Shown here: piece by piece, positions 1 to 64,000 of the stretch | How positions within the stretch are numbered: the first letter of the stretch is position 1 | Layout: every line of letters begins with the position of its first letter | DNA from: a virus | Lineage: Duplodnaviria > Caudoviricetes | Length of the DNA: 64,000 nucleotides | IMG/VR virus record: IMGVR_UViG_3300002220_003351 | Span: 1 to 64,000 of that record | Direction: 5' to 3' (one strand) | Notes under the pieces: generated by a model | Databases searched by the model: none | The model's input: the letters and a program-made list of their open reading frames with translations, nothing else | What the model was told of the DNA's origin: nothing | Made by a program: the position numbers and the translations under genes

Positions 1-98
1 TCCAGCACCAGGTCAATCTGCAAGGGAGGCTTATTTACATTGGGGTGGGAATAGTGATTGCAATACAGTTTATCGTTCACTTTTTAGGTCGGGGATAA
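1..98 (+). CDS. 3' end of a small membrane protein (holin-like), truncated by the window edge
   Basis: Manual translation QHQVNLQGRLIYIGVGIVIAIQFIVHFLGRG* (TAA 96-98); C-terminal hydrophobic helix; directly upstream of the endolysin. Confidence 0.5.
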   Translation, partial: QHQVNLQGRLIYIGVGIVIAIQFIVHFLGRG

Positions 99-102
99 CG
101 GC

Positions 103-531
103 ATGATACCGCAGGGGTTCAAGTTTCGGATCGAGGAGCTGGTGGACAAGGCATCCTTTGCCTCGTGGGGGGAGGGGTGCTGGAACTTCTTCCCCCAGGA
201 ATCTTTGGAGATGCTCCACGGGATCAGGATGTTCCTCGACAGGCCGGTAACGGTCAACAACTGGTTGTGGGGAGGGCCTTACCAGTACCGGGGATACAGG
301 GGGCCCGGCTGTCCCATAGGAGCCCCGCAGTCTTACCACAAGAGAGGGATGGCGTATGATTTCGATGTCAAGGGCCTTACGGCAGAAGATGTCAGAAAGC
401 TCCTCGTTGAAAACCAGGACCACGAATGGCTCCTGCCGATAAAAAGGCTTGAAAATAAGGTGACCTGGGTTCATGCTGACACCGGGACCGTTCCGGCGGG
501 GAAGAGCCGCATTTACCTTTTTGAGCCGTAG
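103..531 (+). CDS. Endolysin, peptidase M15-like Zn peptidase
   Basis: SYHKRGMAYD (S-H-x-x-G-x-A-x-D) and WVHAD zinc-ligand motifs typical of M15A peptidases; lies among membrane-protein genes. Confidence 0.8.
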   Translation: MIPQGFKFRIEELVDKASFASWGEGCWNFFPQESLEMLHGIRMFLDRPVTVNNWLWGGPYQYRGYRGPGCPIGAPQSYHKRGMAYDFDVKGLTAEDVRKLLVENQDHEWLLPIKRLENKVTWVHADTGTVPAGKSRIYLFEP

Positions 532-538
532 GTGAGAT

Positions 539-646
539 ATGAAGCGCTTTATACTGACAATCGTCGGCCTTATCCTTGCGGGGGTGGCATGGTTCTTCGG
601 TTCCCGGGCCGCCATAGAGAAGTACATGAAAATGAGGGATCGCTGA
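539..646 (+). CDS. 35-aa single-TM peptide (lysis accessory?)
   Basis: Not in ORF track; MKRFILTIVGLILAGVAWFFGSRAAIEKYMKMRDR*; fills the gap between endolysin and the next gene. Confidence 0.55.
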   Translation: MKRFILTIVGLILAGVAWFFGSRAAIEKYMKMRDR

Positions 647-658
647 AAGGAGGGAGTT

Positions 659-1084
659 ATGGGACTCGACGCATTGATTGCCATAGGGAGTTTGATTTTA
701 CCCCCAGCGGTGGACTTCATCAAAAAGAAGTTCCTTAAGAAGGAGCAGGACACCCCGGAGGCCACGATGTCCACCCTGGCAACGACCAAGCCGGACGTTC
801 TTCCGGGGTATGTGACGGCCATAACCGAGTGGCTCAAGGCCCAGGTGGCCTTCTTCAACCGGGATGTCGCCGGGACCCCGAGCCAATGGGTCATCGACCT
901 TCGAGCCGTCATCCGTCCTTTGGGGACTGTCGGCGCCGGGATCACCCTGATGGTCATGGTGATTGCCGCGATCCAGGGCTACAAGCCCGACCCCTCCATG
1001 AATGAAACCCTGGCCGGGGTCAGGTATTCCTGCGAGGTGATCGTATCGAGCTGGTTTGGTGACCGGATCACCATCAGCAAATGA
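659..1084 (+). CDS. Holin-like membrane protein
   Basis: GGAGG RBS; two to three hydrophobic segments; position in the lysis cassette. Confidence 0.55.
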   Translation: MGLDALIAIGSLILPPAVDFIKKKFLKKEQDTPEATMSTLATTKPDVLPGYVTAITEWLKAQVAFFNRDVAGTPSQWVIDLRAVIRPLGTVGAGITLMVMVIAAIQGYKPDPSMNETLAGVRYSCEVIVSSWFGDRITISK

Positions 1085-1186
1085 AAAAGTCCTGCGGATA
1101 GGCTCTATAGGCTGAGAAACGAGACTCCCTCACTCGCTTCCGCAGGCAAACATGAGGGTCCTTACGAGGGATAAGGAGGAGGAGCG

Positions 1187-4100
1187 ATGTTCAAAGAGAT
1201 CAAGGTACACGCGACATTCAATGAAAGAACGGGTTATGGGGTGCACTCGTCGAGGTTCTTCCCGCTGCTGGACGAGCTTGTCCGTAACGCGAAGGGGACG
1301 GGGGGAGAGGTCCATATCTCCCTTCTGGATACGGTAACCGCCTCACAGGTGACGGAGCGCCACCCTGCCCCGTCGATCCTCTATAATGTCTGGGAATCCG
1401 ACAGCCAGCCTGACGCCTTCATGGACAAGCTCAAACTCTACGACCAATTATGGGTTCCGAGCGAGTGGCAGCGGGCGGCGTCCATTTCCCAGGGGGTCCC
1501 CGAGGAGTTTGTGGTGGTCGTTCCCGAGGGAGTGGACCCGGAGGTCTATAAGCCAGCCGAGGGATCTTCGTCTAACTCTGGTGATATTCCGGATGATAAA
1601 TCGGAGTTCAGGTTCCTCCATGTCGGCCAATGGCAACCCCGGAAATCCACAAAGGAAATCGTGGAGGCCTTCCTCAAGGCGTTTCCCGGCAAGGAGAATG
1701 TCCGGCTCTATCTGTCTGCCGACACCCTGTTCCCCTCAGATACCTACGGATCAACGGAAGAGAGGTTAAAGGCCTATGGGCTCGAAGACCCACGAATCAT
1801 CCCTGTCCACTTCGAGGAGAGAGATGCTTACATCCGGCGGCTACAATCAGCCCATGTGTTCGTGTCATGTTCTCGTTCCGAGGGATGGGGACTGCCTTTG
1901 TGTTTCCCTTCTGATGCCAAGATTGTTATGCCAAGCGGGATTAAGAGTATTGCCGATATTGGTCACGATGAATTAGTGTTCACCCATACTGGTGATTATC
2001 GTAGGGTTCTTACTAAGATGCAGAGAAAGTATAGCGGTGAATTGGTTGAAATTTTAATATATGGAGACTACGCTCCAATAAAATGCACACCAGAACATCC
2101 CATATTAGTTATAAGACGACCCAATAAAAAATACAAAAAAAGCCGGTTTACCGATGTTGATAAAATTACACCTGAGTGGATAGAGGCAAAGGATATAAAA
2201 ATCGGAGATGCCATTGTTCGGTCTGTTCCGTTGGGTTATGAATCGGAAGATATTGTTGACTTGTCCCAAATAGATCAAAGGCTTAAGAAGGATGATAATT
2301 ATGTTTGGTATCCGACTGGTTTTAATTCAAAGGGGGAACAGGGCAAGTATAATCGTTATGTTTCGCTAAAAAGCATGGCGTTTTTGTTTGGTTGGTATAT
2401 TGCGGAAGGCAGCGATAACTGTGGTGCGGCAGTAGAATTCTCGTTAAATTCAAAAGAAGAGCCAATTGCACAGGAAATATTGCGCCAAGCATCTTTGTTC
2501 TTTAATGCGAGGGGTAGTCGCCAAATCAAGGGGAATAAACTTATATTGAAGATAAGTTCTACGATTTTATCTAAGTTTTTTGTTAAATATTGTGGCAAAG
2601 GAGCAGAAAACAAAAAAATACCCAACGAATTACTGTATGGAGATATTTCCAACCTACATGACCTAATGGTTGCGTATTCCGATGGTGATGGACACAAGGC
2701 CGATAAGAGAATTATCATTTCTACTGTCTCCGAATTACTGTCAAGACAAATTGGGGTTGCTCTTCTCAGGATGGGATATAAGTCAAACATTCAAAATTGT
2801 GGGAAGCGATCTGGAAATTATGATCAGTTTGTGATCACTTGGTTGCTTGATAGAAAAAACAATATTCATAGCAATAAATCATGGTGGTCGAGGTACGGCA
2901 TAGCATCTCTTGTGAAAAAAATAACCTCTACTCCATACAGTGGATATGTCTATAATTTGGAGGTTGAGAAAGACAATTCATATCGTTTGGTAAATGCGTC
3001 TGTTCATAATTGCGAGGCAATGGCGAGTGGAGCAGTTACCATCGTGGCAGATTGGGGCGGATCCACGGAGTATGCTGGAGACGCTCTTCTGGTCCGTGTC
3101 CCCGAACTGATAAAGCCTTTCGGGATCTACGGGAACTGGGATGTCCCGGGGCATTGGGGGGAGCCCGACTACAATCATCTTGTCGAGGTCATGCGGGACG
3201 CCTACGAGAATTACCCCCAGCACAAGGAGAAGGCCCTCAAGACCTCCGAGGTTATCAGGGAGAAGTTCTCCTGGAAGGCGGCGGCCGAAAAGGGATTCAA
3301 GGCCCTTGAAGATCTCCAAAAGAAGATGCAAATAACCCCCACTATTTGCCGGGAGCAGATTGTGCCTGTATCAGAGGCCGATCTTAGAATCCAGGCAAGG
3401 AGGCTCGGATACGAGATCACGGGCCTCAAGAAGTCCTCCGCGATCTTCACGGTGGACACCCACCCGGACACCGAAGAGAAGCTGGAAACCCTCAAGGAGA
3501 GCATCGGGCAGATCAAGGCCCTCGGGTATCCGATCCTGGTTACCTCCCATCTCCCCCTCCCCGAAGAGGTTGTGGAGTCGGTGGACTTCTACATCTACGA
3601 CAAGAAAGACATCCTCTCGGGGGACGACAAGCCTTCCTACTGGAGGCAGGACGGGTTCGGGAAAACCGAGTCCACGATCGCCAGCAAGCCGTGCCACGCC
3701 CTCGCTGCGGTCCACAACGTAAGGAACGCGGTTGACTTCTGCCGGGGGAGGTACGACTGGATCTACCAGATGTCCTCGGATGCCGAGGTGGATCTCAGGG
3801 AGTGGCTCGACAAGGTCCACTCTTCCGACAAGGACATGGTCTGTATCCGGTGGGAGGGCCAGCCCAATACCGTCAGCGGCCAGATCACCGCCGCGAGAAC
3901 CGAGGCGATGGACAAGATCCTCCTGAGGATGGAGACCTGGGAGGACTTCAAGAAGGTCTATGCCGAGGACAGGTTCTGCTCCGAGAGGAAATACTTCCGG
4001 CTCATCGAGGAGCATGTCGGTCTGGAGAACGTCGAGTTCATAGACATGGATGTGGGGAACCGGCACGACCAGGTGGATTGGGAGGCCTGGAAGGACGATA

Positions 4101-5314
4101 TGTTCACCTGCCACTTCGTCGAGGGGCCTTTGCTGGATATCAGCGGGCTCTCCAAGAGGGTCTATGATGTGGTCTTCAATGACGGGACAAGGGACGTTTA
4201 TTCCCTCAAGCAGAACGCCGGGATGTGGTCCAGGCCCTCCATCAAGTACTACAAGCCCTGGACGGTGACGGCTTCCCTCGACGGGGTGGAGAAGTTCCGG
4301 CACACGATAGACCTCAAAGGGAAGAAGGTCATGATCTGCATGGGGTCCAAGGCTTTGGGGGACACGATCGCCTGGATGCCCTATGTGGAGGAGTTCCGGA
4401 AGAAGCACGGGTGCAAGGTGGTCTGTTCGGGGTGGTGGCAGGAGATCTTCGACTACCCCGAGATCGAGTTCATCAAGCCCGGAGACGCCATCATGGATCT
4501 CTACGCCTCCTACAATGTGGGGTGCTTCGACGACCAGTTGGACCAGAACGTCGTGAACTGGAGGAGCGTTCCCCTCCAGAAGGTGGCCTCCGATATTTTG
4601 GGCCTCGACTATAAACCGCTTAAGGCGAAACTGAAAGTGAGGAGCTATGAAAACGAAGAGTTTCCAGCGGACTGGAAAAAGCCCTATGTGTGTTTCTCCG
4701 AATACTCGACAATGCAGAACAAGTTCTGGAACCGGCCGGGGGCGTGGCAGAAGGTCATAGACCGCCTTGTCGAGATGGGGTACGCCTGCGTGTCGGTGTC
4801 CGCCGAGGCCACCCAATTAAACAACGTCATCAAGCACAACGGGCAGGGGATCCACTCCACCATAGCGGACATCGCTGGCGCCGAGTTCTACCTGGGGCTC
4901 AACCACGGCCCCATCTGGATCGCCTACACCCTCGGAGTCCCGGCCATCATGATCAGCGGGGTCTCCGAGGAGTGGAACGATTTCCCCAATCCCTACCGGA
5001 TCGCCATCGACAAGTGCAAGCCCTGCTTCAACAATGTGGACATCAAGATCGACAGGGATTGGAATTGGTGCCCGGGGCCGGACAGGTTCGTCTGCACCCG
5101 GGAGATCACGGAGGAGAGGGTCTTTGAGAAGATAGACCAACTGAGGAGGGACTTATGTCGCCAGCCAAAATCAAAAAGGTCAAAGGGGGGTACTCTGTCA
5201 GCACCCCCCACGGAACGAAAGCGAAGAGGACGACCAAGAAAAAAGCAAAGTCCCAAAGAAGACTCCTCAACGCCATTGACCACGGGTTTGTCCCAACTCG
5301 GGGCTACGGGGTAG
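1187..5314 (+). CDS. Multidomain glycosyltransferase precursor: GT4-like domain (intein-interrupted), middle domain, and C-terminal Aah/TibC-like O-heptosyltransferase
   Basis: FLHVGQWQPRKS and SRSEGWGLPL|CEAMASG (GT4 motifs); SKALGDTIAWMPYVEEFRKKH, FYLGLNHGPIW and Cys-rich CKPCFN..WNWCP..FVC typical of the autotransporter heptosyltransferase family; about 1005 aa after splicing. Confidence 0.8.
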   Translation: MFKEIKVHATFNERTGYGVHSSRFFPLLDELVRNAKGTGGEVHISLLDTVTASQVTERHPAPSILYNVWESDSQPDAFMDKLKLYDQLWVPSEWQRAASISQGVPEEFVVVVPEGVDPEVYKPAEGSSSNSGDIPDDKSEFRFLHVGQWQPRKSTKEIVEAFLKAFPGKENVRLYLSADTLFPSDTYGSTEERLKAYGLEDPRIIPVHFEERDAYIRRLQSAHVFVSCSRSEGWGLPLCFPSDAKIVMPSGIKSIADIGHDELVFTHTGDYRRVLTKMQRKYSGELVEILIYGDYAPIKCTPEHPILVIRRPNKKYKKSRFTDVDKITPEWIEAKDIKIGDAIVRSVPLGYESEDIVDLSQIDQRLKKDDNYVWYPTGFNSKGEQGKYNRYVSLKSMAFLFGWYIAEGSDNCGAAVEFSLNSKEEPIAQEILRQASLFFNARGSRQIKGNKLILKISSTILSKFFVKYCGKGAENKKIPNELLYGDISNLHDLMVAYSDGDGHKADKRIIISTVSELLSRQIGVALLRMGYKSNIQNCGKRSGNYDQFVITWLLDRKNNIHSNKSWWSRYGIASLVKKITSTPYSGYVYNLEVEKDNSYRLVNASVHNCEAMASGAVTIVADWGGSTEYAGDALLVRVPELIKPFGIYGNWDVPGHWGEPDYNHLVEVMRDAYENYPQHKEKALKTSEVIREKFSWKAAAEKGFKALEDLQKKMQITPTICREQIVPVSEADLRIQARRLGYEITGLKKSSAIFTVDTHPDTEEKLETLKESIGQIKALGYPILVTSHLPLPEEVVESVDFYIYDKKDILSGDDKPSYWRQDGFGKTESTIASKPCHALAAVHNVRNAVDFCRGRYDWIYQMSSDAEVDLREWLDKVHSSDKDMVCIRWEGQPNTVSGQITAARTEAMDKILLRMETWEDFKKVYAEDRFCSERKYFRLIEEHVGLENVEFIDMDVGNRHDQVDWEAWKDDMFTCHFVEGPLLDISGLSKRVYDVVFNDGTRDVYSLKQNAGMWSRPSIKYYKPWTVTASLDGVEKFRHTIDLKGKKVMICMGSKALGDTIAWMPYVEEFRKKHGCKVVCSGWWQEIFDYPEIEFIKPGDAIMDLYASYNVGCFDDQLDQNVVNWRSVPLQKVASDILGLDYKPLKAKLKVRSYENEEFPADWKKPYVCFSEYSTMQNKFWNRPGAWQKVIDRLVEMGYACVSVSAEATQLNNVIKHNGQGIHSTIADIAGAEFYLGLNHGPIWIAYTLGVPAIMISGVSEEWNDFPNPYRIAIDKCKPCFNNVDIKIDRDWNWCPGPDRFVCTREITEERVFEKIDQLRRDLCRQPKSKRSKGGTLSAPPTERKRRGRPRKKQSPKEDSSTPLTTGLSQLGATG
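1901..3010 (+). mobile_element. Intein with LAGLIDADG homing endonuclease (370 aa)
   Basis: Starts CFPSDAKIV; block B TPEH; FGWYIAEGS and AYSDGDG endonuclease motifs; ends VYNLEV...SVHN followed by +1 Cys; AT-rich versus GC-rich flanks. Confidence 0.95.
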
Positions 5315-5323
5315 GGAAGAAAA

Positions 5324-6226
5324 ATGGATAGCGCGAAGATATTTGATTTCAGCCACTTCACGGGGATGAACAATGTGGACAAGGCATTCCGCCTCCCCAT
5401 TGTTGGGACGAGGATGGGGTACTCTCTCACCGATATGGAGACCCTTGAGAACGTGGACATCGACAACCAGTTCATCCTTACCACGAGACAGGGGAGCGAC
5501 CTGAAACTTGCCGGGACCGACATCCATAGCCTCTGGTCGGATGGGGAGACCTGTCTGTTCGTGGACTACGACACCCTCTACCGACTCGAAATAGATTACA
5601 CCTCCACCTCGGTTCTCTCCGGCCTCCTCCCGGGAGCAAGGATGTCCTATGCGCCCTGGAACGACAGGATCTATTTAACCAATGGCTCCTATATCGGGTA
5701 CTATAAGGACAGCGCTACTGCCCTCTCTGACCCCTCAATCACCTACAAGCTTCCCCTACCCCCGGGACAGAGGATTGCCTATTACAGAGGGCGGCTCTAT
5801 GTGGCCAAGGGGAGCGTGCTTTACATTTCTGACGCCCTCTCGGACCACTACGATGTCAGGAGCGGGTACAGGGCCTTCGAGAACGATATCACCATGCTGA
5901 TCCCTGTCGACAACGGCCTCTATGTGGCGGACGGGAGGACATGGTTCGTCCCCGGGACCGAGCCGGAGGAGTTCCAGAAGATGATGGTCTATGATGCCGA
6001 TGTGATCCCCTTCACCGACAAGAACATCAACGGGGAGAACATCGGGGACGGTTCCGTGGGGAAGATGGCGATCTGGGTTGCCTCGGACGGAATCTGCCTG
6101 GGGGACAACAACGGGCAGGTGAAGAACCTCACCCGGGTCCGGTACGCCATGTCCACCCACGGAGAAGGAGGGGCGGCGGTACGGAAAGAGGATGGGCTCA
6201 CCCATTACATCACGACGTTAAGTTAA
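5324..6226 (+). CDS. Virion structural protein (tail stabilisation/nozzle-like, predicted beta-rich)
   Basis: 300 aa, beta-strand-rich pattern, first gene of the tail block; function by position only. Confidence 0.5.
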   Translation: MDSAKIFDFSHFTGMNNVDKAFRLPIVGTRMGYSLTDMETLENVDIDNQFILTTRQGSDLKLAGTDIHSLWSDGETCLFVDYDTLYRLEIDYTSTSVLSGLLPGARMSYAPWNDRIYLTNGSYIGYYKDSATALSDPSITYKLPLPPGQRIAYYRGRLYVAKGSVLYISDALSDHYDVRSGYRAFENDITMLIPVDNGLYVADGRTWFVPGTEPEEFQKMMVYDADVIPFTDKNINGENIGDGSVGKMAIWVASDGICLGDNNGQVKNLTRVRYAMSTHGEGGAAVRKEDGLTHYITTLS

Positions 6227-6239
6227 GGAGGACACAACC

Positions 6240-6671
6240 ATGGCACTTCGATTGAGTACAGGGGCAAGGACCGCGCTGGCGGGGACCGAGGGGCTGAAAT
6301 CAGTTTTCAGCGGGGGGTATCTGGACATCTATTCCGGGGGGCAACCGGCCTCTGCCGACTACGCCGAGACCGGGACCAAGCTCGTCCGCCTCCAGGTGGG
6401 CGGGACAGGCGGTGTGACTTTGGGGACCGCTGCTGCCGGGGCTCTCCCGAAGAGCGGCGAGACCTGGAACGGCACGATCGCAGCCGCAGGGGTTGCCGGG
6501 TACTTCCGGTTCTACGGGACTGCCGGGACCTCGGGGACGAGCGAAAGCGAGCGAAGGATCGACGGCAATGTCGGGGTGAGCGGATCGGATCTGGTCCTCT
6601 CGAACACCTCTCTGACCCTCGGGGCGACGTTGACGATTGATACTTTCACTCTTACCGTTCCTGCGGTGTAA
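6240..6671 (+). CDS. Virion structural protein, paralogue A
   Basis: AGGAGG RBS; Gly/Thr-rich; shares MALRLSTG, AETGTKLVR, RIDG.GVSG.DL and TID.F with the next gene. Confidence 0.7.
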   Translation: MALRLSTGARTALAGTEGLKSVFSGGYLDIYSGGQPASADYAETGTKLVRLQVGGTGGVTLGTAAAGALPKSGETWNGTIAAAGVAGYFRFYGTAGTSGTSESERRIDGNVGVSGSDLVLSNTSLTLGATLTIDTFTLTVPAV

Positions 6672-6682
6672 GGAGGTGTGAG

Positions 6683-7162
6683 ATGGCTCTGAGACTATCT
6701 ACAGGCTTGAGGAATACGCTTTTGTCCGGCACGGCGGGGCTGGCCCAGGTATTCGGCACCGGAATAATTGATATCTGGACCGGGACCCCCCCGGCAAATG
6801 CGGACGCTGCCGAAACCGGGACCAAGCTGGTGAGAATCAGCGTCAGCAGTTTCGCGTCCTGCGGGTCCGGCGGGACGGGGGGCGGGACGGCTGGCTCCGG
6901 AGGGCTGCTTTGGGGGACCGCCGCCAACGGCTCTCTGCCGAAAAGCGCAGACACATGGTCCGGAGAGGGGATTGCAAACGGAGAGTCCGGGTGGTGGAGA
7001 CTGCATGGGTATAACATCCTCCACGGCACCAGCAGTACGTCCCCGAGGATAGATGGGGTTTGCGGGGTGTCGGGGGCGGATTTGAACATGAGCGATCTGA
7101 CCGTCGCCTCTGCCGCGACGATCACCATCGACAGCTTCTCGATAACGATACCTGCCATGTAG
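6683..7162 (+). CDS. Virion structural protein, paralogue B
   Basis: AGGAGG RBS; clear end-to-end similarity to 6240..6671. Confidence 0.7.
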   Translation: MALRLSTGLRNTLLSGTAGLAQVFGTGIIDIWTGTPPANADAAETGTKLVRISVSSFASCGSGGTGGGTAGSGGLLWGTAANGSLPKSADTWSGEGIANGESGWWRLHGYNILHGTSSTSPRIDGVCGVSGADLNMSDLTVASAATITIDSFSITIPAM

Positions 7163-7171
7163 GAGTGAGCT

Positions 7172-10100
7172 ATGGCTCTGTATTCTTATTATAGCAGTGG
7201 CGGGCCGTGGACTACCGCTGATGCGTATGTCACCCTGAACAACCAGACCATCACCCAGACGCTGTACCTTGCCTCCGGGGACTCGACGAGGTGCAAGGTC
7301 TGGTTCGCCGGGAACGGTGTGGACTCCTACCAGGTCCAGTCCGCCTATCTGACCCAGGGGATTCACTCCGTCTCCGTCAAGGTGAATGGACAGACGAGCT
7401 TCCTGATTCCCGCCTTCGGGAGGTGGAGCGACTATTCCTCTACGACCGCCTTCACCCTGCCCGGGTATGTCAGTTTCGTAACCATTGTCAAGCTGAATGT
7501 CCCCATCCTGATCCCCATCATTGGATATGGCGACACCACCCAGACAGCCCCCAGCGCCCCCGGGGTGGTGAGCTGGATTGATGATGATCCCGATAGCCTC
7601 GATGATGGCACGGCGGTGCTGGTCCTTAACTTTGATGGGGCAGACGGGGCGACGACCTGGACTGAAGAAGCGAAAGGGTATTCTCCTGATGAAAGTTATG
7701 GCTTTCATCTTGACACAGCACAAAAGAAGTTTGGCACAGCATCATTAAAAAATATAGATAGTAACGACGCTTACTTAACGTATCTAAATAAGCCAAACAT
7801 AACAGATGCTTTTACGCTACACTTTTATGTAAGGATAAGCGGCTTGCCTTCAACTATGGGGCCGCAGGCGACAATTGGTTTTTGGGGAAGTTCGTTTTCA
7901 TTAACAAGCCTTGTTGACATTAACTTTTATAGGGATGGTGTCTTTTTTAGTGTCTCTGACAACAACGGAGTAGCAGCGCTGGACAATGGGGGTGATTACT
8001 CTGAGCTACTTGTAGCAGATGTGTGGAATCATTGTGCCCTTGTGAGCATTAACCGAGATGTGTTTCTTTACATAAACGGAGCTTTATCGGGATCTTGGAC
8101 ATGCTATAAAGACAATCCATTTGCGGGGCCTACGGGAACATACCTATATTCAAACTATACAGAAGATGTGTGGTTTGATGCTATCGAGCTTACTGATAAT
8201 GCCAAGTGGACTTCTAACTTCACCCCCCCTACGACTGCCCCTCCTACAATAAAGGGCACCATTGATATTGTAGAAGTCACCACCACGGCGACAATTACAG
8301 TCACCGATAACACCTTAATAGCAGCAGGGGATACGATAACGATAACAGAAACCTCTTCTTTGGGGCAGGTTGTCGTAACGGTTTACACCTTCGTCACCAA
8401 TCCCACCGGGGCAGACAATGAAATAGTCATCGGCCCCGACGCCGACACTACCGCTGCCAACATAGCGGATACAATCAATGAAACGGATGGGGCAGAGTTC
8501 ACTGCGTCGTCAAGTGGTGCGGTTGCGACCGCTGTTAAGTATTCGAGTGATGATGTTGCCATTACGACTGATTCTTCTGGGGTGACTATAGGCAGTCCCT
8601 TGAAGGAAATCACCTACATCTCCTCGTCTGCCTCCTCTGCCCTCCCCTCTTTCACCGTTTATTCTTCGGGGTCGAGCTTTGGGGACATGGGGGACTATTA
8701 CGGGAATGTCACCCTCCCCGCCTTCACTTCCGAAGGCCTCACAGACATGGAGGGGAACAACGCCGATGTCTACATGCCAGCGTTTCGGTCCACGGGCCAG
8801 TCGTTCCTGAAGAACTACCCCTCTTTAATGACCGACGCCGAAAAGATCGCAATGCTCCTCTACGAGAGCGAATGGATGGAGTGGCTGGCGTCCCTCATTG
8901 TCGTTCCGGGGGATTCGGATGATGTGGCCCTTGTGGCGACTCAGTGGGTTGCCAGCAATATCACTTACGCCACGGACCTTACCACCTGGGGGGTAACCGA
9001 TTACTGGATAGACCCCAAGGCCACCGTTTACTACGGGGTCGGGGACTATGAGGACGGGGCGGCCCTGATCGCCTCCATCATCATCAACTCCGGGGTGGAC
9101 CCCAACAGGGTCCGGGTTTACTTCGGAGAGGACGAGGGTGTCGATTCCGCATGGGCCATGTACCAGCGGATGAGCGACAACCAATGGGTCGTCCTCGACT
9201 GGACCGATGGGTCGGCGTACTGGAATGCGATCTCCGATGTGGACGAACTCACCCCGCTCTATCCGAGTGTCCGGCAGATAGTGGACTTCGACTTGAACCC
9301 GGATGATGTGGCCTACGGAGAGGCCGACGAGTATGTGGACTATAGGCAGGTAATAGATATCGCCGGGACCTACTTCTACTCGGAGACTCTTTACGCCGAA
9401 GACTACAATCCGGTGCTGGAAGCCTCGATCCCCATGATTACCCTCTCCGCAACCGGGGGAGGGTACGCGACCCTTACGCTTCCCTCAATCACGATTTCCT
9501 TTACGGGACAGGGGGTTATTGTCGGGAACCTCTCCAAGAGCATCGGGAAGATCGAGGTCTCTGCAATAGGTTATCAGGAGGGCCTGGGAAGTCTCGATTC
9601 CGACATCCCCGCAGTCACCATCTCGGCTACCGGGACCATCCATCCGACCGGGACGCTCGAAAGGGAGATCCCCGCGATCTCTCTCGTCGCCACGATGTCC
9701 TCGGATATCCTGGGATCCCTCACGAAATCCGTGGGGGCGATCATCCTCGACGGGAACTGCTACTGGATGGGGTCAAACGACGGGGTCCTCACGATCCCCG
9801 CCGTGAGCCTTGTGTCCAGCGCCCGCGCAGCCACCATCATCGCCCTCTGCCTGAACACCAAGAACTTCGGGCTCACGAAGTACACGAGCTACGATTACAA
9901 CAGTCTCTGTATCTTCAACGGGAAGCTCATAGGGACCAAGAGAACCGGGGTTTACGAACTTGAGGGCACGGATGATGACGGGGAAAGCATCTCCTGGAAG
10001 ATTCGGACCCCCAAGCTCGACATGAAGACCCACAAGATGAGGTACGCCTGGTTGTCCGGGAAGGCCTCCGGGGATATCAAGCTCGTCGTCGAGACCCCCG

Positions 10101-10279
10101 ACGGGACAAGATACGAATACGACGCCGAGCCTGTAGCAGAGGACGAGGACGAGATGAAGATCAAAGTCGGCAAAGGAATCGGGGGAAGATACCTGATTCT
10201 GGAGCTTATGAACGAGGGCGACCAGACGATCACCCTGGATAAGTGGCAGGTCTACGGAATGCCCGGAGACAGAAGATGA
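7172..10279 (+). CDS. Tail fibre / receptor-binding protein with LamG-like lectin domain and degenerate transglutaminase-like (LapG/BTLCP-type) domain
   Basis: LVLNFDGADG..KFGTAS..WNHCALV..YING..WTSNFTPPT (LamG-like); WVASNITYATD..WGVTDYW.DP..T...G.GDYED (BTLCP-like); Ser/Thr-rich beta repeats. Confidence 0.7.
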   Translation: MALYSYYSSGGPWTTADAYVTLNNQTITQTLYLASGDSTRCKVWFAGNGVDSYQVQSAYLTQGIHSVSVKVNGQTSFLIPAFGRWSDYSSTTAFTLPGYVSFVTIVKLNVPILIPIIGYGDTTQTAPSAPGVVSWIDDDPDSLDDGTAVLVLNFDGADGATTWTEEAKGYSPDESYGFHLDTAQKKFGTASLKNIDSNDAYLTYLNKPNITDAFTLHFYVRISGLPSTMGPQATIGFWGSSFSLTSLVDINFYRDGVFFSVSDNNGVAALDNGGDYSELLVADVWNHCALVSINRDVFLYINGALSGSWTCYKDNPFAGPTGTYLYSNYTEDVWFDAIELTDNAKWTSNFTPPTTAPPTIKGTIDIVEVTTTATITVTDNTLIAAGDTITITETSSLGQVVVTVYTFVTNPTGADNEIVIGPDADTTAANIADTINETDGAEFTASSSGAVATAVKYSSDDVAITTDSSGVTIGSPLKEITYISSSASSALPSFTVYSSGSSFGDMGDYYGNVTLPAFTSEGLTDMEGNNADVYMPAFRSTGQSFLKNYPSLMTDAEKIAMLLYESEWMEWLASLIVVPGDSDDVALVATQWVASNITYATDLTTWGVTDYWIDPKATVYYGVGDYEDGAALIASIIINSGVDPNRVRVYFGEDEGVDSAWAMYQRMSDNQWVVLDWTDGSAYWNAISDVDELTPLYPSVRQIVDFDLNPDDVAYGEADEYVDYRQVIDIAGTYFYSETLYAEDYNPVLEASIPMITLSATGGGYATLTLPSITISFTGQGVIVGNLSKSIGKIEVSAIGYQEGLGSLDSDIPAVTISATGTIHPTGTLEREIPAISLVATMSSDILGSLTKSVGAIILDGNCYWMGSNDGVLTIPAVSLVSSARAATIIALCLNTKNFGLTKYTSYDYNSLCIFNGKLIGTKRTGVYELEGTDDDGESISWKIRTPKLDMKTHKMRYAWLSGKASGDIKLVVETPDGTRYEYDAEPVAEDEDEMKIKVGKGIGGRYLILELMNEGDQTITLDKWQVYGMPGDRR

Positions 10280-11493
10280 GCGAGATCACCGACAAGAAGC
10301 GGGGCTTTGTCACTCCACCGGGAAATCTTCTCTCCCAGGTCCAATCCTTGTCTTTCAACCGCCGGATGCGCGAAGAGCTCGGGGGCCTCGATATCACCCA
10401 GCTCAAGAGATTCTTCCAGGACGGGGAGACAATCATTAAGGGCCATGGGCTCTATGAGAAGGTCATCCCGACCCTAAAGGACGAAAAGAAGTATTCCCCA
10501 ATAACCATTTATCAGCCCCCTTCGGAGATAGAATATAGGGATCTTGCACCGAAGACACTTCGTTATTGGAACAATGTCCCGACATACAGCCTGACCGAAG
10601 TTGCTGCATCAATGGCCGTATGCCTTCCCGCCCCCAAAAGAATCTTGAGCGCCGCCGAGGCCAGAGTATTCAGGATGATGGGAACAAAAAGGAAGGTGTT
10701 TGTCTTCCCCGGATCCGATGTGGATATATTCAATTATGTGATCGACCAGATGGGGTCTATTTTCGAGTTGATTCCGTTTTCTACACAGTCCTTGGTCGGT
10801 ACTTCCGGAATCCTCCCCACCGGAGAACTGATTGGCATTCCAAACACAAAGAGAGGATGGTTGCGAGTACAGGATAAATACGCTGCACTTGCTGTGGCGA
10901 AGGACGCATTTGGCAGGGGGCTGGCATTTGAAAATATCATTTCTATATTTCCGACATTTGTTTATCCGAGAGGCAATGGGGGTGTCTATGAAACAGGTTA
11001 TGTGTGGGATGAGGGGACAATAGCACTGACAGAGGCGCATTATGGCGGTTCGGCTTACGGATTCCAGAAAAACACAATTTATCCAACCGCTTATTCATAT
11101 GATAACTGGCCAGGACTCTCGAAAGAACAGGTATTGGCATGGCTCAACAGCATTATATCCAATATGCCGTATATCAAGAAGTCGACGTCCGGGTATTCGC
11201 TAACGACAGACTCAAGAGGATGGGTAAACTTTCAGGACTATGCCCTCTATGATTGGATCTCTGCGACAATGGCTTATTACACGGGGGATCATATTCTTGT
11301 TTCCGGATTTACCCCATATTGGCTGACCGCAGGATACGATATAGATGATGATTCTTATTATTCTACAAAGCAGCTTTCCAGTTGGTGGGCATACGAAGAA
11401 TGGGGAACCACCGATGTGCTCCATCAGTATTTCTACAATATGCCCCAGTATTTTCTGTACGACGACACATACATTCCGCCTATTCAGGGTTAG
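10276..11493 (+). CDS. Hypothetical virion-associated protein with AT-rich, Tyr/Trp-rich C-terminal region
   Basis: ATGA overlap with the upstream stop (ATG 10276); in the structural operon. Confidence 0.6.
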   Translation: MSEITDKKRGFVTPPGNLLSQVQSLSFNRRMREELGGLDITQLKRFFQDGETIIKGHGLYEKVIPTLKDEKKYSPITIYQPPSEIEYRDLAPKTLRYWNNVPTYSLTEVAASMAVCLPAPKRILSAAEARVFRMMGTKRKVFVFPGSDVDIFNYVIDQMGSIFELIPFSTQSLVGTSGILPTGELIGIPNTKRGWLRVQDKYAALAVAKDAFGRGLAFENIISIFPTFVYPRGNGGVYETGYVWDEGTIALTEAHYGGSAYGFQKNTIYPTAYSYDNWPGLSKEQVLAWLNSIISNMPYIKKSTSGYSLTTDSRGWVNFQDYALYDWISATMAYYTGDHILVSGFTPYWLTAGYDIDDDSYYSTKQLSSWWAYEEWGTTDVLHQYFYNMPQYFLYDDTYIPPIQG

Positions 11494-11502
11494 GAGGTTA
11501 TC

Positions 11503-13017
11503 ATGGGTTACGCACTTGATTTGGTCAGTCAGCAGTTCACCGACCTGAAGACATACGCGGACACAACCTACGACGCGGCGGTGTCGGCGGTGTCCTCCCT
11601 CAACAACGCCCTCGGGGACACTGCGATCGACACCACAAGGCCGGATCTCGACGCCATCGAGACCGCCCAGTCCTTTGATGTCGACCCCCTCATTCTGGAG
11701 ACCATCAACGACATTGAGGACAAGGTGGACTCTCTCACGGACGACATCCCGGAGCCGGGGTCTGCCCCGACTGTGGCCCAATACAACCTCCCCACGGAAC
11801 CGAGCATCGAGTGGCCCACGGTCCCCACGTTGTCGGATATCTCCATACCCGACTTCCAGGAAGATACCATCCGATCTTTGGAATCCGTCCTCCCGACGAT
11901 CGACTTCGATGTCCCGGATCTTGAGAACGAGATCCGAACCGCCCTTTCGAGCGCGGTCACCGCCCCCGCCCTGTCGGACCTGGGGCTTGCGGAGGCTGTC
12001 CACAACAAGTTAAAGAGCAACATCGAGGACGGGGGGACCATGATCGACTCCTCCGTTGAAGACGACATCTGGAACCGTGACCTCGAAAGGCACGAGCAGA
12101 CCCTCCAGGACATCGTCGACAAGGCCACGAGCCAGTGGGCGAAGCTGGGGTTCAGCCTCCCGGACGGGCTCCTGGCCTCGAACCTTCTGGCCATCAACAA
12201 CGAATACGCCAACAAGAGGCTCGACAGGTCCCGGGAGATCGCCGTCAAGCAGGCCGAGCTGGAGCAGCAGGGGATGTTCAAGTCCCTCGAATTGGGGACA
12301 GGGTTCTCCAATATGTGGTTCGGGGTTCTGGAGGCCTACAAGAAGAGGGCCTTCGATCTCACCAAGATCACTGTGGACACCATGCTGGCCATCTACAAGG
12401 AAAGGGTGAATCAGTTCAACCTTAAACTCGAATCCTTCAAGGCCGATCTTCTGGCCTGGAAGACCGGGATCGAAAGGGAGATGCTCCGGGCCGAGGTCTA
12501 CAAGGCGAGGATCGCTGGCCTCCAGTTGGTCGTGAGTATTGACGAGTCCAAGGTCAAGATCTACCAGTCCCGCATTGCCGCCGTGTCCGAACTCGTCAAG
12601 GTGTGGGACACCCAGATCCGGGCGGTGGCCACGATGTACGATGTCGAGAAGACGAAGCTCGAAGCCTACAAGACCGAGGTCGAGGCCTACGCCACGAGGA
12701 TTGATTCGGCCACCAAGAAGTACGCCGCCTCCATGGAGGGGGTCAAGGCGATCATCCAGGGGTGGGCCGCCTCTGCGGATGCAAAAGTGAAACTGATTGA
12801 GATTAAGGCGAAAGCTGATATGTTTGAAGGGGACGCCGAACTAAAGCAATGGGAGATCGAACTCAAGACCAAGGAGCAGGAGCTGGCTCTGAGGCTTGAG
12901 GGGTTGAGGGCGGTGGCGCAGCTCACAAGCAACATCGCCGCAGGAGCCCTGTCTGCGGTCCATGCGAGCGCACAGGCCGGGTACAGCACACAAATGTCGT
13001 ACAGTTACCAGGAATAA
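11503..13017 (+). CDS. Coiled-coil virion structural protein
   Basis: 504 aa, GGAGG RBS, long heptad-rich helical C-terminal half. Confidence 0.6.
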   Translation: MGYALDLVSQQFTDLKTYADTTYDAAVSAVSSLNNALGDTAIDTTRPDLDAIETAQSFDVDPLILETINDIEDKVDSLTDDIPEPGSAPTVAQYNLPTEPSIEWPTVPTLSDISIPDFQEDTIRSLESVLPTIDFDVPDLENEIRTALSSAVTAPALSDLGLAEAVHNKLKSNIEDGGTMIDSSVEDDIWNRDLERHEQTLQDIVDKATSQWAKLGFSLPDGLLASNLLAINNEYANKRLDRSREIAVKQAELEQQGMFKSLELGTGFSNMWFGVLEAYKKRAFDLTKITVDTMLAIYKERVNQFNLKLESFKADLLAWKTGIEREMLRAEVYKARIAGLQLVVSIDESKVKIYQSRIAAVSELVKVWDTQIRAVATMYDVEKTKLEAYKTEVEAYATRIDSATKKYAASMEGVKAIIQGWAASADAKVKLIEIKAKADMFEGDAELKQWEIELKTKEQELALRLEGLRAVAQLTSNIAAGALSAVHASAQAGYSTQMSYSYQE

Positions 13018-13027
13018 GGAGGTCACC

Positions 13028-13483
13028 ATGCCAGGAGACTATGACGGAACGATGAATCAATTCAAACCGGCGGCGGGGGTTCAGTTGTCCCCGGACCTCC
13101 AGAAGATCATCAGCCAGATCTCGAATACCATCGTGAGCCCCGGGAGGAAGATCGCCGCCCTCGCTGATGTGGGCAGGACAATCGGGGGGATCCAGCAGCA
13201 GGGGATGCAGGACACCTCCTCGATGGCAAGGCTGGGGGTCCAGCAGACTGGAGAGGACAAGCGGCTGGGGATCTCGGAGGCCGGGGCGACGCAGAGGGCG
13301 AACATAACGACACAACCGAGCCTCATCACCTCGACGGCACAGACAACTCCCATACCCGGGACCGCGCAGATCCTCGCGGAAGCGAAGAAGCGAGTGACGG
13401 GCGATACCCCGGAGATGGGGGTAGGGGGCAAGAAGTTCGATCTCGATGCCTGGAAAGAAGACAGCATGCAATGGTTTAGGTAA
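13028..13483 (+). CDS. Putative internal virion (ejection) protein
   Basis: ATG 13028 after AGGAGG; Gly/Gln/Thr-rich; first of three genes in small-medium-giant order, as for podophage ejection proteins. Confidence 0.5.
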   Translation: MPGDYDGTMNQFKPAAGVQLSPDLQKIISQISNTIVSPGRKIAALADVGRTIGGIQQQGMQDTSSMARLGVQQTGEDKRLGISEAGATQRANITTQPSLITSTAQTTPIPGTAQILAEAKKRVTGDTPEMGVGGKKFDLDAWKEDSMQWFR

Positions 13484-13500
13484 TTTAACAGGAGGTCGCC

Positions 13501-14607
13501 ATGGCTGGCAAAGACGATAATAAAAACGCATATGAGGAAATGAGCAAGGCGGCGGCAAATGCCGTGAAGTATGTGGGCACACAGGTCTTGCCGTCACTCG
13601 CTATCGCCCCTGCTGTCGCGGCAAAGAAGTTTGCTGATCTTCCCGGCGGGGAAGCCGGGATACTGACAGAGGCGGGCTTGTCGTATCCGACAAAGGGGGT
13701 AGGTGTTCAGCCGAAAATTGCCCCGAAACTTGCCCCTCAGATCGTTGCTACGCCCCAACCGGGGGGCGTTTCCCCGAGTCCAGCCAGTCCGGCCTCCAGG
13801 CCTTCAGTCGTACCGACCGGAAATGTGACAGAGAAGCCTGTCCGCAAGGCCATCCACGAGCTGTATGGAAGCCCGAGAGAGGCGCTTCTCGCCATGCCCG
13901 ACGAAGAATACAAAGGGTTTGTTGACCGGAATCGAATCCCTGGAATAGGGTATACTGAATCAGGCGGCAGGCTGGAGCGGGTTCTGCCCCCGAGGCCCAA
14001 CCCGCAAGCGGAAGCTGGTTTTGGGGTACAGGATCTCAGCCCGATTCAGATTCAAGCCTACAACACGGTCCTTGACACCCTGGCAAAGGGCAGGGCGGCT
14101 GACATCTCCGAGCAACGGCTCGGTGTCGAATCCAAGAGAGCGGAGGCCCTTGAAAAGAGGTACGCCTCCCTGGATGAATCCTCCAAGAGGTCCCAGGACA
14201 GGGCCGACAGGACATTTGAGGAAATCAAGCTGCGGGAACTCGAAGAGAAGGGACTTTCGAGGGAAGAAAAGGCCATGGGCGAAACCATCAAGGCCTACTC
14301 TCCGAAGATGAAGGTCAAAAGATATACTCCGGACGGGGGAGAGGAAGAGGTTGTTGTCGCCAACACCGATATCGGTGAAATTAAATATGTTCTCGGCGGA
14401 CACAAGATTCCCAAGGGCCAGGAAGCCTGGGCCGAAGCTGTCCTTGAAAGAGCAAAACCGTATGCTGCCGAGTTTGACAGACAGTTCCTTTTGAAGTATC
14501 CAACTGGGGTCAGCACATCCGGCAGGAAGATCACAGACATTCCCATCCGTGAGAAGGTGGAGGCGATGTTCGCTGCGGAAGGTAACAAAAAAGAGACCAA
14601 GAAATAG
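13501..14607 (+). CDS. Putative internal virion (ejection) protein
   Basis: 368 aa, AGGAGG RBS, low-complexity N-terminus, precedes the giant polyvalent protein. Confidence 0.5.
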   Translation: MAGKDDNKNAYEEMSKAAANAVKYVGTQVLPSLAIAPAVAAKKFADLPGGEAGILTEAGLSYPTKGVGVQPKIAPKLAPQIVATPQPGGVSPSPASPASRPSVVPTGNVTEKPVRKAIHELYGSPREALLAMPDEEYKGFVDRNRIPGIGYTESGGRLERVLPPRPNPQAEAGFGVQDLSPIQIQAYNTVLDTLAKGRAADISEQRLGVESKRAEALEKRYASLDESSKRSQDRADRTFEEIKLRELEEKGLSREEKAMGETIKAYSPKMKVKRYTPDGGEEEVVVANTDIGEIKYVLGGHKIPKGQEAWAEAVLERAKPYAAEFDRQFLLKYPTGVSTSGRKITDIPIREKVEAMFAAEGNKKETKK

Positions 14608-14615
14608 GTGGGACT

Positions 14616-17600
14616 ATGGCTGAGGACTACACCTGGTTACAACCTTTACGCCCCGAAACCGAAGAAGAGGCCCCACCCGAAGCGTCGTCGCTGTTTCGCC
14701 GTGGGGTTGTGGACCCCCTGGTCGGACTGGCCAAGGGAACCATCGTCGGAATCCCGGAAACAGTAATAGGGCTGGCGAACATCCCCACCCTGGGGTATGC
14801 GGGGAAGGCAGTCGAAGCGGGAATGAGGGGCGTCGGCTTGAGGACCCTTCCCGAAATGGAAGAGGCCATGACAGGCCTCCTCACCCCGGAGACCAGACAG
14901 GCCCAGAAAGAGGTCCAGGAAACAAAGGGATTTTTCCCAACCGTTGGTGCGGCTCTGCAAAGACCGTCCACAATAGCCCAAGTCGTAGCGGAGTCCATTC
15001 CCTCCATGGCTGTCGGGGCAAGAGTGGCTGGAGCTGCGCTTGGTGTTGGAGCGCAGGGCATCTCCAAGGCCGAAAGGCTGCGGAGAGGGATAATGGCCGG
15101 TGGCATTGGTGAGGGCGCTATCACCGCAGGCCAGAACATCGAGAGCATTCGTCAGCAGACGGAAGAAGGGGTCCTTACTCCGGAGCAGGTGGCCATCGGC
15201 GCGGTATCCGGGGCGCTTACCGGGGCCATCGGTATGGCGAGCGGGAAGTTCGCTAAGTGGCTTAAACTCGAAGACTTTGACACTCTGCTCACCGGGGCTC
15301 GAAGCGGGGTTGTCGGCGGTGACGCCAAGAATGTCTTCAAGAAGATCATTGTCAATGCGTTCCGGGAAGGTGTCATTGAAGAGCTTCCGCAGTCCCTCCA
15401 GGAACAGATTGCAGAAAATATCGCCCTCGGAAAGCCCATTGACGACAACGTCATGGAACAGGGCGCTATGGGGATGCTGGCCGGGTTCGCCCAAGGTGCC
15501 GGAGCACAAATTGCCGGGGATCTCCTTGATAGGGTGAAACGCAAAGACCCCGTAGACGAAGCCATCGACAAGATGATCGCTGAGACAGATCCCGAGATGG
15601 CGGCAATGGTCAATCCCCCCGTGATCCCAGAGACCCCTAAAGCGCCTGCGGCACCTGCCCCGGAGGCGGTTCCCCCGGCGGCCCCGATTCAGGAAGCTCC
15701 GGTGGCTCTCGTTGCCCCGGAGGCTCCGGCAAAAACCCCTGTTGAGACAGTCCCCGTTACCCAGGAGGCTGAAGCTCCCGCCCCTGAAGCAATTACCCCA
15801 GTGGAGCAGCCAGCGGAGGGACAGGTGTCCCCTCCAGCAGAAGTTCCCCCCGTAGAGGACCAGGTGACAAGGGACGCCGCCGCAACCCATCCCGCAGAGT
15901 ACACAAAGGGCCGGGAGGACATTGCCAAAGTTATCGCCTCCAGTGGAGTGGAAACTGCCGCAGCCCAGATAGACGCCTACAAGAAGGGAGTCCAGAACTG
16001 GATCGCCCAGAACGGGGAGCCCAACGAGAAGGTCAAGGGTACGATCGCCATGATCAAGGGGATGGAGGATGCCCTTGTATCCCCCGCTACGATCGCAGAA
16101 CAGCCCGCAGGAGAGACTTTGGCCCCCAAGACGGCCACTGCCCCGTCCGAAACACCGATCGCTCCTGGGGCAGAAATCGCCCCCCAAGAGGCCGTGAGCA
16201 AGGAAATTCCTCCCCAGGAGGCACGAACGCCTGCCGAGACGGCTGTGGGTATGGCCCCGGAGGAGAAAGCTGTTCCTGAGGCAAAAACAGCCCTTGAGCA
16301 GGCTGTTCCCGAAATACCGGCGCTCCTCCAGAAGTCAGATGAACACTACGCCCGGGCCAAGGCGCTGATGAATTCCACCGACCCCAAGGACCAGGCCCTT
16401 GCCCAACAGGAGCTTGCCGCCGGGGCGAAGACATTTGCCCAATGGCGGAAAGAGAACCCCAATACCCCTGACCCCAGGGAGGGACAGGGAACCCAGATGG
16501 TCCGGGAGAAAATCTCTCAGGCCAAGACACTCAAGGCGACCCTGAAGGCAAACCAGGAGGGCGTGGATAAACAGCTTAAGGAGAAGGTTATCACTCCTGA
16601 GGTTCACGACGCCGTCTCAAAGATCAACAAGAAGCTGGAGCGGCTCAAGTTAAATGTACCCGTCCGGTACGCCAAGGCGGCGACCCGTACAGATGAAGGG
16701 GACAGCATCGTCATTGATGCGAACACCAAAGAGGGGGCCCAGGTCCTCAGAAAGCAGGGCTGGTCCGAGGACAGGATCAATAAAGCAAAGGAGGTTGGAT
16801 ATGTCGCAAGAATTTCCGCGGAAACAGTACGTCACGAGGACAGTCCTGGTGGACCCGTCCGGCAAGAGGTTATTCTCTACGACCAAAGTGAGTCCGTGGA
16901 TGCCAGACACGAAGCCATCCACGTCCTTGTCGGAGCAGGAATCCTCGACCCCGGCCCCGCCCCCCGAGGAGTAACCGAGAGAGCCCACGAAGAGAGGTTC
17001 GTGGACCAGGTCCTGAAGGACATCGAATCAGGGAAGGTGGACTTTGAAACCCTCGGAGAGGCTCAGGCTCAGGCCAAGCCCAAAACATCCACAAAGGCAA
17101 AAGAGAGCCTCAAAAGGATTCGCCTTGAAGCGAAGCGATCTCTTGAAGTAGAGGCCAATATCACGACAGTCTCCAGCGAGGAGAAGATCGCAAAGAGGCT
17201 TGCAGCCGGGGATAGATATCTTGCCGCAATCGACAGGAAGATTCTGGATCTTAATAATAGGGGTTCGGAACTTCTGGCAACGGATCAAGAGGGCGCACAA
17301 AAGCTATTCTCGCAAGCCATCAGGCTCCAGAAACAGGTTCTTGGCGACCAGTTCTCCCAGATCGAGGGATTAACGGACCTCGTTTTCAAGGAAGGACATG
17401 GAAGATATGAGGGGGGCGGTGAAGCAACTCTTGTTATCCAGGCAAAAGTTCCCGAAGAAAAGACAGGATTATTTAAGGCCATCCTTGCGAGAGAGGGAAT
17501 AACCCATGACCAAAATGCGGTCTATGTCTCTTACAACATTGACGTAACAGAGCCGGAAGGATGGGACCAGAGCCAGTATCCGAGCACAATCTTTTATTTT

Positions 17601-20600
17601 GAAAAACGCTTGACACCGCGAGAATCAGAGCTTATCATACAACTAATGACGGAGAGTGGGATCGGAGGATCGACCTATCTCCCCGCCGACATGACCTTAA
17701 CACTCAAGCACATAAAGGAGTATGACCCGGAAGCGGTAGAATGGGAGAAAAAGATAGATTCCTTCATCGACAAGATGAAGGCGAGCGGAATTCAGCATAG
17801 GCATTCTCGAATATGGCAGAAGATCGACGACATCAGGAGGGATGATTATGAAGGGCTCGTCAGAAAACACGCGGCCGAAATCGCACATACAATCGCTCGT
17901 GGACGCATTCGACAAGAGGCACGCGGATACCCTGATGTCCCCGGAGGAGAGGGACGCCCTCTTCAAGAAGCTGGGGATTACTATGGGCGGGGTGGAGGTT
18001 ACATTCGAGAAGCGGCCTCCACAGGACCCGGACCTGGGAGATCTGTCGGAAAGCCGTCAGGATTATCTGAGAAGGATATACGGGAAGGCCGCTACTCCGT
18101 CCAAATAAGCAAGCAGGAAGCCCTCAAGAAGAAGATCATCCTTAAGAAGGACCCGTCCGCAGGTTCGCCTGTTGACTTCAAGAACAAAGATGTAATTCTC
18201 ACCCACTGGTCCAAAGAACCCAACCTCACCAAAACCGACCCAGAGAAGCACGGGACCGGATATTCGGGAGCCGAAAGGAAATCCAAGGACGCATACCCCA
18301 ATCTGTGGATTCAGAAGACCTACGCCGGGTACGGAACTTACGAAGCCGAGGAGGGGCTTGGTCCCCACAGGTACCAAATAGACATCAAGGGGAATGACCT
18401 TTACGACATCTGGGAAGACCCGCTTAAGCTGGACCCTTCTGCCGATGAAGTGCGGAAGATGGGGTACTACACCGCCGCTGCACAACATCTTATCCATGAG
18501 CAGAGAATCAGGCAGCTTGGGTTTAAGGGTTTTGTCTCAACCCCCCATAATGTGGCAGCAATCTACGAGCCGGTCTCTGTCCAGAAGGTAGAGCCCGCAA
18601 CAGAGACCCTCCCCCAGAAGGAATCAAGGTACTCAGTATCCCCGGAACAGGGTAAGGGCACCGTGGGAGATAAACAGGCTGAATATGCCGAGAAGTTCAA
18701 AGGCGATTATCAGTTTGACCCCGAAACGCAGGTACTAATTGGCTCAAGATATCCAACAGTCGTACCTCGTTATTTCTACCATCGCCCCCCGAGCGAATTG
18801 AAAGAAGGGATTAAGGCATACAAAAACCGGAACGCCGATGGATCTTCAGAATACATCGACAAGGCATTTGGTGCCCCAGCGTCTGACAATATTGTGTGGC
18901 TTTCCCGGCAACCAGATTATGGAAAAACATCAAGTCTCAGGATAGACCTTGCCCAGCTCGATCCAGCAAACTTACGAGACACCGGACAGGCAGAGGGGAA
19001 TATATGGCATAGAGGGGATATCCCTGAAAGTGCCATTGTCCGTCAATCCCCGGAACAGGGTAAGGGGGACGCGGCCTACCTCAAAGCCGTAAAATCCGGG
19101 GACATGGAGACCGCCCAGAAGATGGTGGATGAGGCGGCGAGGGAGGCGGGGTATAAGATTGGGCCAGTGTATCACGGAGCAGGCGAGAAGTTTAATCAAT
19201 TTGATACAAGGGGAGGAGGGTGGTTTATTTCCTCGAAAAAAGAGGCCGCAGAATATGGGAATGGGGAAGACATTGTCTCTGCGTATCTGTCCATGAAAAA
19301 CCCCCTCACGATGACACATAAAGAGAATGCGACTTATGGGGCTGAGCTTGCAGAACGCAAGGCGAGGAGGCTCGGAAACGATGGGGTTATCATTCCTGCA
19401 AACAAAGAATTTGCGGAAGAAAACGTCTATACCGAGGCAGAGCATGATGTCTATGTTGCGCTATCCCCCGAGCAGATCAAATCCGCCGACCCCGTCACCT
19501 ACGACGACCAGGGCAACGTCATCCCCCTGAGTGAGAGGTTCAACGAAAAGAGCCCGGACGTAAGGTATTCCATCAAGACCACCCTCAGCAACGCCATCGC
19601 CTACATGACCGGGAAGTCCCAGACCCCCGTCTCAAGCACCACCCAGAGCGCCTCGTGGGACACCCCCCAGAAAACGAAGATGAGCGACATGGTTTACAGC
19701 ATCTTCGACAAGCAGATTGACATGAGGGAGGTCGTAAAGAACATAAAGGCCTATCTTGGGTCCATCAAGGAGGACATCGACCCCTCCCAGAAAGAAACCC
19801 TCTTCCATGGAAGGGTAGCCACAAAGTCCGAAGACTTCATTAGAGACGAGTTCCACCCTTTAATAGAGGATATGGCCGCCAAGAAGGTCGACCTTGAGGA
19901 GTTCGAGACCTACCTCTGGAACAGGCACGCCGAGGAGGCCAATAACTATGTGGCCTCAATAAACCAGAACATGCCCGACAAGGGGTCCGGGATTGCCACC
20001 CAGGACGCAAGGGATTACCTCGCCGCCCTTGACCCCAAGAAGCGGATGGTCTACGCGGCCCTCGCCAAGAGGGTTGACGCCATCCTCGAAAAGAACGCCC
20101 AGATCCTCCTTGATGAAGGATTGGAGTCCAAGAGCACCATAGACCGCTGGAAAAAGGCCTACAGGCACTACGTACCCCTCTTCCGGGAAGATCTTGAGGG
20201 GAGGCTGGGTACCGGGACAGGGTTCTCGGTGACCGGTGCCTCCAGCAAGGGCAGGCACGGCTCCACGAGGCCCGTTGCCAATATCCTGGCCAACATAGCC
20301 GAACAGAGGGACAGGTATATTGTGAGGTCCGAGAAGAACCGGATCGCCAAAGCCCTCTATGGGCTGGCCAAGCTCAATCCCAACGAGGAGTTCTGGAGAC
20401 TCGCACGCCCCACGATCGAGACCCACACCGACATCGACACCGGGCTCACGGTGAAGATCGCCGGACTCGGCTACAAACAGAGAGACAACGTGGTCATGCA
20501 CCGCGAGATCGACCCCAAGACCAAAGAGGTCGTCGAGAAAGGGGTCGAGTTCAACGACCGCAACGAGCGTGCCCTGAGAATGGCCCACGCCATCAGAAAC

Positions 20601-22211
20601 ATCGACATGGACCGGCTGGGTGAGATCCTGGGGATCTCCGCAAAGATCACCCGGTACATCAGCTCTATTAACACGCAATACAACCCCGTGTTCGGTGTGG
20701 TCAACTTCATCAGGGACGTGGGGACCGCCATGCTGAACCTCTCCACGACCCCCATCAGCGGGAAACAAAAAGAGGTCGCCCAGAACTCACTCCCTGCCCT
20801 GAGGGCCATCTTCTCCTCCCTGAGAGGAGGGACCACCAAGTCCGCGTGGGGTGATCTCTGGAGGGAGTTCCAGGAGAGGGGCGGGAGGACCGGGTACAGG
20901 GATCTCTTCAGGACCCCCACCGCGAGAACAGAAGAAATAGAGAAAGAAATCAAGGGTCTTACCAGGGGGCAGGCCATGAAGAAGGGGAGAGTCCTGTTTG
21001 ATCTTCTCTCCCACTACAACACCGCAATGGAGAACGCTGTCCGGCTCTCGGCCTACAAGGCGGGGATTGATTCCGGGATGACCAAGGACGCCGCCGCCGT
21101 AATGGCGAAGGAGCTCACGGTCAACTTCAACCGCAAGGGCCAGATCGCTACCCAGGCAGGGGCAATGTACGCCTTCTTCAACGCTTCCGCTCAGGGTATC
21201 TCAAGGATGTACCAGACCCTCGCGGGGCCTGCCGGAAAGAAGATCATCTACGGGGGGATCACGGTCGGGGTTCTCCAGGCGGCCCTTCTTGCGGCGGCAG
21301 GGTTCGATGATGACGAGCCCCCACAATTCGTTAGGGAGAGAAACCTCGTCATCCCCACGGGGGGGAAGAGTTATATCACCATCCCCTTCCCTCTGGGGTT
21401 CCACTTCCTCCCGAACTTCGGAAGGATCGTTTCCGAGTGGGCTCTGTCGGGATTCGATAAGCCCCTCGACAGGCTCGGGGACTATGCCGGGGTCCTTGCG
21501 GAAGCCTTCAACCCTCTCGGGTCTTCGGGGGTCTCGTTGCAGACCATCACCCCCACCCCCATCGACCCGCTGGTGGCTCTGGCGGAGAACAAGGACTGGA
21601 CCGGGAAGCCGATCGCCCGACAGGACTATAGCCAGCTCTCCCCCACTCCGGGGTTCACAAGGGCCAAGGACTCCGCAACGGTCTTCGGGAAGGCGTTTTC
21701 CTGGGCGCTCAACATGCTCTCCGGGGGGACCAAGTACAAACCCGGCCTCTTCAGCCCCACCCCGGACCAGATAGACTACCTCGGGGGCCAGCTCCTTGGG
21801 GGCGTGGGGAGGGAACTCGGGAAGGCGGAACAATTTATTACCGGGGCCGTCACCGGGGAGGAAGTGCCCACCTACAAGATCCCCCTCGCGGGGAGGTTCT
21901 TCGGGACCACCGAGGGATCCACCCAGGAGAGGTCGAGGTTCTTCACCAACATCAAGGAGATGAACAAGCACGAGAACGAGATCAAGGGAAGGATGAAATC
22001 CGGCCAGCCCATTTCCGGGTACTTCAAAGACAACCCTGAGGCGAGGATTTGGAGGGCCGCCAACGCCGTCGAGAACAGCATCTCAAGGCTCAACCAGCAG
22101 AAGCGTGCCCTCAAGGAAAGAGGGGCCTCCAAGGTCTCTATGGAGACCTTGGACAAGCTCATCTACTCCAAGATGAAGAACTTCAACGAGCGCTACGAGG
22201 CCCTCAGATGA
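14616..22211 (+). CDS. Large polyvalent ejection protein (2531 aa) with HExxH metallopeptidase motif, three ART-fold modules and C-terminal LPD38-like region
   Basis: HEAIH at 16908-16922; ILTHWS..., YFYHRP..VWLS..GDIP and GPVYHG..F..F..YLSMKNPL modules; ENAVRLSAY..TVNFNRKG..FFNASAQG..NKDWTGKPI typical of LPD38. Confidence 0.8.
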   Translation: MAEDYTWLQPLRPETEEEAPPEASSLFRRGVVDPLVGLAKGTIVGIPETVIGLANIPTLGYAGKAVEAGMRGVGLRTLPEMEEAMTGLLTPETRQAQKEVQETKGFFPTVGAALQRPSTIAQVVAESIPSMAVGARVAGAALGVGAQGISKAERLRRGIMAGGIGEGAITAGQNIESIRQQTEEGVLTPEQVAIGAVSGALTGAIGMASGKFAKWLKLEDFDTLLTGARSGVVGGDAKNVFKKIIVNAFREGVIEELPQSLQEQIAENIALGKPIDDNVMEQGAMGMLAGFAQGAGAQIAGDLLDRVKRKDPVDEAIDKMIAETDPEMAAMVNPPVIPETPKAPAAPAPEAVPPAAPIQEAPVALVAPEAPAKTPVETVPVTQEAEAPAPEAITPVEQPAEGQVSPPAEVPPVEDQVTRDAAATHPAEYTKGREDIAKVIASSGVETAAAQIDAYKKGVQNWIAQNGEPNEKVKGTIAMIKGMEDALVSPATIAEQPAGETLAPKTATAPSETPIAPGAEIAPQEAVSKEIPPQEARTPAETAVGMAPEEKAVPEAKTALEQAVPEIPALLQKSDEHYARAKALMNSTDPKDQALAQQELAAGAKTFAQWRKENPNTPDPREGQGTQMVREKISQAKTLKATLKANQEGVDKQLKEKVITPEVHDAVSKINKKLERLKLNVPVRYAKAATRTDEGDSIVIDANTKEGAQVLRKQGWSEDRINKAKEVGYVARISAETVRHEDSPGGPVRQEVILYDQSESVDARHEAIHVLVGAGILDPGPAPRGVTERAHEERFVDQVLKDIESGKVDFETLGEAQAQAKPKTSTKAKESLKRIRLEAKRSLEVEANITTVSSEEKIAKRLAAGDRYLAAIDRKILDLNNRGSELLATDQEGAQKLFSQAIRLQKQVLGDQFSQIEGLTDLVFKEGHGRYEGGGEATLVIQAKVPEEKTGLFKAILAREGITHDQNAVYVSYNIDVTEPEGWDQSQYPSTIFYFEKRLTPRESELIIQLMTESGIGGSTYLPADMTLTLKHIKEYDPEAVEWEKKIDSFIDKMKASGIQHRHSRIWQKIDDIRRDDYEGLVRKHAAEIAHTIARGRIRQEARGYPDVPGGEGRPLQEAGDYYGRGGGYIREAASTGPGPGRSVGKPSGLSEKDIREGRYSVQISKQEALKKKIILKKDPSAGSPVDFKNKDVILTHWSKEPNLTKTDPEKHGTGYSGAERKSKDAYPNLWIQKTYAGYGTYEAEEGLGPHRYQIDIKGNDLYDIWEDPLKLDPSADEVRKMGYYTAAAQHLIHEQRIRQLGFKGFVSTPHNVAAIYEPVSVQKVEPATETLPQKESRYSVSPEQGKGTVGDKQAEYAEKFKGDYQFDPETQVLIGSRYPTVVPRYFYHRPPSELKEGIKAYKNRNADGSSEYIDKAFGAPASDNIVWLSRQPDYGKTSSLRIDLAQLDPANLRDTGQAEGNIWHRGDIPESAIVRQSPEQGKGDAAYLKAVKSGDMETAQKMVDEAAREAGYKIGPVYHGAGEKFNQFDTRGGGWFISSKKEAAEYGNGEDIVSAYLSMKNPLTMTHKENATYGAELAERKARRLGNDGVIIPANKEFAEENVYTEAEHDVYVALSPEQIKSADPVTYDDQGNVIPLSERFNEKSPDVRYSIKTTLSNAIAYMTGKSQTPVSSTTQSASWDTPQKTKMSDMVYSIFDKQIDMREVVKNIKAYLGSIKEDIDPSQKETLFHGRVATKSEDFIRDEFHPLIEDMAAKKVDLEEFETYLWNRHAEEANNYVASINQNMPDKGSGIATQDARDYLAALDPKKRMVYAALAKRVDAILEKNAQILLDEGLESKSTIDRWKKAYRHYVPLFREDLEGRLGTGTGFSVTGASSKGRHGSTRPVANILANIAEQRDRYIVRSEKNRIAKALYGLAKLNPNEEFWRLARPTIETHTDIDTGLTVKIAGLGYKQRDNVVMHREIDPKTKEVVEKGVEFNDRNERALRMAHAIRNIDMDRLGEILGISAKITRYISSINTQYNPVFGVVNFIRDVGTAMLNLSTTPISGKQKEVAQNSLPALRAIFSSLRGGTTKSAWGDLWREFQERGGRTGYRDLFRTPTARTEEIEKEIKGLTRGQAMKKGRVLFDLLSHYNTAMENAVRLSAYKAGIDSGMTKDAAAVMAKELTVNFNRKGQIATQAGAMYAFFNASAQGISRMYQTLAGPAGKKIIYGGITVGVLQAALLAAAGFDDDEPPQFVRERNLVIPTGGKSYITIPFPLGFHFLPNFGRIVSEWALSGFDKPLDRLGDYAGVLAEAFNPLGSSGVSLQTITPTPIDPLVALAENKDWTGKPIARQDYSQLSPTPGFTRAKDSATVFGKAFSWALNMLSGGTKYKPGLFSPTPDQIDYLGGQLLGGVGRELGKAEQFITGAVTGEEVPTYKIPLAGRFFGTTEGSTQERSRFFTNIKEMNKHENEIKGRMKSGQPISGYFKDNPEARIWRAANAVENSISRLNQQKRALKERGASKVSMETLDKLIYSKMKNFNERYEALR
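18639..18658 (+). repeat. 20-bp direct repeat, copy 1 (TCCCCGGAACAGGGTAAGGG)
   Basis: Exact match to 19047-19066; encodes SPEQGKG in both copies. Confidence 0.95.
19047..19066 (+). repeat. 20-bp direct repeat, copy 2
   Basis: Exact match to 18639-18658. Confidence 0.95.
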
Positions 22212-23442
22212 CCCCGTTGTAGAGCCTCCCGTCCCCCACCTTCCGCATGATCTTGTGGACGAGGCTCTTGAAGTTGCCGTGGGTTAATTCCTCCACCTTA
22301 GGGAGGTACCTCGCCTCCACACACAGGGCGAACACCTTTTGGAGGCACTCAAGCTGCTCCTTGTGTTCTTTGGGGATGTTCAGAAAGCTGGTGTCGAAGA
22401 AAGATTCCGTGATGTCCGAGTAGTCCCCCGTGTAAAACCCTTTCTCCTTGCAGTAGTCCCCCAGATTCGTCCCGGGGTACGGGGAGAAGATCGAGCACCA
22501 TCCGTAGGCCGGTTGGCAGAGGACGTTGACCTCAAGGGTCTCAAGGTCCTCCTCTATCGTGGCCGTGGGGAGCCCGATCATGTTCTGGATCATGAGCCTT
22601 ATGTTCCACTTCTTGAGGAACCTCGCTGCCTCACGGGCGCTCTCCAGGGTTACATCCGTCCTATTAAGGAGTTTTCTGAGCCTCGTGCTTGCGGCCTCAA
22701 GGGCTATCCTGACGCTGAAGCACCCGGCGTCGTGGAGCAGGAGAACCCTCTCCTCGGTGACCTGGCTGGGCCTGAGGTGGCAGTGAAAGGGGATGTTGAC
22801 CCTCGATCGGTACTTCGGGGAGAACTCCTTGAGCCATTTCATCGAGGTTCCGAAGCAGGAATCCTGAAAGTAAACGAATTCCATCCCTTCGATGTCGCAG
22901 ATTTCCTCTATTACGCTCTTAACGCTTCTGAGTCTTACCCTTGGAATCTCGGGGAACATCTTGGCCCATCTGTCAGAATAGCAATAATTACAAGCACCTG
23001 GACAACCCCGGGAAGCGATGAAGTCCCTGATCTTCATGTTCGGGAAGTCCGTCCTGTCCGGGTACGGGATCGAGTCGAGGTTCGGGTACTTAGCCGGGGA
23101 CCCCAGAAGCTCCGCAAAACCTTGCTCCGCTTCGCCCTTGAAAACAATGTTGAAGTCATCTCCGAAGTCCTCCGGGAAGAAGGTTGCATGGGGGCCTCCG
23201 GCGATAATGACCGGGGGGTTATTCCTCGTTTTGATCTCACGGGCGATATCTTTGACCATCACCTGATTGCCTGTCATCACCGAGAACCCGACGATGTCCG
23301 GCTTCCATTTCTTCTCCTCTGCCAGGACATCCTTGAACTCGACGATCCTGCACTCATGTCCCGCCTGTTTCGCCACCGCAGAGAGATACATCGGACCCAG
23401 AGTCTCCATCTTTTTGGACTTCACCGCCAGCAGGACTCTCAT
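22204..23442 (-). CDS. B12-binding radical SAM protein
   Basis: N-terminal cobalamin-binding pattern (LGPMYLSAV..IVGFS..GGPHAT) and SRGCPGACNYC. Confidence 0.9.
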   Translation of the reverse strand: MRVLLAVKSKKMETLGPMYLSAVAKQAGHECRIVEFKDVLAEEKKWKPDIVGFSVMTGNQVMVKDIAREIKTRNNPPVIIAGGPHATFFPEDFGDDFNIVFKGEAEQGFAELLGSPAKYPNLDSIPYPDRTDFPNMKIRDFIASRGCPGACNYCYSDRWAKMFPEIPRVRLRSVKSVIEEICDIEGMEFVYFQDSCFGTSMKWLKEFSPKYRSRVNIPFHCHLRPSQVTEERVLLLHDAGCFSVRIALEAASTRLRKLLNRTDVTLESAREAARFLKKWNIRLMIQNMIGLPTATIEEDLETLEVNVLCQPAYGWCSIFSPYPGTNLGDYCKEKGFYTGDYSDITESFFDTSFLNIPKEHKEQLECLQKVFALCVEARYLPKVEELTHGNFKSLVHKIMRKVGDGRLYNGVI

Positions 23443-23699
23443 TGTTCCTCCTCAGGAAATAGAATCGAAAACCCTTCTCGAAGACTTTGTTCGTTGATTA
23501 TGGAGAGCGGCTTTAATCTGATGCTCTTCTGGTAGACCGAGACAACCTTGCCGGAACAAATGATGTATTCCGCCTTGCATGACCTGCACGCCACCTGGAT
23601 CCCGTCTATGGTCTCCCGGAGGGTCGTGTTGATGTTTCCACTCAAGTGGAGAGTCTCGTCGGACTCTATGTCTTCACTCCCGCAGAAGTGGCACCTCAT
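23439..23699 (-). CDS. Small zinc-ribbon protein
   Basis: CHFC and CRSC pairs; overlaps with both neighbours. Confidence 0.6.
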   Translation of the reverse strand: MRCHFCGSEDIESDETLHLSGNINTTLRETIDGIQVACRSCKAEYIICSGKVVSVYQKSIRLKPLSIINEQSLREGFSILFPEEEQ

Positions 23700-24103
23700 T
23701 GGACGACCTTTATCCCGGTGATTTCAGACATTCTTTCGTCAATGAACCGGTGGATCTCGCAGCAGCATTTCCCCTCGCTGTTGATTTGGGCCGACCCCAC
23801 CCAGGCATAGGGGATCATGTCGTTCTGGGCGGGCCTCATCAGGTATATGAAGAACCCGTTGAGCTGCGGCGCTCTCTCGTCCGTGTGCTCGGTCATCAGA
23901 ATACCGAGGGAGTTCATCTGGTCCGGAATGTCATCCCGGGTGACATCAACCCCTAATGTCTTAAGGACAGAGTCTATCCCCGCCTCAAGGACCTCGACGG
24001 CCTTGTGGGCCGGGGAGTCCTTGACTTGGACCTTCTTGAGCATCCGGGCGCACAGCTCATCCTCGGATACCTCAAACCACGCTTTCTCGACCTTGTCGCT
24101 CAT
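23696..24103 (-). CDS. Hypothetical protein
   Basis: Start reassigned to ATG 24103 (GGAGG RBS, ATGA overlap with the upstream stop). Confidence 0.6.
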   Translation of the reverse strand: MSDKVEKAWFEVSEDELCARMLKKVQVKDSPAHKAVEVLEAGIDSVLKTLGVDVTRDDIPDQMNSLGILMTEHTDERAPQLNGFFIYLMRPAQNDMIPYAWVGSAQINSEGKCCCEIHRFIDERMSEITGIKVVQ

Positions 24104-25290
24104 AGCACCTCCAAACGCGGGATTGCCGTTACGAATTTCGCTTTCCATTTCCGAATGTAGGATAACTGTTCCATGATCTCCTCTTTGAGGTTCCAAGGGA
24201 GTATGAGGACATATTCCGGGAGAGTGCACTTTATGCGGCTTTCCCCGAGAACCGGGATATGGCTTCCCGGGAGATATTTCCCCTGCTTGTGGGGGGATTT
24301 GTCCACCACGGAATGGATAAGGTCCCTGTTGATCCGGCAGTAGTTAAGGAGGGTGTTCCCTTTGGCCGGGGCTCCATAGGCAACAATCTCTGCCCCGTTT
24401 GTAACCAGAAACCTCAGAAGATCACGGCGGATGTTTTCGGCCCTGTGCTGTAAAAACTTAGCCCTGGCCAAAGTGTCCGATTCCTTCCTGAGGACCCTTT
24501 TTATGTTCTTTAAGGGTTTCCTCTCCCCCTCGTGGCAGGCGTAGATTCTAAGGCTTCCCCCGTGTTCCGGGATCTCGTCGACATCGAACACCGTCAGCCT
24601 ATGTTTCTTGAAGATCTTCATGATGATATCGAGGCTGAAGTAGTTGTAGTGCTCATGATAGATCGTGTCGAACTGGTTGTATCTCACGAGGTTCATCAGG
24701 TGCGGGAACTCGGCGGTGATAATCCCTTCAGGGGCGAGGGCGATCTTCATCCCCTCCACGAAGTCGTTGATGTCCGGCTGATGGGCGATGGTATTGATAG
24801 AGCAGATGAGGTCGGCCACAGGGAATAAATTGCCCTCAATGCCAACAAAATCACAACCAAAGAACCGCTTTACCGTGTTTATCCCCTTTGATTCTGCGAT
24901 GGAAGCGGGTCCTTCCGCAGGCTCAAAACCGAGCACCCCGCACCCCATCTGCTTGAACCATTGAAGCATATACCCGTCATTGCTTCCGATCTCCACGACA
25001 CGCTTGATGTGCGGGAATCTCTCAAGGATCATCTCCGCAAACTCTTTCGCATGGGACACATTTGAAGGGGACTGAGAGGAGAAATAGGGGTAGTCCTCCC
25101 TGAAGATCTCGGAGGCCTTCTTCATCTCCGGAATCTGGACCAGCCCGCAGGCACAAACATAGACCTTCAGCGGGTAGTAGATTTCCGGCTCCTCCAGTTG
25201 CTCCTTCGTCAGGAATGAGTTGGCCGGGGGCTGGTGGCCAAGGTCTATGAAGACATCCCTTAATGTCTTGTGGCAGAACCTGCACTTCAT
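24100..25290 (-). CDS. NDP-hexose C3-methyltransferase (TylC3/EryBIII-like, Zn-binding N-terminus)
   Basis: CRFC..DLGHQPPANSFL..YPLKVYVC, VEIGSNDG, HEHYNYFS, GAPAKGNTLLNYC, QGKYLPGSHIP. Confidence 0.9.
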   Translation of the reverse strand: MKCRFCHKTLRDVFIDLGHQPPANSFLTKEQLEEPEIYYPLKVYVCACGLVQIPEMKKASEIFREDYPYFSSQSPSNVSHAKEFAEMILERFPHIKRVVEIGSNDGYMLQWFKQMGCGVLGFEPAEGPASIAESKGINTVKRFFGCDFVGIEGNLFPVADLICSINTIAHQPDINDFVEGMKIALAPEGIITAEFPHLMNLVRYNQFDTIYHEHYNYFSLDIIMKIFKKHRLTVFDVDEIPEHGGSLRIYACHEGERKPLKNIKRVLRKESDTLARAKFLQHRAENIRRDLLRFLVTNGAEIVAYGAPAKGNTLLNYCRINRDLIHSVVDKSPHKQGKYLPGSHIPVLGESRIKCTLPEYVLILPWNLKEEIMEQLSYIRKWKAKFVTAIPRLEVL

Positions 25291-26363
25291 ATTATCGCCT
25301 CCAATAGATCAAGTTTCCCTTGGTAATCGTCAATATCATCGTCCGTGGCAATGATTCCATGCTCGTAATAGGCCCGGTACCAATCTATCGTCGTTTCCAC
25401 CGCTTCCTCCATGGTCCTGATGGGCCTCCACCCGAGGAGCTTTCTGGACTCCGTGGAGTCAATCTTCAGGAGATATTGCATATGCGGGTGGGTGGGGGTG
25501 TTGTCTACTTCCCATTGGATCTTGGGCCACACACTTCTGGCTGTCCGGAGGACCTCAAGGACGCTCATTTCCCCGTCCGGGCCGAAGTTCCATGCCCGGT
25601 TGACATCCTGTCCCATTAAGATCTTCTCCCCCAGGATGAGATACCCGGACAGCGCCTCCATCACATGCTGGAAAGGCCTCGTGGCGTTTGGGGTGTGGAC
25701 GATGACCGTCTCTCCTTTGGACGTTGCCCTCACGATATCGGGGATGAGCCTCTTGTAACTCCAATCTCCCCCACCGATCACATTCCCGGCCCTTGCGGTA
25801 GCGATGTTCATCCCGAATGACTCCCTGTAACACCTTATCACCTGTTCCACGCAGACCTTTGAGGCCGAATACGGGTCCACCCCTCCGAGTTCGTCTACCT
25901 CCCGGTATCCCCATGACCATTCCTTGTTCTCATAGATCTTGTCGGTGCTGATCACGACGACCCCTTTGACGCTGGGCGTCTTCCGGCAGGCCTCAAGGAT
26001 GTTCACCGCCCCCATGACATTGTTCTCGAAAGTCTCCCGGGGTTCCGTAAAGGTCCGGGCGACGATGGCACGAGCGGCGAGATGGATCACAAGGTCGGGC
26101 CTATCGAAGCCTAACACCTTACCGAGCAATCCGAAGTTCAGAAGATCCTGCCCCGGCATTAAATGAAGATCGGGAAGGTCATTTGACTTATAATTTATCG
26201 GATTCCCGAGGAGCTCGTGGTGATTGGGAACAGTATTTGGCATGTGTCCGTACCCAGTAACCTCTGCCCCCAGCCTCTTGAGCCAATGGCAAAGCCAGCT
26301 ACCTTTATATCCCGCGTGGCCGGTAACCAAGACCTTCTTCCCTCTGTAGATTTCAAACATCAC
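25287..26363 (-). CDS. rfbG: CDP-glucose 4,6-dehydratase
   Basis: VLVTGHAGYKGSWL, STDKIYEN, DPYSASK, ARAGNVIGGGDWS, RPFQHV. Confidence 0.92.
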   Translation of the reverse strand: MMFEIYRGKKVLVTGHAGYKGSWLCHWLKRLGAEVTGYGHMPNTVPNHHELLGNPINYKSNDLPDLHLMPGQDLLNFGLLGKVLGFDRPDLVIHLAARAIVARTFTEPRETFENNVMGAVNILEACRKTPSVKGVVVISTDKIYENKEWSWGYREVDELGGVDPYSASKVCVEQVIRCYRESFGMNIATARAGNVIGGGDWSYKRLIPDIVRATSKGETVIVHTPNATRPFQHVMEALSGYLILGEKILMGQDVNRAWNFGPDGEMSVLEVLRTARSVWPKIQWEVDNTPTHPHMQYLLKIDSTESRKLLGWRPIRTMEEAVETTIDWYRAYYEHGIIATDDDIDDYQGKLDLLEAII

Positions 26364-26563
26364 ACTGCTCCTTTCATTACCCTTAGCCGTCGGCCGTCCA
26401 CCGTTCCTTTCCAGTAATCCTCAACCTCAAATCCAAGGGCCTTTAGGATCTCGATCAGCTGCTCTACCGTGACAGTTTGCCCGGAAATAATGACTGCCCG
26501 CTGCTGATGCGCTTCCTTGCGGGGCTCCGGGTGCCCTGGTATGTCAAAATCCGGTGTCATCAT
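26360..26563 (-). CDS. Small hypothetical protein
   Basis: 67 aa, overlaps both neighbours. Confidence 0.5.
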   Translation of the reverse strand: MMTPDFDIPGHPEPRKEAHQQRAVIISGQTVTVEQLIEILKALGFEVEDYWKGTVDGRRLRVMKGAV

Positions 26564-27450
26564 CCCCCCCTTGCGTCAAGATAGATCTTGTCCATGCTCG
26601 ATAGGAGCACCTGGCAGTTCTTGCAGCAGCCTATGTCGGTGATCCTCCCTTCCAGCATCATATTTCTGAACCTCTGGAACTTGAAGTTGTTGTAGATCTT
26701 CATGGGGTCGGTCTTGAAGACGTTCCCCCGGACCCTCATGTCCCCGCAGCAGAGGATCACATCCCCGTTGATGAAGAGGAGCATCCGGTTCAAAAGGTCC
26801 GGGCAGATCTGTTTTGTCTCCCCGAAGGCGGCGATCCTATTGAGCCTCTCCTGGCGCTTCTCCTCGACCTCGGTTCCCCAGACATCGTAACAGGCCACCT
26901 GGTCCCCGAACTTTTTTGAGAGCACTCCCCTCCAGATCTCGCTGTATTCAGGCCACTCCTCCCTGTTGATATCCTGGCGGATCATCCTCATGATGATCTT
27001 GGTATTTCCGCAAGAGTTCCTCAGGTTGATAAACCTGACGATATTCTCCATGACCTTGCCGTAATCCACCTTCCTGATCTTTTCGTGAGACTCTTTGAAC
27101 CCGTCCACCGAAAAAATGATCGTGTCGAGTCCGGCCGCCATAAGATGGTGAGCCATGCGTGCGTCCACATGAGTGGCGTTTGTGGCGAACCCCACCCCCT
27201 TGAACCCCCGGGCCTTTGCCTCCCGTACCTTGGTGATGATCGTGGGGTCCAAAAGTGTCTCCCCCAGCCCCTGGAGGTTGAGGTACTTGAGCCTGTCCAC
27301 ATAGGGCTCGAAAGCCTCCAGGATCCTTATGAAGTCCTTCACGCTCATCACCCCCTTCCGGGGGGACTCCTTGATGTTGCACATGACGCAGTTGGCGCTG
27401 CACTTCCCGGCGAGGGTCTCGATCTGTAGATACTCTGGGAAATAAATCAT
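26560..27450 (-). CDS. Radical SAM protein with SPASM/twitch domain
   Basis: KCSANCVMC; LQGLGETLL; C-terminal CP..GDVILCC..CKNC. Confidence 0.88.
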   Translation of the reverse strand: MIYFPEYLQIETLAGKCSANCVMCNIKESPRKGVMSVKDFIRILEAFEPYVDRLKYLNLQGLGETLLDPTIITKVREAKARGFKGVGFATNATHVDARMAHHLMAAGLDTIIFSVDGFKESHEKIRKVDYGKVMENIVRFINLRNSCGNTKIIMRMIRQDINREEWPEYSEIWRGVLSKKFGDQVACYDVWGTEVEEKRQERLNRIAAFGETKQICPDLLNRMLLFINGDVILCCGDMRVRGNVFKTDPMKIYNNFKFQRFRNMMLEGRITDIGCCKNCQVLLSSMDKIYLDARGG

Positions 27451-29141
27451 AGTGGTAACACCTCCTGAGCCAACAATGGCTGCACCGCATCAATCCTGCG
27501 CTCAGACATGGAACAGTAATCCGGGTTCAGCTCAATCCCGATGTATTTCCTTCCCAACTTCTCCGCTACCACGCCCGTGGTCCCCGCCCCGGAGAATGGG
27601 TCAAGGATGGTATCCCCCGGCTTGCTCCCCGCCTTTATGCAGATTTCCGGTATCTCCGGTGGGAAAGTGGCAAAGTGATCGCAAGTAATGACTTGACAGG
27701 TGCATTTCGCTGTGGTAGAGATGTCACATGGCAAATCCGAATCAACGATTAGGGAAGGTTGTTTCTTGTCAGGTATGTGGCAAGGAATTTTACCGGAAAC
27801 TTTATCACATGAAGCTATCTGAGAAGTGCTTCTGTGGTTTTGCTTGCTATGCAAAATGGCAATCTCTGAACTGTCGGGGTTCAAACAATCCAAACTATCA
27901 GCCGGACGCATGGCGGGAATACGACTGTTTTTGGTGTCAAAAGAAGTTTCGCCGACGGTTTCTTGACCATCAAAGGAATGTGTCTCGAACAGGCCGGGCG
28001 TTCTGCTCCCGTCTATGCTGGCAGGAATACGCCCATTATGCCCTTCAAAAGATTTCATATCATTGGAGTTCAAAGGCATGGAATCGCTCTCGTTTGAAGG
28101 TTCTGAAACGAGACAATTATCTTTGTCAGGATTGCGGATCAAATCAGGACTTGATTGCCCATCATCTAATCCCATTCGCAACTTTGCTCGGTTCTCCAGA
28201 TGCCCATGAACTGGACAATCTTTTGACAGTTTGTAGGGCTTGCCATCGCCGCCGACATAATCAGACATCATCTTAGCCCCATTGAAGGGCTTTGTGGTTA
28301 TCGTCCAGACGGAACGGCGGTTACGGGTGTTGAGTGGTTCGGCCTGCATGCTCTGGCCGCCTGGAATTGATGATCGGTGGCGGCTTTCAATGTCTGATCG
28401 TAACTCTTTCCGGTCCGGCCCGACGTTCGGATGGTTCAGGAGATTCTTCCCGTCGTCAAACTTCGATCCTTTCCGCGAATCAGCCCGCCGCGTGAACCCC
28501 TGCCCATAAGGTGACGCGATACTCTCTGGGCTGTTGGGGATCCCATAAGCGGCCGGTTCCTTCACCGCCTCCGCATCGTAGTAATACCTTGCCGATTTCG
28601 TCAGCAGGAAAATGTATTCATGCGCCTTCGTGCATCTGTCCGTCACGCTCTCCGGCATGGGGTTCGGCTTCGCCCAAATGATGTCCTGCCTTAACCACCA
28701 ACCGTCCGCTTGAAGGGCGAAGGCGACACGCCACGGGATGCCTACGAGGTCTTTGGGCTTGAGGTCACCGCAGTCTTTTTGTGAACCGTTGTTGCCGATG
28801 TCACGCTTTGCCTTGGCTGTTCCAGCCCATAGTCCAGACTTCTGTGGTGAATGCCGCTTGTATGGCTTGCCTCTGGCTGAACCAACTCCCAACGAGTACG
28901 AGTCCCCCAAATTCAGCCACAGCACCCCGTCATCCCGCAGCACCCGGCGAACCTCTCGGAACACCGCAACCAGATTCGCAACGTATTCCTCCGGCGTCTT
29001 CTCCAAACCCAACTGACCAGCAACACCGTAATCCCGCAACCCCCAATACGGAGGCGAAGTCACGCAGCATTGAATCGTGTTCGCCCCCATACTTTTTAGC
29101 ACCTCCTGACAATCCCCTGTAATTATCACCACACCTTCCAT
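27447..29141 (-). CDS. DNA N4-C/N6-A methyltransferase (beta class) with a 199-aa in-frame insertion
   Basis: ITGDC, CCVTSPPYWGLRDYG (motif IV), QDIIWAKPNPMPESVTDRCTKAHEYIFLL, RSVWTI, HFATFPP, DPFSGAGTTG (motif I); start set at ATG 29141. Confidence 0.9.
   Translation of the reverse strand: MEGVVIITGDCQEVLKSMGANTIQCCVTSPPYWGLRDYGVAGQLGLEKTPEEYVANLVAVFREVRRVLRDDGVLWLNLGDSYSLGVGSARGKPYKRHSPQKSGLWAGTAKAKRDIGNNGSQKDCGDLKPKDLVGIPWRVAFALQADGWWLRQDIIWAKPNPMPESVTDRCTKAHEYIFLLTKSARYYYDAEAVKEPAAYGIPNSPESIASPYGQGFTRRADSRKGSKFDDGKNLLNHPNVGPDRKELRSDIESRHRSSIPGGQSMQAEPLNTRNRRSVWTITTKPFNGAKMMSDYVGGDGKPYKLSKDCPVHGHLENRAKLRMGLDDGQSSPDLIRNPDKDNCLVSEPSNESDSMPLNSNDMKSFEGHNGRIPASIDGSRTPGLFETHSFDGQETVGETSFDTKNSRIPAMRPADSLDCLNPDSSEIAILHSKQNHRSTSQIASCDKVSGKIPCHIPDKKQPSLIVDSDLPCDISTTAKCTCQVITCDHFATFPPEIPEICIKAGSKPGDTILDPFSGAGTTGVVAEKLGRKYIGIELNPDYCSMSERRIDAVQPLLAQEVLPL
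27678..28274. mobile_element. Dual-coding insertion in the methyltransferase carrying an antisense HNH gene
   Basis: Separates KPFNGA from HFATFPP, which are normally adjacent; 597 nt, no stop in the MTase frame; AT-richer than flanks. Confidence 0.8.
27693..27721 (+). promoter_or_regulatory. Candidate sigma70 promoter for the antisense HNH
   Basis: TTGACA 27693-27698, 17 bp, TG-extended TAGAGA 27716-27721 (partial -10), 7 nt before ATG 27728. Confidence 0.4.
27728..28276 (+). CDS. HNH endonuclease with zinc-ribbon repeats, antisense within the MTase
   Basis: CQVCGKEF, FCGFAC, GSNNPNY, CFWCQKKF, VLKRDNYLCQDCG..AHH..NLLTVCRACH. Confidence 0.88.
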   Translation: MANPNQRLGKVVSCQVCGKEFYRKLYHMKLSEKCFCGFACYAKWQSLNCRGSNNPNYQPDAWREYDCFWCQKKFRRRFLDHQRNVSRTGRAFCSRLCWQEYAHYALQKISYHWSSKAWNRSRLKVLKRDNYLCQDCGSNQDLIAHHLIPFATLLGSPDAHELDNLLTVCRACHRRRHNQTSS

Positions 29142-29899
29142 GGGGCTTTTCCCTCCTTCCATAACGACTGCAATCCGTCCAGGTCCTTTAATGTGTCGAG
29201 GCATCCCCAAAAGCCCTTGTGCTCATAGACCATCAATTCCCCCTTGTTGGCGAGAAGCTCCATGGGGCCGACCTCAAGGTCGCACCACTCATCCTCGCAG
29301 AGGTAATCGAAGATCCCTTGGGTGAACACAAAGAACCCCCCGTTTATCAGATCCCCTCCGAGGGGCTTCTCGGAGAACGAGATCACCTTCCCCCCGTCCC
29401 GGTGGATCTCCCCGAACCTCGGGGCCGGATGGATCCCGGTGACCGTGGCGATCTTCTTGTGGGACAGGTGGAACTCAAGCAACTCCTTCAGGTTGATGTC
29501 GGAGATCCCGTCCCCGTAGGTGCAGAAGAAGTTATCGCCTGTGACGTGCTTCTGGACCCTCTTGAGCCTCCCCCCTTTGAGGGTGGCCTCCCCGGTGTCT
29601 ATCATCGAGACCCTCCAGGGGTCTATGTTCGAGTCCAGATACTCCGTTATGGGGACGCTTCCAATATAGAACCTGATGACATCCCGGTTGATGTAATCGA
29701 AGTTGTTGAAGTAGCTCTTAATGATCTCCTGCTTGTACCCGAGGGCCAGGACAAAGCTGTTGAACCCATAATGGGAGTAGATCTTCATGATGTGGTAGAG
29801 CATGGGCTTCCCCCCGATGGGGATCATCGGTTTGGGGATAAATTCGCTCATTTCTCTCAATCGAGTTCCGCTTCCACCGCATAGTATGACTGTTTTCAT
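29126..29899 (-). CDS. rfbF: Glucose-1-phosphate cytidylyltransferase
   Basis: VILCGGSGTRL..PKPMIPIGGKP, ALGYK, TYGDG, INGGFFVF, GFWGCLDT, APWKVW. Confidence 0.93.
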   Translation of the reverse strand: MKTVILCGGSGTRLREMSEFIPKPMIPIGGKPMLYHIMKIYSHYGFNSFVLALGYKQEIIKSYFNNFDYINRDVIRFYIGSVPITEYLDSNIDPWRVSMIDTGEATLKGGRLKRVQKHVTGDNFFCTYGDGISDINLKELLEFHLSHKKIATVTGIHPAPRFGEIHRDGGKVISFSEKPLGGDLINGGFFVFTQGIFDYLCEDEWCDLEVGPMELLANKGELMVYEHKGFWGCLDTLKDLDGLQSLWKEGKAPWKVW

Positions 29900-30621
29900 T
29901 CAGTCCTCCTAATAAGCCACCCTCCCTCAGCAGAGGTCAAAAGGGCCTGGGCCTCGATCTCCTGGTCGGCCTCGAACCCCGGGTTACCACTTAGAAACTC
30001 CCTCACCGCCGTCATGGGGTTGTTCCCCGGCCCCCACGGCTTGTCCCCGCAGTCCACATTCATGGTCTCGATGGTGGTGTCGAACACCACGATATAGGAC
30101 CCCGCCGGGACGAGCCTCGAATAAAGGTTCAGCTCATTCAGCACATGCTCGTGCGTGTGGGAGGAGTCCAGAACCACGATCACCTTGTCTCCCCCCACAA
30201 GCGCCCTCACCTTTCCGTAAGTCTCCGGGGAGGTGCTGTCCCCCTCTATGAGATGGATCCTGTTCCAGAGGGGGCTTTCCATGAGGGCCTTGCGGTTGTG
30301 GTCCCTGATCTCGATGTCCACCCCTATAACCTGTCCCCACTCGATGCTCTCCATGACGGAGGCGTAGAACAGGAGGGATCCCCCGAATGCCACCCCGGTC
30401 TCGATGACGAAGTCCGGCTCGATCCTGCAAATGAGTTCCTGCATGGCGAACATGTCTGTGGGGAGCTGGAGGATGGGCTGGCCCATCCAGGTCCAGTTCT
30501 TGACATACTCGGTTTCGATTATAGCCTCGTAGAGCTTCTTTTTCCGATACTGGATGAACGTCGGAGAATCACCACTCAGCCTCTTTGTTCTTTCCTGGAG
30601 ATACTCTTCTATCGGATTCAT
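29896..30621 (-). CDS. CmcI-like (cephalosporin hydroxylase / rhamnosyl O-methyltransferase family) protein
   Basis: WMGQPILQLP.D, IETGVAFGGS, VLDSSHTHEHV, YIVVFDT, GNNPMTAV. Confidence 0.88.
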   Translation of the reverse strand: MNPIEEYLQERTKRLSGDSPTFIQYRKKKLYEAIIETEYVKNWTWMGQPILQLPTDMFAMQELICRIEPDFVIETGVAFGGSLLFYASVMESIEWGQVIGVDIEIRDHNRKALMESPLWNRIHLIEGDSTSPETYGKVRALVGGDKVIVVLDSSHTHEHVLNELNLYSRLVPAGSYIVVFDTTIETMNVDCGDKPWGPGNNPMTAVREFLSGNPGFEADQEIEAQALLTSAEGGWLIRRTE

Positions 30622-32074
30622 ACATTTTCCTTTCGCAAAGGGAGAGGTAGTCTTGAGCCCACTTGTGGCCCTGAGATCGCTTCAGGACCTCCTTAAAACA
30701 CTTCGCCGCTGTTTCGTAATCCCCGATCTTCATCCGGTAGTTGTTGTGGAAATTGAGCTCGATGTTCATGTTGTAGATCTTGTCGAACACCTCCCCGGGG
30801 TCGATGCCGGGGACCTTGATGAAGTAGCTCTCCCTGTCCGAGTAGGACCCGATCACCCTTTCCCCAATACCTGTCTTCTCGATGTAGCCCTTGTCGATGC
30901 ACTCGTCATAGAGGGGGCTCCCTCTGAAGGGGACGACGGGGTTGAAGAAGCACCAGTCGAACCCGACATCGTTGATGAACAGGGACGTTTCCCTCCGGTG
31001 GGCGTCTGTCTCCCCGGGCATCCCCATGACGAAGAACCCGATGACGAAGATCCCGTTGTTCCGGAGGGCCTCGACGGCTGGTTTCACGCAGGCGAGGTTT
31101 ATGGGCTTCCTCATTAACTTGTGAAGGACGTAGTCGGACCCGTTCTCCACCGCCAGGTAAATGGTGTCCATCCCGGCCTGCTTCATGAGCCCAGCCATCT
31201 CCTCGTCGATAAAGGTCACCGACAACCCGTTGGGGCACTCGATCCTAAGCTTGTAAGGGGCGAGTTTTCTAAAGAGTTCCTTGGCCCTCCCCATCCGTAT
31301 TAAAAGCTGGTCGTCGTAAATTGTCAACGTATCCATCCCGTATTCTTTAACCATCCTGTCAACATGGGCGATGATCCTGTCCACGGAGGCGAACCTCATC
31401 TTCTGCCCGTGGATCTTTGCGTTAGCGCAGTAGGTGCACTCAAACGGACACCCCCTTGAGGTAACAAGGAAGAACTTGCTCCGGCGCTCGTCAGAGAACG
31501 GGGAGAAGGCCTCCTTCATCTTGTACCCATTGATGTCCACCAGCCCATAGTCCAGATCCACAACCTGGTCGAGGTCCTCAAGGTAGGAGATGGTTGGGGG
31601 ATCGAGTTTGCCCTTTGTGACCCACGCAGGGTCCGAGAAGTTCCCGTGGGTGAGCAGGGACCTCATGGGAACCTCCCCCTCGGAGTAGCAGATCGCATCC
31701 AATAGGGGCTGGTCCTTCAGGATCTCCTTATAGGAGTAGGAGGCGGCGGCCCCGCCAAGAATCCGGATCGCATTGGGATCGACGCTCCACGACAGATCCA
31801 GCAACTGGTTAAGGAGCGGGTAGGAGTTGTCGAACATCATCGTGAACCCGATAATGTCCGGGCGGTACTCCCGGATATAAAGCTCCAATGTAATATCGGG
31901 GCAGTCGCGGTAGAAATTCAGGTCCAGTATCCTGAAGTCCGCGAGCCCCTTGTTGTAGGTGGCGATACTCAAGGCCCCATACGGGAAGGCGGCGTAGCTG
32001 TGAACCCTCGTTTCCGTTGACGGCCTCTCCACCACATACGGGAGGACTACAAAAAGAACCTTCTTTTTGGCCAT
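30569..32074 (-). CDS. B12-binding radical SAM protein
   Basis: FPYGALSIATY, IIGFT, LGGAAAS, TSRGCPFECTYC, IECPNGL, LAVENG. Confidence 0.9.
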   Translation of the reverse strand: MAKKKVLFVVLPYVVERPSTETRVHSYAAFPYGALSIATYNKGLADFRILDLNFYRDCPDITLELYIREYRPDIIGFTMMFDNSYPLLNQLLDLSWSVDPNAIRILGGAAASYSYKEILKDQPLLDAICYSEGEVPMRSLLTHGNFSDPAWVTKGKLDPPTISYLEDLDQVVDLDYGLVDINGYKMKEAFSPFSDERRSKFFLVTSRGCPFECTYCANAKIHGQKMRFASVDRIIAHVDRMVKEYGMDTLTIYDDQLLIRMGRAKELFRKLAPYKLRIECPNGLSVTFIDEEMAGLMKQAGMDTIYLAVENGSDYVLHKLMRKPINLACVKPAVEALRNNGIFVIGFFVMGMPGETDAHRRETSLFINDVGFDWCFFNPVVPFRGSPLYDECIDKGYIEKTGIGERVIGSYSDRESYFIKVPGIDPGEVFDKIYNMNIELNFHNNYRMKIGDYETAAKCFKEVLKRSQGHKWAQDYLSLCERKMYESDRRVSPGKNKEAEW

Positions 32075-33015
32075 CTCTCAAGGACCTCCTCTGCCCTCGA
32101 ATCAAGATCGTCCTGCTGAAGGGTGATGACATCCGGGATCTTGCACCCGTTGCAGGCGTCGTAAAGTATCTGCCGGTTCCGCAGTTTCTTGAGCATCATC
32201 ACGAGGAACTTATTCATCTCCTCGCTCTCCCACGCCTTCCTGATCGTGGTCTCCCTGACGTTCCCCAAATAAAGGGGGTCGTAATAGGAGCAGCAGGGCA
32301 AAATATCCCCCGAAGCCGTTATGTTGAGGTTATAGAACGGGTGGGGGCAGACAAGGACAGGGGGGTGGGGTTGCCGGAACTTGTTCTCCTCGTTTTCCCC
32401 CTCCTCGAAAATCGGGCAGATCTTCTCGACGTACATCCTGTCGCTGATGTTCTTGAAGATGGAGTAGAACTTCTCCTCGTCCCCCCCGACGGTCTTGACG
32501 TAGACCTCGCACCCCCTCTTGTTCTTGTACAGATAGGAGATGTTGCTCACGAACTTCCTGAAGTCCAGACTGACCCCCGAGACCTTCTTGTAGCCCTCTG
32601 CATTAAGGGCTTGTACGGAGATCTTGATGGCATCCACCCTCGCCCCCACAAGGAGGCCGGACACGAAAGGGCTCAAGAGGGAGCCGTTGGTCACCAGGGA
32701 AATCCTCTCGGCCACCTTCATCTTCTTCATGAAGGCGATCATCAGGGGGAGGTCCTTGTTCATGAGCGGCTCCCCCCACCCGGCTATGGTGATCTGCTTG
32801 ATGGGGCTCGTGAAGTCCTGGAGCTGGTCGCAGATCATGAAAAAGGTGTCCCAGTCCATCATCGGCCCGATCTTGTGCTTGGACTTGATGCAGTACCCGC
32901 ACCGGAAGTTGCAGACCTCGGACGGGGTGATCTGGATGGCCAGCGGCTGCACCAATGGGACCGTGTCCGCGAGGATCGTCCTGTTGTCGTCGTAGCTCGG
33001 CTTGATTTCGGACAT
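32047..33015 (-). CDS. Radical SAM protein with SPASM/twitch domain
   Basis: VCNFRCGYC, GWGEPLM, VTNGSLL, CPHPFYNLNITASGDILPCC..CNGC. Confidence 0.9.
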   Translation of the reverse strand: MSEIKPSYDDNRTILADTVPLVQPLAIQITPSEVCNFRCGYCIKSKHKIGPMMDWDTFFMICDQLQDFTSPIKQITIAGWGEPLMNKDLPLMIAFMKKMKVAERISLVTNGSLLSPFVSGLLVGARVDAIKISVQALNAEGYKKVSGVSLDFRKFVSNISYLYKNKRGCEVYVKTVGGDEEKFYSIFKNISDRMYVEKICPIFEEGENEENKFRQPHPPVLVCPHPFYNLNITASGDILPCCSYYDPLYLGNVRETTIRKAWESEEMNKFLVMMLKKLRNRQILYDACNGCKIPDVITLQQDDLDSRAEEVLERWPKRRFFL

Positions 33016-33023
33016 CTCACCCC

Positions 33024-33254
33024 CTAATTAAAGTCGTACCCGGTTCCATTGCATCTCGGACATTTCTTCCCCTTCCGGATCTTCCAGAGGTGATCCATCC
33101 TCCTGATGAAGCACCTGGTCCACTTCTGGGCGTACCTGTTTCTGTCGTCCTCTGAGCCGTCCCCGGAATAGACGGCCCCGTGGAGCTTGTTCGCGTACTT
33201 CTCGGCGGCGGGGATCAGCCTGTTCCTTTCGGTTTCGTATTCGAGGTTTGTCAT
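33024..33254 (-). CDS. Small hypothetical protein with C-terminal CPRCNGTG
   Basis: 76 aa, operon-embedded. Confidence 0.55.
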   Translation of the reverse strand: MTNLEYETERNRLIPAAEKYANKLHGAVYSGDGSEDDRNRYAQKWTRCFIRRMDHLWKIRKGKKCPRCNGTGYDFN

Positions 33255-34252
33255 ATTGCGTCCCTCTCCTTCTTCGGGGAATCCATCATTTCCTCAAATG
33301 TGGTGCTCCAAGCCTGGATCATGTAGTCCAACGAATAGAGCTTCGCCGCCCGCTCCCTCGCCCTTGCCCCCATTTTGAGCCTCACCTCCTTGTGGGCGGC
33401 AAGATACTGGACCCTGTGGACATATTCCTTTTCGTTCCGGGCAATGAACCCGTCCCACCCATCGGAGACAATGTACCTTTCGGGCAAGTTGTCCATCACC
33501 ACCGGGGGGATCCCCGCCGCCATGGCCTCCCCCAGGACCTGTTCGCAGGTCCCGTAGTGGTCGTGCCTCAACGGGTACCCGAAGATATCCATGCCTTCAA
33601 GGTAGGGGGCGACATCATCCACCTTCCCGGTAAAAGTGATGGACCCGTTGAAAAACGAATCCGGCTGGTTGGCGATATTGTTCTCCCCGACAACCGTAAA
33701 GTGGATATCGGGGACTGCCGACGCGATCTCATGGACCATCGAGACAAATTCCCCATGGAGCTTTTTCCAGTCGACTGTACCCACATACCCCACATTGATC
33801 CCCTCATGGGGTTTGTTGACGATCTTCAGGAACCTATCCACCCCTCCCGTGGACCAGATCATCTGGTATTTCCCCCCACCGACCACAGGTGAGGTCACCA
33901 CGAAGCGATCGGCGTAAGACGGCTCACTACCCAGGGGGAAGTTTTTGTGAGCCCACAGGGCCAACCTGCTGGCCGGGAGGGGCCTCTTAAGGAAGGCTTG
34001 GAGCATCGGATGGTCCCATAAATGGATTACCACGACATCCGACCCCTCGATGAGCTGGTCGACGGTGTCGAGGCTGCGGATCATCTCCCACCCCAGGCCG
34101 ATCTTGTTCTTTACCAGAAAAGAGCCGACCTTCTCGTTCAGGGTGTCCAGGGAGAGCACCGTATGGGTGTTCCCCTTGTCTCCCCCGACCCACCCCATCA
34201 CGACCGTCCCGACTCCTCCCCCGTAGTGGGGACTGATGTGAAGGACTTTCAT
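33251..34252 (-). CDS. Glycosyltransferase (GT4-like)
   Basis: VLHISPHYGGGV, NVGYVG, FTGKVDDV, DIFGYP, EQVLGEAMAAGIPPV. Confidence 0.85.
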   Translation of the reverse strand: MKVLHISPHYGGGVGTVVMGWVGGDKGNTHTVLSLDTLNEKVGSFLVKNKIGLGWEMIRSLDTVDQLIEGSDVVVIHLWDHPMLQAFLKRPLPASRLALWAHKNFPLGSEPSYADRFVVTSPVVGGGKYQMIWSTGGVDRFLKIVNKPHEGINVGYVGTVDWKKLHGEFVSMVHEIASAVPDIHFTVVGENNIANQPDSFFNGSITFTGKVDDVAPYLEGMDIFGYPLRHDHYGTCEQVLGEAMAAGIPPVVMDNLPERYIVSDGWDGFIARNEKEYVHRVQYLAAHKEVRLKMGARARERAAKLYSLDYMIQAWSTTFEEMMDSPKKERDAI

Positions 34253-34452
34253 ATAATCCCCCTTTCCCTCTGGTGGACCCTCCGGGCCTTCTCCCGATCA
34301 CCCTGATGGGGCTTGTACTTGTTCCGGCTCAAAGCCCTCAGTCCGGGCCTGTCCCTGAACAGACGACGATACCAGGGCAGTTTAAGTTCCTGCGTATTGC
34401 TGAATATCGTCGCCAACAACGCTCTTCCTAACGGAACCTGTTCCTGTTTCAT
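34249..34452 (-). CDS. Small hypothetical protein
   Basis: 67 aa, ATGA overlap, GGAGG-like RBS. Confidence 0.5.
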   Translation of the reverse strand: MKQEQVPLGRALLATIFSNTQELKLPWYRRLFRDRPGLRALSRNKYKPHQGDREKARRVHQRERGII

Positions 34453-35048
34453 AATTTTTCCTCCGGTATCCCTGTTATATAGGCCCCTTGACCCATAGGA
34501 ATGTTTAGGACGGCCCCCTCCCCATAATACTTAATTGCAGCCCTGTCATAAGCGGCGGCGGCAGACAAAATATCCCGGTAGGAGCCGCAATGAATTTTTT
34601 GTTTTTGATACTTTATTTGCGCTTGAAATGTTTTGTCTCTTTTGTTGAAGAATACTCCCCTGAACCCGGATTTGTTGTGGCTTTGAAGTTTGCAATTATG
34701 CCCATTAAGAGAACGGGACGCCACCCGGAGATTGCCCTTCCTATTGTCCAGGCCATTGCGGTTCTTGTGGTCTATAATCTTGCCGTCGCCTTTGGTTAAT
34801 TTCATAATCTCCCTGTGCAATGATGTTCTTGGCTCTCCTGCATATTCATGTCGAGCAGCATAAAAAATATCCTTTGGCCTGAACACATGCCATTTATACC
34901 TCGACAACCACTCATAGTCCTCCGCATCAACGACGGCCACCTTTCCTTGCGTCAGCGGTATCACTTTCGCGGCTCCGGTCCCAATAAGGGCTATGACATC
35001 GGGGGCAAACTCGGACATCTGGCTTTCGGGGATTCCATTCATAATCAC
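34449..35048 (-). CDS. HNH endonuclease with AP2 domain (true start probably about 34965)
   Basis: IPLTQGKVAVVD.EDY, IDHKNRNGLDNRKGNLR, SGFRGV..F.AQI..CGSY..AAAAYD.AA..YYG. Confidence 0.88.
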   Translation of the reverse strand: MIMNGIPESQMSEFAPDVIALIGTGAAKVIPLTQGKVAVVDAEDYEWLSRYKWHVFRPKDIFYAARHEYAGEPRTSLHREIMKLTKGDGKIIDHKNRNGLDNRKGNLRVASRSLNGHNCKLQSHNKSGFRGVFFNKRDKTFQAQIKYQKQKIHCGSYRDILSAAAAYDRAAIKYYGEGAVLNIPMGQGAYITGIPEEKL

Positions 35049-35088
35049 ACCTCCTACACTTTAATTGTTTCTTAATGACAACCTTCAT
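34927..35088 (-). CDS. Small zinc-ribbon protein (53 aa)
   Basis: ATG 35088 after GGAGGG; CRRCDYEW.PR...CPRCHSPYWD. Confidence 0.7.
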   Translation of the reverse strand: MKVVIKKQLKCRRCDYEWNPRKPDVRVCPRCHSPYWDRSRESDTADARKGGRR

Positions 35089-35112
35089 GATCCCTCCTGT
35101 GTGATTATGAAT

Positions 35113-35136
35113 ATATTGCTTGAAATCATTTGTCAA
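35113..35136 (-). promoter_or_regulatory. Candidate internal sigma70 promoter
   Basis: TTGACA (complement of 35131-35136) followed by AT-rich TATATTCATAAT, upstream of the Zn-ribbon gene; exact -10 uncertain. Confidence 0.45.
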
Positions 35137-35914
35137 GTTTTTCTTCAGGCGTCCCATAAAGATATGCGGATTGACCCATGTAAGCCGTGAGCCTGAATGA
35201 CCATCTGTAATTCGGGAGATTGTCCATGAGGGTCTTCTGGATCTTCCAGAGCCCATCTCTACTGTGGTAGCAGGCGCATGCTATGACCGGGCGACACTTC
35301 TTGAACATCCCCATGTTTTGTTCGATTATCTCAAGCTCCTTGCCTTCCGCATGGATGTTGACTTCTTTTGAGTCCGGGTACATCTCGAATCGTTGCCTCG
35401 CCCTGATATCCGCGAGGGTCGAGGGTTGAGGGGGCGTTGCGAGCTCAACGGGAAATGAGTCCTGGTCGTCCCGCAACACCCTCCACCTAAGAAATTGTAT
35501 GTAGCCGAGCCACGCATAAGGACGGGAACTGTCAAGGAGGATGTTGGATACGTCCGCTATCCCGTTTTTGTCCTCGACGTCCAGTTTCCCAGCCAGCCAC
35601 CCATTATGGAGCCCCGTCTTGTCGGCATAGAACTCAAGGATGTCCCACACGGGGACCACATCCGTCCAGCCCTGCTCCTTAAGCTGTTTCTCTATGGGGC
35701 CGTAGGGCTCGGAGGCCACACAGACGGCAACCAGGGAGTTTTCCGGAAGGTCCCATTTTTCGGAGATCCAGGAGCGGACGATCATTTCCTTTCTGTCCAA
35801 TATCCCCCTGATGGGGATCCCCAGCTCCGTGAAGATCTCCTCTGCCAAGTGCCCCAATTTGCCATAGCCGTACAAAATTAAGGGCTTGTTGACTTCCCTC
35901 GGGCCTATTTCCAT
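35126..35914 (-). CDS. FkbM-methyltransferase-like protein, apparently lacking the central SAM-binding segment
   Basis: N-terminal LILYGYGKLG; C-terminal NIHAEG.EL..I....RPVIACACYH..DGLWKI..YRWSFR matches the FkbM C-terminus; no D.GA..G motif. Confidence 0.55.
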   Translation of the reverse strand: MEIGPREVNKPLILYGYGKLGHLAEEIFTELGIPIRGILDRKEMIVRSWISEKWDLPENSLVAVCVASEPYGPIEKQLKEQGWTDVVPVWDILEFYADKTGLHNGWLAGKLDVEDKNGIADVSNILLDSSRPYAWLGYIQFLRWRVLRDDQDSFPVELATPPQPSTLADIRARQRFEMYPDSKEVNIHAEGKELEIIEQNMGMFKKCRPVIACACYHSRDGLWKIQKTLMDNLPNYRWSFRLTAYMGQSAYLYGTPEEKLDK

Positions 35915-36141
35915 TGCTTCACAATCCTTTCCCTGGCGGCGTCCTCGGAGATACTGAGCCAGTGGCAGATCATCGGGAACATCCCCCGTGGTTCCAGGAT
36001 GAACCTTCGTGCGTCGTCCCGATCCCTTGTGGGAAAGGGCTCTTTCGCGTCCTCGATCGCCTTCAGCATCACGGCTGCCCACAAGGCCCCTTCCCCTCCC
36101 CTGTCTACCGCTTTTGATTCCTTGTTCGCGAGTTTAAGCAT
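35905..36141 (-). CDS. Small hypothetical protein
   Basis: 78 aa helical, LWAAVMLKAIEDA. Confidence 0.55.
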   Translation of the reverse strand: MLKLANKESKAVDRGGEGALWAAVMLKAIEDAKEPFPTRDRDDARRFILEPRGMFPMICHWLSISEDAARERIVKQWK

Positions 36142-37121
36142 TGGATGAGCTCCTCCGAATAGCAGTCAATATCATCGGGCATGCAGTGGCTCAACTGCCC
36201 ACACTCTCCGCAGATCCTGTGCTTCTTCCGGTCCATCTCAAGGTTCATCATCCTGAACTTGTGGAGCTTGGCCCCCTCCCAGATTCTCTTGAACTTCTGC
36301 TTTTTGAGGTCCCCTATAATGAGTTTGCGCTGCCAGTCCAGAAAACAGAGGCTTACGGTCCCGTCGCTGTTGATTGAAAGGGAATAGAAGACATAGGGGC
36401 AGACCTGAACCTCCTTGACCCTGTTCCCGTAGATCCCGATGTCGCTGTCCACCCCTTCGACCTCGTACCCGGGCCAGCAGGGGGCGGTGTGCTCTATGAA
36501 GACCCTGTCGGAGATATCCCCGAAGACCTCGAAGAACCTGTCCCTCTCGGCCTGGGTCATGTTGTCCCCCACGATCTTGACATAGATCAGAAGCTGGCCC
36601 TTGTGCCTGTAAAGGTGCCGGATGGCCTTTACGAACTTCCCGAACTTCAGCTTGTACCCTGTAAAGTGGTAGTAGGCCTCGGAGGACATCCCGTTCACGG
36701 AGATGAAGATCTTGTCCAGGCCCGACTGGACCAATTTCAGATTGAGCCAGGGGGTCAACAGGGAGCCGTTGGTGGTCGTGTCCACCTGCCCGAACCTCCC
36801 GGATTCCTTGGCGTACCGGACCATAGCCGGGAAATTCGGGTTCAGGAGGGGCTCCCCATCCTTATAGAGCCTTAACGTCTTAATCGGCTCCGGCATCTTG
36901 CAGAGGTCGTCGATGATCTTTTTGTAGAGGTCCCATTGCATCAGTTGGGGCTTGCGGATTGTCCGGATCTTCGTCCAGTCCCCCGTGGGGCAGAACCTGC
37001 AATGGAAGTTGCAGATGTCCGAAGGATCCAGGAACACCAGATACGGGGTCGAAAGGGGGATCACCGTCTCCAGCCTCGTCCGCCCCTCAAGCTCTATCCT
37101 CGGCTTAATCTCGGCCTTCAC
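36105..37121 (-). CDS. Radical SAM protein with SPASM/twitch domain
   Basis: ICNFHCRFC, KDGEPLL, TTNGSLL, CPYVFYSLSINSDGTVSLC..CGEC. Confidence 0.9.
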   Translation of the reverse strand: MKAEIKPRIELEGRTRLETVIPLSTPYLVFLDPSDICNFHCRFCPTGDWTKIRTIRKPQLMQWDLYKKIIDDLCKMPEPIKTLRLYKDGEPLLNPNFPAMVRYAKESGRFGQVDTTTNGSLLTPWLNLKLVQSGLDKIFISVNGMSSEAYYHFTGYKLKFGKFVKAIRHLYRHKGQLLIYVKIVGDNMTQAERDRFFEVFGDISDRVFIEHTAPCWPGYEVEGVDSDIGIYGNRVKEVQVCPYVFYSLSINSDGTVSLCFLDWQRKLIIGDLKKQKFKRIWEGAKLHKFRMMNLEMDRKKHRICGECGQLSHCMPDDIDCYSEELIQCLNSRTRNQKR

Positions 37122-37623
37122 CTTTCCCTCCCTTATTCAATCGGGCCACAACCTCATCAACCTTCTTTTCTGATCCAGCGCCTATCCCCCTCCAGAAGAA
37201 CCACAGAAACCTCTCTTCCAAAGCCCATATGTCATGCACCGGATCATACACGGCCTTCCGATATTTCTTCATCACTCCCTCCCTGCATCGAGCATCCCCT
37301 GTATCCGGGCCTTGAGGTCGGCGTTCTCGGCGGCCAATTCCATGACCTTTCACGGGCTCATAGGTTGCCTCAAAGATGTCTGGTTTGCAGGGATACAGTT
37401 CGCCTTTCACTCCTTGAATTATGAAATCTCCCTGATTCGCCCTATGTGTTCCTTCGAGTGTATCAATAAGTAAGACTACGTTAGACGTTCCGCTGTTCTC
37501 AAACCGCACCATACCTGCCTTAATTGCTTCAACTATCCATTCAGGGTCTTCGGTCTGATCTGGGCCTCCTGTCCACTTAAATGCCTCAATCACTACTGGT
37601 TTCTTTCTAAACTTCATGGTCAT
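37105..37623 (-). CDS. KKPVVIEA-family small phage protein, probably plus a separate downstream ORF (MKKYRK...)
   Basis: KFRKKPVVIEA..TLEG...GDFIIQGVKGELYPCKPDIFEATYE; the rest looks like read-through into a second gene. Confidence 0.55.
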   Translation of the reverse strand: MTMKFRKKPVVIEAFKWTGGPDQTEDPEWIVEAIKAGMVRFENSGTSNVVLLIDTLEGTHRANQGDFIIQGVKGELYPCKPDIFEATYEPVKGHGIGRRERRPQGPDTGDARCREGVMKKYRKAVYDPVHDIWALEERFLWFFWRGIGAGSEKKVDEVVARLNKGGKGEGRD

Positions 37624-37817
37624 TCTCCTTTCGTTTCGAGGTATTCTGCTATCAGCTCACAGGTCCGGGCCGGGTCGGTGAGGGCGGCGATCTTATCCGT
37701 AGCATCTCTTAATATGGTTTCTTCGCTGCCAACGCTCACGGCAAGGTCTGTCATTTCGGGATAAACCGCCTTAATGAAGGCATTAACCGTTTCTTGTGAC
37801 GCTTTCGGCTTACTCAT
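37620..37817 (-). CDS. Small hypothetical protein
   Basis: 65 aa, overlaps neighbours, RBS present. Confidence 0.5.
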   Translation of the reverse strand: MSKPKASQETVNAFIKAVYPEMTDLAVSVGSEETILRDATDKIAALTDPARTCELIAEYLETKGE

Positions 37818-38265
37818 CCCCTGCCTCCTTTAGTGCGGCTTTGGCTATCTGCCCATGTTCTTTGCACCCCTGACAATGTGTTGCTCGGCTTCGATATATC
37901 TTCTCCAACGCCCCTTCCAGTTCCTTGACACGGGCGGTCAGGGCGGTGTTTTCAGATACCACTTTTAGGATTCCTGCATCAGAAATCCGTTTTTCGAGGG
38001 CGGCGATCTTATCCCACACAGCCCTCACGACACCGAAAGACATCATAAAATCGTTTGGCTCTGTACCCTCCACTATATCGCTGATTGCATCAAGTAAGGT
38101 GTTGGCTAAAACACATTGATTTTCGATTTCCCGGTTCTCCCGTTCCTTCTCCGCAAGGGCGGCTTCCAATCTCCCAATTTTCTCCCCCATCCGCGCAATA
38201 CAGTAATGAGGATTGGCAATCTGATCTTCCGGATGCACCGTTTTGCAGTATTCACACTCACTCAT
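37810..38265 (-). CDS. Hypothetical coiled-coil protein
   Basis: AGGAGG RBS; heptad repeats; CEYC and CQGC pairs. Confidence 0.6.
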   Translation of the reverse strand: MSECEYCKTVHPEDQIANPHYCIARMGEKIGRLEAALAEKERENREIENQCVLANTLLDAISDIVEGTEPNDFMMSFGVVRAVWDKIAALEKRISDAGILKVVSENTALTARVKELEGALEKIYRSRATHCQGCKEHGQIAKAALKEAGDE

Positions 38266-38561
38266 ACGGCCTCCTTGAACACACTTTGAGGTAGCGTCAA
38301 TCTGGCATTATCAAGAAGCAACGCTCCAAGATTATAAAGTTATTCGGCCTCAGCATTTTTCCATTCATACTTTACTTCGATTTCGCCGCCAGAGATAACC
38401 CACACGGGCCAGCAATACATAATATACAGTTGTCTCATAAAATTAAGCATCTCACCACATCCTCGGCATGATGTAGAATAGTGCAAGCGTCCTTGCACGC
38501 TACGCTTCCGGGCAACCTTTCAAAGGACACTGGCCGCCTTATGGCCAGCATCCTGCTTAAA

Positions 38562-38714
38562 TTAGCCTTTCAGAAATTCATAAATCTTTGTAGCAATAAC
38601 AACAACATCTTCCGGTTTCACGTTATCTCTATTCCCTGCCGCAACATGGGCGCAGTGAATGCCCGAAGCACATCTGATGGCTTCAATTTTCAAGTTTTTT
38701 TCGTTCTCTGCCAT
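38562..38714 (-). CDS. Small hypothetical protein (MAENEKNLKIEA...)
   Basis: AGGAGG RBS; flanked by predicted RNA hairpins. Confidence 0.6.
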   Translation of the reverse strand: MAENEKNLKIEAIRCASGIHCAHVAAGNRDNVKPEDVVVIATKIYEFLKG

Positions 38715-39181
38715 TGTATGTTTCCTCCTTTCCAAGTGTCGCCCCAATTAAGCACGCAAGATAACACGATAAGGCCGTGTCTTCCTCCTAAGTTCAAAGA
38801 TCGGGCGGGGCAGGGAAGTGTCACCCTGCTATCTACTATCCTACGCTTTCGCGCCCGCCCTTTTCGTGTAGGGGGGCGGGGCATCCCTTCTTGCCGCATA
38901 TTAAGGCGTCTGCCTTTCGGCCTCTTTCCAGCAAGTGATCACCCCACCCCTTGGTCGAACAGCTCAATCTGTTTGTGCGCCGTCTTTATGGGCGCTGGCT
39001 TCCGGGGCTCCCTCTGCTTCACCGACTTGGGCGGGTCGGATCTGGAGCACCCATTAAAATACTGCCTGGTGGTGGACCGACAAACGGGCCAGGTCTCCTC
39101 TCGGGTGGTTTCTCCGGGTCAGTTTCAAGATTAACGACCCTGACCCCACCAAAGCACCAACACCCCTCGCACCGCCCGTTC

Positions 39182-39373
39182 TTAAGGGCATCCGCCAGCG
39201 TGATGTAGCTCTTCATCTCGCCCCCCAATAAACAAGAGCTTCCGATAGGCCCCGATGGTCAGTGTCAACTCCCCGGTCTCGACCTGGTACACGTCCACGA
39301 TCTTCCCGTCCCCTCCGTACAGTTTGACCCACCAACAGTCGTTGGCGTAGTCGATCTTCACTGTTCCGGCCAT
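39182..39373 (-). CDS. Small hypothetical protein
   Basis: 63 aa beta-rich, RBS-like AAGGTG. Confidence 0.5.
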   Translation of the reverse strand: MAGTVKIDYANDCWWVKLYGGDGKIVDVYQVETGELTLTIGAYRKLLFIGGRDEELHHAGGCP

Positions 39374-39457
39374 GTCACTTCACCTTCTTTGCTGGTTTGC
39401 GCTTCAAGTGATACCTGGGCATAAATACCTTCACCATCCATCGAATCAGTCGTTCCA

Positions 39458-39680
39458 TCATTCCCTCCCCACCTTAATTCGTTTCCCGTTTCGTTCTATG
39501 AAGATGTTCCCATTCCAGTCAACCAGGAGAACATCCACCCCATGATAACGCATTAACCGGAGCTCATTCTCGGTGACGGGTGTCATCTCCGGCTCCCCCT
39601 TATTGTCCTTGATCAGGCACAAGAGGAACACCCACAGGATCACAAGGAGCGCAATTAGGATCGTCCAGAGCCCTCTTTTC
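39458..39680 (-). CDS. Small membrane-anchored protein
   Basis: MKRGLWTILIALLVILWVFLLCLI N-terminal TM; start approximate. Confidence 0.5.
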
Positions 39681-40116
39681 ATGTCTCGTCCTGCGGCTTC
39701 CCGGTAGGCCGCCAAATAGACCTGAGCTTTTCCTCAAGTTTTGGATAAACACGAAAGATCTCCGCTTGATATTCTTTAGAGAAGCCCGCCACCTTCCCTT
39801 GGTGATAGAGATCAAAATCGGGCTTCCATTTTTCGGGAACTTCAAAAACATAGGTAGCGAACGTGCTATCAAATGAGTCATCGAATGTGGTAATAAACCC
39901 GCTTTGTTTGTATAGCTCCTCTTCTCCATATCCACAATTTCTGTTCCCCCCACCAACTCGTGTGTAGACATGGATTTTCCCATCATATTCAGGGTGCAAC
40001 TCGTCGGATGTAAAACAGTCCCTGAAGCGCGGATACTCGTCTGGATGCTTTCCAAGCATCGGTAGAATAAAAAATGTAGCCGGAGTGACCCCATTAACCA
40101 GGTTGTAAAGACTCAT
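39679..40116 (-). CDS. Hypothetical phage protein
   Basis: 145 aa, GGAGG RBS, YTRVGGGNR and DDSFDSTFA. Confidence 0.65.
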   Translation of the reverse strand: MSLYNLVNGVTPATFFILPMLGKHPDEYPRFRDCFTSDELHPEYDGKIHVYTRVGGGNRNCGYGEEELYKQSGFITTFDDSFDSTFATYVFEVPEKWKPDFDLYHQGKVAGFSKEYQAEIFRVYPKLEEKLRSIWRPTGKPQDET

Positions 40117-40272
40117 CTTTTCCCTCCTCCTTTAAGATCTCTTCCCCCCGTTTGTTGGCACGGACGGGGTCAATAGGGAGAATGATTTCAGTCTCCTCCG
40201 GTCCCACCCACTTATAGAGGGTGACCCTGAACATGGGACCGGACCCGACCTCCGGGACAATTACGGCTTCCA

Positions 40273-40929
40273 TCACTTTCCTTTCTTGGCCTTGCAGAGC
40301 CCTTCCTTTACAGCCCAACAGCTCTCCCTGTATAGGCAATACGCATTCTCCCAGGGGAGAGGGGTGGGCTTGGGGGGCTCCTGCTTCACCCAGGCCTCTA
40401 TAAGGGGTTTCCAGTCGGCGTCCACCTTCTCCCTCGTGAGGAACACCGGGACCTCTTTAATGAGGAGATCGTCCTTTGAGATGTAGGCGATACGGACCTC
40501 GTCTGCCGGGACAGAGATCATGGTGTTGTAGGTCATGGCCTGGTGGTGGTAATGGATGTCGGCCTCTTTGGCGATCCACAAGAACTTGCGGGAGTGGACC
40601 GTCTTGAAGTCGTAGAGAATCCTTTTTCCACTCGACTGGACAATCGCGTCAAGAATCCCGGATCGGTGCTCGTCCTCCACCTTCTGCTCGACGGAGATCA
40701 GGACGCCCTTCTCCTTGAGGATTCCCTGAATCCAGAGGTGGAACAGGTGCCCCACAGCGAAGATCCTGTAGGCCCGGTCGTCAAAGTCCTGATGGGGGGA
40801 GGTTGCCTGCCGTTTCCAGTAACGCATTAAGTGGCAACGCCCTGCATCGGACACATGGAACCTTCCTGAAGACTCCCTGGGGATGGCTCTCTGTTCCGCG
40901 AGGTACTCGTTAATGAACTTCTCGATCAC
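40273..40929 (-). CDS. PD-(D/E)XK (Cas4-like) exonuclease
   Basis: FHVSDAGRC, GHLFH, SGILDAIV, LYDFKT, QAMTY. Confidence 0.8.
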   Translation of the reverse strand: MIEKFINEYLAEQRAIPRESSGRFHVSDAGRCHLMRYWKRQATSPHQDFDDRAYRIFAVGHLFHLWIQGILKEKGVLISVEQKVEDEHRSGILDAIVQSSGKRILYDFKTVHSRKFLWIAKEADIHYHHQAMTYNTMISVPADEVRIAYISKDDLLIKEVPVFLTREKVDADWKPLIEAWVKQEPPKPTPLPWENAYCLYRESCWAVKEGLCKAKKGK

Positions 40930-40952
40930 GACACCCTCCTAAAAAGGTTGCA

Positions 40953-41564
40953 TCAAAACGGGACCTCATCGTCAGGGACCATGTCCGGGACAGGGGGCTC
41001 CCCTCCCGACATCCGGCATTCCCACTCATCGGAAGTCTGGATCAGCTCCTTGATCCAGTCCGGCGTGCTGGAGGGGATGTCCATGTACTCCTGGAATGTG
41101 AAGAACACCAGGGCGTTCTCGTTGTCCCTCTTGGGGAGGCCCTTGGGTGCCGGGAGGATGTTCTCGATGTTGGCGTAGGTCTTCCCGTCGACCACCTTAT
41201 GGATGATCTGGATCTGGCAGTTGGCCCCCAACAGCTTCGTGACATCGAACCCCTTGAGCTCTTCCGGGGTGAACGCCCTCCCCCTCCATCCCTGGAGGTG
41301 CTTGCGGAGGGTGGCCTTCTCGTGGAGGCTGATGTTATACTTCTTGGAGACTACCCTCGGCAGGGACAGGGCCTTCCCGTCCTTCTCGACGTCCATTCTC
41401 TCCTCGGAGAGCTCCCATGCAATCAGCATCTGGTGGGTGTGCTTCCCGAACTTCTCGGAAAAATGAGTCCCGATGTCATAAACCGCGTAGCACACCCCGA
41501 CATGCACCCCTTGCGGAACCGGGGGCAACCTCACCCCATCGTCTTCCTTAACCAGAAATCCCAT
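40953..41564 (-). CDS. Putative phage ssDNA-binding / recombination protein
   Basis: PQGVHVGVCYAVYDIGT, SLHEKATLRKHLQGWRG, KTYANI, acidic C-terminus ending DDEVPF. Confidence 0.7.
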   Translation of the reverse strand: MGFLVKEDDGVRLPPVPQGVHVGVCYAVYDIGTHFSEKFGKHTHQMLIAWELSEERMDVEKDGKALSLPRVVSKKYNISLHEKATLRKHLQGWRGRAFTPEELKGFDVTKLLGANCQIQIIHKVVDGKTYANIENILPAPKGLPKRDNENALVFFTFQEYMDIPSSTPDWIKELIQTSDEWECRMSGGEPPVPDMVPDDEVPF

Positions 41565-41847
41565 TGGACCCTCCCTTCAGTTTCTTAATCAGCCTGTCTA
41601 TGGTTTCGTTGATGGCCACCAGTTCGTCGATGATGTCCTGTTTCTCCGGGTCGTATCCCAGGGCCTTATCCTCGCACTTCTGGCAGAGGCCGCTGTAAAA
41701 GTACCGGGTCTCGTCTGCCTGATTCCGAAAGGTGACCTCATCACCGCACTCGAAGCAGTGATACTTCCCCTCCTGGGGGATTCCGTGGGCCGCAAGGTAA
41801 TCTTTGTTGATCGAGATGATGTCCTCAAAAATTCTCTCTGTTCCCAT
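41548..41847 (-). CDS. Hypothetical protein with zinc ribbon
   Basis: CFECG and CQKCE; AGGAGG RBS; first gene of the leftward operon. Confidence 0.6.
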   Translation of the reverse strand: MGTERIFEDIISINKDYLAAHGIPQEGKYHCFECGDEVTFRNQADETRYFYSGLCQKCEDKALGYDPEKQDIIDELVAINETIDRLIKKLKGGSNGISG

Positions 41848-41887
41848 AACCCCTCCTTTCGTTTACTGTTTCTTTCCCGTTGGCTTC

Positions 41888-41916
41888 CTCATACTATATT
41901 GAAAATGGCTTGTCAA
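41888..41916 (-). promoter_or_regulatory. Leftward sigma70-like promoter
   Basis: TTGACA (complement of 41911-41916), 17 bp, TATGAG. Confidence 0.5.
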
Positions 41917-41947
41917 GCAAAATCTTCATAAAATAAAAAAATATTTC

Positions 41948-41976
41948 TTGACACGGCCTTTATCTCCTGATAAAGA
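41948..41976 (+). promoter_or_regulatory. Rightward sigma70-like promoter
   Basis: TTGACA 41948-41953, 17 bp, TAAAGA; A-tract upstream resembling a UP element. Confidence 0.55.
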
Positions 41977-42001
41977 GCGAATCAAAACGAAAGGAGAAAA
42001 T

Positions 42002-42208
42002 ATGTCCGACCTATTAAAAGACGCTGACACCACGGGGAAAATCAAGGCGTTGCTCGCCGCAAAAGGGCTTGCCTATGATTCCATAGCAACCCTTCTGGGA
42101 ATCACCCTTCCTACAGTCCATAGCCGTTTCGACAAAGGTAACTGGGACCTTGTCGAGCTTCGCAAAATTGCCGAATTCTACAACGTAGACCCAAGAGACC
42201 TTCTTTAG
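42002..42208 (+). CDS. XRE/Cro-like HTH regulator
   Basis: ATG 42002 after AAGGAG; IKALLAAKGL.Y.SIA.LLGITL.TV....K..W.L.EL.KIAEFY.V. Confidence 0.75.
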   Translation: MSDLLKDADTTGKIKALLAAKGLAYDSIATLLGITLPTVHSRFDKGNWDLVELRKIAEFYNVDPRDLL

Positions 42209-42217
42209 GTGGGTATT

Positions 42218-43885
42218 ATGAATCCATTGCTTGACGCGGCAATTCATTATGCCGAGGTGCGGAAGTGGTCAGTAATTCCCCTTTCTCCCGGCGCAAAGAT
42301 CCCCCCCAAAGGATTCTCCGTTATCCCCTTCCGGGAACGGATTGCCACACGCCAGGAAATCGAGGCATGGTGGAAGGAAAACCCTAAATACAATATCGGG
42401 ATCATAACCGGAAAGCTCTCAAACCTCTTCGTCGTGGACCACGACAAGTACAAACCCGAGTATTCCGAAGAGGAGGCATTGAAATATGTCCCGGACAATA
42501 TCATTACCCCCACAGCCACAACCCCCTCCGGGGGGCAACATCAATACTTTACCTTCAGCGGGGCAGAAGGTGCCACCATCAAGGCTGGCTTTGCCCCAGC
42601 GATGGACTATCGGGGCGAGGGCGGCTATATCGTTGCGCCGCCTTCCGTAAATGGCAACAAAAAATGTTACCAGTGGGTTGACGGACTTTCGGTTAGTGAA
42701 GTCGATCCAGTGGAGGTTCCCTCTTCTTTTATAGTATATAATAATTATATAGGTATATATAGGGGTGTTACAAAACTGGAAAAGTTCTCCGAACAAGTTG
42801 TTACGGATGTTACAAAGCGTTACATCTGGGAGGAAGGAACGAGGGATCAAAATCTGTATTATGTGGCTCAATGTTTGAAGGATTGCGGCGCGGAAGATGG
42901 TTATGTTTCCCAGGTATTACGGGCGATTATCCTGTCATGGGGGGAGGTGAACGAAGGGTGGGTTTTGGAGAAGATCAAGAGCGCGGTCACCAAGCTGGCC
43001 AGGAAGGAGAGGAACTGGCAGGAAGACGTCGACCGTTTTATCGCTGTTACAGACGGTACATTTTCGGTTACAGAGTGTTACAGCACGTTACAGGCTGTTA
43101 CAAAGCAAGATAAAGGCGCGGTCAGGATAGCGCTAAACAGAAGAAAAGACAAAACAATTCAAAAGGTTGGAGGAAAGGATGGGGTTTATAGCAAGGTAGA
43201 CCAAAAAATGGAGTTTATCACTTTTACTGAGGATGAGGGCGTAGCTTATCCTGTTACACTCCCGATGGGCCTCGGCAGTCTCGTGAGCACAATGTCAGGA
43301 AACATTATATTGGTGGCCGGGGAGTACAATGCGGGGAAGACGACCTTTTTGATGAATGTCCTCCAGATGAACCGAAACCGCCTTCCGATTCGTTATCTCT
43401 CCAGTGAAATGGATAGCGAGGAGTTCAAGATAAGATTCAGGGGATACGGGCTCCCGATGGAATTTTGGAAGCCTGACGAAATGCTTGATTATGTCAAGCT
43501 GAAAGCAAACAATGATTATCACCATTGCCTGAAGCCGGATGGGTTGAATATAATTGATTATCTTGAGTTCCGGGATTCTGATTATACATTGGGCGCTGAG
43601 ATAATGCGGCAGATACACGATGCCCTTGGTAAGGGGATATGTATTGTGGGGATTCAGAAAAAGGAAGGGACTCGACTCCCCAGATCAGGCGATCTGGTTC
43701 TTGAAAAACCACGATTGGTAATTACCCTTACAAAGGTTCCCGGAGAGAAGGAGATGGTTCTTGCTGAAATCCTAAAAGCAAAGATCCCCAGGATGGGGAA
43801 GTGCGACGGGAAAAAGGCAATATATGAAATTAAAGACCTGGGGTCCAGGTTCAAGGAGGAGCGCCCTTGGGGGTATTGGAAATGA
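42218..43885 (+). CDS. Bifunctional primase-polymerase fused to a RecA-like helicase
   Basis: WSVIPL..GAKIP, YNIGIITG...VVDHD, TPSGGQHQYF, DYRGEGGYIVAPPS; Walker A GEYNAGKT, IIDY. Confidence 0.85.
   Translation: MNPLLDAAIHYAEVRKWSVIPLSPGAKIPPKGFSVIPFRERIATRQEIEAWWKENPKYNIGIITGKLSNLFVVDHDKYKPEYSEEEALKYVPDNIITPTATTPSGGQHQYFTFSGAEGATIKAGFAPAMDYRGEGGYIVAPPSVNGNKKCYQWVDGLSVSEVDPVEVPSSFIVYNNYIGIYRGVTKLEKFSEQVVTDVTKRYIWEEGTRDQNLYYVAQCLKDCGAEDGYVSQVLRAIILSWGEVNEGWVLEKIKSAVTKLARKERNWQEDVDRFIAVTDGTFSVTECYSTLQAVTKQDKGAVRIALNRRKDKTIQKVGGKDGVYSKVDQKMEFITFTEDEGVAYPVTLPMGLGSLVSTMSGNIILVAGEYNAGKTTFLMNVLQMNRNRLPIRYLSSEMDSEEFKIRFRGYGLPMEFWKPDEMLDYVKLKANNDYHHCLKPDGLNIIDYLEFRDSDYTLGAEIMRQIHDALGKGICIVGIQKKEGTRLPRSGDLVLEKPRLVITLTKVPGEKEMVLAEILKAKIPRMGKCDGKKAIYEIKDLGSRFKEERPWGYWK
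42727..43258 (+). repeat. AT-rich tract plus 10-bp-phased GTTACA iterons: candidate replication origin inside the primase-helicase gene
   Basis: AT tract 42727-42761; GTTACA at 42767, 42809, 42819, 43046, 43067, 43077, 43087, 43097, 43253; variants at 42800 and 43055. Confidence 0.7.
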
Positions 43886-44088
43886 AAAGGCTATATCGCG
43901 GGGTGTTCAATTATCGCGCAGGGATCGAAACGCAATATGCAAAAGCGCATTCGCCGCAGCAAGCCAAGGTGTTTATGATGCGGAGGCTGGCCATAAAGCA
44001 CGATGTATCTTACCAAATAGTATTCGGGATGTTCGATGGCAGCAAGCCGAATTTCATTATTGAGGAGGAGCGAGAAGATGTTAGATAA
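43882..44088 (+). CDS. Small hypothetical protein
   Basis: ATGA overlap with the primase stop. Confidence 0.55.
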   Translation: MKRLYRGVFNYRAGIETQYAKAHSPQQAKVFMMRRLAIKHDVSYQIVFGMFDGSKPNFIIEEEREDVR

Positions 44089-44320
44089 AAATTCAGCGGA
44101 TTTTGAAGAATATCTTTGGGAGTGGGTTGAGTATCTAACGCGAAGAAGCGATGGTCATTTTACCCTTATGAAATTCACAACTCATTGGAAGGCAATGTTT
44201 TTTACCCCGAGTCTTGACGGGAGAAACGGAGGGGTTGAAGTGCGCGATGTCCCTCCGGGGCTGACACGACAGGAGGCATTGATAATAGCCATTGCCGAGA
44301 TGTTGAAAAAAGAGGGGTAA
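44078..44320 (+). CDS. Small hypothetical protein
   Basis: ATG after GGAGGAG; in-frame part of track ORF 44036..44320. Confidence 0.55.
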   Translation: MLDKNSADFEEYLWEWVEYLTRRSDGHFTLMKFTTHWKAMFFTPSLDGRNGGVEVRDVPPGLTRQEALIIAIAEMLKKEG

Positions 44321-44382
44321 TGGAAGGGAGCCTTTGCTGGAGTGTGTATTAAGGGCTTTGCGCAAGTCATAGGAGGTGAACC

Positions 44383-44856
44383 GTGGAAGTTATCAACCGG
44401 AAGCAGAAACTGCATGACCTTGGGGAGCAGGTGGAGATCGGGAAGCAGATGATGGGGAAGGGCGGGTATGTTGCCGGGAAGGCCCTCAAGGAGATCAAGG
44501 AGGGAGGGTTCTGGGTGGAAGAGGCGAAATCATTTGAGGAATATGTCGAAATGGCCCACGGGATCAAAAAGTCCTGGGCCTATGGATTGATCGGGATCGT
44601 GGATAAGTTTTCCACCCAACTGGAAACCAAGCCCCCAGCCGACGCGAGCCGTCTTGTCAAACTCCTTCCCTATACCTCTCAGGACAACGCGGAAGAGCTA
44701 TATGGGATGGCCCTCACCACGCCAGCTCAGGCCTTTGAGAACAACCTCAGGAATCTTCGTGGCAAAGTGGCCCCTGACCAGTGTACCGGGCATGCGTGGG
44801 AGCCCTGGAGGAAGTGTTCCATCTGCGGGAAGATGACTCCCGGCGAGGCAAACTAA
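44383..44856 (+). CDS. Hypothetical phage protein with C-terminal zinc ribbon
   Basis: GGAGGTG RBS; LKEIKEGGFW..SFEEY pattern; CTGH..CSICG. Confidence 0.6.
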   Translation: MEVINRKQKLHDLGEQVEIGKQMMGKGGYVAGKALKEIKEGGFWVEEAKSFEEYVEMAHGIKKSWAYGLIGIVDKFSTQLETKPPADASRLVKLLPYTSQDNAEELYGMALTTPAQAFENNLRNLRGKVAPDQCTGHAWEPWRKCSICGKMTPGEAN

Positions 44857-44913
44857 TGGCCCAAATCTGACTCGTTGATGGTAACGCCCACCTATTGAGA
44901 GGTTAATAAAAAA

Positions 44914-45384
44914 ATGCGTGAAAAGTCCAGAAATTCCGTGATTTTAGCGGTTCCGAAGCCAAAAAAGACCCCGAAGCCCCCCAAAAAGCGCCCCAAAAAG
45001 CCCACCCTGGGACAGCTTAAGAGGACCCTTGACCGCCTCGCCAGGGAGATCGTCCGGGCCAGGGATAAAATGGCCTGCCGGATCTGCGGCGGGACCGATC
45101 ACCTATCGGCTCACCACTATTTCACCCGGAGGTCTCACGCAGCCGTCCGATGGGACACTGACAACATGTTATTGATTTGCTCCCCCTGCCACTTTCGGAT
45201 TCATAACCGGGGGGATGAAGAGGTTGTCCGGGACGCTTTACTCCGGACGATCGGCCCGGAGCGGTTCGAGGCCATGAAGGCCAGGGCCTGGGACAGGCTC
45301 GACATCCGGGTCCCTGTCCTCAACGGGTTAATAGAGGGCCTGGAAGGCCAAAAAAAAGGGGAGCCGAAGCTCCCCGATTCTTAG
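44914..45384 (+). CDS. NinG/Rap-like recombination endonuclease (HNH fold)
   Basis: LDRLAREIVRARD..CRICG..AHHYF.R....VRWD.DNM..ICSPCH. Confidence 0.75.
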   Translation: MREKSRNSVILAVPKPKKTPKPPKKRPKKPTLGQLKRTLDRLAREIVRARDKMACRICGGTDHLSAHHYFTRRSHAAVRWDTDNMLLICSPCHFRIHNRGDEEVVRDALLRTIGPERFEAMKARAWDRLDIRVPVLNGLIEGLEGQKKGEPKLPDS

Positions 45385-45614
45385 CGCACCCCCCTCTCCT
45401 TCCGAAGCCGCTTGCGCTCCGCAGCCTCAGCGTCAGCGTTCCACTTGGCCACCTGGACGAACACCCGCCCAATGGGGGCCGAGTACCACTTGCGCCTCCC
45501 CTCTTCCCGGAAGGCGATTACATCCCCCGGGATGAGGGCCACCACCACCCTGCGCCGGATCGCAGGCACCTTTTCGATGGATCTCCGGGTCACCTTCTTC
45601 AGTAGATTGGTCAC
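45381..45614 (-). CDS. Small basic hypothetical protein
   Basis: 77 aa, AGGAGG RBS, converges on the NinG-like gene. Confidence 0.55.
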   Translation of the reverse strand: MTNLLKKVTRRSIEKVPAIRRRVVVALIPGDVIAFREEGRRKWYSAPIGRVFVQVAKWNADAEAAERKRLRKERGVR

Positions 45615-45623
45615 GATCCCCTC

Positions 45624-45770
45624 CTATTGAGTCGCTAATAGATAGGCAAGAGCCCCCACTGCCGCCAGCCACCCCGCCAGGTTCACCGCCTGGAGGATCT
45701 TAAGCCGGGTCCGGGCCTTGACGAACAGCTTATACTCCACCCCTCCGGGCCAGTCCTCTCGTTCAATCAT
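45624..45770 (-). CDS. 48-aa membrane peptide
   Basis: Not in ORF track; MIEREDWPGG...AVNLAGWLAAVGALAYLLATQ*. Confidence 0.5.
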   Translation of the reverse strand: MIEREDWPGGVEYKLFVKARTRLKILQAVNLAGWLAAVGALAYLLATQ

Positions 45771-45772
45771 GG

Positions 45773-46250
45773 TCAGCCCCCTTTCATGATCTCAGCCGCC
45801 CCGTCAAGGCGCCTTGCCTTTTCGTCTTCCGACAAGGAGTCGAAATCGTCCGGGAAAGAGAGCCCCGGGACGGTTCCGAGCATCCGCTTTTTCCACTTGT
45901 TCTTCTCTTCCGGGGTCTCGCAGAGGACCTCCCCCACCTTCATGAAGGCGAGGACCGGGGCAAAGGTCCGTTCCGCCTCCGCCCGCACATAGGCCTCTTC
46001 GCAGAGGTCACCCTGCCGCTCGATCTCCGCCGCCTGGTACATTGCCGCGATTCCTTCGGGCTCCATCATCTGTTCGCAGATCGCAAGCTCCACACGGAGA
46101 GAGCAGGCCCGAAGGCCCTTTTTCTCCGTGGAAACGAGGACTTGATCGAACACGCAGTCTTCGATGATCCGGTCTTCCCAGGCCGGGAACACCTCACACT
46201 CCACCCTCAGGGGGATTCCTTTGAGGGTCACTGTCGCCTTTGTCTTCATC
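45773..46250 (-). CDS. Hypothetical protein
   Basis: Likely start at MKTKATV after GGAGGTG (start approximate). Confidence 0.55.
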
Positions 46251-46494
46251 TTGTTCACCTCCATCGTCTGCTGTGTCCTTCGGGAGGCTTTTCGCCAGGT
46301 CTCCGAAGGCCTCAATAAAAGTCTTCCCGTTCCCAATAAAGCACCCGCCCCCCTGGACGCAGATCTGAGCCACCGTGACATCCTCTTCAGACCCGTCGAA
46401 GCTGCGGTGATAACGGGTTAATGAGAGGCTCACGGAGACGTAGCGCTCCGGAAACATCTGCTTCGCTAAGTTGAATACCTCTTTTATATCCATG
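46194..46494 (-). CDS. Hypothetical protein (MDIKEVF...)
   Basis: In-frame part of track ORF 46194..46595; start approximate. Confidence 0.5.
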
Positions 46495-46536
46495 ATATGT
46501 CCTTTCTCCCCGTCCCGCCGATAGGTCAGCGCCCTG

Positions 46537-47142
46537 CTATTTCCGGAGGTTCCGTTCGATCGCCGCAAAGGCCAGGAATTTCTCCGGGTCTTCACGTGGG
46601 AGGTCTTTCCCGCTCCGGATCACCTTGTCTTTGAAGAGAAACGTGATTCCCTGGGGGTCGATCCTGGCCGCGAGGCAGCGCCCGTAGTAGGTCCCCCAAT
46701 GGTTCCGGAGGGCGATGGTCCCGAGCCGCCTGCAGACAATGAGCCCCATAAGGTTCGAGTAAAACGAGGATTCCAATGGGGTCAGCCGCTCCGGGTTGGC
46801 GCAGTTGATCTCCTGGTCGGTCTTTCCAGTGACCCGCTTGGATCTCCGGAGGTACCTTCTCCGGGCCTCCTCAGCCTCTCTCCCGGCCTTCTCAGGGGCC
46901 GATTGGGTCTTGACGATCGCCTTCCGGGTCTCCATTAGTAGCTTGCCGCAGGAGTCGGCGGTCACCCCGTCAAAGTGCGCCTTGAGGTAAACGGACATCT
47001 TCGAGAACAGCGCCAGGGAGAGGTTCCAGTTGACCGTCAGGTCTGTCCGGTAGTAGCTCCGTCTGGAGTTGGTCAGGTCTGCAATCATGAGCTTGTAGAT
47101 CCGCTCCACCTCATTCTGTTTCCCGGCCATGGTGGCCACCAA
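46537..47142 (-). CDS. Hypothetical protein
   Basis: 201 aa, AGGAGG RBS. Confidence 0.6.
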   Translation of the reverse strand: MVATMAGKQNEVERIYKLMIADLTNSRRSYYRTDLTVNWNLSLALFSKMSVYLKAHFDGVTADSCGKLLMETRKAIVKTQSAPEKAGREAEEARRRYLRRSKRVTGKTDQEINCANPERLTPLESSFYSNLMGLIVCRRLGTIALRNHWGTYYGRCLAARIDPQGITFLFKDKVIRSGKDLPREDPEKFLAFAAIERNLRK

Positions 47143-47317
47143 CAGGACCTCCTTGCGCTTGCTTAATATGTCCCTGATTCCGATGGGTTTTCAACCCTTC
47201 GTGATTGGTGTTATATGGTTGTACTTTGCCGGGATTTGTGTCCGGTCTCCGTAGTGTCCGTAGTGTCTCATGGCTTCCTCCTAATCTGTTAGGGGAGGGT
47301 TGCCCCTCCCCGTTGGT

Positions 47318-48601
47318 TTATTGCGGGTCGATATTGACCACCTCCCCGAACGGGACCGTTCGTTCTTGCCCGTACAGCGCCCAAAGCACCGGAAAGCCTG
47401 GATCTTCCGGGAATGAATCGCAGTAGCCGTCCGTGTAGTAGATGAGGCAAGTGGGCTCTTCGCCGTTCTTCTCCAACCACTTGAACGCAGGCTGAAAATC
47501 CGTTCCCCCGCCCCCTTTGGGCTTCAATTTGATGGGGAGGTCCGAAGAGTCAAATTCGCCCCCGTCATGGCAGCGTGTATCCACGTACAACACCCTGATC
47601 TGAGTCTCGAATTCACTCAGGACCGAGTTGATCTTAGCTTGGAAATACGCCACCTGTTCGTCACCGATTGATCCGGAGGTGTCCATCACCATACAGATGG
47701 ACGGGATAGCATCCCCCTGAACCGAGGGCATGTAAATGTCGTGAATTAAATGCTTTTTTGAGGGTCTGTTCCAGGTGTAATCCCCGCACCGGGTTTTCTG
47801 GACGAAATCCCGGAGAACGTCCTCCAGGTCCCTTTTCTTGATCTGCATGTCCTGGACGAGGCGCTCCATTCCATCCGGGACCTTGCCGCAGGCCTGGGCC
47901 GCCTGGAGCGCCCGGGCCGCCGTGATCTTCCACTCCCCTTCCAGTTGGCAGCGTTCCGATTCGGACGGGGTTCCGCCGTCCTCCCCGGTTGCAGGCTCGA
48001 CCTCTCCGGGTCCGGGTTGGTATTCTTCGCCCGGGTCCTCTTGTCCCTCTTCCGGGGTCCCGGAGCTCTGTCCCTCCTGGGGGTCCTCTTCGCCCTCCTG
48101 AGGGTCTCCCTGCCCCTGTTGGGGTTCTTCTTGCTCTTGGGGGGCTCCCTGGCCTCCCTGGCTCTTCTGTTGGGCCTTCTCCTGGGCCTTCGCCCGGAGG
48201 ATGCTGTAAACCACCTCAAACGATTTGTCCGGAGCGGAGAGATCCGGGGCGTGCAGCCACCCCTCCCTCAGGGTCAGACGGGCTCGTTTCATCTGTCCGT
48301 TAACAACGTAATCCATGGCCATATTGGAGAGCCTATGGTCCCGCTCCTGAATCCTGAGCGGGTGAAGCATAACGCAGTGCAGCACCTCATGGCAGATGAG
48401 GCTCTCGACGATCTCGATGGGGAGCGGGTCGGTATACCCAGGGTTGAACCTGAGCACCCGCCCGTCAGTGCAAGCGGTTGGAATCCTTGGGTCTTCGATG
48501 AATTTCAGGGCGATTGAAGCGCTCCCGAAGAACGGTTGGGAGATCATCAGCCGCGCCCTGGCTTGTTTCATTCGTTCCATTCCTTGCGTTCCGTTTTTCA
48601 T
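47318..48601 (-). CDS. DUF2201-like metallopeptidase / VWA domain protein
   Basis: PTACTDG...FNP, HEVLH, NMAMDYVVN, acidic Gln/Gly linker, MDTSGS (MIDAS), GGGGTDF, IYYTDGY. Confidence 0.88.
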   Translation of the reverse strand: MKNGTQGMERMKQARARLMISQPFFGSASIALKFIEDPRIPTACTDGRVLRFNPGYTDPLPIEIVESLICHEVLHCVMLHPLRIQERDHRLSNMAMDYVVNGQMKRARLTLREGWLHAPDLSAPDKSFEVVYSILRAKAQEKAQQKSQGGQGAPQEQEEPQQGQGDPQEGEEDPQEGQSSGTPEEGQEDPGEEYQPGPGEVEPATGEDGGTPSESERCQLEGEWKITAARALQAAQACGKVPDGMERLVQDMQIKKRDLEDVLRDFVQKTRCGDYTWNRPSKKHLIHDIYMPSVQGDAIPSICMVMDTSGSIGDEQVAYFQAKINSVLSEFETQIRVLYVDTRCHDGGEFDSSDLPIKLKPKGGGGTDFQPAFKWLEKNGEEPTCLIYYTDGYCDSFPEDPGFPVLWALYGQERTVPFGEVVNIDPQ

Positions 48602-48616
48602 TGTGATTCCCTCCTG

Positions 48617-49603
48617 TTAGATGATCCCCAGGGCCGCCAGTCGGGCCTCCATGTCCGGGGTCTCGTTTTTCGGTTCCACTTTGGTCTCTGCCGTGTTAAC
48701 AGGTTTAGGCATGGCAGGAGCCGGGGACGGAGCCGATCGTTCAGCCTGGGGCAACGTGGCGCGATTTTTCGCCTGTTTCAGGACCTCAGCCGCCGCCTCC
48801 CGGGCCTCCTTCCGCAGTTCTTTTGATTGCCTCAATTCCTTTGGGTCATAATCCAGTCGACTGGAAAGCTCCTGGGCCATCCTGTCAAGGTCCGGGTCTT
48901 CGGTTATGTTCATTTTCGGCAATAACTCCGCAAGTTCCTTGACGTTTCCGACGATTGAATCCCGGAAGGTCTTGGCATCCTCCCCGTCGTCCGTCATTCG
49001 CTCCTGGAGCGCCGAAACCGTTTCAAATACGCGATTCCATAACTCTTTTTGTGCCTCCGTTGCAGCGTCCCGCACCTTTGCTTCGATGTCCTTCTGCATT
49101 TCCTTCAACTCTTCGTTCCCAATGGGGATTTTCAAATGGCTTCCCTCAGGGATGGGGGCGAAGTCCACGCCCATCTGGAATTTCCTCCGGAGTTGGCGCT
49201 CCGAAGGGTAATCTGCCGGATTGTACAGACCATTCAGTGCGATCCGGGCCTCTTCCTGGAGCTCAGGATATGAGGCGCAGAATTTTTCCACCGCCTCATC
49301 CCAAACCGCCTTGAATTCGTTGTACTTTCCCATGTATTCCGTGATGAGCTCCGAGGGGAGGATCGCTTGCCCCTTGACGCAATAGGGGAGGGTCCTCTCA
49401 TAGTGATACGTTCGCATCTTGCCGGAAATCTTGACGATCTCGTCCAGGTGTTCCCTGGCAATCACCGCCTTGTTATACCGTCCCGCCTCAGGTTTACACT
49501 TGTAATGATCCGCCACCGAATCCGTGGCCTTTTTGTCAAATTTCCTTGCCGTCCACTGGCTGATATTGAGGCTTACCAGGCACGCCTTGTCTTGAATCTT
49601 CAT
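48617..49603 (-). CDS. DUF3150-like hypothetical protein
   Basis: LVSLNISQWTARKFD, HYERTLP, LYNPADYP, FRDSIVGN; typical position between AAA and VWA genes. Confidence 0.6.
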   Translation of the reverse strand: MKIQDKACLVSLNISQWTARKFDKKATDSVADHYKCKPEAGRYNKAVIAREHLDEIVKISGKMRTYHYERTLPYCVKGQAILPSELITEYMGKYNEFKAVWDEAVEKFCASYPELQEEARIALNGLYNPADYPSERQLRRKFQMGVDFAPIPEGSHLKIPIGNEELKEMQKDIEAKVRDAATEAQKELWNRVFETVSALQERMTDDGEDAKTFRDSIVGNVKELAELLPKMNITEDPDLDRMAQELSSRLDYDPKELRQSKELRKEAREAAAEVLKQAKNRATLPQAERSAPSPAPAMPKPVNTAETKVEPKNETPDMEARLAALGII

Positions 49604-49626
49604 AGCTTTTCCCTCCCTTTAATGTG

Positions 49627-50640
49627 TTACGGGTTCAACAAATAAGGGGCGTACTTCTTCGCCCACCTGGCCATCCCTGCGTTGCTACTGAGCTTTTTGT
49701 CCCTCTGAATCATGCTGAACACCATAAAGGTTGAATACTCCGCTTCGAGCCTCATGGCCAGGTCGTAAACCTGCGAGACGTTTTTAGAATTCGCCTTGTA
49801 GGCAATGGCAGAGGCCAGGGCGTAGAGGGTCGACTCGTTCGCCGGGAGCTCTTTCTTGGGGTCTTTCAGGTACTCATCAGGGTCCGGCATTTCCCGGAAA
49901 GTACGCAGGAACGCGACGTATTCCGTGGCGAATTGCTCACCACAGCATCCGGTGTAGAGGTCGAATTCCAGACCCTTGGGGCATCCTGCGAGTTGGAGCC
50001 TGCCAACCTCACCCCATCCCCTGGGGTTGGCACTGTTGACGATATCACTGGAGGGCTTGAAGTCATGGAGCAAGTTGGGCCTGAGCTTACTGAACGCGAC
50101 GAGCTCCGGGGGCATCCCGTAGGCGTTCGCCCATTGCCGCCAATCATCGTCGTCGACCTCTAAGTGTACGATTATGCACCGACTTTTCAGGGGCTCGATG
50201 ATCCCCTGGACCGCTGCCTTGTCACCTTTGCGGTTGGTGCAAAGGACAAACCTCACGAAATCGCTGATCTTCTTTCCGTTGACGGTACGTTCCCGAACCG
50301 CCTGCATGATCGCCGCCTGCACCGAATAAGGTGCCTGCCCCACATCGTCAATGATCACTACCAGGAGCGCTTGCGCTTCGAGCATGGTCTTCAAATTGCC
50401 GTAGGGCAAAAAGTTCGCCGTCTCCCGGTCCAGGGACGGGAAACCCAAACCCTTCCAATCGGAAGGATCGTCGCAGACCGGATGGAGGACCATCCAGTTT
50501 CCGCCCTGCTCCCTGGCCACCTCTGCCGCGACCTGCTCACTGATCTCTGTCTTCCCGGTCCCTGGAGCGCCCACGATCAAAAGGTTCTGCCGGGTCTGAA
50601 TCGTCAATCTTAACGCCGCCTTCAAGTCTTTCGGTCTCAT
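49627..50640 (-). CDS. MoxR-like AAA+ ATPase
   Basis: Walker A GAPGTGKT, Walker B IIDD, TNRKGD, PLKSR, NPRGW. Confidence 0.88.
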   Translation of the reverse strand: MRPKDLKAALRLTIQTRQNLLIVGAPGTGKTEISEQVAAEVAREQGGNWMVLHPVCDDPSDWKGLGFPSLDRETANFLPYGNLKTMLEAQALLVVIIDDVGQAPYSVQAAIMQAVRERTVNGKKISDFVRFVLCTNRKGDKAAVQGIIEPLKSRCIIVHLEVDDDDWRQWANAYGMPPELVAFSKLRPNLLHDFKPSSDIVNSANPRGWGEVGRLQLAGCPKGLEFDLYTGCCGEQFATEYVAFLRTFREMPDPDEYLKDPKKELPANESTLYALASAIAYKANSKNVSQVYDLAMRLEAEYSTFMVFSMIQRDKKLSSNAGMARWAKKYAPYLLNP

Positions 50641-50653
50641 CTCAATTTCCTCC

Positions 50654-50761
50654 TTATCCGTGATAAAGTGCTAACATCATTATGAAACCCATGAACGCCA
50701 TCCATGCAATCGCGAAGACGGCAACCACCCGCTCATCCTTATCCATTTTTCTGTATTTCAT
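50654..50761 (-). CDS. 35-aa single-TM peptide
   Basis: Not in ORF track; MKYRKMDKDERVVAVFAIAWMAFMGFIMMLALYHG*; GAGGGGGA RBS. Confidence 0.5.
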   Translation of the reverse strand: MKYRKMDKDERVVAVFAIAWMAFMGFIMMLALYHG

Positions 50762-50771
50762 CGCATCCCCC

Positions 50772-50849
50772 TCAAAAGATTAGTGTTCCGATCCAATAAC
50801 CTATTGCCACAACCGCCGCCTGAATAATCCAACCGATTGCCTTTTCCAT
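50772..50849 (-). CDS. 25-aa hydrophobic peptide
   Basis: Not in ORF track; MEKAIGWIIQAAVVAIGYWIGTLIF*; strong AGGAGGAGG RBS. Confidence 0.55.
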   Translation of the reverse strand: MEKAIGWIIQAAVVAIGYWIGTLIF

Positions 50850-51372
50850 GATATCCTCCTCCTGTTGACTGACTAATAGCTGTTCACACTGTTGCCCGAT
50901 CATTCCAGGCCACTGGAAAACCAATTCCAATGACCTGAATCATCTTGCAACTTGTGGCAGGCCGCTGAAGACCATTCAGGGTTCTGGCGTTCACCGTCCT
51001 GGTACTCTAACATTACCCTCCCAGGCTATCAGTGCGTCCATCCTGCCTATGTTATCGGAATCCCTCCAGATCCGATTGTCACCCCCTCATGTTCCCGATC
51101 CCCCTTCCGCCTCCGTTTTCCCTGAGTATATGTGCAAGGCCTGTACCAGGGAGCGGGTCTAATGAATTCAGGCACTTACACCATTCCAGTCGACTGGAGA
51201 TCTGGGAATCTCACGGATCGAAACCCGTATTTCCGGGCCTTTTCGGCCTTTTCCTTTGCGATCTCGCCCCCTTGCCTACCAGTGAAGATCCCCTGTGAAT
51301 CTCCCTGATCCCCCCTCAATTCGGGCCTCATGCAATAACAACCTAATCCGCCCCGAAAGATTTATTTTCGCC

Positions 51373-51560
51373 CCCTGTTTCCTATCCATTCCGCCCCTGT
51401 TTCATACCCTATGTATCCACCTACTTACGCGCCCCCTGTTGTATACCTTACCCTATTCTCATCCCTGTATCTGCTGCCCCTGTACCTATAGAGCGCTGCT
51501 TCAAGACCCGGGCTCCCTGTATCCAGGCCTCCGGGACCTAAGGCCAGGAGCTCTATGTAC
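51373..51560 (+). repeat. Cluster of CCCTGT repeats
   Basis: Exact CCCTGT at 51373, 51395, 51434, 51463, 51478, 51515; variants at 51407 and 51551; inverted copy at 51750. Confidence 0.7.
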
Positions 51561-51801
51561 CTGGGAACACTGGGCTTCTCCCTCTGGCCCTGGGGTAAAG
51601 CATGCTTCCCCTGAGCCCCCGGGGGAGACCCGATCGGACGCATGGCGGGGGGGTGGGTTACTGATACCTCCTCCACACGTATATTAGGGACCCCGTGGGT
51701 GAAAGGGGACCCTGGGGTGACGGGGTGGGGGTCTTATGAGCGTGTTAATACAGGGATAAAGGGGGGTAAGGGCCATAAAATTAAGGGGTTGTAAAAAGGG
51801 C

Positions 51802-51830
51802 TTGACAGTTACATTAAGTGGGTGTATCTC
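51802..51830 (+). promoter_or_regulatory. Sigma70-like promoter for the packaging/late operon
   Basis: TTGACA 51802-51807, 17 bp ending GTG, TATCTC. Confidence 0.5.
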
Positions 51831-51848
51831 CCACACCAAGGAGGGGGT

Positions 51849-52139
51849 ATGGACAAGAGGGAGGTTCAGAGGTTCAAGAAGTGGTACATGAGGGCCTACA
51901 GAGCCAAAAAGAAGAGGGAGAAGCTGGCCGAGGTCTTTGGTGCCGGGAGCGTTGAGCCGCTATCGTCCAAGGGGGTCACCAAGGACGAGATGTATACGAT
52001 GATAGTCCTCTTGAATCGGAGGGTTAGGGAGATTGAGGGGAGGCAGCCGGTGATCGTTTCCACCATGGACAAGGACGAGGAGGCCCGTCTCCTGGAGCAG
52101 ATCGAGGAGGAAAGGAAGGCCCTCTGTGGCGGACGGTAA
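51849..52139 (+). CDS. Hypothetical protein
   Basis: ATG after GGAGGGGG (MDKREVQR...). Confidence 0.6.
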   Translation: MDKREVQRFKKWYMRAYRAKKKREKLAEVFGAGSVEPLSSKGVTKDEMYTMIVLLNRRVREIEGRQPVIVSTMDKDEEARLLEQIEEERKALCGGR

Positions 52140-52196
52140 ACGACAGGGGCTCCGGCTATGTGGTGGGGCACTAAGTAAGTGGAATTGCTTTGGTTG

Positions 52197-52682
52197 TCAA
52201 AAACGGGTGAACGTCGGAATGAGTGTATTTTCCACCTGAACTATTTGAACTGTCTTTTCCACCGGAGCTTCTGTAGGCGATGGTTCTATTGGTGGTGATA
52301 TCGGCTGGAGGATTAAATTGATTTGTTTGCGTATTTCAACAAGGAGGCCCCTGTCAAGTTGGCCCAATGAAGCTCGAAGGTTTTTCCCTCGGGCGATATT
52401 TGCACCAAGAAGGGACAGTTCTTTGCTTTTAGTTAATGGCTTTTTTGTTCCTTTCACCGGATATTTTCTATGGTGTGCGATATGGCAGTTAAAGCAGAGA
52501 ATCTCGCACTTTCCGGCTTCTTTTAGTATTCTGTCGGCAGTCAGATGCGGGCCGATGTTAGCCTCTTTTAGAGAGGGGTTTATATGATGGAAGAGCAAAA
52601 TACCCTTGTCCGTTACCCCACATCGGTTACAGGCCGTCTTCAGTTCGTTAATAAGTGCCATGTTGGTTTCTTTGTCTCTCAT
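52197..52682 (-). CDS. HNH endonuclease, antisense to the late operon
   Basis: GGAGG RBS plus ATG; CNRCG..LLFHHINP..KCEILCFNCHIAHH; AT-rich. Confidence 0.85.
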   Translation of the reverse strand: MRDKETNMALINELKTACNRCGVTDKGILLFHHINPSLKEANIGPHLTADRILKEAGKCEILCFNCHIAHHRKYPVKGTKKPLTKSKELSLLGANIARGKNLRASLGQLDRGLLVEIRKQINLILQPISPPIEPSPTEAPVEKTVQIVQVENTLIPTFTRF

Positions 52683-52719
52683 GGTTCCTCCAAAGTGGGG
52701 TTTTTGAATCTATGTAGAG

Positions 52720-52747
52720 ATTATAACCGCACGGGATGTTTTGTCAA
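52720..52747 (-). promoter_or_regulatory. Consensus sigma70 promoter driving the antisense HNH
   Basis: TTGACA (complement of 52742-52747), 16 bp, TATAAT (complement of 52720-52725). Confidence 0.75.
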
Positions 52748-52797
52748 GGACCAATCAGCCTCTGTACGGCAAACGAAGGCCATTTATGGGAGAATAG

Positions 52798-53241
52798 TTG
52801 CCGATGAAGCCAGGACAGAAGAGTAAAAGCGCCGTCCTTGAGGACGGATTCAACCGCCAGAAGAAGATCACCCCCACCAAAAAAGACATCACCGCCGGGA
52901 AGAAGCTCGTCAACGACCTCGACAAGGACACCGGAGAGAGCGCCTACGAGATGCTTGAGACGATGAGGTGGATCTTCAAGAAGGTCAAGGGCCGAAAGAA
53001 GCTCCTGGAGTTGGTCAAGAAGGACAACAAGCAGTTCGTGGCCATGATCCGGGAGTTAATGAAGATCGAGACCTCACTCCTGTCGGCCAAGATCCGTGCG
53101 GAAGGAGGGGAGGCGGGACCGAACAACAACTTCTTCGTCGTCCTCAAGGGTCTCGAAGACGAGATCAAGACCGAAGACAGCGCCCTCGATATGAAGCAGA
53201 TAGGGAGAGTTATGAACCCCGACGGGACGGAGGCCGAATGA
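52798..53241 (+). CDS. Putative terminase small subunit
   Basis: 147 aa helical/basic, upstream of terL; function by position only. Confidence 0.45.
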   Translation: MPMKPGQKSKSAVLEDGFNRQKKITPTKKDITAGKKLVNDLDKDTGESAYEMLETMRWIFKKVKGRKKLLELVKKDNKQFVAMIRELMKIETSLLSAKIRAEGGEAGPNNNFFVVLKGLEDEIKTEDSALDMKQIGRVMNPDGTEAE

Positions 53242-53903
53242 TCACCCACGAGTTCAGAGGCATCAAGTTTCACTTCAACGAATCCCCCCAGATCCAGGAA
53301 CTGGTCAACGAAATCTTCTCCGACAACTACAAAGTCTTTTACAGGAACCTCTCCATAAGGCCCGGGGACGTCATTCTGGACATCGGGGCCTGCGAGGGGG
53401 TCTTTTCGATCATGATGGGGAAGGTGTTCCCGGACTCAAGGGTTATTTCCTTCGAGCCCGTGAGGAGGACCTTCTTCCAGTTCATGAGGAACCTCGGCCT
53501 CAACGGGGCCAACAATGTCGAGGCGGTGAACATGGGGGTCGGGAAGGAGCCCGGCACCATCCCCATGGCCATCGGGCAGAGCAACTGGTCCGGAGGGTCC
53601 TCGGGGGTCATGACCTTCAACCCCGCCCTCCACGAGATGACCACGGTGGACGTGATCACCCTGGACGAAGTCTTTGAGAGGCACAAGATCGACCGGTGCC
53701 GACTCCTGAAGATGGACATCGAGGGGATGGAGTACGACGCCTTATACGGATCGAAGGTCCTCGACCGGGTGGACTACATGGTGGGGGAGTTCCACATCAA
53801 CCAGAAACTACAGGAGCGGGGGAGGGACATCTCCGAGCTTGCGACATGGGTGGGGGAGAAGACGAACCTTATCTACTTTGAGAGATGCAGGATGGCGGAG
53901 TGA
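53238..53903 (+). CDS. FkbM family methyltransferase
   Basis: ATG 53238 overlapping the upstream stop; ILDIGACEG, ISFEP, ITLD, LLKMDIEG.E. Confidence 0.9.
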   Translation: MITHEFRGIKFHFNESPQIQELVNEIFSDNYKVFYRNLSIRPGDVILDIGACEGVFSIMMGKVFPDSRVISFEPVRRTFFQFMRNLGLNGANNVEAVNMGVGKEPGTIPMAIGQSNWSGGSSGVMTFNPALHEMTTVDVITLDEVFERHKIDRCRLLKMDIEGMEYDALYGSKVLDRVDYMVGEFHINQKLQERGRDISELATWVGEKTNLIYFERCRMAE

Positions 53904-54061
53904 GAAAGCGATTCAAAAGGAAGCTGCGTAGCTGCCCCATGTGCAAGCCACACAAGACCAACGGGTCTGTGCGCTGGAAGCCAAAAGACCTGGAGGCTCT
54001 CAAGATAGCGGAGAAGGAAATCAGATGGGAGAAAGCTACCGGTAATGGACGAGCCCTTTAA
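53900..54061 (+). CDS. Small basic protein (CPMCKPH)
   Basis: Not in ORF track; GTGA overlap with the FkbM stop. Confidence 0.5.
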   Translation: MRKRFKRKLRSCPMCKPHKTNGSVRWKPKDLEALKIAEKEIRWEKATGNGRAL

Positions 54062-54725
54062 GGTATGTTGCATATGCCATGAGAGCAAATTACTTTCGGC
54101 CTTTGGTAAAGATTCTCATTTACCTGGAGGCTTAAGATCGTCTTGTAGGGTATGCCATAATAAAAAAAATAAGGAGTGGGCAGATAAAAATAGAGAACAA
54201 GTATATTTAGCCACAAGATCATGGTATAATAAAAATATCCAACGTACCAGGGATGTTGGGAAGATTTGGCGTGATAATAACAAAGGAAAAAAACGCGAAC
54301 AGATTAAAAAGTGGCAAGAAAACAATCCTGAAAAATGGAGGGCAATGCAACGAAAAGGAAGTAAAAAGCGAAGGAGTACTATGAGCGGTAAAATAAGTGA
54401 CGCTTTTTCATCAGCAATTTATAGATCATTACGTTCAGGTAAGTCCGGCAAACATTGGGAAGAGATTGTCGGATACTCAGTAGAACAGTTAAAAGAACAC
54501 ATTGAAAAGCAATTTGAGCCATGGATGTCCTGGGGAAATTACGGGAAGTTTACGTGGCACATAGATCATATTCTCCCCGTTTCTTCATTTAATTATGACT
54601 CAACTGAAAGTGAAGATTTTAAGAAGTGTTGGGCACTTAAAAATCTAAGACCACTAAGGGCGAAAGAAAATCACAGCAAGGGCAGCAAAATAATTTATGG
54701 GGACATATTAAATGCCACCAGATAA
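54045..54725 (+). CDS. HNH endonuclease
   Basis: CCIC..K..SAF..CRVC; WGNYG..WHIDHILP..CWALKNLRPL..EN..KG; AT-rich. Confidence 0.85.
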   Translation: MDEPFKVCCICHESKLLSAFGKDSHLPGGLRSSCRVCHNKKNKEWADKNREQVYLATRSWYNKNIQRTRDVGKIWRDNNKGKKREQIKKWQENNPEKWRAMQRKGSKKRRSTMSGKISDAFSSAIYRSLRSGKSGKHWEEIVGYSVEQLKEHIEKQFEPWMSWGNYGKFTWHIDHILPVSSFNYDSTESEDFKKCWALKNLRPLRAKENHSKGSKIIYGDILNATR

Positions 54726-57165
54726 TACCCCATTCAAAGTTTTATATGACTATACGGACGTCAAGACCGTGAAGAGGTTTGCGCTCTCAAATGACCGAAT
54801 TCGTTGCATAATGGGGCCATTTGGAAGCGGGAAGAGCTCCGGCTGTGTCATGGAGATTGTCCGCAGGGCCAACATGCAGGCCCCCGGCCCGGACGGGATC
54901 CGGAGGACCCGGTGGGCGGTGGTCCGGAATTCCTACGGCCAGCTCAAGGACACGACCATAAAGACCTTCCATGACTGGTTTCCTCCGTCTGTTTTCGGGG
55001 AGTGGAGGGTTACCGACCATTCCTACATCATGACCAAATTCCCGGGGGTTCACTGTGAGGTCATGTTCAGAGCCCTCGATCGGCCGGACCAGGTTTCTAA
55101 CCTCCTCTCCCTTGAGGTCACCGGGGCGTGGTTCAATGAGGTGCGGGAGATCCCAAGGACCATCATAGAGGCCATGGACTCCAGAATCGGGAGGTACCCC
55201 AGCAAGAGGGACGGGGGCGCAACCTGGCTCGGGATCATCATGGACACCAACCCCCCCGACGAGGACTCCTATCTCTACAAGATGTTCGAGAAGGTGAAGC
55301 CCGACGGCTGGGCTATATTCAAACAACCCTCCGGACTCTCGGCCCATGCCGAAAACCTCAAACACCTCCCAACGGATTATTACAAGAACCTCGCCAAGGG
55401 AAAAGACGAGATGTACACCCGGATCTATATCCACGGGCAGTACGGGTACCTCGTCACCGGGAAGCCGGTTTTCACCTCCTTCTCGGATAACATTCATGTC
55501 GCCCCCCACATTCTCCAGCCCCAGAAGGGACTTGACGTCCTTTTGGGGTTCGATTTTGGACTCTGCTATGACAACCAGACGGAGGTTATGACGAAAGATG
55601 GATGGAAGTATTTTAGAGATGTTGTTGACGATGATCTCATAATGACCAAGAACTTTGATACGAACAATATCGAGTATCACAGGCCCCTTAAAAGGATATG
55701 TAAAAAATACGAAGGCGATATGTTTCTTTACGAGAATCATAATGTAAATTTTTGTGTTACCCCGGACCACATTATCCCTTGTAGAAAGCGGCATGGAAAG
55801 TATGGTAGGACCTTTAACGGAAACCATAGAATATCCGCCACCGATTTATTTGACAACGTCTCGAAGCACTATGCTGTTGATGTTCGCGCCGATTGGATCG
55901 GGGATTCTTCTGGTGTGTTCGGCCCCCTTGGCTGGGATGCGTCTGTTTTCGCGGAGTTTATGGGTCTGTATTTAAGCGAGGGAAGTTGTGACAGAAAAAC
56001 CAACAGGATCAGCATAGCCCAAAATAAAAATGACGAAGTATTTAATCAGATGCTGGAGCGTACTGGCCTGAGGTGGATCAGAGGTAAAAGGGCGTGGAGG
56101 GTATCAAACGAGGTGCTGAACGAATATCTATCCCGGTATGGGTATTCGCATGAAAAATATGTTCCGGAAGAGATAAAGGGCATGGATGGGAAGGAGATAC
56201 GGGAGTTTATATTTGCATATACCCGTGGCGATGGTCATGTCAGGACAAGAAGTAACGGATCTGAGGAGCATACTGTATTTACGGTTTCGCGTCGAATGGC
56301 GGGGGACTTTCAGGAGCTTGCGCTAAAGGTTGGTTGGCATGCAAAAGTAAGGGTTGTTGGTCCACAGGATTCGGTGATATTTGAAAATGGTGCAGCAAGA
56401 AAGATTCGCAACAATGGTGGCTACTGCATCACATTCAAGAAGAGGAAAAGCCCATATTCTGAAATCATTAAGACCAATTTTTCAAAGATTCCATATTCCG
56501 GGAATGTTTATTGCCTCACCGTTCCCAACGGTACGCTCTATATTCGTCGCAAGTGGACTCCGAGCTGGAATGGTAATTGTCCGGCAGTATCCGTAGGCCA
56601 GATCACCCCGCTGGGGCAGTTGAGGATCCTCGACGAACTGGTCTCCGACGGGATGGGGTTGAGGCAGTTCTGCGAGAACCAGCTCATCCCCCTTTTGAGG
56701 CAGAAGTATTTCGGGATGAACGTCATGGGGTACGGAGACCCCTCTGGTGCGTCGAGAGCCCCCACGGACGAGACGACCTGCTTCGACATCCTCCACTCCC
56801 AGGACATCGGATTAAGGGGGGTGGAGCCCGCCCCCACAAACGCCATCATCCCCAGGATCGGGGCCGTGGAAGCCTTCCTGAACAAGATGGTGAACGGGGA
56901 GCCCGGGTTCCTTCTGTCCCCCAACTGCCACTTTTTAAGGAAGGCGATGAACGGGGGATACCATTACGAGATCGACCCGAAGTCAAAGGGCGAGGAGATC
57001 AAGCCCATTCCCGTCAAGAACTTCTCCTCCCATGTCTCCGACAGCCTCCAGATGCTCTGTTTATACATCCAGGAAAGAGAATCAAACAACAAGCGGTGGA
57101 AGTCCTTTGCGAGCCAGATGAAGCGAAGGGAGTATCGCCCTGCCAGCACGGAAGCGGGTTATTAG
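54712..57165 (+). CDS. terL: Terminase large subunit, intein-interrupted
   Basis: GPFGSGKS (Walker A), WFNE (Walker B), MDTNPP, GFDFGL|CPA, GDPSG, SHVSDSLQ; about 479 aa after splicing. Confidence 0.92.
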   Translation: MPPDNTPFKVLYDYTDVKTVKRFALSNDRIRCIMGPFGSGKSSGCVMEIVRRANMQAPGPDGIRRTRWAVVRNSYGQLKDTTIKTFHDWFPPSVFGEWRVTDHSYIMTKFPGVHCEVMFRALDRPDQVSNLLSLEVTGAWFNEVREIPRTIIEAMDSRIGRYPSKRDGGATWLGIIMDTNPPDEDSYLYKMFEKVKPDGWAIFKQPSGLSAHAENLKHLPTDYYKNLAKGKDEMYTRIYIHGQYGYLVTGKPVFTSFSDNIHVAPHILQPQKGLDVLLGFDFGLCYDNQTEVMTKDGWKYFRDVVDDDLIMTKNFDTNNIEYHRPLKRICKKYEGDMFLYENHNVNFCVTPDHIIPCRKRHGKYGRTFNGNHRISATDLFDNVSKHYAVDVRADWIGDSSGVFGPLGWDASVFAEFMGLYLSEGSCDRKTNRISIAQNKNDEVFNQMLERTGLRWIRGKRAWRVSNEVLNEYLSRYGYSHEKYVPEEIKGMDGKEIREFIFAYTRGDGHVRTRSNGSEEHTVFTVSRRMAGDFQELALKVGWHAKVRVVGPQDSVIFENGAARKIRNNGGYCITFKKRKSPYSEIIKTNFSKIPYSGNVYCLTVPNGTLYIRRKWTPSWNGNCPAVSVGQITPLGQLRILDELVSDGMGLRQFCENQLIPLLRQKYFGMNVMGYGDPSGASRAPTDETTCFDILHSQDIGLRGVEPAPTNAIIPRIGAVEAFLNKMVNGEPGFLLSPNCHFLRKAMNGGYHYEIDPKSKGEEIKPIPVKNFSSHVSDSLQMLCLYIQERESNNKRWKSFASQMKRREYRPASTEAGY
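55564..56577 (+). mobile_element. Intein with LAGLIDADG endonuclease (338 aa)
   Basis: Starts CYDNQTEVMTKDGWK; TPDH block B; MGLYLSEGS and AYTRGDG; ends VYCLTVPNG...WNGN followed by +1 Cys; lower GC. Confidence 0.93.
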
Positions 57166-57189
57166 CCGAGGGATTAAAGGAGACCTGAG

Positions 57190-59484
57190 ATGGACCAGAT
57201 CAAGGAAGAGTTCCAGAAAGAAAAAAGAAACTCTGATGTCATGGAGTCCTTCGGGTTCAGGTTATGGGGGCAGTTCGAGTCCAACAAGGCCTACCGAAGG
57301 CCCAAGGAACTCGAATGGATCGAGTCCCTCCGGCAGTACAAGGGGCTCTACGACCCCGAGGTGAAGATTGAGGCCAACGCCTCCAAGGTCTACCCCAAAC
57401 TCACCCGGTCCAAGCTCAACATCGTCCTTTCAAGGCTCCACGAGATGCTCTTCCCGGAGACGGACAAGAACTGGGAGATAGACACGACCCCCGAGCCCAA
57501 GGTTTCACCTGCGGTGGTGGCCGCTATCGTCCAGGCCCTGACCCAGGTTGATGAGCAGACCGGGCAGGCGGTCCCCCCGTCCCCGGAGGATCTCGACCTT
57601 GCCATCCGGGCCTTCGCGGCGGCCACCTGCGAAAAGATGTCCTCCCAGATCGACGACCAGCTCACCGAGATAGACTACCCCGAGGAGACCAAGAAAGTCC
57701 TAAGGTCCGGCCTGATGTACGGGACGGGACTCTTGAAGGGGCCTTTGGTGGGGAAGAAGCAGAAGCGGAAGTGGGAGCCGGACCAGAAAGGCGGGTACAA
57801 GGAGCGCCTTGACGAAGAGGATTACCCGGACCTGAAGTTCACCCGTCTCTGGGACTGGTACCCGGACATGACCGTGACCGAGACTGAGAACATGCAGGGC
57901 AGTTACGAGCGCCATGTCATGAACAAGCACGATCTCCGGGAGCTGGCCAAGCGGGAAGACTTCTACGGAGACATCATTCTGGCATACCTCAAGGACATGC
58001 CCGACGGGGACTACGTCGCCACGACCTGGGAAAACGACCTCCAGTTGATCGAGGTCGAGGCCGGAACCGGCCAGAGCGGGAAGACCATGGTCGCCGGGAC
58101 GACCAACGACACCCGGTCCACCTACCGGAAGCTCGGGAAGAGGTACGAGGTCCTTGAGTTCTGGGGGTATGTGGACGGGGACGATCTTGAGGCGTGCGGG
58201 GTCCACGTTGAAGACCCCTCCCTTGAATACGGGGCGAACATCTGGCTCCTCGGGAAGCACGTCATCAAGGCGATGCTGTTTTCCACTCCGCTGGACCAGT
58301 ACAAGGTCTTCTACTACGAGAAGGACGAGACCTCCATCTTCGGGGAGGGCCTTGCAAGGGTCATGCGGCACTCCCAGATCGCCATCGCCGCCGCCGCGAG
58401 AATGGTCCTCGACAACGGATCCTGCTGCGCCGGTCCCCAGGTGGAGGTGAACTGGAGCCTGATGACCCCGGACACCGACCTTGAGTCCTTCTACCCGAGG
58501 AAGATCTGGTACCGGGAAGGAAGGGGGGTGGACGCCCAGTACCCCGCCGTGAGGGTCTACCAGATCGACTCACACATTCCCGAACTCCTTGAGATCGTTG
58601 CCGCCTTTAAGCAGTTTGCGGACGAGGAGACCACCCTCCCCACCTGGATGATCTCCCAGATGATGAACAACGAAACCGCCCAGGCTACCTCCGGGAGGAT
58701 GGCCACGATCACCATCTCCATCAAGGACGTCGTGAAGAACTTCGACGCCTTCACCGAAAAGGTCATCAAGGACCTCTACGCCTGGAACATGGAGTTCAAC
58801 CCCCGCGAAGACATCAAGGGGGACTACTCCGTGAGGGCCAGGGGGGTCTCTTCCCTCGTCATGAAAGAGCTCCGGATGCAGGCCCTGAACCAACTGGCCA
58901 CCACGATCACCGACTCCGAGAGGGACTACATCCCCGAGGGCGACTTCCTCAAGGAAAGATTCAAGGCCCACGACATCGACATCAAGCTCCGTTCCGAGGA
59001 AGAGGTCTCGAAGCTCCGGAAAGAGCGCGAGGAGTCCCTCCAGATGCAGCTCGCCATCAAGATGCAGGAAGCGGAGATCGGCTACAAGAAGGCCCAGACC
59101 ATGGCCCAGCTCACCAAGGCCAAGGACAAGAACGTCGAGGCCAACATCAAGGCCCAGACCCCGATCGAACAGCCGGAAGGCTCCGATCCGAGGCTCACCG
59201 AAGAGGATATTGCCACCAAACAGACCGAAAGGCAGTCAAAAGAGGCCGAAAACCGCCGCAAAGAGGAGAAACACGCCCTCGAACTCTCCCAAAAGGACGA
59301 GGCCCACCGTGTCAAAATAGCCACAGAGGCCGCAAGGGCTGAATCAGACATCGAAAACAAGCGAAAAACCACCGAACACTCCCTGAAAATGAAGGAGGAC
59401 CTCACAAAAGCGTCCGCAGAAGCCAAAAAAACGGCCGCAAAGCAGAAACCGGCCCCCAAAAAGGCCTCCAAGGGTGTGAAGTAG
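57190..59484 (+). CDS. Portal protein
   Basis: 764 aa directly after terL; R...W.ESLRQY.G.Y, YGTG..KGP, FGEGL..., long coiled-coil C-terminus. Confidence 0.8.
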   Translation: MDQIKEEFQKEKRNSDVMESFGFRLWGQFESNKAYRRPKELEWIESLRQYKGLYDPEVKIEANASKVYPKLTRSKLNIVLSRLHEMLFPETDKNWEIDTTPEPKVSPAVVAAIVQALTQVDEQTGQAVPPSPEDLDLAIRAFAAATCEKMSSQIDDQLTEIDYPEETKKVLRSGLMYGTGLLKGPLVGKKQKRKWEPDQKGGYKERLDEEDYPDLKFTRLWDWYPDMTVTETENMQGSYERHVMNKHDLRELAKREDFYGDIILAYLKDMPDGDYVATTWENDLQLIEVEAGTGQSGKTMVAGTTNDTRSTYRKLGKRYEVLEFWGYVDGDDLEACGVHVEDPSLEYGANIWLLGKHVIKAMLFSTPLDQYKVFYYEKDETSIFGEGLARVMRHSQIAIAAAARMVLDNGSCCAGPQVEVNWSLMTPDTDLESFYPRKIWYREGRGVDAQYPAVRVYQIDSHIPELLEIVAAFKQFADEETTLPTWMISQMMNNETAQATSGRMATITISIKDVVKNFDAFTEKVIKDLYAWNMEFNPREDIKGDYSVRARGVSSLVMKELRMQALNQLATTITDSERDYIPEGDFLKERFKAHDIDIKLRSEEEVSKLRKEREESLQMQLAIKMQEAEIGYKKAQTMAQLTKAKDKNVEANIKAQTPIEQPEGSDPRLTEEDIATKQTERQSKEAENRRKEEKHALELSQKDEAHRVKIATEAARAESDIENKRKTTEHSLKMKEDLTKASAEAKKTAAKQKPAPKKASKGVK

Positions 59485-59493
59485 AGAGAAAAG

Positions 59494-60075
59494 ATGACTC
59501 TTGACGAGAAATTGCAGATCACGGCGAGCGGTGTCCAGGGGCAGACGCGGGAGAAGTTCGGTTCCATTGAGAAATTGTGCCAAAATGCCCCGCTGGAGGG
59601 CAGTATCATAGAGGTTGGCGTCTGGAGGGGTGGGATTGCGAGACATCTGGCCGATATTTTCCCGGGAAGGAAGATATTTCTGGCCGATACGTTCACCGGG
59701 ATACCGTATGTCTCTAAGTATGACAACCACTACCGTGTGGGGAGCTTCAGCGATGTCGACATAGAACAGGTGCGGAGCATATTCCCCGAAGAAAACGCTG
59801 AAATACTCCAGGGTATCTTTCCGGGGGAGTTTCAGGGGCGACTTGACGGGGAGAGGTTCGGCGTGGTGCACCTGGATGTGGACGTCTATCAGGGGTACAG
59901 GGACAGCCTGGAGTTCTTGTACCCGAGAACCGTTTCAGGGGGGCTTGTTATGCTTGACGACTACAAGTGCCCGCTCACCGAGGGCGCCACGATAGCCGTG
60001 GATGAGTTCCTCTCGGATAAACCCGAGAACGTCCTTTTCCTTAACTACCAATTCTACTTTATCAAGGAGGGGTAG
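59494..60075 (+). CDS. TylF/MycF-like O-methyltransferase
   Basis: IIEVGVWRGG, DTFTG, GIFP, HLDVDVY, GGLVMLDDY, GATIAVDEF. Confidence 0.88.
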   Translation: MTLDEKLQITASGVQGQTREKFGSIEKLCQNAPLEGSIIEVGVWRGGIARHLADIFPGRKIFLADTFTGIPYVSKYDNHYRVGSFSDVDIEQVRSIFPEENAEILQGIFPGEFQGRLDGERFGVVHLDVDVYQGYRDSLEFLYPRTVSGGLVMLDDYKCPLTEGATIAVDEFLSDKPENVLFLNYQFYFIKEG

Positions 60076-60303
60076 ATGTTTCCGACGAACAAGACAAAAG
60101 CGGAGGCGATTTTCGAATTAAACGGGATGAAGCATGATCCGGCCTGCAAATCCATGGTGAAACTGCTGGACATTCTCATTGACGAGGTCCGGATCCAGAA
60201 CGACGAGGCCCCTGCGGAGAGAGTATTGGGAAATCAGGGCGAAATCAGGGCATTTATGAGGCTGAAAGAGTACATTGAGAAGGGACTCCCGACTACCAGA
60301 TAA
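60076..60303 (+). CDS. Small head-associated hypothetical protein
   Basis: 75 aa between portal region and scaffold; QGEIRA. Confidence 0.6.
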   Translation: MFPTNKTKAEAIFELNGMKHDPACKSMVKLLDILIDEVRIQNDEAPAERVLGNQGEIRAFMRLKEYIEKGLPTTR

Positions 60304-60578
60304 AAAGGTGCTTGACAAATGCCCGAAACCATGGGAAGATGTTCATCAAGGAGCGGAAATGCTTCCGGGGAGACCCGGATCGTGAACTTGTCCGACGGAG
60401 GGACGCTTACAGAACGAGAAATAATCGAGATGCTGAAGACTTTGGAGTGGTGGAAGAAGAAACTTCAATCGCTCTTGCCAAAATAGTCTAAATCTCGAAC
60501 ACGAGATCAAAGGCTGTCATGGGGAAACCCATAGACAGCTTTTTTTGTGCAAAATAACCCAGGAAAGGAGCGCATGTC

Positions 60579-61553
60579 ATGCCAGAGACAGATCCCAATG
60601 ACAGAGGGGCATTGGAAAAAGTCGACGAAGCGGATAAGGCATTTTCTGACGCATTCGATGCGGCAGGAGTAGGGGAGGCTGACCCGAATAAGGCAGCCGT
60701 CCCGGCAGAGGAGCCCGAAAAGAAGGAGGAGCCTCCCAAAAAGGAGGAGCCGCCCGCCGCAAAAGTCGACGAGAAGGCCGAGGAGGAGAAATACGAACAG
60801 CGCTACAAGTCTCTCCAGGGGATCCACAAGCACGACCGTGAAACCTGGGAGCAAGAGAAAACGCGACTCGTATCCGAACTCGAAGAGGCAAAGAAGGGCG
60901 CTCCTAAAAAAGAGGAACCCACAGAGAAAGAAAAGAAGGCAGCTCAGGACTTCGTTGACTCTCTTACTGACGAGCAGAAGGAGCAACTGGAGGAGTATGA
61001 GAAAGACTTCGATGTGGTTTCCAAAATGGAAGGGCTCAAGAGATCCGTTGAGCTTGCCAAACTCCGAAAAGAACTTCAAGACTGGAAAAGCGAGATTACG
61101 GAAAAGCTCGAAGAGCAGGGGAAGAAGATCATCCCTGTCACGGAGTTCGCGGCAAAAAGCGAGACGGCGGCCCACTTCAACATCATCAGGAACGGTTACC
61201 AGAGAGAGGATGGAACGCAGGTCGAAGGTCACCCCGATTTCGAGAAGTATCGGGATGACGGGTCCTTGCTGGCCTGGATAGAATCCAAGCCCAAGTACAT
61301 GCAGAAATCCCTCAAGGAAACCTACGAGCATGGGATCGCCACCGACGTGGTGGATCTCTATAACGACTTCAAACGGGAATCCAACATCCAATCAGAGCCC
61401 CCCGAAGGCAAGGTCGTCGACATCGACAAGGCCAAAAAGAGGCAGGCGCTCACTTCTGTCCCCACGAAGAAGGGGGCCGTCAACACCTCCCACAAGCTGG
61501 CCGATGACTTTGAAGGAGCCTTCGACGAGGCCCTGCATAAGCAAGGAGGGTAA
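60579..61553 (+). CDS. Putative capsid scaffold protein
   Basis: Acidic/Lys-rich, low-complexity N-terminus, coiled coil, immediately upstream of the capsid gene. Confidence 0.6.
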   Translation: MPETDPNDRGALEKVDEADKAFSDAFDAAGVGEADPNKAAVPAEEPEKKEEPPKKEEPPAAKVDEKAEEEKYEQRYKSLQGIHKHDRETWEQEKTRLVSELEEAKKGAPKKEEPTEKEKKAAQDFVDSLTDEQKEQLEEYEKDFDVVSKMEGLKRSVELAKLRKELQDWKSEITEKLEEQGKKIIPVTEFAAKSETAAHFNIIRNGYQREDGTQVEGHPDFEKYRDDGSLLAWIESKPKYMQKSLKETYEHGIATDVVDLYNDFKRESNIQSEPPEGKVVDIDKAKKRQALTSVPTKKGAVNTSHKLADDFEGAFDEALHKQGG

Positions 61554-61556
61554 ACC

Positions 61557-61577
61557 ATGGCGCTTACCACATACGGT
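61557..61577 (+). CDS. Major capsid protein, exon 1 (MALTTYG)
   Basis: AAGGAGG RBS plus ATG; joined to 62286 it gives MALTTYG-DITPRTAAY, the N4-gp56-type N-terminus. Confidence 0.88.
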
Positions 61578-62285
61578 AAATAAATTGCCGTAGTAAAATC
61601 TGCAAAGTGCTGGAAACCCCTAAAGCCGCCATTGCTACCGAGGCAACAATATGGAGGATGAAACAATGGGCAATCAGCAGGCGACGGATTTGGAACTTGG
61701 ATGGCTGGCAGGAATTTACGATGGAGAAGGCTATATGGGACTGACAAGACAAAATACAAAAAGGACCCGCTCTATCCGGCCGGACATCCAACTCGTGAAT
61801 TGCGATCCCGATGTTATACTGAAGGCGAGGACAATCTTGAATAAGATCGGCATTAACCCCTACATACGGGAAAGAGTGCACTCCAAAAGGGGTGTCGAGT
61901 CCCAATGGAGCCGAAACTATATCATGCAAATGTCCAAGTTTTCAGACGTGAAAAGATTCATCGACACCATAGGGAGTCTGCTCACCGGCGAAAAGAAGAA
62001 ACGGGCCGAACTTATGCTGAGGCTTGTGAACAGCAGAATCCCAAAGACGAGATTCGATCACTATACGAATGACGAGCTCGCCATGGTGGATGATTATTTC
62101 ACGAAGTTAAAAGGGATCAAAATCAGAGGCAACGCAAACACCGATCACCTCAACGACTACCAAGCAGACGTCAGGATGGAAATTCTGGCGAAGGTATAGT
62201 CTGATCTCATGGGAAACCATGAGAGGCGGCAGAAATGACCGCCCGCCCGAAATGGTCAGTAAGCGAAAGCTGAAGTAACAGATTG
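61578..62285 (+). ncRNA. Group I self-splicing intron (708 nt)
   Basis: 5' splice site after U, terminal G; P1 UACGGU/GCCGUA with U-G pair; P3 UCUGC/GCAGA; AAUCAGCAG; P7 GACUA (62155) / UAGUC in AAGGUAUAGUC (62191); P8 GUCAGGA/UUCUGGC; P9 CUCAUGG-GAAA-CCAUGAG. Confidence 0.92.
61651..62199 (+). CDS. Intron-encoded single-motif LAGLIDADG homing endonuclease
   Basis: LGWLAGIYDGEG; IQLVNCD..I. Confidence 0.9.
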   Translation: MEDETMGNQQATDLELGWLAGIYDGEGYMGLTRQNTKRTRSIRPDIQLVNCDPDVILKARTILNKIGINPYIRERVHSKRGVESQWSRNYIMQMSKFSDVKRFIDTIGSLLTGEKKKRAELMLRLVNSRIPKTRFDHYTNDELAMVDDYFTKLKGIKIRGNANTDHLNDYQADVRMEILAKV

Positions 62286-63254
62286 GATATTACACCCAGG
62301 ACCGCCGCCTACAACGCAGTTGAGTTGCTCAAGAGAGCGATGCCCTATCTCTGTCTTGAGAAGTTCGGGCAGGCCAAAAGCCTCCCGGGAAACAAAACCC
62401 AGTCCATGAAGTTCCGCCGCTACAACTCTCTCGGGCTCCGGACGACTCCTTTGACCGAAGGCGTCACCCCGTCCTCCGACAAGATGACCGCGACGGACCT
62501 CACGGCAACCCTATACCAGTACGGTGGTCTCGTGGAAATCACTGATATCATTCAGGATACCCACGAAGACCCCGTTCTCCAGGAGGCCACTGCGGTCTCC
62601 GGCGAGCAGGCGGCGAAGACCGTTGAGACCCTCCGGTACAACGTCCTCAAGGCCTGTTCCAACGTCTTCTATGCGAACTCTGTCGCGGCGAGGACGGATG
62701 TCGCCACGGTCATCACCCGTGCCGACCAGCGGAAGGTCGTCCGCGCCCTTGAGCGCCAGGAGGCACAGCACATCACCTCCATCGTGAAGTCGACCCCGTC
62801 CTTCAACACGGAATCCATCCTCCCGGCGTATGTGGGCGTGACCCATGTGGACATGACCTCGGACATTCGCGGGATGAACGGGTTCACCTCCGTGGCTGAT
62901 TACGGCGGGATCAAGGCGTGGGAAACCGAAGTCGGTGCCTGCGAAGACGTCCGGTACCTCAAGAGCACGATTTTCACCCCCTACCTGGACGGCGGAAGCG
63001 CCACCACGACCGGCCTTCTCACGACCGCCGGTGTAGGGTGCGACGTCTATCCCGTGATGTTTTTCGGGAAGGACGCCTATGGGATGATCGCCCTCAAGGG
63101 GAAGTACGCGATCACCCCGATCGTCATCAACCCCACCCCGAGCAAGTCCGATCCGCTCGGCCAGAGGGGCTCGGTGTCCTGGAAGACCATGCAGACCACG
63201 ATCATCCTTAACGATGCCTGGATGGCAGTGGGCGAATTCTGCTGCACGGACTGA
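62286..63254 (+). CDS. Major capsid protein, exon 2 (N4-gp56-like family)
   Basis: LLKRAMPYLCLEKFGQ, TPLTEGVTP, LYQYG, DPLGQRGSVSWK; spliced product 329 aa. Confidence 0.9.
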   Translation, partial: DITPRTAAYNAVELLKRAMPYLCLEKFGQAKSLPGNKTQSMKFRRYNSLGLRTTPLTEGVTPSSDKMTATDLTATLYQYGGLVEITDIIQDTHEDPVLQEATAVSGEQAAKTVETLRYNVLKACSNVFYANSVAARTDVATVITRADQRKVVRALERQEAQHITSIVKSTPSFNTESILPAYVGVTHVDMTSDIRGMNGFTSVADYGGIKAWETEVGACEDVRYLKSTIFTPYLDGGSATTTGLLTTAGVGCDVYPVMFFGKDAYGMIALKGKYAITPIVINPTPSKSDPLGQRGSVSWKTMQTTIILNDAWMAVGEFCCTD

Positions 63255-63325
63255 AATAAGTTGTTGATTTACGCCATCTTCTCTTGTAGTGTCATTGTAA
63301 AAGAAGTTTACGAGAGGAGGCTGGA

Positions 63326-64000
63326 ATGGCGAAATCAAGGAAAGTTTCTCTGGGGTGCATGGAGTGTGGGAAAGAGTTTAGGGTTCCCCCGACACGAGCA
63401 AAGACAGCAAGGTATTGTTCTGCGAGATGTGCAGATGGACACAGGAATGATAAGAGAAGGGTCAACAAGGAGGAGTTTCGGTGTGGCCGTTGCGGGAAGG
63501 TATTTTACGACTTTCCGTCACATAGGCTCCGACGAAAGTATTGCTCCTACCGATGTGCCGCTCTTGCGAACAGCAAAAGGCGTAACCGCCTTTGTGCTTA
63601 TTGCGGGAAAGTCTTTTCTGTCGTCCCGTCGCAGACCGATCTTTGTTGCTCGTGGGAATGTCGGGTTGCTCGATCAAGATCGGAAGATTGGCCTTTACGG
63701 AAGAAAGTTCTTGTGCAATGCCATGAGTGTGGGAAAGAAATATGGAGGACTCCTTCCGGTGTCGTCAAGGTTAAACACTCTTACTGCTCAAGGGCCTGTA
63801 AGGTTGCTTCTCAAAAAATCACCAATAAAATTGGATCGAGTTTTTATGGAAGCTGGACGTGGTACAGAGCCAGAAAGAGCATCCTTGAAAGAGATGGCCA
63901 CACTTGCCAGAAATGCGGATTTTCTGGACCATATCTCCATGTGCATCACAAGGAATATAAACGAAACGGAGGGGAGGAGGCTGACGGGAACCTCGTTACG
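63326..64000 (+). CDS. HNH endonuclease with four zinc-ribbon repeats, truncated by the window edge
   Basis: Not in ORF track; GGAGG RBS; CMECGKEF..YCSARC, CGRCGKVF..YCSYRC, CAYCGK, CHECGKE..YCSRAC, ILERDGHTCQKCG..HVHH..NLVT. Confidence 0.85.
   Translation, partial: MAKSRKVSLGCMECGKEFRVPPTRAKTARYCSARCADGHRNDKRRVNKEEFRCGRCGKVFYDFPSHRLRRKYCSYRCAALANSKRRNRLCAYCGKVFSVVPSQTDLCCSWECRVARSRSEDWPLRKKVLVQCHECGKEIWRTPSGVVKVKHSYCSRACKVASQKITNKIGSSFYGSWTWYRARKSILERDGHTCQKCGFSGPYLHVHHKEYKRNGGEEADGNLVT

Follow-up and report, generated by a model that had tools for sequence, protein, structure and literature searches.

The locus and its insert

How can an endonuclease gene occupy a conserved part of another gene without destroying it? 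Introns and inteins are the textbook routes by which homing endonucleases live inside essential or conserved genes, and the locus described here raises the question of whether there is another. The window that was analyzed is a stretch of 64,000 nucleotides from a virus of the Caudoviricetes (IMG/VR record IMGVR_UViG_3300002220_003351, positions 1 to 64,000). Its minus-strand open reading frame 27447..29210 encodes an N6_N4 DNA methyltransferase (MTase; PF01555, E = 1.5e-48), which is matched by Pfam in two separated stretches. The parts of the gene are as follows.

27447..29141, minus strand: complete MTase frame including the insert, 564 aa from the ATG at 29141; stop codon at 27447-27449.
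28275..29141, minus strand: N-terminal part of the MTase, from Pfam profile positions 1-124 and alignments.
27678..28274, strand not applicable: mobile insert of 597 nt, corresponding in the MTase frame to 199 codons (K290..D488) with no stop.
27447..27677, minus strand: C-terminal part of the MTase, with HFATFPP, the SAM-binding motif I (DPFSGAGTT) and the stop codon.

The ATG at 29141 has a Shine-Dalgarno sequence (GGAGG) 9 nt ahead of it; use of an alternative in-frame start upstream, the TTG at 29210, would give a protein of 587 aa. The N-terminal part holds motif IV (TSPPY), NPMPESV, a variable target-recognition region and RSVWTITTKPFNGA. The C-terminal part covers Pfam profile positions 161-220, with PDB sequence matches at 486-562. 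The order of the parts is that of a beta-class N4/N6 enzyme (motif IV N-terminal, target-recognition region in the middle, motif I C-terminal). The MTase stop codon overlaps the ATG of the next gene, a radical-SAM gene in a co-directional operon, as ATGA, and the Shine-Dalgarno sequence for this downstream gene sits within the MTase 3′ end.

The insertion point is exact, between ...KPFNGA and HFATFPP of the beta-class MTase. Two empty alleles read ..TKPFKEA/HFATFPP (L043) and ..TKPFNGA/HFATFPP (L105), and it is because of them that the insert can be set at exactly 597 nt, 27678-28274. A preliminary description of this DNA had proposed an insert spanning 27678-28276; the start stands, whereas the end must be moved to 28274, as the longer span includes two further bases, which complete the HNH stop codon. 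That codon (TAG, 28274-28276) spans the junction, with its T in the insert and its AG opposite a host Ala codon. The core of the same description, an MTase split by a 597-nt stop-free insert with an intact 182-aa HNH gene on the other strand, is confirmed by the open reading frames, by Pfam and by the empty alleles; as to the search for the same site that it had also suggested, 50 embedded loci were found, and L043 and L105 are empty. The GC content of the insert (46–47%) is about 9 points lower than that of its flanks (54–58%). A transposon or MITE was considered and rejected: there are no terminal repeats and no target duplication at 27678 or 28274, and the junctions are exact when compared with the empty alleles.

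Among the cultured phages of INPHARED, no record covers at least 80% of the MTase together with the insert. An identical filled allele is present in assembled contigs from two runs of an independent study; of the contigs of four runs that were aligned to the window, none joins across the insert, and no empty allele was seen. Contigs labeled RNA-Seq (the label is a guess) cover an HNH gene that is 93–95% identical, by which neither transcription nor its strand nor splicing is demonstrated.

The HNH endonuclease gene and its predicted promoter

The plus strand of the insert carries the following features.

27728..28276, plus strand: HNH endonuclease gene, 182 aa, antisense to the MTase; PF01844, E = 1.4e-8 (residues 133-179).
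28124..28264, plus strand: HNH catalytic domain, CxxC ... HH ... N ... CxxCH ... H.
27693..27727, plus strand: predicted HNH promoter, with −35 TTGACA (27693-27698), a 17-nt spacer and −10 TAGAGA (27716-27721).

By its H-N-H motif with two CxxC pairs the protein belongs to the HNH endonucleases of beta-beta-alpha-metal fold. It matches phrog_1271 (E = 9.5e-20) and PDB 5H0M (E = 1.6e-9), and residues C133, C136, H145/H146, N164, C169, C172, H173 and H177 are invariant in the HNH alignment. The two frames are phased such that the first codon positions of the HNH and of the MTase face each other. Between four near-identical inserts, 43 of the 55 variable sites are HNH third codon positions, and amino acids differ in 7/182 HNH columns versus 48/199 columns in the MTase frame. 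Judged by these substitutions, the HNH frame is a real gene under purifying selection. It is intact in 50/50 inserts, and no decayed insert was seen among the inserts found; such an absence of decayed copies would be unusual for purely selfish homing and does not exclude that the phage benefits. In INPHARED there was no HNH match at ≥60% identity, and no cultured carrier was identified; the matches on plasmids were to free-standing haloarchaeal HNH genes only.

Expression of the nuclease from the opposite strand, as claimed in the preliminary description, gains support from a promoter-like signal that is enriched at the C-junction (score ≥9/12 at 29/45 loci, versus 12/225 control windows), although expression itself is inferred. 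The signals at the C-junction fall into two consistent designs. In the window, 6 nt separate the −10 hexamer from the HNH ATG at 27728, a leaderless-type layout with no Shine-Dalgarno sequence, and the same promoter layout is found in L004, L012, L057, L010, L005, L055, L060 and L066. The −10 hexamer of the window, TAGAGA, is weak, and the HNH promoter was not called in a generic promoter scan because this hexamer ends in A. From these signals, the HNH strand of the element appears to bear a promoter of its own, in many cases with a leaderless layout; that the layout leads to leaderless expression is an inference.

Movement of the element between MTase genes

The inserts of the window, L040, L041 and L042 are 93–100% identical (597/597 nt between L040 and L041), within MTases whose flanks are 59–74% identical. 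Similar MTases, for their part, bear HNHs that are only 37–40% identical, and over 276 pairs MTase identity is not tracked by HNH identity (Spearman −0.21). The MTase tree requires at least 11 changes between the filled and the empty state, with filled and empty alleles interleaved, and close relatives of the HNH occur as free-standing genes (L054). This is the pattern of a homing gene: a conserved site, a patchy distribution and transfer independent of the host gene. On this comparative evidence, the element spreads horizontally between divergent MTases. For a LAGLIDADG-like insert at L041, Pfam on chosen coordinates returned the MTase domain only.

These data bear on the alternative that survives best, although we regard it as improbable, namely that the HNH has been domesticated, either as an MTase partner, in a nuclease-methylase pair directed against competitors or host DNA, or as an antisense regulator. 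Nucleases and methylases go together naturally in function, transcription antisense to the MTase gene could regulate the MTase, and the lack of any decayed copy among the 50 inserts would fit such a role. However, near-identical inserts in divergent MTases, together with interleaved filled and empty alleles, point to an independently moving cassette rather than to a co-evolving pair, and both the divergent HNHs of similar MTases and the existence of close free-standing relatives speak the same way.

Selection against stop codons in the MTase frame

The set of 50 distinct embedded loci combines the results of searches seeded with the HNH only and loci found protein-first, and with such seeds the recurrence of the arrangement is one without ascertainment bias. 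The HNH lies opposite the MTase strand in all 50, and the MTase site and the codon phase are identical at every locus, with no stop at any of them. Frequent stops in homologous inserts, by which the preliminary description would have been refuted, were therefore not seen. That description had put the chance of an open frame at 7e-5, from 3/64 per codon; this figure is naive, and synonymous shuffling of the HNH codons gives a stop-free MTase frame at this locus in 0.1% of shuffles, with 4.6 stops expected. Over 27 loci, such shuffles predict 1.2–4.6 stops per locus (∼66 in total), and none is seen.

A stop in the MTase frame arises wherever an HNH codon ending in TT, CT or TC is followed by a codon starting with A. 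These stop-making codon pairs are absent from 45 embedded genes (0 observed versus ∼176 expected), whereas in 15 free-standing relatives they occur about as predicted (123 observed versus 138 expected); the equivalent phase contains 7–19 stops in each of five free-standing relatives. The remaining two antisense frames are short at every locus. As the loci share ancestry, multiplying the per-locus probabilities would overstate the significance. Nevertheless, the codon-pair counts show that the MTase frame is held open by selection in the embedded loci and not in the free-standing relatives. L036 was considered as a stop-bearing exception and rejected, as it has a different arrangement with a split MTase; the MTase is split at the same site in a related HNH clade (L036, L068, L072 and L081), and L036 also provides a same-strand HNH example in the family.

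Conserved Cys and His residues at the ends of the insert

Two short motifs in the MTase frame lie close to the junctions.

28206..28217, minus strand: N-side clasp motif, C309-P310-V311-H312, in S-x-D-C-P-V-H-G; opposite A-H-E-L-D-N of the HNH.
27696..27704, minus strand: C-side clasp motif, C480-T481-C482, upstream of the HNH start codon and overlapping the −35 box.

Both were correctly located in the preliminary description, as CPVH and CTC. The N-side motif, C[P/L/R]x[H/C/D], is present in 50/50 loci with the consensus S-P-D-C-P-x-[H/C/D]-G, in which the fourth ligand is H in 47, C in 2 and D in 1. On the C-side, CxC is found at 47 of the 50 loci, CCC at 2 and CxxC at 1; both C-side cysteines are encoded by a mixture of TGT and TGC, and at many loci CxC is outside the HNH open reading frame. 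The conserved cysteines sit 20 residues inside the N-junction and 6–11 residues inside the C-junction.

The N-side motif can be read from the third bases of the HNH codons. The codon opposite the Cys is C-ending in 50/50 loci (GAC 39, GGC 11) and that opposite the His is T-ending (CAT/AAT) in 48/50, with the two exceptions giving Cys; the codon opposite the Pro is G-ending in 46/50, though the HNH residue may be L, V, E, Q, T, P or M. The HNH residues thus vary at this motif where the MTase-frame residues stay. The third-base alternatives that are avoided here would create no stops, and elsewhere in the HNH codons the commonest third base usually has a frequency of 0.3–0.7. At the other end, the two promoter designs place their elements at different distances from CxC. 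Across the loci, the MTase frame preserves both clasp motifs more strictly than the HNH frame demands. The ligand residues form two pairs, one of them a CPxCG-type knuckle, as in a zinc knuckle or a zinc ribbon-like clasp. Since CPxH overlaps the HNH catalytic region and CxC overlaps the promoter and 5′ region, an unknown constraint at the DNA or RNA level could add to their conservation. The zinc clasp put forward in the preliminary description is consistent with motifs that are kept by HNH silent sites in 50/50 loci, and the four ligand residues most likely bind one zinc ion; zinc binding itself is inferred, and the Cys/His geometry is unverified.

In an AlphaFold2 model, the MTase core is predicted as an intact fold (pLDDT >90) that matches the solved beta-class enzymes CcrM, M.BceJIV, M.MboIIA and M.PvuII (TM, by target, of up to 0.81); activity of the enzyme is inferred. 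The ends of the insert are semi-confident (pLDDT 66–88 for residues 291-320 and 61–75 for residues 471-490), with short strands at 295-296, 302-304 and 483-484, and the middle of the insert, the 148 residues 327-474, has pLDDT <50. Note that AlphaFold2 does not model zinc.

Other explanations for the open frame

An open frame might be retained for the sake of the operon, through polarity or coupling to the downstream radical-SAM gene, in which case the MTase itself could be dead. The operon is tight, overlapping and co-directional, and both the ATGA overlap and the Shine-Dalgarno sequence inside the MTase 3′ end would suit such coupling. However, HFATFP, DPFxGxGT and the N-terminal motifs are preserved at each of the 50 loci, although these are deeply diverged, the host-frame Cys and His are conserved at the protein level, which coupling does not require, and the loci occupy many different gene neighborhoods. 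We consider this explanation doubtful in the extreme.

Marginally weaker still is the proposal that the insert is removed by an unrecognized form of RNA or protein splicing or processing, with the Cys and His residues being catalytic, for example, rather than metal ligands. Protein splicing or processing would also require an open frame, the conserved Cys and His are close to both ends of the insert, and the insert RNA folds slightly better than its shuffles (z = −2.1). Nevertheless, Rfam gave no family match at E up to 1 for 27000-29500 on both strands, and Pfam found no Hint or intein domain in the MTase or insert, as the preliminary description had anticipated when it noted the absence of intein motifs and of an intron core. 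A group I or group II intron was rejected on the lack of an Rfam match and because an open frame and a fixed phase are needless for an intron. An intein was rejected likewise: there is no Hint domain, the first residue of the insert is Lys and the last is Asp, followed by the host His, so the N-terminal Cys/Ser and the C-terminal His-Asn plus Cys/Ser/Thr of an intein are missing, and the conserved cysteines lie well inside both junctions rather than at them. The middle of the insert, furthermore, evolves freely in the host frame.

That the frame is open by chance or composition is refuted by the shuffles, by the codon-pair counts and by the stops in free-standing relatives, and the shortness of the other two antisense frames speaks against it too, even though coding DNA can have long antisense frames, the one opposite a Cys/His-rich HNH gene might tend to be open, and the phase sets the wobble base of each frame against the middle base of the other.

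A cassette that is probably read through

With no experimental evidence to hand, we consider it likely that the element is a homing-type mobile cassette that is read through unspliced, with a predicted clasp in the host frame and an antisense HNH. Such a cassette would carry an HNH gene together with a promoter for it and would lie in reverse orientation at a single invariant point of the MTase, ..PF-x-x-A / HFATFP. As the strand opposite the HNH is stop-free and the phase is constant, the ribosome would read the MTase straight through ∼200 extra codons of an unspliced cassette; translation of the loop is inferred. Most of these codons would give a fast-evolving and probably disordered loop. 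Two motifs, S-P-D-C-P-x-H-G close to the N-junction and C-x-C at six or eleven residues short of the C-junction, most likely hold one zinc between them, and this clasp would pin the ends of the loop together and allow the MTase fold to close around the insertion point. The HNH would be transcribed antisense from a sigma-70-type promoter within the insert (of leaderless layout in the window). Its presumed target, for cutting or nicking, is an empty MTase allele of a co-infecting phage, into which repair would then copy the cassette; the cleavage specificity, too, is inferred.

Inteins with endonuclease domains are translated in frame at a conserved site, spread by homing and self-excise via Hint chemistry. 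The present element likewise interrupts a conserved site without breaking the host frame and appears to spread by homing; in an intein the nuclease is part of the same polypeptide, whereas here a separate nuclease is encoded by the other strand and the insert apparently stays.

The preliminary description had inferred a third way for a homing endonuclease to occupy a conserved site. That reading is supported, but the concept is not new: the ShiLan domain is a hidden HNH in the mycobacteriophage DNA methylase gp65 (Gosselin et al. 2023, PMC9957025; Arsenault, Gosselin & Gogarten 2025, PMC11855218), for which a patchy distribution indicates homing, AlphaFold gives a looped-out insert and leaderless expression has been proposed (PMC9957025, PMC11855218). 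The two elements share an in-frame, stop-free methylase insertion of ∼200 codons that hides a complete HNH, a patchy distribution and the lack of intron or intein features. The ShiLan HNH, however, shares the strand of the methylase and uses the +3 frame, whereas the present HNH occupies the other strand and has a promoter of its own. The ShiLan MTase belongs to another subfamily and is interrupted at another site, inside ..GWGTALKP/..FEPIVVARKP and far upstream of its H-x-T-V-K-P motif, and neither a zinc clasp nor codon-level selection on the host frame has been reported for it. The words antisense, opposite strand and reverse are absent from the ShiLan paper, and the antisense form of a hidden-HNH insertion was not found in the literature searched.

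Two further systems are comparable in part. The free-standing endonucleases that split genes in T4-like phages (mobE in nrdA of Aeh1, mobA in gene 60 and seg43 in gene 43; PMC2988022) also bring a gene of the HNH or GIY-YIG type, with neither intron nor intein, into a conserved and critical part of a host gene whose function is retained (PMC2988022); there the host gene is split into two separately translated polypeptides, whereas here the host frame continues through the insert. Antisense homing endonuclease genes exist inside nuclear group I introns (PMC9548176), similarly opposite the host strand and with their own expression signals (PMC9548176), but in that case self-splicing removes the insert from the RNA, whereas here no ribozyme is detectable and the host frame is open. 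Whether the element represents a distinct and widespread non-splicing homing class, in which two-strand dual coding is combined with a host-frame clasp that ties off a disordered loop of ∼150 residues, is to our minds evenly balanced. On that reading both frames would be under selection, and the clasp would be purpose-built, encoded opposite the HNH catalytic motif and the promoter; it would let the invaded enzyme fold, as a structural form of "excision" instead of splicing at the RNA or protein level.

The third route, common to the antisense element and ShiLan, would be one in which the insert stays in the protein. The locus also offers a clean natural case of two-strand dual coding over ∼180 codons, in which selection on both frames is readable from codon choices. 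Because only the long MTase open reading frame is called, standard annotation conceals such nuclease genes and reports oversized "methylases," which recognition of the pattern corrects. If the clasp is true, it would be a compact and portable means of putting large loops into enzymes, and the HNHs of these cassettes would add to the known site-specific nucleases, with a highly conserved MTase sequence as their target.

Insert boundaries and the antisense HNH gene

The source virus record (72.9 kb, with an estimated completeness of 81%, of which the window covers 64 kb) contains only one PF01555 DNA methyltransferase (MTase) gene, on the minus strand. Counted from the ATG at 29141, which is preceded by a Shine-Dalgarno sequence, the MTase comprises 564 aa; its stop codon overlaps the ATG of the next gene as ATGA, within a co-directional minus-strand operon of deoxysugar and radical-SAM genes. 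The genes tightly overlapping in this operon encode an NTP-transferase, a CDP-sugar dehydratase-like protein, a CmcI-type methyltransferase and radical SAM/SPASM enzymes (window 22204-37121 and 14616-22211, including the neighboring polyvalent gene); the polyvalent protein encoded nearby has 2531 aa, with ART-PolyVal and LPD38 domains.

The AlphaFold2 model of the MTase core is confident and resembles CcrM, M.BceJIV, M.MboIIA and M.PvuII (77-row alignment). The Pfam match to the protein is broken into two separate stretches, with 199 additional codons between ..RSVWTITTKPFNGA and HFATFPP... Alleles that lack the insert run directly from TKPFKEA (comparison locus L043) or TKPFNGA (L105) into HFATFPP and, as they give the junctions, the insert is exactly 27678-28274, 597 nt. 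The opposite strand of the insert carries the following feature:

27728-28276, plus strand, HNH open reading frame, 182 aa, within the insert

Its matches to PF01844 (E = 1.4e-8), phrog_1271 (E = 9.5e-20) and PDB 5H0M (E = 1.6e-9) identify it, at the sequence level, as an HNH endonuclease. The split Pfam match, the empty alleles and the PF01844 match together bear out the preliminary description of an HNH gene hidden antisense in a stop-free, in-frame MTase insert. The HNH stop codon, TAG, straddles the N-junction (the insert edges being named in the MTase sense), and the two frames are held in a fixed phase in which MTase codon positions 1, 2 and 3 lie opposite HNH positions 1, 3 and 2. Immediately 3′ of the HNH stop, a terminator-like hairpin followed by a T-rich tail (window 28275-28291, plus strand) is built from the conserved host sequence encoding KPFNGA. 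Two more HNH-domain reading frames, both apparently free-standing, are present on the plus strand of the same record at window 45046-45210 and 63758-64036 (E = 2e-6 and 4e-9, respectively, against the embedded HNH).

Splicing at the protein or RNA level is unlikely to account for the insert. An intein is rejected, as Pfam detected no Hint or intein domain in the MTase protein and the first and last residues of the insert are Lys and Asp, the host His coming next. An intron, for which an open frame and a fixed phase would be superfluous, is likewise rejected: no Rfam family matched either strand of the insert region at E up to 1, and the RNA fold z-score is only −2.1. The reported absence of intron and intein features was thus upheld.

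The MTase frame is kept open

In this phase, a stop in the MTase frame is made wherever TT, CT or TC at the end of one HNH codon meets an A at the start of the next. Synonymous-codon shuffles of the window HNH gave a mean of 4.6 stops, and left the frame stop-free in 0.1% of trials. HNH-seeded searches, which are independent of whether the MTase frame is open, yielded 28 viral, 6 genomic and 53 metagenomic loci and, together with six loci reached via MTase proteins, provided 50 distinct embedded loci of this MTase family; all 50 have the insert at the same site and in the same phase, with zero stops. The stop-making codon pair was observed 0 times in 45 embedded genes (176 expected) and 123 times in 15 free-standing relatives (138 expected), and five free-standing relatives carry 7-19 stops in the corresponding phase. 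Judged by codon usage, the openness of the MTase frame exceeds chance; frequent stops in homologous inserts, which would have refuted the proposal, were not seen in the 50 embedded loci. As every insert found carries an intact HNH, some room is left for a benefit to the phage.

Selection on the HNH and mobility of the insert

The inserts of the window and loci L040, L041 and L042 are equal in length and 93-100% identical (L040 and L041 at 597/597 nt), whereas DNA identity in the MTase flanks is only 59-74%. Among these four inserts, 43 of the 55 variable sites are HNH third positions, and differing columns number 7/182 in the HNH protein versus 48/199 in the MTase-frame peptide; consequently, the HNH protein is conserved while the loop peptide drifts freely, except for staying open. 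HNH identity does not track MTase identity (Spearman −0.21, 276 pairs): the MTase cores of the window and L049 are 77% identical, their HNHs only 37%. When the insert columns are left out of the MTase tree, filled alleles are interspersed among empty ones, with at least 11 state changes, at least three of them forced by well-supported branches. The GC content is 46-47% in the insert versus 54-58% in the flanks, and neither terminal repeats nor a target duplication were found at the insert junctions. As far as sequence comparison can tell, this pattern is the signature of homing.

Contigs from wastewater libraries labeled RNA-Seq are 93-95% identical to the HNH (window 27735-28281), with 22 of the 26 differences listed at HNH third codon positions, and the identical filled allele, including its C-junction, is also present in a separate 2020 study. 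A close HNH relative (L054:827-1447, plus strand; 46% identity) is free-standing beside an unrelated gene, with a phase-0 antisense frame that is still largely open; it may be a copy that has only recently escaped.

A putative promoter for the HNH

The 50 nt from the C-junction to the HNH ATG in the window read TTGACA, 17 nt, TAGAGA, 6 nt, ATG. Scoring the best TTGACA-N16-18-TATAAT match (out of 12) in 114 nt at the junction of 45 loci gave a mean of 8.87, with at least 9 in 29/45, compared with 7.32 in control windows inside the HNH reading frame (at least 9 in 12/225) and 7.64 for the reverse complement. Two designs recur. The first is a leaderless layout with 6-7 nt between the −10 box and ATG (the window, L004, L012, L057, L010, L005, L055, L060 and L066); in the second, the −35 box lies 3-7 nt into the insert from the junction, and a −10 box of the form TAnAAT and a Shine-Dalgarno sequence, GGAGG, come between it and the ATG. 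The HNH thus seems to have its own promoter within the insert, the leaderlessness of its mRNA being inferred from layout only. At the C-junction, the conserved host-frame sequence is thus in large part the mirror image of these HNH promoter elements: 'FY', for instance, overlies the −10 box, and 'PP' the Shine-Dalgarno sequence.

Paired host-frame motifs at the insert ends

The N-side host-frame motif D-Y-V-G-x-D-G-K-P-Y..S-x-D-C-P-x-H-G mirrors the HNH C-terminus A-H-E-L-D-N-L..C-R-A-C-H, so its conservation alone proves nothing; the proof lies in the codon choices. The host Cys is always faced by an HNH codon with C in third position (GAC in 39 of the 50 loci, GGC in 11), although the avoided GAT, GGT, GGA and GGG would yield host Tyr, Phe or Ser and no stops. 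Opposite the host His the HNH codon is CAT in 46 and AAT in two, with two CAC giving host Cys (one locus has host Asp at this position), and opposite the host Pro it ends in G in 46/50, encoding L, V, E, Q, T, P or M. Change is thus tolerated in the HNH residues (D/G, H/N, L/V/E/Q/T/P/M) but not in the host C, P and H/C/D. The commonest third base usually reaches 0.3-0.7 elsewhere in the HNH alignment and 0.88-1.00 only in this eight-codon block, a pattern absent from the free-standing relatives.

On the C side, the motif is C-x-C in 47 loci, CCC in two and CxxC in one, 6 or 11 residues ahead of HFATFP, both cysteines being encoded by TGT in some loci and by TGC in others. What the motif overlies varies with promoter design (the −35/spacer region, the 5′ UTR or the HNH start codon), so no single HNH-side function accounts for it. 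The conservation of the CPVH and CTC motifs noted in the preliminary description points to host-frame selection. The combination of a CPx(H/C)G knuckle and a Cys pair, in which one ligand position varies among H, C and D, looks like a zinc site; zinc binding is inferred and the geometry unverified. AlphaFold2 pLDDT values are 66-88 for insert residues 291-320, 61-75 for 471-490 and below 50 for 327-474, with short strands at 295-296, 302-304 and 483-484.

Other arrangements in the family and published systems

Further arrangements in this MTase family include:

L036:2368-3813 and 1149-1490, minus strand, split MTase
L036:2757-3419, minus strand, same-strand hidden HNH in an in-frame insert without stops, flanked by NPMPESV and RPTKSHEY
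L042:1055-1636, minus strand, second, unrelated antisense HNH, 194 aa (PF01844 E = 4e-4, PF13392 E = 2e-4)

In a clade of longer HNHs (L036, L068/69, L072 and L081; 290-336 aa), antisense at the same MTase site, the MTase is split into two reading frames; decayed copies were rejected in favor of a separate solution. Split versions also occur at other sites (L064, L079). A conserved tail, L-R-x-D-L-S/T-x-E-x-R-x-Y-V..., closes the N-fragment and a conserved head, ..I-P-x-D-L-x-E-F-F-E-P, opens the C-fragment; the two may serve as docking peptides for reassembly of the enzyme. The second antisense HNH (L042, L106, L107) lies in a stop-free in-frame insert between LNLGxSYA and KPKDL, in phase 0, open in 3/3 loci and Cys-rich in the host frame at both ends.

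The concept is already published as the ShiLan domain: in a mycobacteriophage methylase, 202 inserted aa without a stop conceal an HNH read in the +3 frame on the same strand. Neither intron nor intein features were identified, the insertion is patchily distributed, AlphaFold models it as looped out, and leaderless translation has been proposed (Gosselin et al. 2023, PMC9957025; Arsenault, Gosselin & Gogarten 2025, PMC11855218). The same-strand L036 insert, with host-frame CP..C and CPGC at its two ends, resembles it, and a sense in-frame insert of ~170 aa after ..ALQA in the L041 MTase (P0003, residues about 230-400), with a LAGLIDADG-like LAATIDAEGT, is similar to the 'lone LAGLIDADG' insert described for the ShiLan methylase family. 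The ShiLan methylase differs from the window MTase in subfamily and insertion site, and its HNH is on the same rather than the opposite strand. The literature describes antisense endonuclease genes within group I introns (PMC9548176), and free-standing endonucleases that split genes (PMC2988022); an antisense arrangement was neither mentioned in the ShiLan paper nor found in further literature searches. As far as can be seen, no publication covers the antisense layout, the HNH's own promoter, the proposed host-frame clasp or the occurrence in as many as 50 loci. Production of the 564-aa protein, zinc binding, DNA methylation, HNH cutting of empty alleles and a leaderless mRNA are inferred, without direct evidence. 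The MTase family offers a natural test bed for the coexistence of homing endonucleases with host genes.

Follow-up and report, generated by a model that had tools for sequence, protein, structure and literature searches.

A split major capsid gene

The stretch of DNA analysed here (the window; 64,000 nt from an uncultivated tailed phage roughly 73 kb in size, IMG/VR record IMGVR_UViG_3300002220_003351) carries a major capsid gene that is very probably interrupted after codon 7 by a mobile group I intron capable of self-splicing, within which lies an open reading frame (ORF) for a predicted LAGLIDADG homing endonuclease (Table 1). The product of exon 2 matches Pfam PF25209 (38.3 bits) and the major head protein family PHROG 1357 (E 6e-56), and 5249 homologues of the capsid protein were found. 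Joining position 61577 to 62286 yields MALTTYG-DITPRT and a predicted spliced product of 329 aa. Among the best 120 of the 5249 homologues, intron-less proteins are mostly of this very length (7 + 322), most N-termini read MA[MLI]T[TV]YG followed directly by DITPRT, and three begin exactly like the predicted spliced protein of the window. An initial annotation, made from the letters of the window alone, had placed a 21-nt first exon and a 708-nt intron at these same coordinates and had noted exact restoration of the N-terminus, and both points are borne out by comparison with homologues that lack the intron.

Read into the intron, the capsid frame meets TAA two codons in, as had also been noted, and its product would be only 8 residues long. 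The initial annotation further predicted that automated gene calling would mis-start the capsid protein at TTG 62283; the automated call in the window, P0001 (323 aa, beginning MDITPRT), starts at precisely that triplet. MDITPRT-like or MPYLC-like starts occur in 15 of the best 120 homologues, and the three such proteins inspected (P0001, P0054 and P0044) all conceal an intron. That the capsid depends on intron removal, as originally proposed, is supported comparatively by the exact product, the covarying fold, the U at position -1 and the absence of an alternative start. Splicing itself would thus follow from the anatomy of the intron together with comparison across relatives.

The capsid junction is uninterrupted in 42 of 56 related viral loci, and in 10 relatives the very insertion site used in the window is occupied by an intron of 657-712 nt. 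Closely related capsid alleles include some with the intron and others without it, always at this one site. All 11 same-site introns end in an invariant G (G62285 in the window), with a conserved GUAACA before it. At the splice site, GGT is present in every one of the 11 intron-bearing alleles versus 5 of 30 distinct intron-less alleles, thereby supplying the U required for the U·G pair. Early stops are also found in the introns of three relatives (L180, L181 and L204).

Table 1. Features of the capsid gene, the intron and the intron-encoded ORF (positions in the window)
Feature	Coordinates	Strand	Remarks
Shine-Dalgarno sequence of the true capsid start	61545-61550	+	GGAGGG, 6 nt 5′ of ATG 61557
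Capsid exon 1 (predicted)	61557-61577	+	7 codons, MALTTYG; last base is the U of the 5′ splice site
Group I intron (predicted)	61578-62285	+	708 nt; terminal G at 62285
P1	61572-61592	+	exon UACGGU (61572-61577) with guide GCCGUA (61587-61592); U·G at splice site
In-frame TAA in P1 loop	61581-61583	+	unspliced frame reads AAA, then TAA
P3, 5′ strand	61599-61603	+	UCUGC; partner 62164-62168; all 5 pairs compensatory, 100% of cells paired
P4, 5′ strand	61608-61613	+	UGCUGG; partner 61674-61679
P5, 5′ strand	61618-61620	+	CCC; partner 61668-61670; 3/3 pairs compensatory
P5a/P5b hairpin	61626-61657	+	contains endonuclease ribosome-binding region
LAGLIDADG homing-endonuclease ORF (predicted)	61651-62199	+	stop TAG 62197-62199
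5′ ORF/core overlap	61666-61687	+	AUG, P5′ (61668-61670), J5/4, P4′ (61674-61679), P6 (61680-61681), P6a (61685-61687)
3′ ORF/core overlap	62141-62199	+	59 nt; P6a′, P6′, J6/7 (UCAAC), P7 (GACUA, 62155-62159), P3′ (62164-62168), P8 (62170-62189), J8/7 (62190-62196), UAG of P7′
P7, 3′ strand	62197-62201	+	UAGUC; first three bases are the endonuclease stop
3′ domain	62202-62280	+	P9.0, P9, P9.1, P9.2, P9.3
P9.0	62202-62203 with 62279-62280	+	
P9	62206-62223	+	GAAA loop; 5 covarying pairs
P9.1	62225-62243	+	invariant 9-nt loop; 4 covarying pairs
P9.2	62246-62255	+	
P9.3	62262-62271	+	3 covarying pairs
Capsid exon 2 (predicted)	62286-63254	+	322 codons and stop; N4-gp56 / Phage_capsid_4 type major capsid protein

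A conserved group I fold

A single group I fold, with P1, P3-P9, P9.0-P9.3, the U·G pair and a terminal G, fits eight introns at this site; the core is compact and lacks P2 and P7.1/7.2. All of the helices named in the initial annotation (P1, P3, P4, P7, P8 and P9) were located, and P5, P5a/b, P6/6a and P9.0-9.3 were found besides. The fold consists of 68 pairs in 15 helices, and 96.3% of cells are paired across the eight introns, versus 33-42% in a control in which the 3′ partners were slid. Compensatory changes on both sides are seen in 35 of the 68 pairs, and the observed values were reached by none of 500 shuffles. Helices that lie within the ORF share in this signal, with covariation in five of five pairs of P3, three of three of P5 and six of eight of P8, where the counts may understate pairing because L186, L200 and L204 may be out of P8 register in alignment A2. 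P6, P6a and P7 have one covarying pair each, that of P7 being a single compensatory change from A-U to G-C in L186. P4, P9.0 and most of P7 are invariant among the eight sequences and therefore add no covariation evidence. In P1, six sequences have C-G as their third pair and the other two have U-A, and the U·G pair is found in all eight. A ribosome that initiates at the capsid AUG could also reach the 5′ splice site.

The P5a/P5b hairpin has a predicted minimum-energy fold of -8.6 kcal/mol, and its shape is predicted separately in each of the eight sequences. Five of its pairs show compensatory changes, and there is one P5a mismatch in the window. The ribosome-binding region that it contains comprises GAGG (61640-61643), AUG 61651 and GGAGGA (61653-61658). 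Sequestration may be partial, because most of the GAGG that would serve AUG 61651 is in the loop of the hairpin.

The pattern running from P7 to P7′ occurs once in the window, versus 0.05 occurrences expected. Against the Rfam model RF00028 the window intron scores 17.4 bits (E 0.28), under the gathering score of 50, and no match at the gathering score was obtained across the whole window. The gathering score is a detection threshold rather than a structural feature, and the low value is likely due to the 450-nt body of the ORF, which splits P6 and the core. The segment from J8/7 through P7′ to P9 aligns well with the RF00028 consensus, and scores of 61-86 bits against the same model are reached by ORF-less introns that share the core motif (CAACGACUA, 20-50 nt, AUAGUCUG). 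Two further pairings were considered and set aside. About three possible pairs for a P10 can be drawn by eye, but these are unconserved among relatives and no P10 is claimed. A type-B P4/P6 pairing just upstream of P7 was rejected, as the ORF-less relatives place P4′ inside the N-terminal codons.

The predicted intron-encoded endonuclease

The predicted protein is an I-CreI-like LAGLIDADG enzyme with a single motif, as indicated by its sequence and modelled structure. It would be 182 aa long from AUG 61651, or 177 aa from AUG 61666, which is conserved family-wide, and it scores 32.2 bits against Pfam LAGLIDADG_3 (PF14528; cut-off 22.5). Its motif, LAGIYDGEG, retains the acidic residue at the catalytic position, and no variation is seen in its G, D, G and G among 27 relatives. 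The predicted structure (pTM 0.71) has the element order H-E-E-H-E-E-H, matching the alpha-beta-beta-alpha-beta-beta-alpha fold of LAGLIDADG enzymes, and its top Foldseek matches are I-CreI, I-MsoI, I-CvuI and I-TnaI. In all, 49 homologous clusters of the endonuclease were found, and its close relatives (55-88% identity) are all intact. A search of 50,697 GenBank phage records returned essentially no relative of the endonuclease or the ribozyme by sequence, the matches being limited to a weak protein hit and a 41-nt match in Ralstonia phage BOESR1.

From these features the enzyme is predicted to cleave DNA, presumably as a homodimer. For a homodimer, preference for a pseudo-palindromic target might be anticipated. 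No clear pseudo-palindrome was seen around the insertion site in 30 intron-less alleles, the best having 7/11 matches at +4, and given so unconvincing a score the position of the cleavage site is left unclaimed.

Overlap of the ORF and the ribozyme core

The ORF starts in the P5 extension and its body occupies the P6a loop, with an overlap of 81-96 nt between ORF and core when both ends are counted. In the initial annotation the frame was said to run through the Q, P7, P3 and P8 elements and to end on a TAG inside a conserved sequence, so that the ribozyme core would also be coding. The stop is the TAG that begins P7′, and the overlap is not only real but larger than claimed, as it takes in P5′, J5/4, P4′ and P6 as well. 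The codons of the overlap correspond to the tails of the structural model (residues 1-8 and 158-182), where pLDDT falls below 50.

Within the endonuclease family, the codons for N-Q-Q are AAT/CAG/CAG in 48-49 of 49 distinct sequences, unlike those for the invariant residues of the endonuclease motif, which use 2-6 synonymous codons. TGCTGG, the 5′ strand of P4, is found in 47 of the 49 distinct members (0.11 expected per 160 nt), and in most of the 47 carriers it lies 58-77 nt from the downstream Asn codon. At the other end of the ORF, the J6/7-P7 sequence is shared by the same-site relatives, and its reading phase is 2 in the window and in L180-L184, 1 in L186 and L204, and 0 in L200, L001, L002 and L034. 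Four stop arrangements occur: TAG in P7′, TGA on the first base of P7′, TGA 6 nt 5′ of P7′, and a frame that stays open almost as far as the 3′ splice site. The ends of the ORF thus vary in frame and stop while the RNA core is conserved, as the idea of ‘core creep’ (Edgell, Chalamcharla and Belfort 2011) would lead one to expect. Overlap is common to the endonuclease family and fits this published idea; core creep and early in-frame stops have been described in reviews, as have ORF/core overlap and sequestered ribosome-binding sites (PMC3073962, PMC3984707).

Alternative readings of the locus

The locus might be read without any splicing, as a free-standing endonuclease gene between the scaffold and capsid genes, with the capsid protein translated from TTG 62283 and exon 1 left as a dead remnant. 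TTG is a legal bacterial start and automated gene calling gave precisely this model, yet the ORF is enclosed by a full group I fold with 35 covarying pairs, and the N-terminal heptapeptide, which splicing would restore exactly, is conserved in intron-less homologues. TTG 62283 has no Shine-Dalgarno site comparable to GGAGGG. Moreover, the triplet preceding the GAT of exon 2 is ACG in L002, L182 and L204 and AAG in L034, so that a start codon is absent in these four relatives, and the U at -1 is fixed in intron-bearing alleles only. A capsid gene that is expressed without splicing is accordingly hardly credible.

An intron that does splice could still harbour an ORF that acts mainly as a maturase for its own ribozyme, or that is a decaying remnant without homing. 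A LAGLIDADG protein of the Thermotoga neapolitana 23S rRNA intron has maturase-like activity (PMC3984707), weak matches by sequence or structure include I-TnaI and I-AniI, and a palindromic target was not seen. Such a role or decay is nevertheless unlikely, given that the ORF is intact and keeps the acidic residue of its motif, that its close relatives (again at 55-88% identity) are intact, and that patchy presence of the intron in close capsid alleles is the usual signature of active homing; a maturase role would, besides, be compatible with endonuclease activity. The overlap, for its part, could be an artefact of annotation, the real endonuclease starting 3′ of P6 so that its 5′ end is confined to the P6a loop. 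The review in which core creep was put forward warns that many extensive overlaps may be mis-called ORF ends (PMC3073962), and an in-frame TTG (codon 14) occurs just past P6a in the window. This TTG, however, is CTG or ATA in relatives, whereas an AUG directly 5′ of the G/D-N-Q-Q codons is near-universal in the family, and a start at codon 14 would lose the first residue of the model's first helix (residues 13-26). There is also no in-frame stop before TAG 62197, and any ribosome must therefore traverse P6′ to J8/7, which leaves an artefactual overlap very improbable. The preferred reading is thus a spliced capsid gene whose intron encodes a homing endonuclease that overlaps the ribozyme core at both ends.

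Proposed mechanism and implications

On the preferred reading, the late transcript would fold into a compact group I ribozyme composed of P1 and P3-P9.3. Guanosine would attack after U61577, within the U·G pair of P1, and ligation of the exons past the terminal G 62285 would produce the mRNA for the 329-aa capsid protein, while ribosomes on unspliced RNA would halt at TAA, the second codon of the intron. The endonuclease is predicted to cleave near the junction in co-infecting relatives whose capsid allele lacks the intron, and repair would then copy the intron in (homing). Its ribosome-binding site and start would lie in P5a/P5, and its first codons would double as P5′, J5/4, P4′ and P6. The folded domain would be encoded by the P6a loop, and the last 19 codons would serve also as P6′, J6/7, P7, P3′, P8 and J8/7, ending at the UAG of P7′. 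Core creep best accounts for the origin of the overlap: the ends of the ORF would have grown into the ribozyme, where RNA constraint would now dictate those codons. Since a ribosome on the endonuclease frame would have to unwind the core, translation and catalysis are expected to be mutually exclusive on any one RNA. By analogy, it is reasonable to infer that endonuclease translation competes with ribozyme folding, for which I-TevI and the td intron offer a precedent (PMC3073962).

The arrangement is of a kind already known, to which the element plainly adds a new member, and current concepts are unchanged by it. In 47 of the 49 family members the ribosome-binding site, start and first codons of the ORF are built from P5a, P5′, J5/4 and P4′, and the fixed distance to P4 holds even where protein identity falls to about 30%, across introns that lie in many different genes. 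It is conceivable, though rather doubtful, that ribozyme and endonuclease form an old, co-inherited unit instead of a chance pairing, with the folded ribozyme as a built-in switch. If they are co-inherited, the whole unit would move together to new genes. If the ribozyme is a switch, the endonuclease would be made only on RNA lacking the catalytic fold, and capsid output could be tied to the kinetics of splicing. The endonuclease family is a candidate system for the way in which phages balance endonuclease translation against the splicing of an essential, very highly expressed gene.

In practical terms, automatic pipelines mis-annotate the capsid gene both in this phage and in a number of relatives. 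More than 118 viral contigs contain the conserved core pattern, which could serve as a flag for mis-annotated intron-split genes. The endonuclease family also constitutes a natural data set for core creep, with one core read in all three frames; RNA pairing freezes synonymous sites, and compensatory base changes force amino-acid changes.

Comparison with known systems

The td intron of phage T4, which encodes I-TevI, is likewise a self-splicing group I intron in a protein-coding phage gene. Its ORF also reaches core helices, its ribosome-binding site sits in an RNA hairpin, and an in-frame stop lies shortly past the 5′ splice site. Ribosomes that occupy the td core are documented to interfere with its splicing (PMC3073962). 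I-TevI, however, is a GIY-YIG enzyme with an overlap of about 20 nt (P6a, P7) at the 3′ end only, whereas the predicted enzyme of the window belongs to the LAGLIDADG type and overlaps 81-96 nt at both ends. The present intron further differs in interrupting a capsid gene, 21 nt from the start codon, and in a core without P2 and P7.1/7.2.

A second comparison is with the 23S rRNA intron of Synechococcus lividus, in which a LAGLIDADG ORF overlaps 81 nt of the core (Table 1 of PMC3073962). It is a bacterial group I intron, and its overlap runs through P6, P7, P3, P8, P9.0 and P9. The Synechococcus ORF is listed as inserted in P8, whereas the body of the present ORF lies in the P6a loop, with an additional 5′ overlap with P5′, P4′ and P6. 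As the Synechococcus intron interrupts an rRNA gene, translation of the exons does not arise there.

Group I introns in capsid genes have been found in mycobacteriophage LittleE, lactococcal phage Tuc2009 and crAss-like Delta and Zeta phages, and are reported to be typical of the Delta group (PMC7886860). In LittleE, splicing was shown by RT-PCR and N-terminal sequencing, and the intron encodes a 177-aa I-CreI-like LAGLIDADG protein (PMC3706429). The LittleE endonuclease gene is on the opposite strand and so cannot be co-translated through the ribozyme. By structure the model is best matched by I-CreI itself, a homodimer from a Chlamydomonas 23S rRNA intron (Foldseek E ~1e-6, TM 0.57-0.72, about 156 aligned columns), which has one LAGLIDADG motif per chain, as does the predicted enzyme. 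The two differ in sequence (14-18% identity) and in the extra tails that the predicted enzyme carries at both ends, encoded by the ribozyme core.

The split capsid gene

The initial annotation placed a 708-nt intron in the major capsid gene, and its boundaries proved correct. In unspliced RNA the capsid frame continues past T61577 with AAA and meets TAA at 61581-61583, the early stop that had been proposed two codons into the intron. With exon 2 as the sole query, 5249 homologues were found. Among the best 120 of these, the modal length is 329 aa, equal to the 7 + 322 residues of the predicted spliced product; the N-terminus of the best homologues reads MA[MLI]T[TV]YG with DITPRTAAY directly after, and three of the 120 start identically to the predicted product. 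The junction is uninterrupted in 42 of 56 related viral loci, and ten relatives carry an insertion of 657-712 nt at exactly the same position. The restored MALTTYG-DITPRT equals the N-terminus of the intron-less homologues and, judged from this sequence comparison, is the real start of the capsid protein.

The anticipated mis-annotation of the capsid start at TTG 62283 did occur, since P0001, the window's own database entry for the capsid, has 323 aa and begins at this TTG. In four of the ten intron-bearing relatives the triplet preceding GAT is ACG or AAG, so that TTG or ATG elsewhere represents the intron end (…AUUG or …AAUG) and no start codon. All 11 intron-bearing alleles use GGT for the splice-site glycine, and 30 distinct intron-less alleles use GGA (11), GGG (12), GGC (2) or GGT (5). 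Fixation of GGT is the pattern predicted by a required U at -1.

Features of the capsid region and other nuclease-bearing genes in the window
Feature	Position	Remarks
Glycosyltransferase-like gene, 1375 aa	1187-5314 (+)	Glycosyltransferase matches; Intein_splicing match, residues 274-608 (below Pfam cut-off); LAGLIDADG_3
Terminase large subunit gene, 817 aa	54712-57165 (+)	LAGLIDADG_3 domain, residues 496-549
Shine-Dalgarno GGAGGG (strong)	61545-61550	Upstream of ATG 61557
Scaffold-like gene stop TAA	61551-61553	Read from sequence
Capsid exon 1	ATG 61557 to T61577	Seven codons, MALTTYG
Predicted group I intron	61578-62285	708 nt
P5-extension hairpin	61626-61657	-8.6 kcal/mol
LAGLIDADG ORF, 182 aa	61651-62199	Pfam LAGLIDADG_3 match
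Capsid ORF from TTG	62283 to 63254	Phage_capsid_4 match; PHROG 1357, major head protein
HNH endonuclease gene, cysteine-rich	63326-64000 (+), past window end	PHROG 1271, E 1e-27; Pfam HNH 19.2 bits, below cut-off

A group I fold

Rfam returned only a sub-threshold match on the window (17.4 bits), in which P3', P8, J8/7, P7' and P9 align well. A core pattern, CAACGACUA, 20-50 nt, AUAGUCUG, is present in more than 118 viral contigs among the matches listed, and ORF-less introns sharing it score 61-86 bits against RF00028; their alignments to this model indicated where in the window P4-P6 have to be. The structure, written on an alignment of eight same-site introns (A2), contains P1, P3, P4, P5, P5a, P5b, P6, P6a, P7, P8, P9.0, P9, P9.1, P9.2 and P9.3, with P2 and P7.1/7.2 absent in the window's intron. 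Standard pairs make up 96.3% of all cells, against 33-42% in a control with the 3' partners slid by 1-3 columns. Both sides change in 35 of 68 pairs, and none of 500 shuffles reached the observed values. By its predicted fold, the capsid-gene insertion is a group I intron.

An endonuclease ORF entangled with the ribozyme

The overlap proposed between the LAGLIDADG ORF and the ribozyme core is present, but its first description was too simple, the frame also making a 5' crossing through P5', J5/4, P4', P6 and P6a. The ORF body (~450 nt) sits in the P6a loop. The 3' crossing, from 62141, takes in P6a', P6', J6/7, P7, P3', both P8 strands and J8/7, and the endonuclease stop is the UAG opening P7'. 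The P5-extension hairpin, a shape predicted independently in eight of eight sequences, holds GAGG, AUG 61651 and GGAGGA; a second AUG (61666) lies directly 5' of P5' and is conserved family-wide as M-G/D-N-Q-Q. Coding sequence that is also core amounts to 81 nt if the ORF starts at 61666 and to 96 nt if it starts at 61651.

Three results show, at the level of sequence, that the overlapping codons are constrained by RNA and not by protein: frozen N-Q-Q codons, a fixed distance to P4, and a core read in all three phases. In the 49 distinct sequences of the family, N-Q-Q is encoded by AAT in 48, CAG in 49 and CAG in 48 cases, and invariant residues of the LAGLIDADG motif each use two to six synonymous codons. 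The P4 5' strand, TGCTGG, is present in 47 of the 49, and in nearly all 47 it lies 58-77 nt upstream of the Asn codon, mostly at ~64 nt, where chance would give 0.11 occurrences per 160 nt. Across 11 same-site introns, all three phases are used to read the shared J6/7-P7 sequence, and the ORFs end at TAG in P7', at TGA over the first base of P7' (locus L002), at TGA 6 nt before P7', or close to the 3' splice site (L186). Compensatory changes in P5 also alter the protein, the codon preceding Asn encoding G, D or R according to pairing partner. The same-site intron L186:1412-2068 lacks an AUG near P5 in its endonuclease frame and has UUG at the P5' position; the frame continues through P7', P9 and P9.1, and its stop is ~10 nt short of the 3' splice site.

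A structure model of the endonuclease built from 27 relatives (pTM 0.71) is ordered helix, two strands, helix, two strands, helix, then more helices. Its best Foldseek matches are I-CreI chains (E ~1e-6, TM 0.57-0.72), followed by I-MsoI, I-CvuI and I-TnaI. Residues 1-8 and 158-182 have pLDDT <50, largely the stretches encoded by core-overlapping codons (residues 1-13 and 164-182). The overlap thus extends a normal domain by tails, the outcome expected under 'core creep' (PMC3073962). A second endonuclease lineage occupies the same site in loci L001, L002 and L034. Only the motif region is common to it and the window's endonuclease by BLASTP, and both match PHROG 5046; the second lineage crosses J5/4 in the window's phase and P7 in a different phase.

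Proposed working

The split capsid gene is confirmed, and its initial interpretation, in which the capsid depends on self-splicing, is supported; competition of endonuclease translation with ribozyme folding is a reasonable proposal. Alongside the observed anatomy, covariation and comparatively restored N-terminus, a mode of working can be proposed. The late pre-mRNA would self-splice, and ribosomes on unspliced RNA would halt in the P1 loop. As the 5' splice site lies 21 nt from the capsid AUG, P1 would also be covered by a ribosome that initiates or terminates at this spot. Ribosomes translating the endonuclease would unwind P5-P4-P6 and later P6-P7-P3-P8, making translation and catalysis mutually exclusive on one molecule; folded P5a/P5 helices would limit endonuclease initiation. 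During mixed infection the endonuclease, probably a homodimer, would cut alleles that lack the intron, and the intron would be copied in by repair (homing).

Other probable introns and inteins

The LAGLIDADG_3 domain in the terminase large subunit suggests an intein in that gene, and the glycosyltransferase-like protein likely holds a second intein of the same genome. The HNH gene directly downstream of the capsid gene is also found at the corresponding position in relatives such as L002, so the capsid gene is both flanked and interrupted by selfish nucleases.

In nine related loci (L036, L038-L041, L043, L045, L047 and L054) the capsid gene is intact at codon 7 and has, after codon 35 (between …LEKFG and QAKS…), a second insertion of ~0.95 kb, for example L039:1550-2500. 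It encodes a LAGLIDADG-type ORF of ~290 aa, and in L039 gives sub-threshold RF00028 matches (29.3 bits, E 4e-4). A third insertion site in related capsid genes, after …TATLYQYG (L053:1925-2560; RF00028 26.1 bits, E 3e-3), contains a LAGLIDADG ORF resembling that of L001, L002 and L034, with the shared P7-P3'-P8-P7' core motif. The pattern CAACGACTA, 20-50 nt, ATAGTCTG occurs in L062-L179 and more, over 118 viral contig stretches among the matches listed; many of these contigs are 200-400 kb, and the L097 stretch has three copies. Many of these stretches also have the window's 3' domain, with its invariant P9.1 loop and GTAACAG end.

Comparison with known systems

Overlap of ORF and core, also at both ORF ends, has already been described and tabulated (PMC3073962; PMC3984707 Figure 2b). 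Known overlaps include 20 nt in T4 td/I-TevI, 56 nt in Bacillus thuringiensis nrdF and 81 nt in Synechococcus lividus 23S rRNA, the last with a LAGLIDADG ORF (PMC3073962; PMC3984707). Early in-frame stops and ribosome-binding sites sequestered in hairpins are also known, and ribosome entry into the td core causes a splicing defect (PMC3073962; PMC3984707). The value of the present element lies in annotation correction, not in a new mechanism, and its intron family is an exceptionally clean natural resource for studying 'core creep' and sequence constrained at once as RNA and as protein.

Among 50,697 GenBank phage records, no relatives of the ribozyme or endonuclease were found beyond one weak protein match and a 41-nt match; metagenomes seem to be the only known source of the lineage. 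The 41 nt, in Ralstonia phage BOESR1 (OQ389126.1:12422-12462), are 88% identical to the window's P8-J8/7-P7'-P9 and lie inside an annotated DNA polymerase I gene, where they may mark an unannotated group I intron. Group I introns have been described in the capsid genes of Tuc2009, mycobacteriophage LittleE (PMC3706429) and crAss-like phages (PMC7886860). In LittleE splicing was shown, but its LAGLIDADG gene is on the opposite strand (PMC3706429).
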